NCBI GenBank assembly: GCA_030704615.1
Contig: CM060731.1
Coordinates: forward strand, 69,688,001 to 69,752,000
Length of the DNA stretch: 64,000 nt
Origin: Takakia lepidozioides
Lineage: Eukaryota; Plantae; Bryophyta
Reading direction: 5' to 3'
Part shown: in pieces, positions 1-64,000 of the stretch
Layout of the letters: each line of letters starts with the position of its first letter
Numbering within the stretch: position 1 is the first letter of the stretch
The notes under the pieces: model-generated
Databases searched by the model: none
What the model was told of the DNA's origin: nothing
The model's input: only the letters and a program-made list of their open reading frames with translations
Translations under genes and position numbers: made by a program

Positions 1-699
1 TTGTTTTTTGGAAAGATTGCCCCATTATTCCTTGGACTGGCCTTGGTCTCTTCAAGTGTAACCTGGCATACAGAGGCCCACTAAGTTTGCGCTGCCATAT
101 TCTTCTATCAGACACTAAGAAAGGTCAATTCGTTAATTCCTGCCTAAGCGAGCATAGATTAAATCAAGAAAGGACTTCCTGATTAGGATTACTTCATCAT
201 ACAGGCATGTCTGCAAAAACTCAAAATGGCAACACACGCACAGAGTATTGGTACCAGGGTACATAGTACATACTTACGAATTTTGTGCCGGATAAACAAA
301 GCAGCCGCGACTGGGACGAGGTTGGAGCTTGAACAGCAAACGTGGCGGACTGTCCGCAGAAACCTTTCTCATATTCAATATTCTTGACGTATGTATACCC
401 GTGTATCCACATACCATATCTATGCATGCAATCGAACTGGACCCCGTTGGTACGCTGCCAAAAAGGGCTGCTCAGAGTAGCTGTTCAGTTTATCAATGCG
501 AAACTACCGCAAGCTTTCACCGTGAGAATGACTGTCGAAGGTGTTGAGCATGCAGCTTAATGCAAGCTTGCCATTGCTCTACCAGGGAAAGAAAACATGA
601 GAGCACTAGTACCAAGGTTCGGAGAATGCACTGGAGGTGCACCGGCCATCTATCTTCTTCGGCCATCTATCTATCCAACTGACCCTATCTATCTATCTA

Positions 700-1015
700 T
701 CTATCTTCTTCAAGAACATCTCGTCATTGATCTGACCATCTCCATCTCCATTGAGTTCGGCCACACGGATAATATCGTCAACTTCATCGACTGTCAATCC
801 TCCAGGCAGCTGTATCAGCGCGTTCCTACAGAGACAGGGTCAGTCGGTCGGTTTCCTCCTTCAAAAACATCTCGTCATTGATCTGACCATCTCCATCTCC
901 ATCGACTTCGGCCACACGGATAATATCGTTGACTTCATCGACTGTCAATTCTCCAGCCATCTGTTGCAGCGCATCCCTTAGCGCGGAAACAGAGCCAGGG
1001 TCAGTCGGTCGGTTC
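700..1015 (-). repeat. Tandem duplication (~155 bp x2) of the C-terminal EF-hand; the distal copy is out of frame
   Basis: aacatctcgtcattgatctgaccatctccatctcc...gggtcagtcggtcggtt occurs at ~715-855 and ~867-1015. The distal copy encodes RNALIQLPGGLTVDEVDDIIRVAELNGDGDGQINDEMFLKK in a shifted frame, followed by a (TATC)n microsatellite. Confidence 0.85.
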
Positions 1016-1591
1016 CCGTCAGTAACGACTTCCAAGTACTTCGCTGTTATCACCTCGAACCTGTCCTTGAAATCCTTGCAAGCCTGCATCAAGTCATGAA
1101 GACACTCATCAATCCGGTAGGTACCAGTTCCACTGGCATCGACCTTGTTTATCAGGTTCCGAGTCTCTGAGCCATTCGTGTATCCAAACAATGACTCAAT
1201 GAGCATGTCAAATTCCTCTGGGGTAATGTAACCATTTCCATTCTTGTCACACAAGTCGACAAACGCCCTCTTGAGACTGGCAATCGACTGCACAGTCAGA
1301 TACTCGACCCCAGGCTTGCTGTCAGGCTGCTTTGTCTGCGCAAAATAAACAGTAAGTACTTAAGTACAATTTCAGTGCACCACCTTCAGGCAGCATTCAT
1401 GTGACCAAGTGGGAAAAATTTACGGTAGCATTGTTCGTGAACACCACCGGTACTGTTGTTTTCTTTCATTCAATTTTTACCTTGTCCTCTGGAGTAGGAG
1501 TAGAAGATTGGCCTCTGCCTCCAAATCGATCGCTGGATTCATCTTCAGCCTCTTCAAGAGCTCCAAGCATCAAGCTCAAATTCAGGCTCAT
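826..1591 (-). CDS. Divergent calmodulin-like EF-hand protein, 2 exons (1591-1481, 1335-826)
   Basis: ORF 826-1293 has EF-hand loops DKNGNGYITPEE and DASGTGTYRIDE, and a C-lobe (ELTVDEVNDIIRVAEVDGDGDGQINDEMF) resembling calmodulin. A GT..AG intron at 1480-1336 joins it in frame to an ATG at 1591 (MSLNLSLMLGALEEAEDE...PEDK|TKQPDSKPGVEYLTVQSIAS). Confidence 0.7.
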
Positions 1592-1920
1592 CCTGGATCT
1601 ATGTTGCCGAGAATGTCACCGTTCAGTGTTGCAAATCTACATCTCAACTAGCCTAGAGCAGTGTAGTAAACAATATTGACAGATTCACGATAGTGGACAT
1701 CCTGGAGATACTCTTAACAGAGATCGACCACTTGAGACTACCATACAATCTCCCTCACATTGACGTCTCTTTCATCAGTGTCAAATGTTGTCCGATTGTA
1801 GGGGTTGAGAACGTTGCTGGAACGTTGTGAGCACTATTCATGAGAACGACGGGCCAGATTGTTCAAAGTGGAGGGTTATACACAAGTTCACACACGTCTG
1901 CCTAATCAATTGTTACAATA

Positions 1921-2720
1921 ACTCGATTTCGTCGTACCTATCGAGCACAGCAGAGACTGTCACCAATTACTACGATGCATGAATTGAAAACTAAGTCTGA
2001 GTTCACTCTGTTATGCTATCGGTGATCAATTGTCAACCACAATATTATTGCGAATCAATGAGAATAAACCGCGGAGTCAGGCTTGCAATACAGATAATCA
2101 CGTTACCACTTCAGAGCAGATTGCATTAATAATAAACCACCTGAGAAAGATTCTTCGTTAGTGTATCCTCAACCTTACTGCAGATTCTCTGCAGATTGCA
2201 ACTCATAATGCGACTCACAATGCTACGCGAGGTCTCGGAGGAGATGCTCACCTTCTGGTCGAAGCTGTGAAGGGAAATGATCAAGTGCAAGGCGATTGTT
2301 CTCTCTGCAACTCGATTTCGTCGTACCAATCAGCACAGCAGAGACTGTCACCAATTGTACTACGATGCATGAATTGAAAACTACTGAGAGACTTGATTGT
2401 CGGTCACTGTGCCATGCTATCGGTGATCAATTGTCGACCACAATATTATTGTTGCGATTGCGAATCAGTGAGAATAACCGCGGAGTCAGGTAGATACTTC
2501 TTGCAATACAGATAATCACGTTACCACTTCAGAGCAGATTGTATTAATTAATAATAAACCACAGGTCTGAGAAAGATTCTTCTTTACTGTATCCTCAACC
2601 TTACTGCAGATTGCAACTCATAATGCGACTCACAATGCTACACGCGATCTCGGGGGAGATGCTCACCTTCTGGTCGAAGCTGTGAAGGCAAATGATCAAG
2701 TGCAAGGCGCTTGTTCTCTG
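1921..2720. repeat. Tandem duplication of ~390-410 bp
   Basis: actcgatttcgtcgtacc...aatgatcaagtgcaaggcg..ttgttctct is present at 1921-2305 and 2310-2720 with small indels. Confidence 0.9.
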
Positions 2721-3507
2721 GTCGTCTTTAGAGCCACTAAATACTTGAGCAGTAGGCTCCGTAAATTCACTGGACGTTAAGCAAAATTTACTTTTGCTTT
2801 GCTTCCCACGTAGGACAACGTTGCTGAGGACAAGTTATCTGCCACATACACAAAGAGGTAAAAAGTTGAGTGCTGGTCAGATAGTAACTTTTTTCATTAA
2901 ATACTTTTGGTTCTAATTTGCTTTAAAAAAGAAAAACATTATTACGAACAGCGGGTCCAGGATGGAAGGGAACGGTGAGTGTGAAGCTTGGTAAGGGGGG
3001 GAGCTTTGAGGCGATGGCGTCGACGGTGGGAGGTGGGATGTGCAGCGCAGCGATGGCAGCGTGTTGGGGGTATCTGGAGATGAGTACGCAGGGAGAGGCT
3101 GTGGCGAAGGCCCTGTCTTCTCCTTGCGGGGAAGTGGTGGGAGGCCTTGCATCCTGTAGCAGCCTGTATGTGGAGCTGAGATGGACATCCACCTTGGCAA
3201 TGGCTGAGCCGATACCGTCGCAAGCTGATGCTATGACTTCTCGAAATCCTTTATATGTCCCGAAGCAAGGTATAGACACCGAAACTTTTGGCGTGTTTTT
3301 CTGGGTCTAAAGATCGTGTGCATACTAAGGCTCCATGCTGACACCCACACCCAGTATGGTCGAAGAAGCCACCAGTCTGTAGAGATATTCAGTATAATCG
3401 TCACCTTGTCCACCTTCCATTGGGTTTGAATTAGAGGGAGGAAGAAGCAAGAGAGAGCTTATGCCCAGCAAGGATGTGGTAGGGAGGCTTTTGAGATCTA
3501 TGAGAAA

Positions 3508-5262
3508 ATGCAAGAGGAAGGGGTGACTCCCAACAGGGTCACATTCATTTGTATTCTTAATGCATGTGCCAGCCTAGGAGCCCTGGAGAAGGGCAAGGAG
3601 GTCCATGCCGACATCATCAAAGCTGGAATTCCATCGTATTTGAATTTAGAGAACACCCTAGTTGACATGTATGCCAAATGTGGGAGCATGAAGGATGCAC
3701 ATCAAGTGTTCGACAACATGACTCAACGAGATGTGGTCTCATGGAGTGCAATGATCACAGGATATGCCCAGCACGGGTGTGGCAGGGAGGCTATGGAGAT
3801 TTATAACAAAATGCTACTGGAAGGAGTGCTACCAGATAGGGTTACATTCATTTCCATTCTTAATGCATGCTCCAGCTTAGGAGCCCTCGAAAAGGGTCGA
3901 CAGGTCCATGCTGACCTTATCAAAGCTGGAATTACTCAAGATGTCATTCTGGGGACTGCCCTTGCTGACATGTATGCCAAATGCGGGAGCATGACGGATG
4001 CGCATCAAGTGTTCCACAATATGCCTCGACGAAATGTGTTCTCATGGAATGCCATGATCAGTGGTTATGCTCAACATGGGTGTGGGAAGGAGGCCTTAGA
4101 AATCTATGAGAAAATGCAACGGGAAGGGGTAACGCCTGATAGGGTCAGTTGCACTCTCATTCTCAATGTGTGTGCCAGCCTAGAATCCCTGGAGAAGGGC
4201 AAAGAGTTCCATGCTGACATCATCAAAGCTGGAATTGGGTCAGATATCATCATGGACAATAGCCTTGTTGACATGTATGCCAAATGTGGGAGTGTTAAGG
4301 ATGCACGCCAAGTGTTTGATAAGATGATTAAACGGGATATGGTCTCATGGAGTGCAATGATCACAGGATATGCTCAGCATGGGTTTGGTAGGGAGGCCCT
4401 TCAACTATTTGAACAAATGCAAGAGGTAAGGATGAAGCCAGATGGTATAACCTTTACATCTCTTCTCTGTGCATGTAGCCATGTGGGCCTTTTGAATGAA
4501 GGCCAACACTATTTTGAATCAATGTGTCATCATCATGGTGTCACTCCTACAGTGGAACACTTTGGCTGCATGGTGGACCTTCTTGGCCGTGCAGGGCAAT
4601 TGGATGAGGCAGAAGAGTTCATTAACAGAATGCCTATTGAACCAGGTACTCCAGTGTGGGGGGCCTTGCTTGGTGCCTGCAGAATTCATGGTGATGTGGA
4701 ACTAGCAGAACATGCAGCAAAATGCCTCCTAAAGTGTGACCCAGAGCACACTGCAAGTTATGTGCTCTTATCGAACATCTATGCTGCAGCTGGCAGGTGG
4801 GAAGATAAAGCAAAGGTGAGAAAGATGATGGAGGACAGAGGTATCAGAAAGGAGCAAGGGCGCAGCTCTATTGAGGTTGCCAACCAGGTGCATACATTTG
4901 TTGTAGAAGACAAATCACACCCACAAATTGAGGAAATCCATGCTGAGCTGCAGAGATTGTCTGGGCAGATGAAGGAGTCCGGGTATGTGCCTGAAACATG
5001 CTTTGTACTGCATGATGTAGAGGAGGAGCAAAAGGAAATTTCTCTTCGCCACCACAGTGAGAAGCTGGCTATTGCTTTTGGGCTCATCAGCACACCCCCT
5101 GGGACACCTATCAGGGTGATGAAGAACCTTCGGGTGTGTGGTGACTGCCACACAGCCACCAAGTTTATCTCAAAGATTGTTGGGCGAGAAGTCGTTGTAC
5201 GGGATGCCAACCGGTTTCACCACTTCGAAGATGGACTGTGTTCATGTGGTGATTACTGGTGA
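3508..5262 (+). CDS. PLS-class PPR protein with E and DYW cytidine-deaminase domain (organellar C-to-U editing factor); N-terminus truncated or unresolved
   Basis: 584-aa intronless ORF with L-S-P triplets, P2-L2-S2, E1/E2, HSEKLA, CGDCH and terminal CSCGDYW. In-frame PPR sequence ([12 protein letters not shown]) extends back only to ~3457, with a stop at 3427. Confidence 0.93.
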
Positions 5263-5759
5263 ACACGCCACATGAAAGAACTGGTGTTGCAAAGGCAAAA
5301 ATGCCATTTATCATTAGTTCATGTAAAAGTCAATGTGGAAAACCAATCTGTCATCGAATGTGGCGTTCAGTACCACAATGTCTGAGCTGCATATGGTAAT
5401 GATTAGACGGAAGTCACGGTGAACTCTAGTGCAGAAGCTTTGGAAGGAATATTTTTTCGGACTCCAGTCAATGGTGGGACGATCAAGGCCAACCGGTGCT
5501 TCTCTTAAATTACAGAGAGAGGCAGACAACAAGAGGCATTGCAAAGCTTTCTTGAAAATTGTCATCCTCGTTCTCTCCCCAGCATATTTTGAAAGTCTTG
5601 GGAGTAATTCAACATAGGAGCTAGTCTGTGATAAGTAGAGTTGGGGTGTTTGCTAGAAAAAAATTTAGGTTGTCATTGTCAGTTGCTAGCAGCAATGTAA
5701 GAATCTATGCATGATTGGTGCCGAGGCAGGGAGAGCTGAAGGAGCAGGGATGCAGCTTG

Positions 5760-6004
5760 ATGCACTTAGGTAAGAGACAGACAAAAGTATCTGAATCTGC
5801 TGAAATGCCTCCTTGTTCTAACATCTGTAGAGCCTCTTTCAGTTGCCCTGCCTCACGTAGTGTCCTCACATGCCAAGAAGCGCCAGAAGCGGTATTATGG
5901 AGTCCCTCTCTTGGTCCTCTTTTGGAAGCTGTGTTCAGGTGGAGGTGCCTGATTTTATCAACTGTGCCGCTGCTGCTGCTGCTTCCAGTTGACCATCTAC
6001 CCAT
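5760..6004 (-). pseudogene. Isolated N-terminal fragment of a PLS PPR gene
   Basis: Ser/Arg-rich leader followed by VRTLREAGQLKEALQMLEQGGISADSDTFVCLLPKC, typical of the first P/L motifs, then loss of similarity. Confidence 0.6.
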
Positions 6005-6084
6005 GCAGGTTTATTGTAGCTATCAATCCACAGGGATTCATACGGAATTTTGCACCTGAAATCTGGCCCTCTCGGGCGAATCAG

Positions 6085-6840
6085 AAGTGTGGAGCATTGT
6101 GGATGCACACCAAGTGTTCAACAAATGCCTGAACGCAGTTGGATCATGCGAATATTATGATGGCAGGCTTAACAAGAATGGGTGTGGTAAGAAAGTGGAG
6201 ACATGAACAAATGATAGGTGAAGGTAGAAAGCCGGACTGGGTCGCTTGCGATGCGGGTGCAAGCCTGGCAGCCCTGGAAAAGGGCAAAGAGGTCCATGAT
6301 GACATCAGCAAAGCAGGAATTGTACCAGATATCATTCTGAACTGTATCCTGGTGGACGTGCATGCCATAGGCTGGAGCATCGAGGATGCAAAGGGGTGTT
6401 TGACAATATGGCTGCACGAGATGTGGTGTCCTGGAACACAGGATATGCCCAGCATGGGTGAGGGATGGAGGCAATGGAGACATGAGCAAATGATGCGGGA
6501 AGGGGTGAAGCCCAAGCCCAAGCCCAAGCCCAACTGGGTCACGTTCACTTGCATTTGCAATGCATGCACAAGCCCGGCAGGCCTGGAGAAGGACAAAGAG
6601 GTCTAGGTCGACATCACCTAATGGGGAATTGTACCAGATATCTCTGAATACTAGTGTATTCCAAATGCAGGAGCATCAAGGATGCATAGGGAGTGTTCAA
6701 CAATATGGTTGAACAAGATGTGGTGTCCTGGAACATAATGATCACAGGATACGCCCAGTATGGTTGTCATAGGGAGGCCCTGCAACTATTTGAAGGAATG
6801 CAAAAGGAAGGCTTGAAGCCTGACAGTATCACCTGTACAT
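6085..6840 (+). pseudogene. Degenerate PLS PPR gene
   Basis: Frameshifted motifs ([24 protein letters not shown]; VFNNMVEQDVVSWNIMITGYAQYGCHREALQLF) similar to 3508-5262, with stops and a (CCCAAG)n expansion at ~6508-6532. Confidence 0.85.
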
Positions 6841-7092
6841 ACACTTATGAAGTTCAAATAGTATCTACAATTGCACAATCCTCAGTGGTATAGGAGATAC
6901 TAGATTCCTTTCCTCCGCTTGGAAAAAGAAAAAGGGGGGATCCAAATCCAAACAATGTTGGATGGTCGTCTGAATCAATATACTTACAAACCAGAAAAGT
7001 TCAACTCATCCCATCTTTCTCTACACTCTCGACAAACCAACTCTTTCCTAAAGTTACAATCTTCCACAGCACCTGCTTCATGTCCCTTTGAC

Positions 7093-7959
7093 TCAACTTT
7101 TGGCAGGTGCATCATCCGTCGGCTCAGTGGGCTGCAAGACATGCAAAACAAGGTCAGCATGTGAGATGGGCAAGAAATGATACACCTCCTTTGCTTGTGA
7201 AGCTTTGTGGCCAGAGAAACACCACAGCTCTCTAGACAGCTCAGCCTTGGACACATAAAAACAGGGGGTGGAAGAGGGTGTGGAGAAGAGCGAAGAGCAG
7301 CACAGTGACCACTGCCACTGCTGAACCACAAATTCGATTTCTCTGAAGTGCTTGTGGCCATTCTGTCCATAATGTGGGCTGCAAACATTTTCTGATGCAT
7401 TGTAGTGGCTCTGCTTTGTGTACGCATGTCGCTCACCACGGCAAACAAAGTCTTATGAGTACATCATGGACAGATCCAACAGTTTGAATGCCCACTCCAC
7501 GTGGGTATAGAGATTGGCAGGGCTTGGACTTAACCTAGGCCCAATGTGAATGCACCACACCACAATGTCTAGTTATTGGATTTCATTTGCTTTAGTCCTA
7601 TGATCACAGACCCATGCCCAGGTTTCATAAATTAGCAATGGGGAAGACAGGGGCAAGTGAAATGGAAGGAGAACAATGTGGCCGAGTACCATGGACGAGA
7701 CATACTAACATACAGAAACTGACATGCAGAATACAAGTGAAAACATCCATGCCAGAGGGAAAGACGACAAAGAAGTAAGGGTTTTGATACAGAAGTGTTG
7801 CTGAAGAGAGAGAGGCTTGAGTTTGCAGACCTGTTCATGGGCATAGTGCCATGAAATGCCGCGAGTAATGTTGAATGCCAAATTTGCCCCAAAATAGACA
7901 GTTGCCAGTCCAAGACCTGCTGTCACACTCTTGTAAACAATGTCCAACACCTTGGCCAT
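7093..7959 (-). CDS. Small single-TM protein (55 aa), COX14-like cytochrome c oxidase assembly factor family; exons 7959-7831 and 7131-7093
   Basis: MAKVLDIVYKSVTAGLGLATVYFGANLAFNITRGISWHYAHEQ|PTEPTDDAPAKS* with a phase-0 GT..AG intron 7830-7132. The D-x-x-Y/H-K/R plus TM pattern is recalled from COX14-like proteins. Confidence 0.65.
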
Positions 7960-10403
7960 TCCTGTTCATGCCGAAATGCCACCATTGAAAGAAGTTTGTG
8001 ATTTCCACATCTGCTACATGAAATAAAATCCACACCCAACTGATAAGTACCTTTGAAGAAAACTCCGAGAAACCTTTGCAAAAACCAGTTCCCATGCCAG
8101 ACTAGCAAAAGGAATAGGGCTATCAGATCCCTTAAGCCCTTGTTTAGGGAGTGTGGTCACTGAAAGTCACTGAATCCCTTGCCGACCACTGGGGTTGATT
8201 AAAGCAAACAGCCTTCTTAGGACTGTAGTATAATCAGGGCAAAAGGTACTGCGTAACCTAGAAAGGGTTGGGATGCCTGGCACAAGACTTGCCCGCTGCT
8301 TGTTCGAAACAACGAGACCACATATTGCCAACAGACTACTGTTATGGCCCCCTTGACGACCCGTAACCGGGAGACAGGTGCGGAAGAGCAAGAGAAATTG
8401 CGCCTCTTCACCGGCTAATGTTATATGCCGCTTATCTTCAAAATCGAAATCACTCTATAGCAACGGAAGAAGAGAAGCCACTAACGACCTCTCCTTGATG
8501 TTTCTCCCACTCACTGCCTCTACTCTGACATAAAACCCTGGTTACTGCAAAGCCTGCACATACGTCGTCACATCCAGTTTCTTCTCAATTCGTCTACATC
8601 AAACACAAAGCTGAGTACCTTCATCATGCCAGGTCAAAACAACAGTGCAGCCAACCAAGATTTGGAAGCGCTCTTACATCTACACTAACCGAATTCCATA
8701 CACGCCCTTCCCGAATTCGTTGGCTCCAAAACACCTTCCCAGAATTGAGGTGGGAGATTTAAGGGTAGGGAGCCCTGATTGCAAGAAGAGTAAAGGGGTG
8801 GAGGCAGAGTAGAGTGAGGACCCACCTGATATTGCTCAAAGTTAGGACAGCAACTTCTCTCTGAGGTCAGCTGCCCCGGCTGCTTCAGAGGGCGCAACAG
8901 ATTCCAGGGAGGTCGAGCGGTTCACAGACTTGGATAACCCACTGATGACTTCGGAAACCCTAAAATAGTTCTTTCGGAGTGCTGCCCATATGAACCTTTG
9001 TATTACCAATATATAATGTGTCGTTGTGTTCATATTCGTCTCTGTCTGTCACTTGGACACGAGACTGTTTTGAAATTTAGTTTCTCCATTTCTTCTTCCC
9101 TTCCAAGCAAGATAATGTGGGAGGGTGGGCATGGCAGGAGGGTGCACTTAATTATGCTTCTAGATGGGGCGGCGGAATGGAGCTGTGAAAGGGCTCAGCA
9201 AAGCTTTGTCATCTGCAGTTGATCTTCCAAGCTTGTATAAGAGTTTCAAATGATGATATATATCTCACTGGGGAGTAACATCACCAACGACAAATCACGC
9301 CCAATTGCACTACATACTGCACTTTCATGCATTGCCAATCGATTACAGTTTATGTTTGATTCATGTCTGTATGATGGAATGTGGATGTACTCCAGCTATA
9401 GACCCAACAATCTGTAGTGGGGGAAAGCAATTGTAGCATTGAGCAACAAGTAACAAATGACAGCTGAGGCCTCATGTGAAGAGGCTAATGGTGTAAACTG
9501 AGTAACTGACACAAGGAGGATAGCAGGTAAATAGCCATGTATTGATGCACATTGGTTATGGTACCTCAATTGAGGCACAAACCATGTAGGAAACACAGCT
9601 GACTGTCGAAAAAAAGTCCACCACCGCTGTCAAATTCAGTTCCCTCCTGCGAAGTGATCTGGCTAAAAAAGATGGTGGCGCAACTGCTCTTAACTCAGGC
9701 AACGAATGCAATTTACAGCTGATCTGATGTAGTTACATATGTCCTTAGTGCTGCTCAACCCTGAGCTCTTATATTCATAGTTGAACTCTACTTCTGAGTC
9801 AGTACATCCTCTTTCTCTTTCTTCCTCTCCCCCCCTTTGCCCCCCAGCCACCTTTGCCAAATCAATTCCAAGCTAGAGTGGACTGTACTTTAGTGCTATA
9901 CTCCTAGTGTCAGATCAATGCTATTGTGTACCTTCAAGAATACGTGAATGACTTGTTGTGGGCTGCATACAGTGGGCCATAACTGGACCCGGGCCCGGTT
10001 GGTTGCCGGTCCAATCCGGGGAATCTGCATCCCCATCAACCCATCGCCTGACCCATTCCTGAACGGACTAGAGCCCATTTACCTGGAAATGGGACAGTCC
10101 AGCCACCGCCTACAACCGGTGCACTGATGGGAAGAAGGGCATGGCCCGCAGCCCAGCCCACGTGTAAAGGTGGTGGGGCCCATGACTGGCGTGGAGCAGT
10201 GGGTACATACAAAGTTTTCAAACCCCACCTTTGTGGACCTGGAAATGGACAATTCCGGTTGGGGGCAAATGGGGACGTGCCCCCAATGGTCACAGCCAAC
10301 AAATGAACAGTATATACACAGATAATGTCAGTCGACATTGGGTGAGGGAGAGAAGCTCCAAATCATACTTTACAGATAAGGAACCTGTGCGCCTCATGAC
10401 TAT

Positions 10404-13400
10404 CTATGGTTTCCTCTTCTTTGCTTGCTTGCCATACAGCTCTTTGCCATCCATCTGTGCTTCTTGCTGAGCACGGTTCCATACATCCTTGAGCTTTGAC
10501 TCTGAACCAGTTTGGAGCCACGCCAAGATCTCTGGGTACAAAAATGTGGGATCTCTTGACCAAGCCTGTCCTAGCTTGTTGCGAGTATCAATCTCATTAG
10601 GCCCAAAACTAAGCCTGTGTAATAGCTCCCCAACACGCTTGTGCACATGTGCCTCGGGCTTACAAATTATGCCAGGGTCTGCAGCCGTGTGTAAGAGCAG
10701 AGATGAGAAGGAAGGCACCACCTTACCTTGCAGCAAAGAGAAAGCAAAAATTGCCACCCGCGTCTTGCTGTTCTTCATCGGGAAGGAATGCAATGGGAGC
10801 TCCCAGAGATGAGGGCCAAAGCTGGGAGTCACCCAACACATGACCTGATCACTACAGGAGTCGTACCAAGGGGGGGGATCTGCAAGTGGCTTTGAGAAAA
10901 TGCAGAGAGGGTTGGCATGTGAGACAAGCCAGTGGGCATCGACAGCTGTCACACCCCACATGTAGGGCCTGGTTGTGTGAATGATCTCGTTATGTACCAC
11001 AAATTCGGGGGCCTCTCGGAAGACTGCTGATGATGGATGGAGATACACAGATTCTTCCACAGCACATGCCTGATACCTGCATATTATTTCAATCGTTCAG
11101 GGGATTAGATGCAACTGAAGCATATTAATGTGGCACTCTTTCGTCAATTGACAATTTCAGAAGAATAATGGCATTGTAGCTCAAACCTGATTGCTTTTCG
11201 GTGTTTTCCATCAGTTCCCAGCAATTGTGCTCTTTCTCGCGCACTCAGTCGCCGTGCAACACGATCGGCCCAACCTGCACAAATGGCCTGCTGAAGTGCG
11301 GTCTCTTGCTGCAGGCTCAAGGTCTGGCTTGCCGGATTTTGCCATGCTTTCTCAGCTTCCATCAGAAAATCTTGACTCAAGCACAGCTCACCCTGCCCTT
11401 CAATCTGTCCAATGAAGTGGGCTCCAGCTTCACAGCTATACTGAATCACCAGTTGTGCCAACTGTTGCCGCAGCTTCATCATCTCTTGCATTGTCTTCGC
11501 ATGCAAATACTGAAGCTCACAAAACTCATCGCGATTGTCAGACTTTTCATAAGCCCACAAGGCCTTCACCACAGTCAATGCATCACTTTTTGAATTACGA
11601 AATTTACCATGGGCCACACCTGCTGCTGCACGTCTCTGCTTCCTCCTCAACATCTCAGCCTCCGTCCAATCTGCATCCTCTTCTTTTGATGCACTTCCAG
11701 CATCTGCAGACCAGTTTTCAGCATGTTTTGCCACACGCTGGATTTCTTCTTTTGCGTTTGTGCTGGCTGCTCTACGGCCTAATAGTTCACCACCACTCCC
11801 TTTACCCCCATCCATGGCATTTTCTGGATTGCCATTGGACGGTAAGTCATCCCCCCTGGAAACGCCTACATCTCTGAGAAGAGGATTCTCATGACTGAGA
11901 GCAGCAGCTGCTGCTATAGCAAAGGCCAGAACTACACTTCCCCCATTCCTATCTCCCTTCCCCTCCATTTTCTGCGCTGCATGAAGAGCGGCTAGCAGCA
12001 TCCGTGCATGACGTGGGCTGATAGGATAAATAGCCATAGCTCGGCCGATAGGAGTTAATAATCCTGTGTCAGGGTCCAAAGCTGAAAGAGCACGTAGGCA
12101 ACGCTCACCCTCTACCAGCGCTTCTCGCTCAGGTGGAGATGGAAATGGAAAGTTCATCACCTGAATCAAGCCACCCAGACAAAGGGGTTCTGGATTCTTA
12201 AGAAATACTCTAAAGCCTATAAAATTCCAGCAAACTCTGACAGACAACATGGCTGCATAGAGAAGAAATAACAATGCCAATCAAAACATGCCACACTACA
12301 GAGAGGATGGTGTATGGAGGCTTTGGTGTTGAGTGAAGATTCAATCAGGTGCCACGACTGAGTGAGTGGGACATTCAGTGTGTGTGAGACAGGACAAGTG
12401 AGCAACCTTGTTGATGCCCATACGTTTCATGAAGAGAATGACGCCCTCAATGGGGGCCTTGCTCATCTCTTGAGGTGCAAACTGTGGAAACGTGTTATTA
12501 AACATTGCAGAAGAGTATAGTCGATAGCAGTGCCCAGGTCCTGTGCGGCCAGCCCTGCCAGCTCGTTGATTGGCTGAAGCCTTGCTGATCCACCGAACCA
12601 CATACTTGGAGATTCCACTGGCACGATCAAAATCTCTCTCCTTCGCCCGCCCACTGTCTACCACATATCTGCAAGACAAAAAGCAGAAACATATGTAAGT
12701 TCCTCACATTCATTACTAAATGACGGTGGTTGCGCAGTATCATAGCAACAACAAAGAATAAAATCATGTGGGGCACCTTAAGCTCCATGCAATAGAGCAC
12801 TGAATGTGTATCATTACCTGATACAGACAGGAATTTCCATTCTCCTCTGTTCACCTTTTTCCTTCCAGATTGGATGCAATGAAAATACATCTGAATCTTT
12901 ATAATGTGATAAATTGAGAATAAAGCATTACCTTATCCCTGGGATTGTGATGGAAGTCTCTGCCACATTGGTTGCAATTACCACCAGGCGAGCACCTTCT
13001 GGAGCCCCTGAAAAAACTCGTAGCTGTGCTGCTGCTGGAAGCATTGCATATAAAGGCAGCACATGCAATGGCCCAGGAGTTGAAGAACCATTGGTCTTCT
13101 TATCAGGGTTCCTTTTGGTGTTTGACTCACCACTCATATTACTCATATTATTGCCTGGGAGGCAGTTGATCAGAGTGTGATCAGGGTTAGTTTGTGATGC
13201 TTCAAGGTTTGGCAGACAGCTGCCATCTGCAGATGCCACTGGTCCATTTAGCTGACATACTTGTGTACGTAGCATCTCGGCATGCTTCTTCAGTGAGACT
13301 TTAAGAATCTCATCTGCACCAATAGCAGCTGTGGTAGTGTCTTGATGAATATCTCCAGAAGTTCTGGAGTCCTGTGACGCATATGCTTCATCTGTTTCAC

Positions 13401-16400
13401 TTAGATAGTCATCATCTACTTCTATAGAGCTGTCCTTGCCATCATCATCTGAGACCCACCAATCTAGTTCCCTCTCTTCCTCACCATCAGCATCAGCTTC
13501 ACCAAAACCAAGGCCTGCATTGCGCTCTTCTGCAAACCATGAACAGATATTTGGAGTTTAAGAGGTGATGTTGAGTTACTAACTTTTCAATTAGTGAAGT
13601 CTGCTACACATGTACAAGGGACTTGATTTAGTGCTGGATTGACATGCAAGAATTAACATCACTACAACAAGACGCATCATAATGAAAGCTGACGATCCAT
13701 GACAACTTACTGAGGGACTTGATTTAGTGCTGGATTGACATGCAAGAATTAACATCACTACAACAAGAGGCATCATAAGGAAAGCTGACGATCCATGACA
13801 ACTTACTGAGGAGATACTAATCATTTTCTTCTGAGTATGGGATGTAAAGCTTAGGGATTCACAATTTGGAAGAAACTTCGTTTAAGCCTACCTGCACTCT
13901 TCTCCAAATTTCCATCCATGGCCTTGGTAATCGCCTCCAGATCGAGTTCTTGAACATTTGTCTCCTGATTCAAATCATTTGTTCCTGCCTTCACATCCAG
14001 GGTAATTTTGTAGTCAGACACAACTACTTGTGAGCTGTAATGCTTGACTGAGAGAAAGAGGGAGGCATGTCTGCATGGATGTAACTACAGAGAAGTCTTG
14101 AGCATAGCAGCAACTGAACCTCACAATCGTCATGCAGAGATGCTGGAAAATTCATAATCTTTTGTTTCGTACCTTTGGTTGCCCAATTTTGTTGCAAGGT
14201 ATGAAACTCTTTCGGAGTTTTCGACATAAAGTCTCCACCTCCTTCTGCCCTGTCAAAAAGACCAAAATGCCACCTGGTGGAAGCTTCCGGTGAATCACAC
14301 AAACTTTCTTGTATGCTTGGTCTACATAATCAAGAATCTCAGTCCGGGCACTGAAGTGTATAGTGACTGGAAACTGCCGTGCTGGGACCTGGACCACTGG
14401 TGGTGGGTTGGGAAACATCCGGCGATTGGAGACGAAGTCTTCTACCCGCAGGGTTGCACTCATGATCACTAGCTTCAAAGGAGTTATTGAAGCTGTCAAA
14501 GGAATGCTGGAAATTCCCAGTGGCTTCTGTTGCTGGACTTTGCAATACTCTTCATACATGCTCTGGATAATAAGAACAAAGACACATGATGCAATAGTTG
14601 TATTCATTTGCTAAATTGAGAACGGACAAATTAGCAGGTTAAGGTGTACAAGAACACACTCAATACCCATCAGAAAATCATTGGTCTCTTGTTTTGAACA
14701 ACATGAATACATGAATACATCACAACCTACTCTATTAGATGACTCTTGCAAATGAACAACAATGTGGGGAAACGAATGTAGGGACAAGGACGAACAATCC
14801 CAACATTGCTCTGTTGGGACTGATAGAGAAATGCCCCTTTTGCTCTTGCACATATCTTACCAGGACCCTGGCCATAGCCAACACCTTGTGGTATGTCCTT
14901 TTAGGTAGTCCCCATATGCATATAGCATCCATATCTGGTGCACTCTTCTCCTTCCGGGTCTATTTGTCTTTTTCCTCTGCCTCTGTTGGTCTTAACATAC
15001 CGTGACAAAGATGGACATTTTATTTGTACAGACAGGACTGACACTGTTTATCTCTTTTAAGGCCTGTAGAAGAGTACCTTGCGAAGGGGAAGGATGCGTG
15101 AAAGCATGCCGATCAAAATGTCCGTGTTGAGGCTCCGTTCATGGGCCTCATCCAGAACGATCATCGAGTATTTCCGGAGTAAGAAGTCTGCCTGCATCAC
15201 CTCAGGCAACAATATACAAGTTGTGGCTAGTTTAAGCACTTGATCTTCCAGCCTTTTGGCAAGGGGTTTGGAAGATGGTAGGAAAAAGTGGATACGTAGG
15301 ACGCCTTAGTGTCAATCAACTGATGTCATGCCAATGTGGCCATCTGGGTATTTGTCTCTTTGTTTCTCATGCTAAGCAGTCGGCATGCGTATGAAACTCA
15401 CAAAATCTTCTTTGTTTGAGCAGTACCTGGACTTCTCGAAGAAGGATGCCATCAGTCATAAACTTGATGCAACTGTCATCACCTATCTTTCGATCATGAC
15501 GCACCTGAAATCCGACTTCCTGGCCCAACCCAACATTCATCTCATAGGCTACTCGCTTGGCAGTTGCAAGCACAGCTACACGCCGTGGTTGAGTGACTCC
15601 TATAATTCCTGACCGCTCCTTACACAGGCTTGACCCATATCCAGCCTCGAAGAGAAACTGCACAACCCCCAGCACGTTTAGTCAGGATGTCAAAACCGGT
15701 CACACTGTTGGCCTTAGAACTGGCATAATCAGCGAATAGACAAGATGGCACACAAAATTCTAAACAACTAAAGATATGTGATTTGACCAGACCCAAACTG
15801 CAACTACAAAAGCAGACACTGCATAGGATAGCTGGGCAGAAAAAATGATATTTCTACTAGATGTACCTGAGGGACCTGAGTTGTTTTACCGCACCCTGTT
15901 TCTCCACACACAATAGCAACATCATGCTCTGTGATGGCTTCCATGATTTCCTGCTCCATCATTACAATTGGCAACTTTTCACGACCTCTCTGAATATCTT
16001 CGCGGCGATTGATGGGGACCACCACCTTGTGCAACCCCATTTCTCCCTTACCATGCACAATGTTTCCTTCCCTGTTTGGGGACCTAACTTCCAAATTGTT
16101 CTCTATCACAGAATCAGTAAGACCAGCTAGACGAGTCTCTTCAGAAACAGGGTTCTTCCTCCTTTTCTTCTTTTTCTTCTTGTATTGTCCTTCCATAACC
16201 TTGTCATTGTTCTCAACACCTAGTCCAGTCTCTTTAGGGACAAGTTTCTTCCTCTTTCCCTTTTTCACCTTTGCCTCCTGTTTTTCTAATACCACTTCCT
16301 CTTCCACATCGTCACAAAAACCTCGACCTGGACTTGTCTTCACTTCGGAAATGTCTTTGGAGTCAATAACGATACCAACCCTCCTTAGCCCTATTTCTCC

Positions 16401-18387
16401 TCTCATCCCACCCTTGGACTCTCTCGAGGCCCCCTTTCCAGGAACATTCATGTCCATAGCCAAGACCCCCTCTCTCCTCCTTGCACACAATTCAAGGACC
16501 CGACTTCCCCCATGGCTGCTCTGTACTTCTGAGCTTGGAGATAGTATGTCCGAAGGGAAACCTAGGGATGGACTTTTCATAGTTCCTTTCTGACTTGGCT
16601 TTTGCCCCATTATGTTGGTAGCTCTTGCTTTGATAGACTTGGTTGCCTGCTTAGAAGGTAAACCACCTCCCTTGATTTCCTTGTCGACTTGCACAGAAGT
16701 TTTTGCATAAACTGGGACTTCCTCGATAGGATCAGAGCTGGGCCTTTCACGAAGAAGAGGAGTATTTGCAGGCACTGGCAGGCCCGCCCGCTTGTAATTC
16801 ATTGCTCGCTGAAGTTTCTCTCGCATTGTCTCTTCCTGTATCCAATGACACCAACTGTAAGTTCTCTGCACTAACTGAGCCACAAATCTTTGTTCCCATC
16901 TAAGCTTCACAGAGTGTAAGATTCTCCATATTCAATCCTTCGTTGTCATAATGACCATGGGGAGAAAAGATAAGAGATGGGGAGAAGAGGGAGAAGAATC
17001 AATTCCAACACAAGAAATGAGGGGAGAAAATTTCCTTCAGTGATTTGCCAAATTGACTCGTTTCTGTACACGTACGTCTCTCTGCCTAAATCTGCAGTAA
17101 GTTACTACCAAACAGTCAATGGAGATGGCCTGACCTTTCCAAGGGTACCTGACGAATGCAGCAGCGCAAAATCATCATCTGCCAGCTTATGCTTTCTGTT
17201 ACCTCAATGAATCAAGGAGTTTACTTTTGCATCCACCTTGGTATTCTCTCTTATTTAAAAGATACTTGATGACTAGTCAACTGCCAAAAAAGAGAAGAAA
17301 GTGGCAAGCACAGTAGTGTTCAAAGGCATTCGGGATGGAGGTGACAATGTAGGTCCAAATGTTCCCATACAAGGTCACAGAAATATTCAATGTCCAATGA
17401 CTTCTTGGAAACAGAAAACCTCATTGGGCACTCTAATACATCACATGTACAAGCTTCAAAATGCATCAATGCGGCGAAACTCTCCAATTTTTACACTGCA
17501 TACAGACCTTAAAGCTGTCAACAATGCACGTTATGATATTGCCGAAACCCCAGTGAAGAGCTTAAGGTTCATAAAACATGATAGAGGATACTCCAAGGTC
17601 TCCATGACATGAGCTCGCATGTCTCTCTTCTCCTTTTCCTTCTGTCAAAATTGATTCACAGCGCTAGAAACTGTCAAGCATCATTGCACAAGACCCAGAA
17701 AATCATTGAATAATTCCTATTCAGACTTCGGATATTGACATGACTACTGAACGATGTGTCCCAGACTAAAGGGACCCAAGAAACTATGAATATACCTGCA
17801 ACCTTTGAAGCTTCCGCTGCAGACCCTTGCTTTTCTTCAAGTGCAGTTGCTGCTCTTGCTCCTGGCTCTTCACATCGGAAGCAGAGCAACAGCTATAAGA
17901 TCATCAATGTGAAGCTAAGACAAATCCCTTTACATGCAAATTTATAACATTGTCACCTTCCGCACAAAACAAGAAACAGGTACAATCAAGCAGAGAACTT
18001 ACTTTTGAGATCTTTCTGTCATGCTTCTTACGTCCAGGAAGGATAAGTGCATTGCTTCCATTCTCCCCTTTGAGGCTGTTCAAACCAGTGACAGAGAACC
18101 AGTTAGACCTCCCAATTGCCTCTCTTCACCGTCCCCATGTCTTTTTCAGTAATCCTCCGATGCATTGCTCTCCTCAACCCATGCTCTCCCTCGTATAATT
18201 TTTTGTTCCTGCTCCATTTTCCCACCCTATCTAGCTCCACTCCCATATACACTAAACCCTAAAAATTCCCATCTCTTCTCTTCCATGAAAACTCCGAAAA
18301 GCAAACCAAGGGAGAGGAAACATACTCCATTACATCCGGCACAGGGTCATAGGTTGAGGCCATTCCACCCGGGTTAAGGAGGCCCAT
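10404..18387 (-). CDS. DHX37: DEAH-box RNA helicase DHX37/DHR1 (plant FAS4/DEAH13-like), multi-exon
   Basis: Motifs [40 protein letters not shown] and QRAGRAGR, plus HA2 and OB-fold (YLHPSS). N-terminal [11 protein letters not shown]. Approximate exons with GT-AG: 18387-18326, ~18075-18003, ~17866-17795, ~17642-17593, ~17195-17135, ~16837-15866, ~15657-15427, ~15190-15078, ~14561-14172, ~14040-13892, 13529-12932, 12668-12407, 12160-11187, 11076-10404. Confidence 0.92.
13618..13811. repeat. Intronic tandem repeat, ~96 bp x2
   Basis: ggacttgatttagtgctggattgacatgcaag...gatccatgacaacttactgag is duplicated nearly perfectly. Confidence 0.9.
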
Positions 18388-18699
18388 AGAAGATAGATGA
18401 AGTGGCGGAGGAATTGTCGCCTCCACCTGCACAGGTAGATCGCTATATTCAGAACCCCTCGCCACCTAGACTCGACTCGAATCAAATGCCAATATTTCTG
18501 AAATAGGAAGTACTCTCTGCAACGACACCACAAGGAACTCCAAATGCTACTCAGACGACTGTATATTCCTCTGAAGACAACCCTTTGTGTCTACATCACA
18601 ACAAGAAAACCGAAATACAGCTTACTTTCAAAATCGAATCCTTCCGAGACAGTCCATCTGTATCTGTCGCTCGTCAATTGTGTGCGTGCTTGAATCGAA

Positions 18700-18900
18700 C
18701 ATTGAAATGTACAAGCGAAGCAATTAGGGTTTGGAAATTCCGATTGTTCGTCCGTATGTGAACGACCGTTCTGCATTTGGACGATGTAAGGTGTTCGTCA
18801 ACGGAACCCTTCTTAGTTGGATGAGACATGCGACCGTGGTGGAGATCCTACGGTCAATAAAGCCCATGGCCGGGGTTTAGGGCTTACGAGTCCCCACACA
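18700..18900. promoter_or_regulatory. Probable bidirectional promoter with telo-box and site II motifs
   Basis: TAGGGTTT (telo-box) at 18725-18732, AGCCCA (site II, TGGGCY reverse) at 18861-18866 and GGGTTTAGGG at ~18873. Another AAACCCTA lies at 18254. The region sits between divergent DHX37 and DDX52-like genes, and these motifs are typical of plant ribosome-biogenesis promoters. Confidence 0.5.
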
Positions 18901-19036
18901 AAGGAAAGCCTCTCCTCTTTACGTATAAAGCAAATGCGCGGCAGCTTTAATCACTCATGGCGTGTCTTGCCGGAGGTTTAGTTGCAACCAAGGTGGTCGG
19001 TGTGGATATGGAGATGTCTGTTTGGCTGTGATCGGT

Positions 19037-21218
19037 TTGGATCCGGCTTTTCTCTTCACGGGTGTGCGATTTGACAGAAAGCGATTTGCAGCAGATGTTT
19101 ACCGGTTTCAGGTGTCTTCATCTTGCCTTTGACTTCCGTTTCCTCACTGGGCAGATTCGTGTAGGAGAAGTCGGAGGTTTCAATATCGTGTTGAGTTTCA
19201 CATAACATTGTTGCACTTCTCTTTTGTGCAAAGAGTAGTGGTGAGTTGCCCAGATGTAACACCGTTCACATTTCCTACTCGCTGCAGAGAAAGGAGGAAC
19301 ATATTATACAAGTCCGCTGCAATGAAGGAGTGCACTCTTCGTCTGAAACCTGCGAAAGTTCAATGCAATTACTCTGACCGGCTCGGAGGTTAATGGTGTC
19401 AACCACAGGAAGGCGAACTAAAGGCACTTCCAAGGACGAGAATGGTAACTTATCCGTTGTTTGTTGGTCCATCTGCGGCTATAGGCTTGTTCTCTTCAAG
19501 ATTTGGATTCGCTTAGCAGTAATTATTGGTCGCGTACGATCGTCTAATTCTCCTCAGTCCCGCTGGCATCTTCTACAGCTGTAGGCGCCATCTGTATATA
19601 TGTTAATGGTTCGCTTCTGCTGGAGCCCAAGGTTAGGGGTGACACGCGTTAGTTTGTCTGTATTTCGTTCAGCAATAACCGTCTCTGCTTACAACCCTTT
19701 ACTCAATCTGACGAATACCTTGCGCCGTCATTATTTGGGCACCTACATCAACATTTGCGTCACTGTATACTGGATTGTGGGTAAAGGGTTGAGTACTGCC
19801 CTGTGGATTGGTCCATTGAGTTTCCGGTCAGCATTTTATGGGAGTTATTAATCGTGCATTGATTTATCAGGTGCTGAAAATGCATTCAACCTTTTCAAGG
19901 CTCCTGGAGTTCGAGAGAGGATGTGGAGTCACATGTAGTAGACACCTCCTGCGAATCAGAAGTAAGACTGCCATCGGAACTATGGTTACCAGACTGTTAA
20001 GGACTGTTAACATTTTTCATGTAATGCCTGGTTGCTAGGCAGTACTGCGTCGTATTGTGTACCTATCATGAGTGGTAGATAGGCCAATAATTGTGTAGGG
20101 AGATACAAAATGGCATGTTTGGTATTGGTAATTGGTATAAGTAAATTATCATCAGTGATATCCTTGTCTCAACTCCCTGATGCTCTCTGGAAGGACCATA
20201 AAATCGACCTCAGCTGGTCTAACACTACAAACCTGATCAGCCTGTGTGACTTTTTCATCATTTTTGTGATCTTTCATTGCAAGGATGAGACAGAGAACTA
20301 TGTCTGGACATCTAAGGGGAGTATCCCTTTGCAGAAATTCTCATGAGTCTGAGCAATGCTTGTTAACTTACGTTCTCTTTGGTGGCACTGGAAAGCTGCC
20401 TGAAATCTAGGAAATAGTGGCCTGTACTGCCACCAAAGGTATCTTCACCTGCTTCCTTGTCTTGACGGGATTATTAGCTGATGGGCTTTGCTGATTTAAT
20501 TTGCAACAAAAGAGTTCCATTATTTTGGTTGCAGAGTGGAGGATTTGGTCATGGATGAATCAGGTGTAAGCTGTTTGAGATGGGATTTGTGGAGCAGATT
20601 GATGCAGTTGTAACAGCCCGCATCCACTCAACCATGACCCGGGCCCTCTTAAGTGCCACATTGCCAGAGTCTGGTGAAGAACCGGCACAGACCACAATGC
20701 ATGATTCTGTCCGTACCTTCATTACGGGAAGGTAAGAGCCACTAAGTGAATGTGGCTTGCTAAAAAGTAGATGAGTCCAAAGATATGTACTTCTGCTTAG
20801 GATTTGAAGTGTTTTTCTCACTTCAGCTCTGCAGTTATGTCTGACTAGGACGACACTATCTCTGGTTGAGTTTTTGGTTGTGGTCTACTGCTGTTGGCAA
20901 ATTCTGCATCTCTTACCAGCACTAAAGCAAGTCATTGACCTACTCCTTCAGGTGTAGGGCATCTTCATTATGCTCTCGTGTTAAATAAGGATGCTATATA
21001 GACTGGGTAGATCTTACCAACCTGTGGCTAGACCAGTGGCCTGGTGTAAATTGGTCTTCTCCACATGTTTCACAGCCTTCAATGACTCTGTATAGGTATC
21101 AAGGTATGTAATTTGTAATTTTTGGGTGCAGGAATTCAGCATTACTGACAGGTAGACGATGATGTTTGTTGGCAACGAGGAAGGGAAACTTCTTGCACTG
21201 CGCCAGATCTTCAACCAG
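19037..21218 (+). pseudogene. DDX52: DEAD-box helicase DDX52/ROK1/RH57 pseudogene (partial, spliced structure retained)
   Basis: Exon 19037-19111 reads (L)DPAFLFTGVRFDRKRFAADVYRFQ, matching the ROK1/RH57 N-terminus, with TTG where ATG is expected. ~20180-20216 reads KIDLS. 20535-20731 reads VEDLVMDES-frameshift-KLFEMGFVEQIDAVV..ALLSATLPES..TMHD. 21132-21218 reads frameshift-MFVGNEEGKLLALRQIFNQ. Motif I and the C-terminal exons were not found. Confidence 0.82.
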
Positions 21219-21305
21219 GTTCGTCCTTGTTATTTGAGGAGCATGGGGTCATTCATCTGTGCTTATGTATGTTGGCCCTGGTTGGGTGATTAGTGACGAG
21301 CATGG

Positions 21306-21385
21306 CTTGATGATGATCAAATGCAAACGGGCGGACTGAATTGATGCCGTGTGGATTGTCTGTGCTCAATGTCACTACCTGGGTG
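21306..21385 (+). ncRNA. U43/snR70-like C/D box snoRNA (partly degenerate)
   Basis: C box ATGATGA at 21310-21316. ACGGGCGG-a-CTGA (D' 21336-21339) is complementary to the universal SSU rRNA CCGCCCGU, and the +5 rule hits the C equivalent to yeast Cm1639. A second element TGTCACTACCT matches 18S AGGUAGUGACA. The D box reads CTGG. rRNA sequences are from memory. Confidence 0.6.
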
Positions 21386-21561
21386 TTGTATGACACTGAA
21401 AGTCTTGCCCTCACATCATGACCATGGTTTCCTCCCTGTTGAGATTTGTCAGATCAGGGTTCATTTCCTTGCAGACTGAATGTGTACATGGGAGTCCTTT
21501 GCAGGTCTATGTGCTAAGCTTTTGTATCCAGATGTTAGTTACAATTGCAAGAAGGGTTCTG

Positions 21562-21640
21562 GCAAATGATGACCAACATCTTATTCTACACGCTGAAATC
21601 ACTGTGTGGATAAAGTAATTTACCTCTGACAATCTGATGC
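21562..21640 (+). ncRNA. C/D box snoRNA copy 1, dual guide (25S and 18S)
   Basis: Terminal stem GCA/TGC. C box ATGATGA at 21566-21572. Guide CTTATTCTACAC (21580-21591) precedes D' CTGA (21593-21596) and is complementary to LSU GUGUAGAAUAAG. Guide ACCTCTGACAAT (21622-21633) precedes D CTGA (21634-21637) and is complementary to SSU AUUGUCAGAGGU. Confidence 0.8.
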
Positions 21641-21743
21641 TCAACCCCTCTCATTTGCATGGTATTGAACATAGTATGTTCATGACAAGAACATAGCAGG
21701 TTTCTAGCTTACATTCACAAGCTATTGAATAGAATGTTGTCTA

Positions 21744-21826
21744 GCAGGTGATGATTGACATCTTATTCTACACTCTGAATTGCTTGTGTGTGTGTATGCA
21801 GAATTTTACCTCTTATAATCTGATGC
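21744..21826 (+). ncRNA. C/D box snoRNA copy 2 (paralog)
   Basis: GCA/TGC stem, C box GTGATGA at 21748-21754, identical guide CTTATTCTACAC at 21762-21773, D' CTGA at 21775-21778 and D CTGA at 21820-21823. The second guide has diverged (ACCTCTTATAAT). Confidence 0.75.
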
Positions 21827-24800
21827 ACAAAGCTTGCTGGGCATTCACCATACAAATTGTACTTCATGTCCCAATATCAAGCTCAAATTGCTACTGAAGC
21901 AAAATGTGTTGGACTCCAGGCCTGTGCATTCCACCATTCTGCACAAGAAAACAACCACCCACACAGAGATTCCAGTCTCAGCGCCATGAAAATGGAAAGT
22001 ATCAAAACAGAGGTATACAGGAGTCAATGAAGAGGGATGTCAGGTAGCTGCTACCAGTGGAGGAAATACGGTTGCAGACAACATCCAGTAATCTGAAGGA
22101 ACTCGATGATAGTATGTTTGATCAAGAAAAAACACAACTTTCAAGGCAACTCCATGTTTGTCCTTTCAAGGCTTGGACAGCACACAATTTAAGTAGGTAG
22201 GCATGAACTTACTGGGGAAGGAGAGGTTATTGAAGAGCCAGGCGTTTCCTCCTGCGTAGCTGTGTATGTACCCATCCTGTTCCAATGCATCCGTCACAAA
22301 TCAATTATAAATCCATTCTATCATGTTAAGACTGTTCTTCAATCAAGCTACTATGTCTATCGGATGATCCATCTCAACAAACTGCATAGTTCATAGTCAG
22401 AACGCTACAGTAAGTGAAGTTTAATGAGGACATCATCTCTTCCAGTCTGACACAATTTGTGAAATGAAATTAGTGCAACCATCGCCACGTCTCAAATGTA
22501 TTGCAAGGTAGAGGAATCAAAGCAACCTCTCGCTTTCTTCTGGGATGTCAATGCCAGCCCATGTATACATGGTAAATCCCCTTTGAGCAGATTGTTTCTA
22601 GCAGCAGGGAAGGCTATAGAAATCTCAGGCTGATTAGCATCCAACCCAGTGGGCAGAAATCCCACCAACCTCTCCAAGACCTGCTGGTATTCTATGAAAT
22701 ATGGGCTCCTATGTACCTTAAGGTCAAAGTCTTCACAACAACTAACCCTCCTAGAGACAGTCTGTAGTTCGCCAAGGGGGTATTGAACCCCGCCTGACGT
22801 TGCAAGATTGCAAAGTCTGGGGTTAGAAGATAGATCCAGTGTTGATTACAAGGCTGTCTTCACAAACTAGACGGTATAGTTCTGCTAAAATAGCAACTCA
22901 CAGATCACCAGAAAGGAGAGAAGTTACTTGTAGACAGTGCCAGCTGTGTTCCGAATATCCCAACATAAAATGTTAGGGTCCTTCTCAACCAACCCACCCA
23001 TCATGGTAGATGCAAAGCAGTCAGCACAAATATCATCAGAAATTAGTATCTGATGAGCTGTAAGGGGTTAAAATGCCATGGCATCTGTGTCTCTATGGTG
23101 GTGTAGAACACTATATTGCTTGAACGCACGCAAGTAATGCGCGACTACCAAGTCTGGTGTTGTCCCTGACAAAACAGCTTATGCTCTATGCTCCGCTAAT
23201 CCCTGTCCCTTGAGAGAGATCTTTATTAATGCATGTAGAAGGTGGAGCCTGAGTGCCACTGCCCGGTAGAGGTTTTTTCGTTTTTTCTTACTCTTCTCTT
23301 CTCCCCTTTGTTATTACTGTGAGTTCCAAGGCTTCCTCCCCTGCTTTCAAAAGAACTTGCGATGAGCTTAGGTATTACCTACTCTGGGCTCTGAGTTTAC
23401 ATGAAGCGAAATTTCTTTGCAGTTGGGTAGGCGCTACTGAATCTCTGTTATGTTATTTGCCTTATTCCAATGAGTACTGCTCAGCGATGGTCGGTTGAAG
23501 CTTCAACCAAATCCTATAACGGTTCCATCCACAGGGCCCGTGAACAACCAAAAACGAAAAACTAAAAGCAATAAAGCAAGAGGAAAGTCCCTCCTACCTG
23601 CTCCCTGCTGCGGCGAGGACGGCTTGTTGCTGCGGTGACTTCTTCGCTCCCGCCCCGCGCTCCCTGCCATGCACCCACCCACCCCGTCAACACTCAAAAC
23701 AAACAATGTTTTTACAAAAAAGAAAAAAACAAGAAAGCAACAAGAAGAGAATGAGAGGGATTGAGAGAGGAGGCAGAAGGGGAGAGACAACAGAGCTGAA
23801 GACAGGGCATACCTACCTTGGCGCAAGCACAACAACAACTGCCCAAATTTTAAGTGATCGGGATTTAACACCTTGGGGGGAGGAGCTGTTAAATGTCATA
23901 GTCCTTCGTCGGCTGCTACGAGCCTGCTAACTAGGGGGGGGGGGGGTTCCCTAACGTGCAGGTGCGGCAATCACCATGCAGTTAACGGCTGCTAGATCCC
24001 AAGCATACTACTCCAAGATTGTCAATTTTGGAAAGATCAGAGACGCAGAGTGACATGTGTGGCGGGGAAATAGAGTGCTGTGTTGTCAAATCGGTTAACT
24101 CACAGTCCACAGAGTGTACTCATAAACGTCGTTAGCCTTGTGTAACATGATTACTGCCGAAACTGAAGAAATTCCAAAAGGCCCGCGAGACCTCTTCTTC
24201 AAGAAAATTAATCAATCCGACGGAGCCCTGACGAATGGCATGGGCACCTAAATATACAACAAGAGCTTGAGGCAACAGCTGGGCACCATGCGAGACAAAG
24301 GTGGCGTAGAAAGGGCTTGAACTCAGCTCAGCGAGACCGGTATGTATGTCGCTGCGAGATGGTCCTCCTGCGCTGCAAGGAAGACAATCTTTCAAGGGAC
24401 TTTCAAAAATTTGGGAGGACGAGGTGGATCTTTGTGTGAAGGTCCAAGGAGAAACAGGGATCCAACATGGCTGGGGCGGGGCGGTTGGCAGCCCGGATTT
24501 CTAGCTTTGAGAGTGCCAGTACGAAGGGTGCTCTATCGATTCGTCATGCATGGGTTGTTCCACAAACTTTGCTTTGGAGTTGCATTTTCGGGAGTGTGAA
24601 AGACGAGAGACAAGGCTGTAGTGCTACAGACTGATTTCTCAATAATTTGAACGACCGTTATACAATAGACCTACCTAGCATGCGTGAATTCTGCGTCGTC
24701 TTGAACCTCTCGAACTCGGTGAAAAGAGATGCACTGGTCAACATCGTTTTTTGTGATTTCTTGAAAAGATATCTCGAGAATTGTTGCTCTCACAATTTGC

Positions 24801-24923
24801 ATGTATATAGTTACCTCTCACACCACCACGCCCACGTACGTCCTTCCCAGACGTATACGTGTTTCCTTTTAACCACCTGGGCTGAATCACCATGCAGCAG
24901 AGGTAGCATAGAGCTTGAAATTG

Positions 24924-27900
24924 ATGGCATTGGCGGGGTTTAATGATCAGGCTGGGCAGACGACACAAAAGACACCGGCGGCGACAGTGGCGTCATCGTT
25001 GCTGTACAGATTTACGGCTACCTGCAGGAGCAGGTTGTTCAGGTTTGTTCACATACTCGCACAACTTGCAGGTTAAAACAATTCTTCTTAGACTACTAGA
25101 ACATGGATCGGGTTCATCTCCTTATATTGATTTGAAACAACGAGCTGGTACTGTTGGAATATGATGGCGCGTGCGCGGGGAGTGGTGAACAGTTTAGTGA
25201 ATGCCAGGGCAATTTTTCGTCAGATGTTCCCGAGAGATCATAAACCTGGAGCCAGCTTATACCAAATTTGGGCAGGGAGGCGCCTATTCTGGCTGGGAAT
25301 TCATATACACGACAGAAGCAGAAATGAAATGAAATGAAATGGTGCTTTATAACGTCCGCGGAAAGCTCATAGAGCTTATGGGACAGTGGAAGAAAACATG
25401 AGAGAGGAAACAAAAGCAAAGCCAAGAATAAGAGCTAATGCTCGAGTGGTTGTCTAAGGGTGAAGGCCTCGTTCAGGTAAGCTGCCAAGCACTTCTGATC
25501 CTCATAGTGGAACAGAGCAGCAACAGACTTCCTAATGGGTTCCTTGAAGTTCAACAGAGCATGTCCCTTTGGCTGAGAGATAAATCCATCGTGGGTCTTG
25601 AGACCTGAAGTAGTCCCACCAAACTTTCTCCAGAGCCTGCGGACCTTATGAGTTATTCATTGAAAATTCAGCACGTACAGTTTTGAAATTGTTGAACGTT
25701 CTCTGCTCTCGATTGACATTAATTATGTACACGCTAGACTATGAAATGTTATACCGAGGTTGACTGTTGAGAAAGAGAGGGAGAGGGCATGAGTAACGAT
25801 TACAATCATGTGTTTAGTACATGTGCTGCGCAGTGCACAAGGAGGAAGTGAGAATATCGTTGGCATTGATTTGGGCACCACTAACTCGTGTGTGGCTGTC
25901 ATGGAGGGCAAGGTCATCTCACCCCACCCTTTACCGTTCGTATTGATCATGCTAATGTAAAAGATGTTAGAATTGAGCAAGAACATAAACAAGAACTAAA
26001 GTCTTAGACTAAAGCTAAAACTAAAGCTCTCCTCCCAACCATAGAAGCCACCATCATACTCTTACACTTAGACTAGTGACTTCACCCCGAGCTTGTGCAA
26101 GAAGGTCTTTAGAAAGTCTTACTTGGTCACTTCAACTTCCACTATAGTGACCATCCACCTTCTAGCCATTCACCTTCCAAAGGTGAGTTAAACAAGATAA
26201 TCTCTTAGACTTCTAAGCCTTTGGCCTTCAAGACTCTTAGTCTTCTAGATATGTTTAATTACTTCCAACAAAAGATGATGAACTTCCAATTTCTTCAACT
26301 GGGTTCCAACTTCGGGGGCAATCTTTCAAGCCTTACCTACATGTGGCGCAATTTGTTTTTGGCCAGCTTGATGGAATCTTCATAATACCTGATTCAAGTT
26401 TGTGGTTGACAGACTCCGCATGTAATAGAAAATGAGGAGGGGAGTCGAACGACGCCCTCTGTGGTGGCCTTCACGCCCAAAGGTGAGGTCCTTGTTGGCT
26501 GGCCAGCAAAGCGTCAGGCTATCACCAACCCAGAAAACACTGTTTTTGGCGTAAAACGGTTGATTGGCAGGAAGTTTAACGACCCACTGGTACAAAAGGA
26601 GATAAAAATGGTGCCTTTCAAGATTGTACCAGGTCCCAATGGGGATGCCTGGGTTGAGGATGGCGGCCGAAAACTATCACCAAGCCAGGTTTCTGGGTTC
26701 GTACTCTCAAAACTGAAAGACTCGGCTGAAAGATATTTGGGTCAGCCAGTTTCCAAAGCAGTAATCACAGTGCCTGCATATTTCAACGATGCCCAGCGAC
26801 AGGCTACGAAGGATGCCGGTCGCATAGGTGGGCTTGATGTGCAGCGAATTATCAATGAGCCAACAGCTGCTGCTCTCGCCTACGGGTTGGACAGAAAGGA
26901 GGGCCGCATAGCAGTTTTTGACTTGGGGGGTGGGACATTTGATATTTCAATCCTGGAGATCGCAGGGGGCGTCGTTGAGGTAAATGATCTGTTTCTAAGC
27001 TGATTCGATACTGAAAATCAACCTCAGAACTTATGAGATAGCTGGACAATCGAGAGTTGCGGGATCACTTTCATGAGGAAAGTGACGAAAGGTTCCAGCC
27101 AGTACTTTGCAATGTTGTTCTCTTTACTTCTATTCCGCAATTGGCTCAAGGGATATAAGAAGCACACTTCCTTCCCTGTCTCCTCCCACTCTCCATGCCC
27201 TTAGTCTCCACCCCTTGTGTTGAGTGATTTGGTGGCAGGTAAAGGCAACAAATGGGGACACATTTTTGGGAGGAGAGGACTTCGACAATGTACTCGTGCA
27301 GTACCTAGTAGAGGAGTTCAAAAAAGAGACTGGCATTGACCTCTCCAAGGACAGGCTAGCCCTGCAACGGTTGAAGGACGCAGTGGAAAAGGCGAAAGTA
27401 GAACTGTCATCTACTATGCAGACTGAAATCAATCTGCCCTTCATTACTGCTGATGCTTCAGGGCCCAAGCACCTGCTCATGACAATAACACGAGCCAAGT
27501 CAGTTTCCTTCTCAGGCTCATCTTTATCAACAAAGCTGGTTTTGAGGGAGGGCCACCACTGATGCACAAAGAGGTTCAGCGTCGACTGTTTAGAAGCAGC
27601 AATTCCCCTGTGCAGGATTTCCACTTTCCAATGTTGTATGCGCAATTTAGTGGAGTTTGAAGTACATGGTGAGTAATTGCCTTTAGCACAGATTTCAACT
27701 GCTCACAGAATGACTATTATTGCTGAAGGTTTGAGCAGCTGGTGGAACCCCTTATCGAGCGCACCAAACAGCCTTGCTATGACTGTCTGAAGGATGCCGG
27801 CATAAAACCAGAGGATATAACTGAGGTGCTGTTGGTGGGGGGCATGACGCGCGTGCCCAAGGTGCAAGAGACTGTGAAGAGTATCTTCAAGAAGGAGCCT

Positions 27901-28850
27901 TCTAAGGGGGTGAACCCTGACGAATGTGTGGCTGTGGGGGCAGCAATACAAGCTGGGGTATTGCGAGGAGACATCAAAGATATATTACTATTGGATGTAA
28001 CACCCCTTTCTCTGGGCATAGAGACACTGGGAGGTGTTTTCACACGTCTGATCCACCGCAACACCACAATCCCCACCAAGAAGAGTCAGGTGTTCTCAAC
28101 AGCAGCTGATGGCCAAACACAGGTCGGATTTCTCAGAAACTCATTCATTTCCCTTGAGGCAGTATGTTTTGCACCCAACTCCTTGTACAATACAAGCACA
28201 CTCAAGTTCCAGAAATTGTACCTGTGTGTGCGTGCCAATTCCAGGTAGGAGTGAAGGTTCTGCAAGGAGAACGGGAGATGGCGGCTGACAACAAGATGCT
28301 TGGGCAGTTTGATCTGGTGGGTATTCCTCCTGCCCCACGCGGTGTCCCCCAAATCGAAGTGTCATTTGACATCGATGCGAACGGGATTGTGAATGTGTCT
28401 GCTAAAGATAAAGCGACAGGAAAGGAACAAACTGTCACCATCCAATCGTCAGGGGGCCTATCAGAGAGTGATATCCAGAAAATGGTGAGAGATGCCGAAC
28501 AGTTTGCGACAAAAGACCAAGAAAGAAAGCAGCTGATTGATGCTAAGAATAGTGCAGATACAGTTCTCTATTCAGTTCAGAAGAGCTTGGACGAGCACAA
28601 GGAGAAGATTCCCCAAGATGTCATTGAGAGCGTCAATGCCTCCCTTGCGAATTTGAGGAAAGCACTTGAGTCAGAGAATGTTGAGGACATTCGCCAAAAG
28701 ACCAGCGCAGCACAGACCGCATCCCTGAAGATTGGAGAGACACTGATGCAGCAGTCAGCAGGGTCAACTAGCTCCACTAGCGGGTCGCCTGGTTCAGGGG
28801 CCTCTGGACCAGAAACGGTCGAAGCAGAGTACGAAGACGTGAAAAAGTAG
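24924..28850 (+). CDS. mtHSP70: Mitochondrial HSP70 (DnaK-type chaperone), 6 exons
   Basis: Exons: 24924-25042 (putative presequence ending RSRLFS, less certain), 25834-25912 ([19 protein letters not shown]), 26413-26979, 27239-27499, ~27729-28122, 28245-28850. Contains mitochondrial signatures GDAWVE and [13 protein letters not shown], and ends EAEYEDVKK. Intron phases are consistent. Confidence 0.9.
25321..25511 (-). mobile_element. 5'-truncated RTE-X-like LINE 3' end with (CATTT)n tail, in HSP70 intron 1
   Basis: gaaatgaaatgaaatggtgctttataacgtccgcggaaagctcatagagcttatgggaca is shared with 50184 and 57112. It encodes the ORF2 C-terminus [25 protein letters not shown]. Confidence 0.8.
25965..26270. 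mobile_element. Solo LTR (306 bp) in HSP70 intron 2
   Basis: Begins TGTT and ends AACA, flanked by a perfect 5-bp TSD AAAGA (25960-25964 and 26271-26275). Confidence 0.85.
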
Positions 28851-31800
28851 ATTGAATGAAGGGCGGTGTTGGGCACGAGAGGACTACTTTGTAGGTGAAG
28901 AAGAGGTAGACAGTCTTGAGAGTAGACTATCTTCAGGGTTGGGCTGGTTGTCATCAAAGCGTAGGGAAATAGTGTTTGGCAGCTCTGTTAACTATAAGAA
29001 CGGTACACTGTGTAGGTTCCGGTTTGCAGGCTTTATGCAGAATTGAGCAACATGTTTGAGAGACAGATGCATCTCCATTGTCCTTTGAAAGATATGCTAT
29101 TAAGATGTTGAATCTAGGTCTGAAAGCAAGCTTCAAGAGAGGATTGCTAGCCCTACAGATTTGAGCACCCACCTTAGGTGGGTGCTCAAATCTGTTCTCA
29201 CTTGAGAAAACAATTGTATCTAATATCTTCCCAGCCACCCTCAGCTCATACGAGACAAAAGTCTTCAAGGATCCCACACTCACAAAATCAGAATCAATAG
29301 CACAATTGGTCTGATCTGTTCGTCTACATATTGGGTGGATGCAGAGCCGTTGTCCGTCTCTGCAGCGCCTTTTCTGGATGGGCCCCGCCATGTTTGCATT
29401 TCAAATGGCAGGAAAGAAGCGTGAAAACAAGTCTCTCGCTCTAGGACTCGGAGATGCGGTGTGAGAAGTCAGGGGTCTAGAAATCGGTGCTGCACATTTG
29501 CTGTAGAAAGAGTCATGTCGCTGGGAGAGAGTACTATGACATGAGTAGGAAACTTGGAAATTGTATTATGGAAGGGTGCACCTCCAAAAAGTACTCCTGC
29601 GAAGAAGTCCTGTAGGATCCAAAAACTGCAATACTTTCACACCCTTGCAGAGGAACCCAGCAGCTATTCATCAAAGTCTGCTTAGCTCCAATGGATGTTG
29701 CCCAATTTTCTCACAGGAGAGTAGCCATGACAAGCTGCAGATTCATACATGAACACAGCTAAACATGATGCAGGGAATAACACAAGGGTGGTAAACCTTC
29801 CGCATCGCCTCCACCTTTTCCCTCGTAGGTGGGTCATGGAATGGACCAGGGAGGTTCTGTTGATGTCACTGACACAGGTAGACCACACAGCTATTAGGTC
29901 ACATTTTTGCAGCAATCCCATCTGACAGCCTTCAAAGGAGGATAACTGTTTACGTACCAGCTCATTGAACGCCTGGAACGTGGCACGTGAAGGACACCAT
30001 AGCGACACCCCCGCACAATGTGTAATGACCACTGTTTTTTTTAAGGATTTTGAAGAGTGGCTATATATGTTGGGTGTAGGGTAGTGCAAGTGGCCCACTC
30101 TAGGTATTTTCCCTCCAATTGGTAGGCTACATGTATTTCCACTCTTGTGGTACTCTGCGAATCAAATGGATGTTGAGGAGCAATAGAAGGCGAAGTATAG
30201 AAATAGTTGAAAGCCAAAAATATATATATTAAATATTTGACGGAAGCGTAAATTATGGTGTCTTTTCACCCCAAAGGGTTAGTGCCTTGAGCTAGGAAGG
30301 TGGACACCTTTGTGACACCAATGGATGAATTAAACCCAGAACTTCTGAGGTGGTATGTGCCCATTACCACTAGTGGAAAGCCATAATATGCAAATGGAAC
30401 TCTTTCTTATATGAAAACCACAACTGCATACTCAAAGCTTTACAAGCGCGGAGGGACGAGCAGCTCCATGTGAACGGAGGAGGCCCCACAGCCCTAAACC
30501 CACTCCTCATCTGGCCATTCAGATCATCATGCATGGGCCCGCCATAGCTACAATCTGTGCTGCCCTTGTGGGTCCAGGGGCGAGGACCTTTTCCAGACCC
30601 CCAGTTTTTGGCAAAAATTGCCTTATTTGGACGTCTTTTTCCCTTTGTTTCATTAGCCAAGGGGATTTTCAGGCGGCCAAATGGCGAAAAATCGCCAATA
30701 AGAAAAACGCTGGTAATGACATTCGGCATACTCTTTTGCAGGTTTGATCCCCTTTGTCAAATAATCTACATGGCGAAATTTCCTCAATTCCTAGGCGAAG
30801 GGCAAGCACCAAGCTAATTAAGGAGATCCCCTTTGTCAAATCACCTACGGGACAAAATTTCCTAAATCTCTCCTGTGCAGGCATGCACCAAGGAGATAAG
30901 GAGATCCCATATGTAGTTGCAAGGAAACTGGCCCTTTTCCTCAAGCTTTCATAGGGGATCTGCCAAAAGATTGTTGTGTCTTGAAAGGCACAGGACAAGC
31001 AAATTTTCAATCTGGAAGTCAAGAGGAAATTGGACAAGTAGAAAGTAGAAGAGGAAACGACAATATTACTAGGGTAGTCAACTCTCACAGACAAATAGGA
31101 AATTAGAAACCAGTCCTGCATGACCCCACAAACCTGCCTCAACGTCTCTTTTGTAGGAGATCGGGCACTCAGTACCATAATGTTTGAGCTACTCATTTAT
31201 CTGATTTCAGTCGATGGAAGAGTAGCAACAAGTCACGGTGAACTGTAGTGTAGCATTATTGTGACGGGGAAGTCTTGGGAGGGTCACTTGTAAACTGAGG
31301 AACAATCAGTATAAGAAACAATCCTAGCTGGTGAATTAAGACCTACTTAAGAGAAACATGCCTTATGCCCTAGTGGATGATTTAGTGTTGGAACATTGAT
31401 CTTAGTTGGGAGCAATCTTTGGCTTGGGCCAATTGAGTCCGCCATACATGATTCATGGAAAGAGGGACATAATCTTCACTTGAGTAGACTGTAACTAACT
31501 GCACATGTCAGAAGCATACATGGGTCAATTTGCAACAGTTGACCGCAACTCTTAGACTAGATGAACAACATTTTTACCACTTCAAAAGAAGGTCTGATGC
31601 CACCTGTAGTGAAATCATGGATCTCATGGATCAGTTTTTATTGAAATTCAACCGAGTCTAGAATTTCAAGCTCATAAGTGCAGGGTATAGCTCTGTGAGT
31701 GGTTCATATACCCGGAGCTCTTCTCCTAGCTCTATAACTGTCAACTTCATTAGGCTGCATCGCCCTAATCCTCTTCGCTCCGACCATATGGGTGAGGTTT

Positions 31801-33227
31801 CAAACAAGGCTACACCGTTCTGGACGGCTGCAAAAACAAGTTCGTCACTAAACGTCGGAGATTGGATACCCACTGTCCTACCCTTCGTCCCTTCTCTATA
31901 ACAAACCCATTTCTCTGCTGCAGCCAGCTCGAGCGCAAGGTAGGGACCAGAAACTCCGTTACATGTGTTTCCATGCGCATCTACAACCCGGGCTTCAAAA
32001 TGAGGACTATCAGGGGCCGACCCTTGGACATTGAGAACAATCTGCATAGGAGCGCCGTGTGTGGGTATTGGCCATACCTCCAGGTAAAACAACATTGCAG
32101 CTTCACTATTCTCATGATCTCTAAGCATGACATGGTATCTTGCAACGTCCCCTTGCCATTTGAAGGCTTCGAATGATGCCTTTCCCCGTTCAACCTTACA
32201 ACTGAGTGTAGATGCATCTTGTACCCCATTGCAATCGTTGTGCTGTTTTACAAAGATTAACTCAACCTGCCTATTATCATAGTCTTGGTAACATATGTTA
32301 CCGAAGGCATCCAGCAAGCAGACACTGATGGCAGGGAAGCAGTCCAACTGATAAATTTGAATCAATTTGGCGGAGTGGTTGTGTGCAAAATCCCACCGCC
32401 TTTCCGAAAGAGAAGGTAACGAATGTCCAGTGAAGGCTAGGGGCATAACCTTGGCGAACTTCCCAGGATACAACTTCACAGTCCTACTAAGAACTATGGA
32501 TGAGCCTGCAACCTCTGGTTGTAAACTCAATGTGGGATCCAAAAGACGCAGTCTGTACTTCCCAGGCGTACGACCTGAGACGATGATGTGCGCGGCATAG
32601 TTGGGCCGAGATGTTTTGTTGTTCGGGTAGTTCTTCTTCTCAAATTTGACGATTTGTCCTTATGGGGTCCTCGACCTCCATTCACCCAGCTCATCGTCAT
32701 TGTCAATCCACTCCGGCTCCAGATTGAGTTGCAACTGATCCACAACACATTCAAGGGTATACAGGGTGTCTTTATGTTGGGCCAAAATATACACCTACCT
32801 AGAGCCTATGGCAGATCTAGACTTGTGGCAGATGATCATGAGCACTAAAGGGCTGCATGTTAATACAGTAGCAAGGAAACAGATTCAGGACTGCATATGC
32901 ATGTATAGCAATGAAAGAATAGAGAGTTGTAATTAGAAATTTTAACTGGGCCCACACTAAGATGAGATTTGGATCATATGTGGAGCTTATCCTGGTCCAC
33001 AAAAACAAACACTCCAGTCCAACCAAGAAGAGAAAAAAAAAAGGGACGCTCCATGATCAGGCAATTGGCAACATGTACTCAACATCTCAAACCGGATGGT
33101 CTCCTTTTGTTGACCAAACTAAGTATTTGGGCAGCATCAAGGCAGACTTTTCCTCTTCGAAGAGAGAACAATTTAGGAGTACATAGCCTGTCAAATCTTC
33201 CCCATCCCTTCTCCAGAGTGAGGCAGA

Positions 33228-33660
33228 TTGGGGTGACAAGCATTGGGGTGACATCATCTGGAGTGACAACAGACACCAGGGGGTGCCTGGGAAGGGGGTG
33301 TTGACTAAGTATTAAAATTTATACGGAGGAAGTGTCACCCCATGTGTGGGGTTACACAAAAAAGAGCCAGGTGACACAGATCGGGGTGACAGTAACCACA
33401 CCGGGGTGAAGGGTAACCATCACCCAGACAACAGGGTGACACAGAAGGGAGTGTCACTCCAACCTTGACTAGGTATTAAAATCAGACCAGGTGACACGAC
33501 ACAATACCAGGGTGACAAAGAAGGGAGTGTCACTCCAAACATGACTAAGTATTAAAATATACTAGAGGAAGTGTCACCCCGGGACACAAACCACGGGTGA
33601 CGACAACTTAGTAAGAGGAGTGTGTCACCCCAAGCGGGAGGAGCTGGGGTGACACTACCG
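33228..33660. repeat. Palindromic GGGGTGACAC/GTGTCACCCC array with TGACTAAGTATTAAAAT spacer motifs (copy A intron)
   Basis: Many motif copies in both orientations, including the hairpin GTGTCACCCC-ATGTGT-GGGGTTACAC. The AT-rich motif occurs at ~33302, 33466 and 33542. Confidence 0.85.
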
Positions 33661-33708
33661 CCTCCCCTGCTGGAGGAGCAGACGCTGCCTGAATCCTACG
33701 ACAGTACC

Positions 33709-33711
<3 letters not shown>

Positions 33712-33747
<36 letters not shown>
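33712..33747. repeat. (AG)n microsatellite
   Basis: Continuous AG run. Confidence 0.95.
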
Positions 33748-33749
<2 letters not shown>

Positions 33750-34961
33750 TAGGTGTAGCTCTAAAGACCTATCTCAATGTATCCCAAATTCTTTACACAC
33801 AGGTCCAGCTTGTCAAGTTTCAAAAGAGAGTTTTTCCTAGATAATTTACATTCTTCTCAATCTCATAAGGGAGCTTTGCTCTGAGTTTACTTACATTCTC
33901 CAGAATGTCAGAATTGAGATTTTCTGGTCTCCTGTTATGGTCCAGAGCAAGGAAGTCCATGATAAAGATTTGCCCGCAAGTGGTTTGCAGGGGCGTCCTT
34001 GAGCTTACGCGTAGTAGGCCAAGGCTGCACGCAACTCCCATTCGCACCTCTACCTGCACCCCACGTGTGACCAGAGCTAGTTTCATATCCATGAGACAGT
34101 CTTTGATTGCCAAATTGAATCAAGATTGCAAACCGGGATACTGCTAAGCCAGGATGTTGCTGCTCAACAAATGGTGTTGACAAAGGGGACTCTTGGCATC
34201 TGGACTTACTGCTTAGACAACAGACTCAAGTGCACATTGATAGCCTGTCCAAAGTTGTGCTCTTACCTGTTTAGTGGGATCTGCTACCCGCCAGTATCCC
34301 CTGCTTCTTTAGCAAATTGATGTAACTAGATAGAGCCCTCTAGGTATCTCATACCCTGGGACCTTCCATAGAGAGACCTCCACAATCCAACATTAAGCTG
34401 TGGCAAATTGTGTTATCAACTTGGAGAAATCTAGGTACAAATATTTGTGAATTCATGATCTGCACTTACAATATATCAATGAGAGAACTGCAAACCTGCA
34501 GATGGATAGCCTTTATGTCCTCAAAGGTGGAGTGGGAGATGAACCCCTGCCATATGCCTTGTCTCGTGGGCATTGTGATTCCAGGTATCTCACATCTCCC
34601 CTTGATTAGAGGACAATTGATGCGTTCCCCAGGAGAATCCAAAAGTAAGCTGTGGTGAGGTCCATCTGCTTCAGTGTCGACCACCCCATCACTGTCTACA
34701 ACTTCCACCACGATGTCATCCAACCTCCTGCCCACGGCACACATGCTTGGGATCTGTTCCAACCATCCTGATCTCGTTAGGCCGGAAGCTGGCTGACCCA
34801 GAGGCACCTTACTGTGATTCTGACCGGCCGAGAGACACCAGTGAGACACTAGAGTAGTCTATATTGACCTGGCAATGGTGCATAGTAAAATGCAATACTA
34901 CTGCCCAAGCTCTGGATATGCATTTGAGACCCAAAACGTGGACATCACTTGACTACAGAGA

Positions 34962-35185
34962 ACATCTATTTCACATAGCATCCATTCTGAAAGCGCCATC
35001 TGGGCTTAGATTAACCTGGACACTCTCGATCAGTATTGAGGCGTGATGACTGAAACGTTCAGCCTAGACTACAGCCTCGGATTTATCTATTTCACATAGC
35101 ATCCATTTCGAGGAACGCCATCTGCGCTTGAATTGACCTAGACACTCTCGATCAGTATTTAAGCATGACGGAAAACGTTCAGCGT
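34962..35185. repeat. Intronic tandem repeat ~120 bp x2 (also in copy B ~42420-42640; partial in copy C)
   Basis: atctatttcacatagcatccatt...gacactctcgatcagtatt...aacgttcagc is duplicated. Confidence 0.85.
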
Positions 35186-36755
35186 AGTGGACCTGGCCCG
35201 AAAGATCCTTTGAAAAAGCATGGACAAGATCACCACGCATAATCTTTTCACAAAACTCTAGTCTTGGGTATTAAATAGCGTACTTCAAGTGCTGCAAAAA
35301 CAGAATAGTGGACTGCAAAAGATCCATAGACATTTCATATGCGTATGTACAGCAGATTCTGATCATATAATCTCAGGGCAGTAAGTGGTCTGACAATATA
35401 GACCTAGAAATCGAACCTGTGTCACAAGGCGCAGAGAGCGCATTCCAGCCTGAATCACGCGTTGTTCCAGGGACGAAGGAATTGTTACCACAGAATAGGC
35501 TTCACGTGGTAACATCGCTATGTCCTCCTCAATCCGCTTCATCCTCCTGCTGATTTCCGATTTATAAGACCTCCTGGAAGGGGGATCCAGAGAGACAGAG
35601 ACAGAGAGATAGAGAGACACAGACACAGACAGAGAAACTCTCTCAGAAAGACGAGTTGATCATGCACAGCTACCAAAATCCGTGCACCACGTTAGCACGA
35701 TTTGTGTACCAATGTGCTTCAGATACAATAGCTCAGAGTACAAGTATGGACAAAAGCAGGGGAGAATGCGTGTAGTGGAAGTCCACTTCTGTGGTATGGT
35801 AGCGGTGACCTGGTGCACAGAGGGACCTTGCAGTGAAAGGTGACAGCCTCGAGCAGCTCCCTACGGCCGACCGTAGGTGTTAACTAGACAGGCAACAATT
35901 AATTGCAATTGTACTCTAATCTCCTCCTCCACTGCAGTCATGACAAAGAGCGATTATAAACCCAAGAACCCCTTCTGAAGTTCTGATCAATATTTGAAAC
36001 ACTGCCCCTTGACTTAATCGATTCTCTCATGGATCCGTGGAGGTCCTTGTGATTATACAATGTGAGCTCCAACGGGGAGTCCAAATCACTGAATATGAAA
36101 CGCTCCAACTGGGTCCCATTGCCTGCAATACGTATATAATCGTGATTCACTGTAGTTACTGTAGCTGATAGACTGCTTCAGGGTTTTTTTTCTGTGCATA
36201 TGTAAAATGCCGAGATCTCAAGAGGTACATACCAGCGAAGACAAAATAACTGACACGCCATGTCGGGTATGGCGCTTTTATATTGTGGCCACGCTTATCT
36301 GAATGGGACCCAAAGTTTTCTTCAGAGATTCGTAGTAAATATCAGCAACGTCGATGGGTTGTGGACAGATTGTGCAAACAAATGATTCAGATCGGTTTCC
36401 GGTAGATTGGTTTTACTGGTTTTGCTGACAGATCCCAAGCTGAAGTACTTACACAAATAACAACATGTTGGTGACAGTGCAATTTTCTACTTCAGCCTGC
36501 AGCAGTGCCTAAAATTTGAAGCTTTTATAGCCATTTTGAAGGGCATATGGTGGGCTGCCACATGATACATGCATCATTGGCAAGAGATATTGTAAGCAAA
36601 TATTTCAGATATGTTAGGTTCTTGATAATAGGAATAATGTAAGAACTTAATGCACACGTGCAACCTCTCACAGGATGGTACGCCGGTTTCCGGCATGTCA
36701 AATCTTCCCTACCCTCTCTTGGGAGTGACATGGAACTGAAGGAGTGTAAACTCAA

Positions 36756-36955
36756 GTCGGGGTTACAATGGGTTACACGACGAGGTGTGTAACTCCACTT
36801 GGGGTTACATTGGGTTACATGACGAGGTGTGTAACTCCACCCGGGGTTACACAGAATGAAGTGTACTCACACTTGGTCTCGAAATTTGACTAAGTATAAA
36901 ATGAACTAACCAGAGTTATATGAGGAACCGGGGTTACACCAACCGGGGTTACAAT
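36756..36955. repeat. GGGGTTACA variant array, related to the GGGGTGACA arrays
   Basis: Repeated ggggttaca/tgtaactcc and the shared motif ttgactaagtataaaat at ~36886. Confidence 0.8.
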
Positions 36956-37339
36956 ACAAGTGCATCAAGTATCCATCAAGTATGGACCCTGAACCTCGCC
37001 ACCTGCAACGCTATCACCTTACCATCATGCTATCCACCACAGTTGCAACCCACGTGGATTCTTAAGTATTTAATAGTGAAACCGAGGTAAGAGGGGGTGG
37101 GGAGGATTTGACAGCCCTCCAGAGGAGCCCCCTCAGAACACATGCGTCCATTAAGTTCTTACATTATTCCTATTGTCCTCTCCTGTCTATTGAGAAATTT
37201 AATTTTGTTCCTTAGCAAAACAAAACTGAAATCACTTCCCACTGCGCCAATAGCCCATACTGAAATATGGTGGGGCGAGTAATTTGGTTATGTTGCTGCT
37301 GTCGAATTCCAGTAACCACGACATTCCCATCCAAGTGTT

Positions 37340-40300
37340 CCCTGCCACATGTACAATTTTCTAAAAACACCAGGTAAGGGATCAGTGTGGGCGCACAAAC
37401 TGTCTATTTGGTTGGCCACGTACCTAGCCATAAACTCATGAGTGAGGAACTTGTGAGGGGGCAATTTTGGCAATTATGCCGGAAAATTGTCACGGGCCGC
37501 TAAAGGTGTAATGCCACAGGGATTTGGAATTCTTTTTTTTTTGGTTTCCGAAGGAAACACCAGCCCTGCAGCGATGAGGCCTTCAGGGAAATTTCAGAGC
37601 CATGAAGGCCAGCCCGAAGGCAAAGAGATAACCAGGGATTTGAGCCAGACCCACAAGCCACAGGATGTCTTATCACCAGTCCATCTGCTGAAAAATTCAA
37701 CTGTTTTTGGATGGCCTCATTTGGAGGCACGATCTGTTTTTGAGACTCCATGTTATATAGAGCAGTTTCAAGTTTCAATCCCCAAAGGACACCTGCAAAG
37801 CAGCTCGGCCAAGTATGATCCATGTGCAGGCTACAGAGCGGCCAAACATGGCATTTTCGGTGGAAACTTGGAGTTCCTACCACACTGAGATTAGGAATAT
37901 GTGGGAGAAATATCCAGAAAATCCTCACAATGGGTTGGTCAAAGCAAAAATTCACATCTTCTAAAAAACCTGAAACAAAAAGCACTCCTCACTAAAATAG
38001 TATAAAGTACCAAATATCTTGGTGAATGGGCTTACTTTTGATGGATGCAGGGTACCGTGCATCACTGCAACATGTATGGGTCAGTTTTGTGGATGAGTAT
38101 AGGTAGATGGATATCCTCAGTTTATTGGAGAGGGGTAATAAATTTTAGGTGAAAAAATTTGAAGGATGTAGGCAGTTATACATTCTCCCAATTTAATTTA
38201 TGACACATAAGTTGCTTATACCATACAGTGTAAATCGTGACAAATTTGCTGAAAATGATGGCCATTGCCCAAGGGGAACTCCTTTACAAATGTTTATGAT
38301 TTGATGTATAGAATAATACCCTGTAAAAATAGAGGTAAAAATATGACACCGGCTCCCCAAACCCTATATAATATGCAACTTGAGCATGCTCAGGCTTTCA
38401 GCGCATGCCACAAGTAATGGATAAAACTTAGAAAAAAGGACAGAAACGTAATGGGTCAGTGATTGGCAGCCCTTGTTTTTCATTTCTGCCTCGGCGTGTA
38501 CGTGGCGAAATACTTTTGGGACTGAGTGCAGAGGTGACCACATGTACAATATCCACCTAGCATCCACCGGGCTACAGGTATGCTATATATTGTGCCTTAT
38601 GGCGACAATGCAATATGGCAATATGGTTACTATATATGGCGGCAATATGGCTACATATATATCTGCAATATGGCTAGTGGCTGGAGATCGGACCGTCAAC
38701 ATATACTGCAGGTGGCAAAATTGTGCTGACCCCTGGTGTGATGGGGCACCAGCCCTTGGATTTAGGGCGCCATGCTCCCCCCTTCCCAGGCGAAAAGGGT
38801 GGGTTCCCAACTTCCCAGGTGCTTTCTGGCACCAGCTCGCCAGGGCCCGCCCAGTTTTGGCGATATTTTTTATTTTTTCCCCTTTTTTTTTGTATAGGGG
38901 TGTGGCCGGCCCAACATTTTTTGGTGCTTTCTGGCTTTTTTTCGCCTAAAAAGGAGGGGCTGGTGATGGGTTACAGTGACCCTCATTTTTCACCTCTCAC
39001 ATCAACCCGATATTTTAGTGGGTAAATGTTCCTATTGTATGGTACACTGGCTTGAGGGCGCCTTCACAAACTCCTCATGAAACACATAGAAACCCGTTGA
39101 TTCTCCCTTATCAACACCGACACTTACCAAGGCTGGCACCGAATCATACTATCCCGACATGACATGGCTGCTTCCATGCCGTTGCCCCACCACATCGTGG
39201 AACTGTCCCGCTCGACTATGTCTAGATATACTTCTAACGCTACTCCCCCCCTACTGCTCCACTTTATAGGATTCGCATATCTCGAAGACAGCCATCTTAC
39301 CTAAACACGAAAAATATGCCCCTCTCATACTTGCGATTAGATATCAGTGATGGCCAAAGCCCCTTAATACTCATCACAGTAGGAACCACAGGTGTTATCC
39401 ACAAGCCTAATCCCTCTACGTAACAACTTCAATATCCCTACGATAGCTATTCCATCAATGGTTCAAAATTGTCCATCTCACGGCCTGCATCAAATCCCGT
39501 ACAACCCTTATTATTAAAACAAACTCACACATAAGAGCAACAGCCTATGAGTTCTTATATGGCCCACTCTCGAGAGGGGGCAGTAGCCGTAAGGCACAGT
39601 GGCTGTTAGTTACGCTGGCTTTGGCCGAAGTCCTCTCTCTCTTAGTGGGTGAAATTTCTATTGATGTATGACACACTAGCTGGCTATAGGGCTGCGGTTT
39701 TGCGAGAAGGCTATGGGGATGTGAAGCTAACAGCGGCATCCCATTGGCACTACGCAGAGGATGGAATCCTTTGCAATCCTTTGCACATTGTTGCTATGGC
39801 GCCTCGCCAATTGTCAAGGATGCAATTCAAATTAGGTAATAACACAAAAGCCCTTTGTTGTATTCACTTTGCTATGTTGTATGTGCTGTAGGACTTAGGC
39901 TTGGGAAACAAATCAACAGAAACAAATGTACTATAGGTGAAGAAGCAAGAAAACACAAGGGCTAGTTAGACAATGCTGATAATTTGTATATCAGGCACAA
40001 AGATCAACGCTTGTCCAAGGATTTGTACAAAGATCTTTTAAAATGGTCGGATGCAACGTTGCTCTAATTCATAAGAAGGGATTAATAGACCAAGCACTCC
40101 AAAATCTCTAGACTACATATGTAGGCAGCTAAGAGAAGAGGGCTTATGGAGGGTTGGTGGCATTCGTGATGGTGGAAAGATATCAGAGTGAGGCAACGAC
40201 GAACCCAGAAACACAATCTTTTGTTTTTGGTTTTTCACAACATGGGTTTTTTCTCTTTGACCAATAAATTTGAGAGGTTGTTTGATTTTTGCTGGATGTT

Positions 40301-40570
40301 TCTCTCACATATTCCTACTGTGGTTGAAACTCCAAGTTTCCACCGAAAATGAGGGAAAAAGACCATGTTTGGCCCAGCTGCTTTGTAGGTGTCTTTTGGA
40401 GGTTGACATTTGAAACTGCTCTCCATAACATGGGGTCTCAAAATTAGATTCTGCATTAAAATGAGGCCATCCAAAATTTGCACATGGTAAGACATCCTTT
40501 GCTTGTGGGTCTGGGTTCAAACCCTCCATCCCTTACCTGTTGTTTTTAGAGAATTGTACATGTGGCAGGA
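37340..40570. mobile_element. Putative long-TIR (Mutator/foldback-like) non-autonomous element, or two inverted copies of one repeat
   Basis: 37340-37990 is a diverged reverse complement of 40230-40570 (e.g. cctgccacatgtacaatt.tctaaaaaca.caggtaaggga; cagacccacaagc; cattttcggtggaaacttggagtt). No TSD or transposase was identified. Confidence 0.5.
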
Positions 40571-41309
40571 ATCATCCAACTGGCATGGTTTCAATTGGAG
40601 CAAGTCCGTCTCAGTGTTATTAAATATGGCAAAATAATCGCCCGATTTCGACATAGAAAATGGGTCAGCTACTTTTACAAAGGAATTATGGGAGTAAAAT
40701 CAACAAAATTGCCATAAAGTGCCAATGGTAAAATATCAGGAGCCAGATTTTTCCTACGTGGACCTGTTATATAGCCACTTTTCTAACCCTGTCACCTTGT
40801 TATTCTCGCCACATGGGCGTTGGGTAGAATTTACATGTGGCACTTGTGGCCATTTTGGAAAAGTGAAAAAAAACACTGGTCATCACAAATTGCTCAAGGA
40901 CCTAAGTTAAAATTTCAGCATCCAAGAAAGTTACCAAGGCTTAAGTACTTCTAAGAAACCCATGTTCCATACCCACTTGAAGGATCAACAACCCATTAGT
41001 CATGAATTACACTAGGATAATGTATGCCCCATATATCTACAATATTTGCTTACCATGCTTCATATGTGGGAGCCCACCAGATGCCCTTCAAAATGGCTAA
41101 AACAGCTTCAAATTTTACCACTGAATGTGTCTTTGTTGTTATATATTTACACAAGATTCTGCTGGTTAGAAAATTGAACTGTCATAAACTTGTTGTTATT
41201 TGTGTATGTACTTACGGGATCTGTCAGAGAAATCACCAAAACCAATCTACCGAAACCGATCTCAATCATTTTGCACAATCTGTCCACAACCCATCGACGT
41301 TGCTGATAT

Positions 41310-44300
41310 TTACACGAATCTCTGAAGAAAACTTTGGGTCCCTTTCAGACAAACGTGGCCACAATATAAAAGCGCCATACCTGACACGGCGTGTCAGTTT
41401 TTCTTTTGTCTTCGCTGGTATGTACCTCTTGAGATCTCGGCATTTTGCATATGCACAGAAAAAAACCCTGAAGCAGTCTATCAGCACAGTAACTACAGTG
41501 AATCTGGAATATATAAGTATCAAGCAGGCAATGGGACCCAGTTGGAGCGTTTCATATCCAGTGATTTGGACTCCGGGTTGGAGCTCACTTCTATAGTCAA
41601 GGGGCAGGACACGTTTCAAATATTGATCAGAACTTCAGAAGGGACTTTTGGGTTTATAATCGCTCTTTGTCATGAATGCAGTTGAGGAGGAGGACGAGAT
41701 TAGAGTACAATTGCAATTAATTGTTAATTGCCTGTCTAGTTAACACCTACGGTCGGCCGTAGGGAGCTGCTCGAGGCTGTCACCTTTCACAAGGTCCCTC
41801 TCTGCACCGGCTCACCGCTACCACACCACAGAAGTGGGCTTCCACTACACGCATTTTCCCCTGCTTTTGTGCATACTTGTAGTCTGAGCTATTGTATCTG
41901 AAGCACATTGCTACACAAATCGTGTTAACAGGGTGCACGGATTTTGGTAGCTGTGCATGATCAACTCATCTCTCTGAGAGAGTTTGTCTCCCTCGGTCTT
42001 TCTCGTTTTGGATCCTCTCTCTCATTTTGGATCCCCCTTGGAGGTCTTGATAAATCGGAAATCTGCAGGAGGATGAAGCGGTTTGGGGAGGACTTAGCGA
42101 TGTTACCACGTGAAGCCTATTCTATGGTAACAACTCCTTCTTCCCTGAATCCACCCGTGATTCAGGCTGGAAGGCGCTCTTTGCGCCTTGTGACAAAGGT
42201 TCGATTTCTAGACTATATTGTGAGACCATTTACTGCCAGGTCACTATATGATCAGAGTCGGCTGTACGTATATGAAATTTCTGTGGGGTGTTTTGCAGTC
42301 CACTATTCTGTTTTTGCAGCACTTTAAGTACTCTGTGTAATACCTAGAAGACTGTTAGATGTCAAAAGATTCTGCGGTGATGTCCATGCTTTTCCAAGGG
42401 ATCTTTCGCGAGGTCCTACACTACGCTGAACGTTTTCAGTCATGCTCAAATACTGATCGAGAGTGTCGAGGTCAATTTAAGCGCACGCAGACGGCGTTCC
42501 TCGAGATGGATGCTACGTCAAATACATAATTTCTGAGGCTGTAGTCTAGGCTGTTCAGGCATGCCTAAATACTGATCGAGAGTGTCCAGGTTAATTTAAG
42601 CGCGGATAGGGTTCGTGTAAATGGAGTCTATGTCAAATAGACTTTCTGATGTCCACGTTCAGGTCTCAAATGCATATCCAGAGCTTGGGCAGTAGTATTG
42701 CATTTTGCTATGCACCTGCATTGCCAGGGTCAATATAGACTACTCTGGTGTTTCTCGGCCGGTCAGAATAACAGCAGGTGCCTCTGGGTCAACCAGCTTC
42801 CGGCCTAACGAGATCAGGATGGTTGGAAACAGATCCCAAGCATGTGTGCCGTGGGCAGGAGGTTGGATGACATCGTGGTGGAAGTTATAGACAGTGATGG
42901 GGTACTCGACACAACAGCAGATGGACCTCACCACAGCTTACTTTTGGCCGATTGTGCTGGGGAACGCATCAATTGCCCTCTATTGAGGGGGAGATGTCAG
43001 ATTCCCCGCATTACTATGCCGAATCGACAAGGCATATGGCAGGGGTGCATCTCCCACTCCACCTTTGAGGACATAGTGGCCATCCATTTGCAGGTTTGCA
43101 GTTCTCTCAATGATATCTTATAAGTACAGATCATGAATCCACAAATATTCCTAGCAATCTTGATTTCTCTAAGTTGTTAACACTGCCACAGCTTACTGTT
43201 GGATTGTGGACCCTCTATGGAAGGTCCAAGGTATGAGATACCTAGAGGCCTCTCTCTAGTTACATCAATTTGCTAAAGAAGCAGGGGATACGGGCTGGGA
43301 GCAGTTCCCACTAAAAAGGTAAGAGTATGACTCCAGGCTATCAATCTGCACCTGTTGTCTAAGCAATAAGCCCAGATGCCAACATTCGTCTTCGTTAACA
43401 CCATTTGTCGAACAGCAATATTACCCAGGCTCATCAGTATCAGGACTGGTTTGCAATCTCGATTCAAAGACTGTCCCATGGATATGAAACTAGCTGGTCA
43501 CACGTCTGGTGCAGGTAGAGGTGCGAATGGGAGTTGCATGCCGCCTTGGCCTACAACGCTCAAGCTCAACGAGGCCCCTGCAAGCCACTTGCGGGGAAAC
43601 CTTTACAATGGACTTCCTTGCTGTGGACCACAACAGGAAACCAGAAAATCTACCTTCTGACATTCTGGAGAATGTAAGTAAACTTAGAGAAAAGCTCCCT
43701 TATGAGATTGAGAAAAATGTGAATTATCTAGAAACAATTCTCTTTTGAAAAGCTGGACCGAGGCTGGACCTGTCTATAAGGAATTTGGGATGTGAGATAG
43801 GTCTTTAGAGCTACACTTACATTTTTCTCTTTCTCTCTCTTTACGGTAGTGTCGCCAGATTTAGGCAGGTCTGCTCCTCCAGCGAGGGAAGGCGTCAAAT
43901 CCCCACCCTTATCCGGGAGTCACTATTAAATAGTTCAGAATGCTGAGGGATCATTCTACGCATAACCAGTAGGTACATATATGGGGTGTGTGGGGATCGA
44001 TATGTGATGGGGGTAGTGTCACCCCAGCTCCTGTGGTGGTTATTGTCACCCGCTTGGGGTGACACACTCTCTTACTATATTTTAATACTTTGTCAATTTG
44101 TCCCCCCTGGTGTCACTAGTCACTGCGGTCCGTTGTCAGCGGTATGTATCACTATATGTATGGGGTGACACTTCCTCTTAGTATCTTTTAATATTTAGTC
44201 ATGTTTGGAGTGACACTCCCTTCACCCTGGTGGTGTCTGTTGTCACTCGAGATGATGCCACCCCAATCTGCCTCTCTGGAGAAGGCATGGGGAAGCTTTA

Positions 44301-45841
44301 ACAGGCTGGAAAGTGCTATGTATTCCTAAATTGTTCTCCCATCTGCTCTAATGCGGCCTAAATACTATTGGTCAGCAATTTAAAGGAGACCATCCGGTTT
44401 GAGATGTTGATTACAGGTTGCCAATTGCCTGATCATAGAGCGTTCTTTCTTCTTTTTTCTTTTGGGTTGGACTAGGAATTTCTTTTTTTTGTGGACCATG
44501 ATAAGCTCCATATCTGATCCAAATCTCTCTTAGTGTGGGCCAGTCTAATTACAATTCTGTATTCTTTCATCGTTGTACATGTACATGCAGCCCTAGGTAA
44601 ATCTCTTTCGTCGCCACTGTATTTCAGGGTTCATGTTCATACCGTCTATTTGTCGAGAATCATATACACCAGTAGGAGAGAGCTCTAGGTAGATATATTA
44701 TTGGCCCAACATAAAAAACTGACATTTTATGCCTTGAATGTGCGGTGGATCAGTTGCAACTCGATGTGGAGCCGCAGTGGATTGACAATGACGATGAGCT
44801 GGGTGAATGGAGGTCCAATATCCCAACAGGACATATCGTCCAATTTGAGAAGAAACCCTACCTCTTGAACAACAAAAGATCTCGACCTGCCAACTATGCC
44901 GCACAGATAATCGTCTCAGGTCCTGCTCCTGGGAAATATAGACTTCGTCTTCTGGATCCCTCAGCGACGTTACAGCCACATATTGCAGGCTCATGCATAG
45001 TTCTTAGTAGGATTGTGAGGTTGTATCCTGGGACGTTGGCCAGGCTCATGCCTCTGGCCTTCACTGGACCATTACCTTCTCTAGCGCAAAGGCTGTGGGA
45101 TTTTGCACACAACCGCATAGCCAAATTGATTCAAATTAATCAGTTGGAGTGCTTCCCTGCTGTCAGTGTCTCATTGCTGGATGCCTTTGGTAACCTCTGT
45201 TACCAAGGCTACGATGACAGATATGTTGATTTAATCTTTGTAAAGCAGGACACAGATTGCACTGGGGTTCAAATCGATGCAGCCAAGCTCTGTTGTAAGG
45301 TTGAAAGGGGCAAGGCATCATTCGAAGCCTTCAAATGGGAAGAGGAGGCTGCAAGATATGATGTCATGCTTAGAGATCATGAACCTCCAATGGTGAAGCT
45401 GCACTAATGTTTTACTTGGAGGTACGGACAACACCCACACACGACCCTCCTATGCATATTGTTCTCAATGTCCAAGGGTCGGCCCCTGATAGTCCTAATT
45501 TTGAAGCCTTAGTTGTAGATACGCATGGAAACACATGTAGAGGAGTTTCTGGTCCCTACCTTGCGCTCGAGCTGTCAGCAGCAGAGAAATGGGTGTGCTA
45601 TAGACAAGGGACGATGGGTAGGACAGTAGGTATCCAATCTCCTACATATAGTGACGAACTTGTTTTTGCAGTCGTCCACAATGGCATAGCCTTGTTTGAA
45701 ACATCACCCATATGGTCGGAGCGAAGAAAATCAGGGCAATGCAGCCTAATGAAGTTGACAGTTGTAGAGCTAGGAGAAGAGCTCCGGGTATATGAACCAC
45801 TTACAGAACTACACCCTGCACTTAGGACTTTGAAATTCTAG
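41310..45841 (+). pseudogene. GMI1/SMCHD1-like gene copy B (inverted relative to A)
   Basis: Same exons as A in the opposite orientation. The last exon is open from 44754 until a 1-bp frameshift at ~45385, then continues (ORF 45407-45841) to LKF*. Confidence 0.65.
44010..44270. repeat. GTGTCACCCC palindromic array, copy B
   Basis: Reverse-complement homolog of 33228-33660. Confidence 0.8.
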
Positions 45842-47159
45842 TAATTTTAATAATATCCATGAGATCCATGATTTCATGTCTACAGGTGGCATCGAACCTT
45901 CTTTTGAAGTAGTAAAGATGTTGTTCATCTAGTCTAAGACTTGCGGTCAATTGTTGTAAATTGACTCATGGATGCTTTAGAGATGTGCAGTAGTGTCTAC
46001 TCAAGTGAAGATTATGTCCCTGTTTCCATGAATCATGTATGGTGACTCGATCTGCCCAAACCAAAGATTGCTCCCAACTAAGATTGTTCCAACACTAAAT
46101 CATCCACTAGGGCGTAAGGCATGTTCCTTTTAAGTAGGTCTTAATTCACCAGCCAGGACTGTTTCTTATACTGATTGTTCCTCAGTTTCTGATGTGTAAC
46201 AAGTGACCCCCCCAAGACTTCCCCCTCACAATACTGCTGCTACAGTTCACCGTGACTTGTTGCTACTCTTCCATTGATTGCAATCACTACCATGAGCAGC
46301 TCAGACGCTATGGTACTGAATGCCCGATCTCCTGTGAAAGAGACACTGAGGCAGGTTTGTGGGGTCATGCAGGACTGGTTTCTAATTTCCTGTTGATGTG
46401 AGAGTTGAGTACATTAATATTATATTTTGCTCTTTTACTTTCTTACTTGTCCAATTTCCTCTTGACTTTCAGATTGAAAATTTGCTTGTGCTCTGCATTT
46501 CCATTGTATGATCTACATCGCAAAAAATATTGTCTTGACGGGTCCGCAGCCATCTTATCATCCCTTTGCCCCTTGGCAGGACGTAGTGAATGCTTCCTAT
46601 CACCGCCGCTGTCACCCTGACCTTACTTAACAAACTTGCATCAGTGTGTTTCCAGATCAGAGGATTGTAAAGTTTGGTACAGTTTGCACACATTTAGGGC
46701 GTAGAGGGCGTCAATGCTGATTTTCCTTCCTCTGGAATGTCCTCGGGAATTCCTGTAGGGCTACTTTTGACTCTCATAGATTTGCGTCACAGATTTACAA
46801 GTGTGTAATGTAGGTGTGGGCAGGCAATTCCGTTCAGTGCCATTGCATGATAGGTTGTCTACAAAGTTGTCTTGCAACAGGCTCTGCAGCTCTGCAGCCT
46901 GCACAATATCCGAGATTGATCATCTGCAAATTCATAACTGGCCTACATGATACAAGTGCAAAGCAGTGTACACAACAATAATCCTCAAGGGAGGGAAGGT
47001 AGACTCATTGAGAATCACCCGAGATTAACTTTTGTATACATTTCACAATACATATATATAAATTGCTCTAGACTTTGAGCCAGTTAAATATGTCCTGCAA
47101 AGAGTTGCTTGTAAGTTTTGTTATTCAATTATGTTTCCCAATTTGCGGATTACCCGAAG

Positions 47160-50100
47160 AGGCGGCAGGAACACTGAAGCAAGTGGTGTTGGGGGCAGCA
47201 GCTTCAGCTGCTGTAGGCTTCATGAGCTGTCTCTGTTAATCAGGAAACATGATCTGATCAATGCGACAAAATTGCCATGGCCGCCGTGTGTTGTATAAAA
47301 AATGTCTGAGGTCGTACCAATTGTCCTAAGGTGAATAGTTCTGCAGATCCGAAGGAAGGCAAGGTCAATACAAAGAGTTGCTGAATAAACAAGGTTTCTT
47401 TCGGTAATGGCAGGACCATCCCTCTTCATCCTCTACACCACGTAGTGATGCAAAGGCTGAACTCTCCAGTAAGAAGCCCATTGGGGTGAAAGATGTCATC
47501 TAAGAGTTTTATCGTAATGTTGGGATGGGCCTCTAACTTGGTAGTTGACTAACGGTACTTCACGCATCAGTGGGAAATAGTTGTCTACTCAAAAAGCAGC
47601 AGGAGATAGAAGAAGGATTTAAATTCATCAGATTAAATCCCAAACCTGTAAGAAAGGCAGGACTCCCTGGAGTACCGAGAACACCGTTGACATTCCTTGA
47701 CATACTGTGCTCTGGACATGGGCAGCACTACGTGATGAGATAGATGCACATTAGAAGGAAACATGATGTTGGTGTTTACAGTTAATTTTATCCTGTGAAT
47801 TTGTGACTGATTCCAAGGAAGATGGAAGAGGTGGGACCCATATTGACAAGATGATAACAATCAATTATCACAACTTCCTTGTACCTTCCTGCCTACCTTC
47901 AGCCAAATTCATTCATTTCCATCCAGCAGTAAGTCCCTAAATCCAACGTACCTCAACATGGTAAGGTGTGAGAGTGGTCATCTTGTGTTGATTGATGGAG
48001 TAACACTTGAAAAAATCCTTCACTTTCACCGCCACCTCTGCAGCGTGAGACATCCATACCATAGTATGCACAGATTCTGTTAACACAGCACCCATACAAA
48101 AGTGGCTGTCAAAGAAGGTAAAAACTTTCTTGACTTCAGTGCATATCATGTCCTACCAGAAACTACCAGGAACGTATGTGAGACCTGAAGCCAAAGCTCA
48201 ATGATATTTGCACCCTAGAGTTCAGGGACTTTTCACAGTAAAATGACCACGGGTGCCAACAAGCATAGCATGCTACATCACCTTCAAACTCTTGAGAAGT
48301 AGCTACACATTACCAAAGGGCATGTAGGTAGTACATTGTTCCACACAAAAAGCAAGGGACAGAAGGGTCAGTACATGTACCTCGAACATAGACACAGGGC
48401 CACACCGGAATATCTTCCTCAATCGCCCATACATACCCAGCTCCTCATAGGTCATGCCCATATCAATCTCGTCAGTCTGAAAAGCAACAGACATGAGAGC
48501 TGCGAGAGACGTATAAAGTTTGAACCACTGCAATAAAACATAGTACATGCACCAGTTGTGAACACATTCTTTCAGAACCATGACTTCTTCAGAATGTACA
48601 GTAAGATCTGAATAACCAGGATCCTCAGCCATAGTGTCTGCTGCTGTTTCAATGCTTTGAATTAGGGTGACTACTAACAGATATGGATCTATCAAGTTTC
48701 TGTTACAGCCAATTGATAAAAACGGTGATGTACCTGTGTGTACTTGTCTTGGATGGGCTCCAATTTTGCTGTTGGCAGCGCACCTTCAGCTTCTGCTAGG
48801 GTTTGAACCCAAGGTTATCAGCACCCCACTTTTAAAATGCTAAAATGTCTTGTTTACTAATACCTCCAATAGAATTTCTGTCAGCTGAACTACAATCATA
48901 CTGCAGTCCCCGTCCACACCGACGTCATGAAGCTTATTTGAAGCAAATGAAGTAATGTACAACACACATCTCACTAACATTTTTTCACAAGAGGGTTAAA
49001 CAACTGTTTCACAATATTGAAGCCTGTCCCATAACAATTTAAATGTTGTAATCCAGCAATCAGCCCACGGGTAGTAGAGCTAGGAAAAAGGAACGGTTGC
49101 ATTGATGGTAACACGAAGACCTTGGTGAGGTAGCCCCGAAGACATTCATCAACATTTGCACTTCCAAGCACAAGCAGGAGACCAGGCGTACTCCACACCC
49201 ATTGCATGAGAGAAGCTAGCCTGAACGCAATAACCATGTGAATACGGCTTGTATGTTTTGCAAAGCTCTGTCTGTGTTCCTCCGTGCACCTTATTTGCAG
49301 CCCATTACCACCCCCATCAGGACATTGACTTCAAACCACATATGTATATCAAAGTAGCAAGACAGTTGAATTCTCTCGGGTCTGACACTCAAAGGTGAGG
49401 TAGAAAGACAACGTGAGGTCACTCTTTGCGCAGTTTTTTAACCATAACATACTAGCACCCTCTCCAGAGAGTATTATGTATATTGTAGTTTGTGACCTCA
49501 GATGTATATTCACCCATACCATGTCAGAGAAACGCAACCTGATGCCAAACAGAATATGGAAGGACAAAATAGATCAACACATCTCACCGAGGTTATGGGA
49601 AACAAACAGGCTGAAGGAACTGAATGACATCTAAAAGAAATTGGTTGCTACTTTCTGTATCAGACAAAGATGGAGGGACAACTTTTGAACATTCAGATGA
49701 GGACCATACCTTGTACTTTAGTTTCTTGCCAGGGAATATAGGGTCAAATAGTGAAAGCAAGGCTTTAACGACCACATCAATATTGACGATTCAGTGTGAG
49801 GCACCGATCTCTGCTGCCAACCGCTTAGCCCGGTCTCCGGTGCCTTCTGAGCTGTATTTGTATTTCACAAAACATAGAGCTCTCTGAAAAGGCGTGCGCA
49901 TTTTCACATATCATACTTCAGACAGAGGGTGAGCTGAGCAGACCAATTCTCTGTGCCCTTGTACACCGCATGCAGGAGTAGATGAGCAAATGCTTCAGCA
50001 GTTTTAGGTGCTTCATCCTTCTGATAGTTACCAACACGATTGGCATCTGCAAGAACTTGCTTGTCGACCTCCTTCTCCGCTGCATCAAAGTTCCAGGATA

Positions 50101-51990
50101 GTAAAGTAAGACTTGCACTCTCAATGTGATACTCAGGAGAACTTCATTTCCAAGAGACCTAGAGTGTAAGGAGAGTGAAGAGAAATGAAATGAAATGGTG
50201 CTTTATAACGTCCGCGGAAAGCTCATAGAGCTTATGGGACAAAATGGAAGAAAACATGAACCACAATTAATGTTCTAGCGATTGTCTAAGGGTGAAGGCC
50301 TCGTGCAGGTAGGCTGCCAAGCATTTTTTATCCTCATAGTGGAAGACATCAGTGAGAGTTTGGGTTCCACTGAATATACAGTGGAATCTCCCACGGATCT
50401 CGTAGTATAGAGGGCAGTAGAAGAAGAAGTGTTCTTCAGTTTCAATTTCCTTGCGGTGCCCTATGCAAGCTGGACATAGGCGGTCCTCCCGTTGCAGGTT
50501 TTTCCATCTGCCAGTCTCTATCCGTAGGTTGTGGGAACCCACCCTGAACCGCCCCAATGCGCTCAGGAGGGAAGGAGATAAGGGTGCTGAAAGGTAATTT
50601 GGTCTCAAGATTCTATCATCGCGGAGCACCAAGAATGTCTCTCGATAGAAGTGGAGCTTTGTCGTGAGATTGGGTAGCTTCCAAGTTCTTCCAAGAGAGT
50701 GAAGAGAGTGCAGAGGGTAAAGCGTAAGGAGTAAAGAGAGTAAAGATAACGTTCGAGCTGACACATACAGCCAACAATGGCAGCTACAGATGAGCTGTCA
50801 GCACCCCCCGAAACTGGCAACATGTATCCCGTAGCCCCGCTGCGGCAGAGATAATCCCAGAGCCAGCAAGCCGGACCAGGAGCTAATTCCTCATGTGGAT
50901 CATGGCAGCACTCTGCAATATTCAGAATGCTCCATCAGAAGAAAAAAGCTAGTACCACGGCTCATCTACAGAGCTTTTAAGAGTGTGTAACTGGTTCCAA
51001 TCAGTACCCTAATGTGAGGATTGAGGCCTTGGGGATTTGAATCTTATATTATCACCTTACGCTCCTACAAGACTACAAGAATATTAGTGACAAAGAGTTT
51101 CATCGACCAGGAACAATAACATCAGCTTCACAATAACATGAAGGGACCACATCTCAAAAACCCGTTCGCGATAATTTCAACTCCACTCAGGGACAATCCT
51201 ATGTAAGGTGATGATGGTGTTAATAGCTCCTGACAGGTCTCTGAGACAAGGTTTCTGCACAATTGTTTTTGAAAGGTGTTCAAATGCTTTCTTTACACGA
51301 ATGCAACGATAACCTTCGGCTTGTCAATCGTCAGCATTCATGAGGCTTCTGGCCTGGCAGGCAGCCACAATGAGGCTGTACTAGACTTTTCAGGACTCGA
51401 ATGTGTTGGAAAGTTAGAGACTACAGCTGCCCAAAGGAACAGGATGTACTTTAAAGGGGCTGGAGGTTCCTGTGGACATAGCCCTCCTGGACAGTGGCAA
51501 ATCGTGCAGTGGAAGTTCAAAGTCGTCGGTTAAAGCCTTACAGGCCTGGTAGTTCTTTCGAGATGCTACATCAGTAAAGAAAGAGCGCCTACGTAATACA
51601 AGCATATGGAAAAATCTGATTTCGAATAAATTTTGAGATGGACTTGATTTGTCGGAAGCTGAGAAAAATCCCTATCAGGGCTGAATTGGGCATATAAGAG
51701 TTAACATGTGATTGTTCACCAAGGCCTTGAGCAAGTCTCATGAGGTAAGATTGGATTTGCAGATATACTCTTTGTCATCAAGAGAAAAGATTGAGAGAGG
51801 AAATAAGAGTGCTTACATATCCTCAAAGGCCAGAAACCCATCACCAAACGACGTTCGCGGTAGTTTCCATCATTGGCTAGGTGAAGCTTCAGCCGTATGA
51901 GCATGATTTTGCCATTAAGGCAGTAAGCTCTGCAGTTGTAGCGCATTCCACATTCTTCAACTGGTAAGACGATGTCGCAGACCATTTCAG
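47160..51990 (-). pseudogene. QNS1: Glutamine-dependent NAD+ synthetase pseudogene, copy 1
   Basis: Exons RYNCRAYCLNGKIMLIRLKLHLANDGNYRE; [46 protein letters not shown]; [19 protein letters not shown]|YDCSSAD; [31 protein letters not shown]; [15 protein letters not shown]. Stops, frameshifts and missing nitrilase-domain exons are present. Confidence 0.9.
50184..50694 (-). mobile_element. 5'-truncated RTE-X-like LINE with 13-bp TSD
   Basis: ORF2 C-terminus RFRVGSHNLRIETGRW...RLCPAC...ETEEHFFFYCPLY (CCHC), with a (CATTT)n tail. TSD GAGAGTGAAGAGA at 50171-50183 and 50695-50707. The paralog at ~63930 is an empty site. Confidence 0.92.
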
Positions 51991-53489
51991 TGGTGAGGTC
52001 TGAACCTAAAATTTCTGCAATCACTCCCATCTGGCAGTGGCAACTTGTTAGAAGACATGAACCGTGAGCAGATATGAGGTTTGTACCAAGCACACAAATT
52101 TACCTCTTTTGTAAACAACTGAATCCTGATTACTTCCATACCACAATTGAGGGTCCAACAGACAATCTTGAAATCACATCTATTAAGCTGAGTTTGGGAT
52201 AAGAGAATCTTCAAGTTGGTCATGTCTGTGCCCCACGTACTGCCGATTTTTAAGGAAATGCGAACAAGGGTTGATTGGGAGGTGTGTTATTATTGATGTT
52301 CTCCTATTTCTCCAAAACCTCCAGGGTCTTCTTTGGTGGGTTTTTGGAAGAGTTTGAGATCCATAGGTTCAATTCAGGTTGTCACTGAAACACAAAATCA
52401 ATTGGTTTGCTTGGTTTGTGGATCCCTATGGTGGTCTTTTTTGAGTCTGTGGTTATGGTGGATGTGTCTGATTTTATGCACATACCTCTCTGTTTCTCTC
52501 ATTCATCTTAAGGATGATCTGAAGGCCGGCCTACCTACCCTCGGCAGTAGACTGAAATTTAAACTCAGGGCGGGGAGCCTACCTTTCAAATAAATGCAGC
52601 ACCAAAGACTACAGTAATAGAGGACTGTGAAGCAGGTCGTCAGCAGGAAAAGGGATTTCAGGTTTCTCTTTCTTTCATGCAACACTCCTAACACCTACAT
52701 GAAGACTCACCTGATCACTTTGCCCAAACAACATAAATACCACACCTGCAAGATGCAATTGTGCCCAAACCCTTCAACTCTTCACTAGATTGCAACTGTG
52801 TATTTTCTATCCAAAAAGGAAATCCTCGGATCATTTACATGACAACCACATCACAAAACAGCAAAGAGAGCAAAAACCAATCCACAAAGCCAATCACGGC
52901 ATTAAGCAAAAAGGAACCCAACAGAAGATGAAGCGTGAAAAAAAACCTTCCAGAAGCCATCAATTAGATGCTGCCATCCCTTCATATCTTCATCAACCAT
53001 CACTATGAGTTCGAGTGCTGCAGATTCAAAGGTCTTGAAAGTGAAGCAGCGCCATCTGAGCCAGACAGCTTTGAGCAATGAGAGCAAACCATCTGCGAAT
53101 CACAAGATATTCTAATGGGGGAATAGGGAAGAAAGCTCGGATCTCTGCTGATTCAAAAGTCACCTGAAGGAAGCTACCTTCCTGACTTCTGTCTAGGAAT
53201 AGTGAACAGAAGCTCCTACAGCCGAGCCTAGACAATCTTCAGAGAGAGTTAGAAGCTCTTGGGTTACTTTTGATTTGAATATCTTGAAAGTATAGTGAAG
53301 TGCACTACCTGCAGAATGCCTACAAGACATTGTAAGTATTCCTTCCCACGTCATTGGTACTCCATTTTGTAGAGTGGCAAGAGAGGAATGGGGATCAGTT
53401 GCTGCTTTATGGCTGGAAAGGTTGAGTTACTACCAGATGAATGTGCTAAGCGTAGTGTAAGTGTCGCCTTTTCTCATGCGCGTGTAAGG

Positions 53490-54170
53490 GCTCGTTAGCC
53501 ACCACTGCACATTTACTGACGTTAGCCTCTAGCCCCCAAAGGTCAAAGTACCTCTTTGCGCAATCAATCCACTCCTTGAGATTGGAAGGAGTCTCCCCTA
53601 TGCCTGCGAAGTCATCTGCAAACATAAGGGCGGGTATGGTGGCATCACCCACCCTTAACCCAAATCCCAAACTTTCCACATCCCGGAGGAGTTGATTGAT
53701 GAAAACATTGAAGAGCATAGGGGAGAGGGTACATCCTTGAGGTATACCTTGGTCTTTGTCAAAGAAGTTAGACTTCTGTCCATTCATAGTGACACAACTT
53801 TTGGTGTACAACTCTCCACAACTTTCCCTTGATACCACATGACCAGAGTCGGAGCCATAGATCGTCTCTCCCCCTTGTGTCATAAGACTTTTTGACATCC
53901 AAGAAAAATACAAAAGTGGGTTTCCCTTTTTTTAACTTCCCTGCATAATCTGCATAATCCGCCTTAGAGTGAAGATATGAACCACACATCCCCTCTTTCG
54001 CCGAAAGCCAGCTTGGCCTTTGTGGAAATAACCTCTAGATTCCAGATCAACCTCGAGATGAGTACTTACAACTCTGCAAAATATCTTGCCAACTGCCTTG
54101 AGGACCGTGATGCCTTGGTAGACCCCCGGTTCTCAATGAGTCTACCTTCCCTCCCTTGAGGATTATTGCT
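53490..54170 (-). mobile_element. Non-LTR retrotransposon reverse transcriptase fragment (RTE/RTE-X-like), frameshifted
   Basis: EPGVYQGITVLKAVGKIF, QAGFRRKRGCVVHIFTL, FLDVKKSYD, GIPQGCTLSPMLFNVFI, LMFADD and GLEANVSKC. Confidence 0.9.
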
Positions 54171-56489
54171 GTGTACACTGCTTTGCACTTGTATCGTGTA
54201 GGCCAGTTATGAATTTGCAGATGATCAATCTCGAAATTGTGCAAGCATGCCTCATGATACTCTCTGTGGTAACCGCAGAGCCTGTTACAAGACAACTTTG
54301 TAGACAACCTATCATGCAATGGAACCACTGAACGGAATTGCCTGCCGACACCTACATTACACACTTGTAGATCTCCAACACAAATCTATGAGAGTAAAAG
54401 TAGCCCTATAGGAAATTCCTGAGGACATTCCAGAGGACTTTCCACCAAATAAAAGACCATAACATAGGAAGGAAAATCTGCATCAGCCCTCTACGCCCTA
54501 ATGTGTGCAAACTGTACCAAACTTTACAATCCTCTCATCAGGAAACACACTGATGCATGTTCGTTAAGTAAGGTCAGGGTGACAGCGGCAGTGATAGGAA
54601 GCATTCACTACGTCCTGCCAATGAGCAAGGGGATAAGATGGCTGGGGACCCCTCGAGACATTTTTAACGATGTAGATCATACTATGGAATTGCAGAGCAC
54701 AAGCAAATTTTCAATTTGAAAGTCAAGAGGAAATTGTCCAGACAAGTAGAAAGTAGAAGAGGAAACGATAATATTAGGGTGCTCAACTCTCACAGACAAC
54801 AGGAAATTAGAAACCAGTCCTGCATGACCCCAAAACCTGCCTCAGTGTCTCTTTCACAGGAGATCGGGCATTCAGTACCATAATGTCTGAACTGCTCATG
54901 GTAATGATATGGAAGAGTAGCAACAAGTCACGGTGAACTATAGTGCAGCAGTATTGTGACAGGGAAGTCTTGGGGGGGTCACTTGTTACAGACCAGAAAC
55001 TGAGGAACAATCAGTATAAGAGAGTCCTGGTTGGTGAATTAAGACCTACTTAAAAGAAACATGCAGTATGCCCTAGTGGATGATTTAGGACTGGAACAAT
55101 CTTAGTTGGGAGCAATCTTTGGTTTGGGCCGATTGAGTCCACCACGCATGATTCATGGAAACAGGGACATAATCTTGACTTGATCACTAGACACTCACTG
55201 CACATCTCTGAAGCACCCATGAGTCAATTCCGCAAATCTTAGACTAGATGAACAGCATTTTTACTACTTCGAAAGAAGGTTTGATGCCACAGTGAAATCA
55301 TGGTTCTCATGGATCAAAGTCTTTAATGAATTTAAAACTCTAGAATTTGAAGCTGCTAAGTGCAGGGTGTAGTTCTGTGAGTGGTTCGTATACTCGGAGC
55401 TCTTCTCCAAGCTCTAGAACTATCAACTTCATCAGGCTGCATCGCCTTGATCTTCTTAGCTCCGACCATATGGGCGAGGTTTCAAACAAGGCCACATCGT
55501 TTTGGACGACTGCAAAAACAAGTTCGTCACTGAACGTCGGAGATTGGAAACCCACTGTCATACCCTTCGTCCCTTGTCTATAAGGGACCCATTTCTCTCT
55601 GCTGCAACCAGCTCGAATGCAAGGTAGGGACCAGAAGCTCCGCTAAATGTGTTCCACATGCATCTACAATCGATCTTCAAAATTAAGACTATCAGGGGCC
55701 AACCCTTGGACAGTGAGAACAATCTGCATAGGAGAGCCGTGTGTGGGTGTTGGCCATACCTCTAGGTAAAACAACATTACAGCTTCACCATTCTCATGAT
55801 CTTTAAACATGGCATGGTATCTTGCAACGTCTCTTTGCCATTTGAAGGCTTCGAATGATGCCTTGCCCCCTTCAATCTTACAACTAAGCTTGGTTGATCT
55901 TCTACCCCATTGCAATCGCTGTCCTGCTTTACAAAGATTAACTCAACCTGTCTCTCATCATAGTCTTGGTAACAGATGTTACCGAAGACATCCAGCAAGG
56001 AGAGACTAATGGTAGAGAGGCACTCCAACTGATAAATTGAATCAATTTGCCAGAGCAGTTGTGTGCAAAATCCCATAGCCTTTGCGATAGGGAAGGTAAC
56101 GGATGTCCAGTGAAGGCCAGAGGCATGAGCCTGACAACTTCTCATGATACAAACTCACAATCTTACTGAGAACTATGGATGAGCCGCCAACATCTGGTTG
56201 TAACATCAAAGAAGGATCCAGAAGACGCTATACTTCCCAGGCGCAGGACGTGAGACGATTACGTGCGCGGCATAGTGGGGCTGTGATCGTTTGTTTGTTG
56301 TTGGGGTAGTTCTTCTTCTCAAATTTGATGGTTTGTGTTTTTGGGATCCTCCACCTCCATTCACCGAGCTCATCGTCACTGTCAATCCAATCGAGCTCCA
56401 GATTCAGTTCAGATTCAGAACAATTTAGGAATACATAGCACTTTCCAGCCTGTCAAATCTTCCACATCCCTTCTCCAGAGTGAGGCAGA

Positions 56490-57060
56490 TTGGGGTGACA
56501 AGTATTGGGGTGACATCATCTGGAGTGACAACAGAAACCAGGGTGACTGGGAACTGGGACGGGCCAAACTTGACTAAGTATTAGAATTTATTAAGAGGAA
56601 GTGTCACCCCATGTGTAGGGTGACACAAAACAGAGCCAGGTGACACAGAACAGGGTGACAGTAACCACACCGGGGTGAAGGGTAACGTCATCCAGAGTGA
56701 CACCAGACAACAGGGTGACACGAAAGGGAGTGTCACTCCAAACTTGACTAGGTATTAAAATCAGACCAGGTGACACTGACTCCGGGAGCTGGGATGACAT
56801 GGACCCGGGTGACAGGTCACATCATCCTTAGTGACCCCAGACAACACCGGGAGTGTCATTCCAAACATGACTAAGTATTAAAATATACTAGAGGAAGTGT
56901 CACCCCATACAGAGGGTGACACAAAGCAGTGGTGACAGGGACCCTGGTGAAGAGTGACAGCAAGGGACAACTTGACAAAGTATTAAAATATAGGAAGAGG
57001 AGTGTGTCGCCCCACGCTGGTGACAATAACCACCACAGGAGCTGGGGTGACACTACCGTC
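56490..57060. repeat. GGGGTGACAC palindromic array, copy C (longest)
   Basis: Four TGACTAAGTATTA-type motifs (~56571, 56745, 56868, 56973) and several GTGTCACCC-N-GGGTGACAC hairpins. Confidence 0.85.
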
Positions 57061-57111
57061 CCCCGCTGGAGGAGCAGACGCTGCCTGAATCTGGCGACAG
57101 TGCTGTAAAGA

Positions 57112-57348
57112 GATGAAATGGTGCTTTATAACGTCCGCGGAAAGCTCATAGAGCTTATGGGACAAAATGGAAAGAAAAACATGAGAGAAAACAGGAAACC
57201 AGAGTCAAAGATAAGAACTATTGTTCGAGTGATTGTCTAAGGGTGAATGCCTCGTGCAGGTAGGCTGCCAAGCATTTCTGATCCTCATAGTGAAAGACCT
57301 CCTTCAGTTTCAATTTCGTGGTTACCCTGTGCAAGCTGGACAGAGGCG
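57112..57348 (-). mobile_element. RTE-X-like LINE 3' end inserted into an (AG)n tract
   Basis: Same 3' UTR as 25321 and 50184. The orthologous position in copy A (33712-33747) is an uninterrupted AG microsatellite. Confidence 0.82.
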
Positions 57349-59237
57349 AGAGAGAGAGAAATGTAGGTGTAGCTCTAAAGACCTATCCCACATCCCAAAT
57401 TCCTTACCGACAGGTCCAGATTGTCAAGTTTCAAAAGAGAATTTTTTCTAGATTATTTACATTCTTCTCAATCTCATAAGGGAGCTTTGCTCTGAGTTTA
57501 CTTACATTCTCCAGAATGTCAGAACTGAGATTTTCTGGTTTCCTGTTGTACTGGTCCAGAGCAAGGAAGTCCATTGTAAAGGTGTCCCCTCGAGTGGTTT
57601 GCAGGGGCGTCCTTGAGCTTGCGGCGTTGTAGGCCAAGGCGACAAGGCGACACGCAACTCCCATTCACACCTCTACCTGCACCCGACGTGCCACCAGCAG
57701 CTTGTTTCATGTATATCCATGAGACAGTCTTTGATTGCCAAATTGAATCAAGATTGCAAACTGTTGCTGTTCAACAAATGGTGTTAACAAAGAGGAATGT
57801 TGGCATGTGGGCTTACTGCTTAGACAACAGACTCAAGTGCACATTGATAGCCTGTCCAGAGTCGTGCTCTTACCTGTTTAGTGGGATCTGCTACCCGCCC
57901 CTATCCTCTGCTTCTTTAGCAAATTGATGTAACTAGATAGAGCCCTTTAGGTATCTCATACCTTGGACCTTCCATAGAGGGTCCACAATCGAACAGTAAG
58001 CTGTGGCAAATTGTGCTAACAACTTAGAGAAATCTTGGTAGGAATATTTGTGAATTCATGATCTGTACAGTTACAATATATCAATGAGAGAACTGCAAAC
58101 CTGCAGATGGATAGTCTTTATGTCCTGGAGATGAACCCCTGCCATATGCCTTGTCTCTTCGGCATAGTAATTTGGGGTATCTCACATCTCCCCTTGAATA
58201 GAGGACAATTGATGCGCTCCCCAGGACAATCCAAAAGTAAGCTGTGGTGAGGTCCATCCGCTGTTGTGTCGACTACCCCATCACTGTCTACGAGTTCCAC
58301 CACAATGTCATCCAACCTCCTCCCCACGGAACACTTGCATGGGATCTGTTTCCAACCATCCTGATCTCGTTAGGCCAGAAGCTGGTTGACCCCGAGAGAC
58401 ACCAGAGTAGTCTATATTGACCCTGGTAATGATGCATAGCACAATGCAATACTACTGCCCAAGCTCTGGATATGCATTTGAGACCTGAACGTGGACATCA
58501 CTTGACTGCAGAGACAATCTATTTGACATAGCATCCATTCAAGCGCCATCTGCGCTTAGATTAACCTGGACACTCTCGATCAGTATTTAGGCATGCCTGA
58601 AATCGTTCAGCCTAGACTACATCCTCGGGTATTATCTATTTGACATAGCATCCATTTCCAGAACAGCCATCTGTGCTTCTGATCAATATTTGAAACACTG
58701 CCCCTTGACTTAATCGATTCTCTCATGGATCCGTGGAGGTCCTTGTGATTATACAATGTGAGCTCCAACGGGGAGTCCAAATCACTGTATATGAAACGCT
58801 CCAACTGGGTCCCATTGCCTGCAATACGTATATAATCGTGATTCACTGTAGTTACTGTAGCTGATAGACTGCTTGAGGGTTTTTTTCTAGGCATACGTAA
58901 AATGCCGAGATCTCAAGCGGTACATACTAACCGTCGAAGACAAAATAACTGACACGCCATGGCAGGTATGGCGCTTTTATATTGTGGCCACGCTTGTCTG
59001 AAAGGGACCCAAAGTTTTCTTCACAGATCGTGTAAATATCAGCAACGTCGATGGGTTATGGACATTGTGAGCAAACAAATGATTGCGGTTTCCGGTAGAT
59101 TGGTTTTACGTAAACAACAATAAGTGATAGTTCAATTTTCTAACTTCAGCAGTTTGTGTAGTTGAACAGTTCAATTTTCTAACATCAGCAGTTTGTGTAG
59201 ATATATAACAACACAGTCACAAAGACACGGTTTCAAT

Positions 59238-60846
59238 GAGTGACACTCCATTCACCCTGGTGTCTGTTGTCTCTCCCCTCACCCTGGCTGATGTCACCCC
59301 AATCTGCCTCACTCTGTAGAAGGCAAGGGGAAGATTGACAGGTTGGAAAGTGCTACGTTCCTCTCCCTCTTCAAAGAGAAAATCATAGAGCGTTTTTTTG
59401 TTTTTATTGGCCTTTTGGGTTGGTTTGGAATGTTTGTTTCTATAGACCATGATAAGCTCCACATCTGATCCAAATCTCATCTAGTATATATGGCCCAGCT
59501 ACACATTTCTAATTAAAATTCTCTACTCTTTCATTGCTGTACATGTACATGCAGTCCTGAATCTCTTTGCTTGCTACTGTCTTAACATGCAGCCCGTTCA
59601 GTGCTCATGATCATACTGTCAATTTGTCGAGAATCATATGCCTAAAGCTCTAGGTAGGTATAATATTTGCCCAAGATAAAGACTGACCATCTTATGCCTT
59701 GAATTTGCGGTAGATTAGTTGCAACTCAATGTGGAGCTGCAGTGGATTGACAATGACGATGAGCTGGGTGAATGGAAGTCCAATACCCAAAAGGACATAT
59801 CGTCAAGTTTGAGAAGAAGCCTTACCACTTGAATGACAGAAGATCTTGGGCCAAATATGCCGTGGACATAATCGTCTTAGGTCCTGCGCCTAGTAAGTAT
59901 AGACTCCGTCTTGTGGGCCTTCTGGATCACTCATCACTCAGCGATGTTACAGCCAAAGGTTGTAGGCTCATCCATAGTTCTTAGTAAGATTGTGAGGTTG
60001 TATCCTGGGAAGTTGGCGAAGCTCTTGCCTCTGACCTTCATTGGACATCCGTTACCTTCCCTAGCGCAAAGGCTGTGGAATTTTGCATACAACCACTCCG
60101 CGAAATTGATTCAAATTTATCAGTTGGAGTACTCCCCTGACGTCGGTGTCTCCTTGCTGGATGCCTTCGGTAACCTCTGTGATACCAAGATTATGATGAG
60201 AGGCATGTTGAATAAAAATCTTTGTAAAGCAAGACATAGATTGCAATGGGGTTCAAGTCGATGCAGCCAAAGTTCAATTGTAAGGTTGATGAGGGCAAGG
60301 CATCATTCGAAACCTTCAAATGGGAAGGAGACGTTGTAAGATACCATGTCATGCTTAGAGATCATGAACCTCCAAATGGTGAAGCTGCAATGATATTTTA
60401 ACTGGAGGTACGACCAACAGCCACACATGGCCCTCCTATGCAGATTGTTCACAATGTCCAAAGGTCAACCCCGATAGTCCTATTTTGAAGCCCAGATTGT
60501 AGATGCACATGAAAACACATGTAGCGGAGTTTCTGGTCCCTTCCTTGCGCCTGAGCTTGCTGCAGCAGAGAAATGGGTCTGTTATAGACAAGGGATGAAG
60601 GGTAGGACAGTGGGTATCCAATCTCCGACGTTTAGTGACGAACTTGTTTCGGCAATCGTCCATAACGCTGTAGTCTTGTTTGAAACCTCACCCATATTGT
60701 CAGAGCGAAGAAGATTAGGGCGATACAACCTGATGAAGTTGATAGTTGTAGAGCTTGGAAAACAGCTCCAGGTATTCGAACCACTCACAGAGCTACACCC
60801 TGCACTTAGGAGCTTGAAAACTCTAGAGGTCAATGAATTTCACTAA
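59238..60846 (+). pseudogene. GMI1/SMCHD1-like gene copy D (3' part only)
   Basis: Homologous to B from ~44208 onward, with frameshifts in the last exon. Confidence 0.65.
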
Positions 60847-60954
60847 AAACTGATCCATGAGATCCATGATTTCACCGTGGCATCAAACCTTCTTTTGAAG
60901 TAGTAAACATGCTGTTTATCTAGTCTAAGACTTGCGGTTGTTGTAAATTGACAA

Positions 60955-63900
60955 AAGCGTTGGGGGCAGCAGCTTCAGCTGCTGTAGGATTCATGAGCTG
61001 TCTCTGTTCAAGAATCGGCTCCGGCATACTAGCTTCATAAATTTTCACGATCTGATCCATGCGACGAAATTGCCATGGCCACCATATGTTGTATAAAAAA
61101 TGCCCGAGGTCGTACCAATTGTCCAGGTGAATAGTTCTGCAGATCCGAAGGAAGGCAAGGTCAATACAAAGAGTTGCTGAATAAACAAGGTTTCTTTCAG
61201 TAATGGCAGGACCATCCCTCTTCATCCTCTACACCACGCAATGATGCAAAGGCTGAACTCTCCGGTAAGAGGAAAATATAAGTGGCCCGTTGGGGTGAAA
61301 GATCTGATCTAAGAGTTTTAGCCTAAGGTTGGGATAAAATCTGTGGGGGGCCTCTAACTTGGTAGTTGACTAACGGTACTTCATGCATCAGTCAGTGGGA
61401 AATAGTTGTCTACTCAAAAAGCAGCAGGAGATAGAAGAAGGATTTAAACCATCACATTATATCCCCAAATACTAAGAAAGGCAAGACTCCCTTGAGTATC
61501 GAGAACACCATTGAGATTCCTTGGCATACCATGCTCTGGATATGGGCAGCACTACATGATGAGATAGATGCACATTAGAAGGAACCATGATGTTGGTGTT
61601 TACAGTTAATTTTATCCTGTGAAGTTGTGACTGATTCCAAGGAAGATGGAAGAGGTGGGACCGAGATTGACAAGATGATAATAGTCAATTATCACATATC
61701 CTTGTACCTTCCTGCCTACCTTCAGCCAAATTCATTCATTTCCATCCAGCAGTATGTCCCTAAATCGTACGTACCTCGGCATGGTAAGGTGTGAGAGTGG
61801 TCATATTGTGTTGATTGATGGAGTAACACTTGAAAAAATTCTTCACTTTCACTGCCACCTCTGCAGCGTGAGACGTCCATGCCACCTTATGCACAGAATC
61901 TGTTAACACAGCACCCATACAAAAGTCGCTGTCAAAGAAGGTAAGAACTTTCTTGACTTCAGTGCATATCATTTCCTACCAGAAACTACCAGGAACTCAT
62001 GTGAGACCTCAAGCCAAAGCTCAATAATATTTGCACCCTAGAGTTCAGGGAATTTTCACAGTAAAATGACCATGGGTGCCAACAAGCATAGCATGCTACA
62101 TCACCTTCAAACTCTTGAGAAGTAGCTACACATTACCATAGAGCATGTAGGTAGTACATTGTTCCACACAAAAAAGAAGGGACAGAAGGGTCAGTACATG
62201 TACCTCGAAGGAATATCTTCCTCAATCGCCCATACATACCCAGCTCCTCATAGGTCATGCCCATATCAATCTCATCGGTCTGAAAAAGCAACATACATGA
62301 GAGCTGCGAGAGACGTATAGAGTTTGCACCACTGCATTGAAACATATTACATGCACCAGTTGTGAACAAATTTTTTCAGAACCAAGACTTTCTTCAGAAT
62401 GTACAGTAAGATCTGAACAGATTCAAATAACCAGGATCCTCAGCCATCATGTCCACTGCTGTTTCAATGCTTTGAATTAGGGTGACTACTTCATAACAGA
62501 TGGATCTATCAAGTTTCTGTTACAGCCAATTGATAAAAAGGGTGATATACCTGTGTGTACTTCTCTTTGATGGGCTCCAGTTTTGCTGTTGGCAGCGCAC
62601 TTTCAACTTCTGCTAGGGTTGTGAACCCAAGGTTATCAGCAACCCACCTTAACGCCTGTCCCATAACAATTTGAATGTTGTAATCCAGCAATCACCCAAA
62701 GGGTAGTGGAGCTAGGAAAAAGGAACGGTTGCATTGATGGTAGACCTTGGTGAGGTAGCCCCGAAGACCTTCATCAACATTTGCACTTCCAAGCACAAGC
62801 AGGAAACCAGGCTTACTCTGCACCCATTGCATCAGAGAAGCTAGCCTAAACGCAATCACCATGTGAATAGTTGGAACGGTTGCATTGATGGTAAGATGAA
62901 GACCTTGGTGAGGTAGCCCCGAAGACCTTCATCGACATTTGCGCTTCCAAGCACAAGCAGGAAACCAGGCGTACTCCGCACCCATTGCATGAGAGAAGCT
63001 AGCCTAGACGCAATCACCATGTGAATACGGCTTGTATGTTTTGCAAAGCTCTGTCTGTGTTCCTCCATGCACCTTATTTGCAGCCCATTGCCACCCCCAT
63101 CAGGACTTTGACTTCAAACCACATATGCATATCAAAGTAGCAACACAATTGAATCCTCTCGGGTCTGACACTCTCAAACGTGAGGTAGAAAGACACCGTT
63201 CGGTCACTCTCTGCGCAGTTTTTTAACAATAACATACTAGCACCCTCTCCAGAGAGTAAATGTATATTGTAGTTTGTGACCTCAGGTGTATATTCACTCA
63301 TACCATGTCAGAGAAAAACAACCTGATGCCAGACACAATATGGAAGGACAAAGTAGATCAACACATCTGATCGAGGTTATGGGAAACAAACAGGCTGAAG
63401 GAACTGAAAGACATATAAAAGAAACTGGTTGCTACTTTCTGTATCAGATGAAGATGGAGGGACGTGAAATACAGCTCAGAAGGCACCCGAGACAGGGCTA
63501 AGCCGTTGGCAGCAGAGATCGTTGCCTCACACTTAAAAGTCAATATTGATGTGGTCGTTAAAGCCTTGCTTGAATCACTATTTGACACTATGTTCCCTGG
63601 GAAGAAACTAAAGTACAAGGTATGGTCCTCATCTGAATGTTCAAAACATAGAGCTTTTCTGAAAAGGCGTGGACATTTTCACATATCATACTTCAAAGAG
63701 AGGGTGAGCTGAGCAGACCTATTCTCCGTGCCCATGTACACCGCATGCAGGAGTCGATATGCTTCAGCAGTTTTAGGTGCTTCATCCTTCTGATAGTTAC
63801 CAACACGATTGGCATCTGCAAGAACTTGCTTGTCGCCCTCCTTCTCCGCTGCATCAAAGTTCCAGGATAGTAAAGTAAGACTTGCACTCTTAATGTGGTA

Positions 63901-64000
63901 CTCAGGAGAACTTCATTTCCAACAGACCTGAAGAGAGTGCAGAGAGTAAAGATAACGAGCTGACACATACAGCCAACAATGGCAGCTACAGATGAGCTGT
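60955..64000 (-). pseudogene. QNS1: Glutamine-dependent NAD+ synthetase pseudogene, copy 2 (runs off the window)
   Basis: Direct paralog of 47185-50800, with an exon duplication (62720-63025), a deletion at ~62650 and an inverted exon (63464-63646). Confidence 0.9.

Follow-up and report, generated by a model that had tools for sequence, protein, structure and literature searches.

Does a decayed copy of the ribosome-assembly helicase gene DDX52/RH57 in the moss Takakia lepidozioides persist as a non-coding host for box C/D snoRNAs, the guides of rRNA methylation, and if so, is it maintained for them? We examined a window of 64 kb, the whole stretch of DNA analysed here, and all coordinates given are positions within it. 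The DDX52/RH57 remnant lies at 19.0-21.2 kb. Our principal outside reference was the metagenome contig L118, which carries an intact DDX52 ortholog. We consider it probable that the locus is a degenerate DDX52 paralog, transcribed and spliced as non-coding RNA, that works as a host for inherited intronic C/D snoRNA genes, while its selective maintenance is unproven. The features on which the argument is built are as follows.

18689-19036, no strand: intergenic/promoter region from the DHX37 5' exon to pseudogene exon 1; DHX37 RNA extends at least to 18688.
19037-19111, plus strand: exon 1 remnant (DDX52 aa 1-25; tblastn, joint 19111/19288), with donor GT at 19112.
19288-19444, plus strand: transcript exon 2, with stops in three frames (contig joints, translation).
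19871-19961, plus strand: exon 3, a remnant of DDX52 aa ~58-88 (..NAFNLFK..), with two in-frame stops in the ancestral frame.
20157-20214, plus strand: remnant of the 3' end of ancestral exon 7 (DILVSTP / DALWKDHKIDLS), in two frames 1 nt apart; now intronic.
20263-20372, plus strand: fourth box C/D snoRNA, homolog of L118 8849-8945 in the same ancestral intron.
20535-20597, plus strand: 5' part of ancestral exon 8 (RVEDLVMDES..KLFEMGFVEQ), now intronic, with a 2-nt insertion within 20563-20567.
20598-20731, plus strand: exon 4, from a cryptic acceptor within ancestral exon 8; motif III remnant LSATLP.
21132-21218, plus strand: exon 5 (..MMFVGNEEGKLLALRQIFNQ), with TAG at 21153-21155 for Gln and stops in three frames.
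21219-21801, plus strand: last intron, equivalent to ancestral intron 9, bearing snoRNAs (joint 21218/21802).
21300-21411, plus strand: U43-like box C/D snoRNA (blastn 86% over 57 nt to L118).
21558-21644, plus strand: snoR16-like copy 1 (Rfam 42.9 bits; two strong guides).
21740-21829, plus strand: snoR16-like copy 2 (Rfam 38.8 bits), cut by the acceptor AG at 21800-21801.
21802-22295, plus strand: terminal exon 6 (joint 21218/21802).

The moss locus resembles DDX52/ROK1/RH57 genes in its N-terminus, in its motif II/III and ..FVG.EEGKL.A.RQ.. remnants and in its ancestral intron positions, and the exon 1 remnant is 80% identical by tblastn to aa 1-25 of Sphagnum DDX52. It differs from those genes in lacking a start codon and motifs Q, I, Ia, Ib and IV-VI, and in having frameshifts and a stop. 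The initial annotation had described a TTG in place of the start ATG, frameshifts in coding exons and missing exons, and each of these was found. The TTG lies at 19037-19039, where moss orthologs have a Met codon (LDPAFLF.. vs MDPSFLF..), and there is no in-frame ATG upstream of it. Between DILVSTP and DALWKDHKIDLS a single nucleotide (20178) replaces the 9 nt encoding LRL, an 8-nt deletion. A +2 frameshift breaks motif II, where GGTGT at 20563-20567 stands for one codon in DES-D/KLFE (the DESD box); a contig of a paralog transcript lacks exactly 2 nt at 20564 relative to the window. The TAG at 21153-21155 was formerly a conserved Gln preceding LVFVG. The exons for motifs Q-Ib, some 150 codons, are gone together with the entire helicase-C half, and no match to motif I, motif Ia or any helicase-C exon was detected across the 64 kb. 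Of the DEAD-box core expected in a single frame (Q, I, Ia, Ib, II, III, IV-VI), only the broken motif II and motif III are left. Judged by its sequence, the locus is a truncated, degenerate DDX52/ROK1/RH57 paralog, nonfunctional as a helicase.

Expression was assessed from contigs of two transcriptome-like runs belonging to two studies; the runs are presumed to be RNA, and we took them as cDNA because the contigs contain exon-exon joints. A spliced GT-AG RNA from the locus, matching the window with 0-2 mismatches, was found in both runs, alongside correctly spliced DHX37. The GT/AG sites said to remain are thus not only present but in use, with five joints in the transcript contigs (19111/19288, 19444/19871, 19961/20598, 20731/21132 and 21218/21802), the last of them in both runs. 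The RNA is ~1 kb long and comprises six exons, ending near 22295; an additional contig of unspliced RNA spans 21246-21608 with 1 mismatch in 363 nt. Each exon was translated and searched separately, with frame continuity deduced from exon lengths. Since exons 2 and 5 are closed by stops in all three frames, we regard the RNA as non-coding; exon 6 has no DDX52 similarity and no ORF longer than 47 aa, and exon 4 carries many radical replacements around its motif III remnant. The splice pattern is not the ancestral one: a cryptic acceptor (20597/20598) lies within a former exon, the exon 7 remnant is skipped by joint 19961/20598, and the last acceptor falls inside snoR16-like copy 2. Spliced RNA, absence of a conserved ORF and intronic snoRNAs are what characterizes a non-coding snoRNA host, and in this descriptive sense the initial annotation was right: a decayed gene gives rise to a spliced RNA without a long ORF, with C/D snoRNA genes in its introns.

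Three C/D structures had been placed after the donor at 21219, and all three are there (at ~21300-21411, 21558-21644 and 21740-21829), each with canonical C (UGAUGA), D' (CUGA) and D (CUGA) boxes. These boxes are located at 21308-16, 21336-39 and 21396-99 in the U43-like RNA, whose C' box and D guide are degenerate, at 21567-72, 21593-96 and 21634-37 in snoR16-like copy 1, and at 21749-54, 21775-78 and 21820-23 in copy 2. The fourth snoRNA, at 20263-20372, was overlooked earlier; it has a D box (CUGA) at 20349-52 and, at 20283-88, the variant GGAUGA, the one departure from the pattern of RUGAUGA near the 5' end and CUGA near the 3' end.

Intact terminal stems had also been claimed for two of the three, and this needs correction: the stems of the window snoRNAs are weak. 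That of 20263-20372 is a perfect 6 bp (20275-80 with 20353-58), and that of the U43-like RNA covers ~9 positions with one mismatch, which the minimum-energy fold leaves unpaired. Copy 1 has 4 bp and copy 2 at most 3 bp, whereas the L118 homologs have 10-13 bp; fold z-scores were -0.25, -0.56 and +0.12 in the window, while the L118 homologs reach -3.1 and -3.6.

At gathering thresholds Rfam gave zero matches in the whole window. A permissive scan of 5 kb, and it alone, returned snoR16 (RF00296) for copy 1 at 42.9 bits (E 5e-5) and for copy 2 at 38.8 bits (E 5e-4); because these scores are significant but below the gathering cut-off of 45 bits, we call both copies snoR16-like. Neither the U43-like RNA nor 20263-20372 had an Rfam match even in the permissive scan, nor was there a U43 match in L118.

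Guides were compared with conserved LSU and SSU stretches that Rfam confirmed as rRNA. The reference rDNA contigs were picked by pattern and are non-plant (the pattern probably excludes land-plant 25S; L028 and L059, from human-gut metagenomes, were left out), and for this reason the LSU target and the SSU ~886 site carry no Arabidopsis numbering. Both snoR16-like copies show 12-13 bp of complementarity to LSU GGUGUAGAAUAAG, and copy 1 has a further 15 bp to SSU AUUGUCAGAGGUGAA; copy 2 keeps its D' guide intact, and nothing in rRNA convincingly matches its D guide. In 20263-20372, 13 nt at 20297-20309 are complementary to SSU GUCCAGACAUAGU. The earlier claim of rRNA-complementary guides therefore holds for the two snoR16-like copies and less well for the U43-like RNA, whose best match, of its D' guide to SSU CCGCCCGU, is 8 bp with a C at position 5 (9 bp in L118). 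PMC8053127 gives 18S C1645 of Arabidopsis as the site assigned to U43, and in the moss the corresponding C of ..ACCGCCCGUC.. lies in the right register, at position 5 from D', with that short 8-bp match. Put differently, at least ~10 nt of pairing at D or D', with the target at position 5, is present in copies 1 and 2 and in 20263-20372, but not in the U43-like RNA. The middle conserved block of the latter (..GAUGCCGUGU.GAUUGUCUG) gave no convincing rRNA target. The 3' guide of copy 1, like that of the L118 copy, is directed at SSU AUUGUCAGAGGU and not at 25S U48 (..AAUAAGCGGAG..). The predicted target positions are the C in GUC*CAGACAUAGU, the C in CCGC*CCGUC and the U in AUUGU*CAGAGG in SSU, and the U in GGUGU*AGAAUAAG in LSU. 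The snoRNAs differ in integrity: the fourth one and snoR16-like copy 1 seem serviceable and are the likeliest functional products of the locus, and the U43-like copy, which relative to its L118 ortholog has lost the second guide and the C' box, is probably impaired.

It had been proposed to test whether an intact paralog or ortholog has these snoRNAs in the same intron, and in L118 both corresponding introns carry homologs of them. Its intron after ..RQMFQQ contains the U43-like snoRNA (blastn 86% over 57 nt, E 3e-12), with the remaining intron unalignable, and also a snoR16-like copy (27.7 bits). Its intron between ..KIDLSR and RVEHLV.. contains the homolog of 20263-20372 (Rfam snoZ157, 24 bits). 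Given these homologs in the same introns, we conclude that the window snoRNAs came down from the parent gene. Conserved islands between the window and L118 are confined to the snoRNAs, and this conservation mostly reflects pre-duplication history. The DDX52 loci of Sphagnum balticum, P. patens, Ceratodon, Selaginella and Closterium are without any of these snoRNAs.

The neighbouring gene bears on how the copy arose. DHX37 is on the minus strand, divergent from the pseudogene; its contig pieces and CT..AC joints reach 18624-18688 and the pseudogene contigs start at or before 19054, so that the two are arranged head-to-head with less than ~370 bp between the pseudogene 5' end and the DHX37 5' exon. 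This arrangement fits a promoter shared with DHX37. DDX52 adjoins DHX37 at none of five loci from other species (L118, L119, L121, L122, L124), and the copy may therefore have arisen by partial duplication to a new site and never have encoded the full protein, which makes doubtful the earlier suggestion of a protein-coding host caught mid-conversion.

Under the preferred reading, that of a degenerate paralog acting as an snoRNA host, the DDX52 parent gene is itself a host in this lineage and its snoRNA genes came along on duplication. Ancestral introns 7 and 9, both bearing box C/D snoRNA genes, are retained. The transcribed introns would then yield mature snoRNAs in the manner usual for plants, through nuclease trimming of the excised intron or of the precursor to an snoRNP-protected core; snoR16-like copy 2 would be obtainable solely from unspliced RNA.

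The most serious alternative, to which we give somewhat less than an even chance, is a neutral relic, transcribed only through the nearby active DHX37 promoter, with redundant, decaying snoRNAs invisible to selection. An intact DDX52 paralog is expressed in the same organism, as a separate diverged transcript among the contigs. Its gene was sought by a protein search, which gave distant representatives only, and by profile and word searches, which returned DDX52 of Sphagnum, Physcomitrium, Ceratodon and many seed plants, none of them a match to the contig paralog mRNA (..LKDHKINLSRVED..); self-comparison revealed no second copy inside the window. A second copy of the snoRNA-bearing intron, ~90% identical, is also transcribed. 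Between copies the snoRNA stretches diverge by 8-12% and the decayed exons and introns by 5-10%, so that no excess conservation of the snoRNAs over their surroundings is visible. It had been proposed that an intact paralog holding the same snoRNAs, with these decaying like the exons, would speak against a host role; what we found corresponds to this in part, namely the intact, expressed paralog, the transcribed copy of the snoRNA intron and the lack of extra conservation. The drifted splicing, the losses in the U43-like copy and the weak stems also suit a relic. Against it, snoR16-like copy 1 retains two long guides and all boxes, 20263-20372 retains a D box and guide lost in another copy, and the transcript contigs come from two independent studies.

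That the locus is instead a selectively maintained non-coding host, which lost coding capacity after duplication and on which at least one snoRNA depends wholly or mainly for its supply, we regard as unlikely on present evidence. The window has the L118 state both in the D box (20349) and in the guide (20304), where another expressed copy has C>T, but that copy could be the functional paralog or a further pseudogene. The two strong guides of copy 1 and the continued splicing of five GT-AG introns point the same way, and differences from the functional paralog mRNA fall mostly at third codon positions, a bias that in a very small sample (25 nt) hints at post-duplication coding constraint. These points are countered by the ordinary divergence of the snoRNA stretches, by a splice site in use that disrupts one snoRNA and by the absence of DHX37 beside any DDX52 ortholog locus examined. 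A slightly less probable proposal is a division of labour after a lineage-specific duplication of the snoRNA-hosting gene, in which one DDX52 copy kept the helicase and the window copy stayed transcribed and spliced for the sake of at least one rRNA-methylation guide decayed in the other, that of 20263-20372 and/or of snoR16-like copy 1. That a functional DDX52 gene was misassembled or wrongly sequenced is contradicted by transcript contigs that repeat the genomic sequence, lesions included, by the missing ~150 codons (motifs Q to Ib) and whole C-terminal domain, and by an intact form that is a separate, diverged transcript, and we reject it as highly improbable.

Non-coding snoRNA hosts are known in animals (UHG/SNHG1, GAS5), as is a transcribed host pseudogene, human RPL32P3, which hosts SNORA7B. 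Like UHG/SNHG1 and GAS5, the moss locus has a spliced RNA with no meaningful ORF and its functional products would be intronic, and like RPL32P3 it is a duplicated host that lost coding capacity and kept intronic snoRNA. The animal hosts have one snoRNA per intron, whereas the moss intron holds a cluster, in plant style, and an intact paralog co-exists. A literature search for pseudogene-derived snoRNA hosts returned nothing specific, and we regard the locus as a tidy case of an already known pattern.

In Arabidopsis and angiosperms U43 and snoR16 are clustered ('cluster 66', PMC5122169; 'snoR160/snoR16-2/AtU43-2', PMC2875012). As in those clusters, a U43-type guide (18S C1645 site) adjoins a snoR16-type RNA in the moss, and the moss D' guides closely match the Rfam snoR16 consensus. 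The Arabidopsis clusters are independent polycistronic genes, whereas in the moss and L118 the snoRNAs lie in a DDX52 intron, and the 3' guide addresses 25S U48 in Arabidopsis snoR16 but an SSU site in the moss and L118. The origin of snoR16 has been placed in the angiosperm ancestor (PMC5122169); by sequence comparison, the snoR16 family and its linkage to U43 probably predate that.

An annotation of the locus should list a transcribed pseudogene or lncRNA together with four snoRNA genes. In two plant lineages whose intron sequences can hardly be aligned at all, the same two DDX52 introns contain C/D snoRNAs, among them U43-like and snoR16-like ones. The origin of non-coding hosts from coding ones is usually inferred once the traces are gone. 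If maintained, this locus would be a datable plant example of the passage from protein-coding host to non-coding snoRNA host gene, and if the division of labour is true, it would show, in a plant, a protein-coding gene caught on its way to a non-coding gene dedicated to hosting snoRNAs.

Sequence related to DDX52/ROK1/RH57 begins at ~19.0 kb on the plus strand. Full-length DDX52 queries from mosses and seed plants returned only fragments from the window in our tblastn analyses, and the DDX52 proteins closest to these fragments are moss proteins. The fragments are as follows.

19037-19111, plus strand: DDX52 amino acids 1-25
19876-19911, plus strand: a short ..NAFNLFK.. piece
20157-20177, plus strand: DILVSTP
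20179-20214, plus strand: DALWKDHKIDLS, in another frame than DILVSTP and one base apart from it
20533-20562, plus strand: RVEDLVMDES
20568-20732, plus strand: KLFEMGFVEQIDAVV..ITGR, in yet another frame
21159-21218, plus strand: MMFVGNEEGKLLALRQIFNQ

The initiating Met of the orthologs is replaced by TTG at 19037-19039, with no in-frame ATG upstream of 19037. An 8-nt deletion has removed LRL, the DES-D box carries a 2-nt insertion at 20563-20567, and a conserved Gln has become TAG at 21153-21155. Relative to the exons of the Sphagnum gene, the window copy lacks exons 4-6 and most of exon 7, which encode motifs Q, I, Ia and Ib, and everything past exon 9, comprising the whole helicase-C domain, is absent throughout the 64 kb. 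The surviving motif II/III segment shows many radical replacements at otherwise conserved positions, such as LFSATLP to LLSATLP and VEELAR to GEEPAQ. All lesions named in the initial annotation (TTG, frameshifts, missing exons) are present, and, judged by its sequence, the window copy is a pseudogene.

A spliced transcript was looked for over the locus and found. The stretch is present in two public runs from two studies; their type could only be guessed to be RNA, and it is the exon-exon joints in their contigs, both for the neighbouring DHX37 gene and for the window locus, which indicate that the contigs derive from cDNA. One contig of 1022 nt (0-2 mismatches to the window) ends near 22295 and is joined at 19111/19288, 19444/19871, 19961/20598, 20731/21132 and 21218/21802, all GT..AG (positions are given after shifting of the cuts, and GT..AG was checked separately). 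Three of these junctions are ancestral and the remaining ones are not: the third intron starts at the donor of former exon 3 and ends at a cryptic acceptor within former exon 8, so that the exon-7 remnant and the disrupted motif II are spliced out, and the last acceptor sits in new sequence. Coding capacity was judged exon by exon, with frames tracked by exon length; translated separately, exons 2 and 5 have stops in all three frames, and no ATG-initiated ORF above about 47 codons occurs in the transcript. A 363-nt contig spanning 21246-21608 with one mismatch represents unspliced RNA of the locus.

The minus strand carries the DHX37-type helicase gene, whose long open exons span 11.1-16.9 kb and whose first coding exon is near 17904-18083. 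Its 5' region (17500-18700, minus strand) contains several short introns, some within the 5' UTR, with joints at 17641/17796, 17867/18003, 18075/18326 and 18424/18624. Since a DHX37 contig extends to at least 18688 and pseudogene contigs start at or before 19054, the two transcription starts should fall within a stretch of about 370 bp, an arrangement consistent with a bidirectional promoter, as had been proposed. DHX37 was beside DDX52 at none of the five other-species loci checked (L118, L119, L121, L122 and L124). Downstream, contigs of both runs match 22755-22935 at about 92% with unrelated sequence on either side, probably a repeat that is transcribed or a piece of a gene from another locus, and an HSP70/DnaK-type exon at 25800-25960 (plus strand) opens the next gene.

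Three structures follow the donor at 21219, each with UGAUGA, an internal CUGA and a terminal CUGA. Their guides were compared with 115 eukaryotic rDNA contigs fetched by pattern, and Rfam confirmed on two of these that the target segments are rRNA. The first structure (21300-21411) has an 8-bp match to SSU CCGCCCGU, placing the C after the G at position 5 from D'; this is the site, 18S C1645, to which Arabidopsis U43 is assigned (PMC8053127). The other two matched snoR16 (RF00296) in a permissive Rfam scan, both below the cut-off of 45: copy 1 at 21558-21644 (42.9 bits, E 5e-5) and copy 2 at 21740-21829 (38.8 bits, E 5e-4). Nothing across the window reached an Rfam gathering score. The two copies are 75% identical, and each has a guide match of 12-13 bp to LSU GGUGUAGAAUAAG; copy 1 has a second one, of 15 bp with one G-U, to SSU AUUGUCAGAGGUGAA, and the 3' guide of copy 2 has no convincing match among the 115 contigs. 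U43 and snoR16 are neighbours within clusters of Arabidopsis and other angiosperms (PMC5122169, PMC2875012), with which the adjacency seen here agrees. The transcript's acceptor AG at 21800-21801 falls inside copy 2, so that the spliced RNA cannot yield this copy. Within 21558-21829, the moss copies and the angiosperm Rfam snoR16 consensus disagree at one position of the D' guide (..CUUAUUCUACAC against ..UUAUCCUACAC). This change would be matched by a covarying A/G difference on the LSU side, which would account for the lack of land-plant rDNA among contigs fetched with the A-containing pattern.

We identified a fourth C/D snoRNA, missing from the initial annotation, at 20263-20372 within the present-day intron 19962-20597. 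Its features are a 6-bp stem without mismatches, GGAUGA as a variant C box, CUGA as the D box and a perfect 13-nt antisense element to SSU GUCCAGACAUAGU. Numbered by offset from the U43 site in an rDNA contig (L029), its target would lie close to C1219 of Arabidopsis 18S, where methylation is known (PMC8053127).

Intact relatives of the gene were also sought, and both an ortholog with snoRNAs in the same introns and an expressed paralog were found. The ortholog lies on L118, a 42-kb JGI metagenome contig reached through a short protein match, which carries an intact, intron-bearing DDX52 and whose source plant resembles a non-seed plant. At least four C/D snoRNAs lie within two introns of this gene (6700-13700).

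L118 8246-8330: snoZ152-like, 40.6 bits
L118 8849-8945: snoZ157-like, in a DDX52 intron
L118 11543-11642: U43-like, strong terminal stem
L118 11942-12027: snoR16-like, strong terminal stem

The window's last intron corresponds to the L118 intron after ..RQMFQQ (11229-12406). Its U43-like snoRNA is 86% identical to 21306-21362 over 57 nt, the rest of the intron being unalignable, and its snoR16-like snoRNA (27.7 bits) has a 3' guide matching the SSU site of copy 1. The L118 intron between ..KIDLSR and RVEHLV.. holds a homolog of 20263-20372 that agrees with it in guide block and D box. DDX52 therefore hosted these snoRNAs, at these intron positions, before the window copy decayed, and new acquisition by the window copy is rejected. 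None of these snoRNAs occurs in DDX52 of Sphagnum balticum, Physcomitrium patens, Ceratodon purpureus, Selaginella or Closterium, where the hosting positions have a short intron or none (none in Closterium, L119), making the arrangement patchy across lineages. The Closterium gene model P0002 (945 aa, L119 3001-9281) contains several repeated exon-like segments, either a local tandem exon duplication or an annotation artefact.

As to the paralog, a 115-nt high-depth contig crosses a proper exon junction with the sequence ..LKDHKINLSRVEDLVMDES.. and is missing just the 2 nt at 20564, indicating an intact, expressed DDX52 in the same organism. The lineage-specific residues KDHKI and RVEDLV, which it shares with the window copy, make the duplication lineage-specific as well. 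Further contigs, with about 85-92% identity to 20261-20560, 21328-21465 and 21546-21695, show transcription of one or more additional copies of the snoRNA-bearing introns, belonging to either the functional paralog or another pseudogene. One of these contigs (X1 record 2) matches the window at 99.4% over 19932-20260, then at about 85-90% with eight deletions over 20261-20560, suggesting that it is chimeric or stems from a third DDX52-derived copy or from gene conversion between copies.

Whether the window snoRNAs are maintained is a matter of mixed evidence, and we consider it rather unlikely that the locus survives because of them. Copy 1 keeps all boxes and two long guides, and 20263-20372 retains a D-box base (C 20349) and a guide base (C 20304) in common with L118, both C>T in another expressed copy. 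However, in the U43-like copy the guide measures 8 bp versus 9 in L118, the second guide (11-12 bp in L118) and the C' box are gone, and an insertion is present; the terminal stems are weak, with fold z-scores of -0.25, -0.56 and +0.12 versus -3.1 and -3.6 for the L118 homologs; and copy 2 is cut in two by a splice site in use. The proposed comparison of exon and guide decay revealed no slower change in the snoRNAs, with between-copy differences of 8-12% in snoRNA-bearing stretches and 5-10% in decayed exons and introns. Conservation relative to L118 mostly predates the duplication and so cannot settle the matter.

As a description, a decayed helicase gene serving as a non-coding snoRNA host is supported by the pseudogene lesions, the spliced non-coding transcript and the intronic snoRNAs. 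The observation is confirmed and extended by the fourth snoRNA, the real transcript structure, the ortholog with the same snoRNAs and the intact paralog. The pattern has precedents in non-coding host genes and transcribed host pseudogenes; like human RPL32P3, which hosts SNORA7B, the window locus is a transcribed pseudogene hosting snoRNAs.
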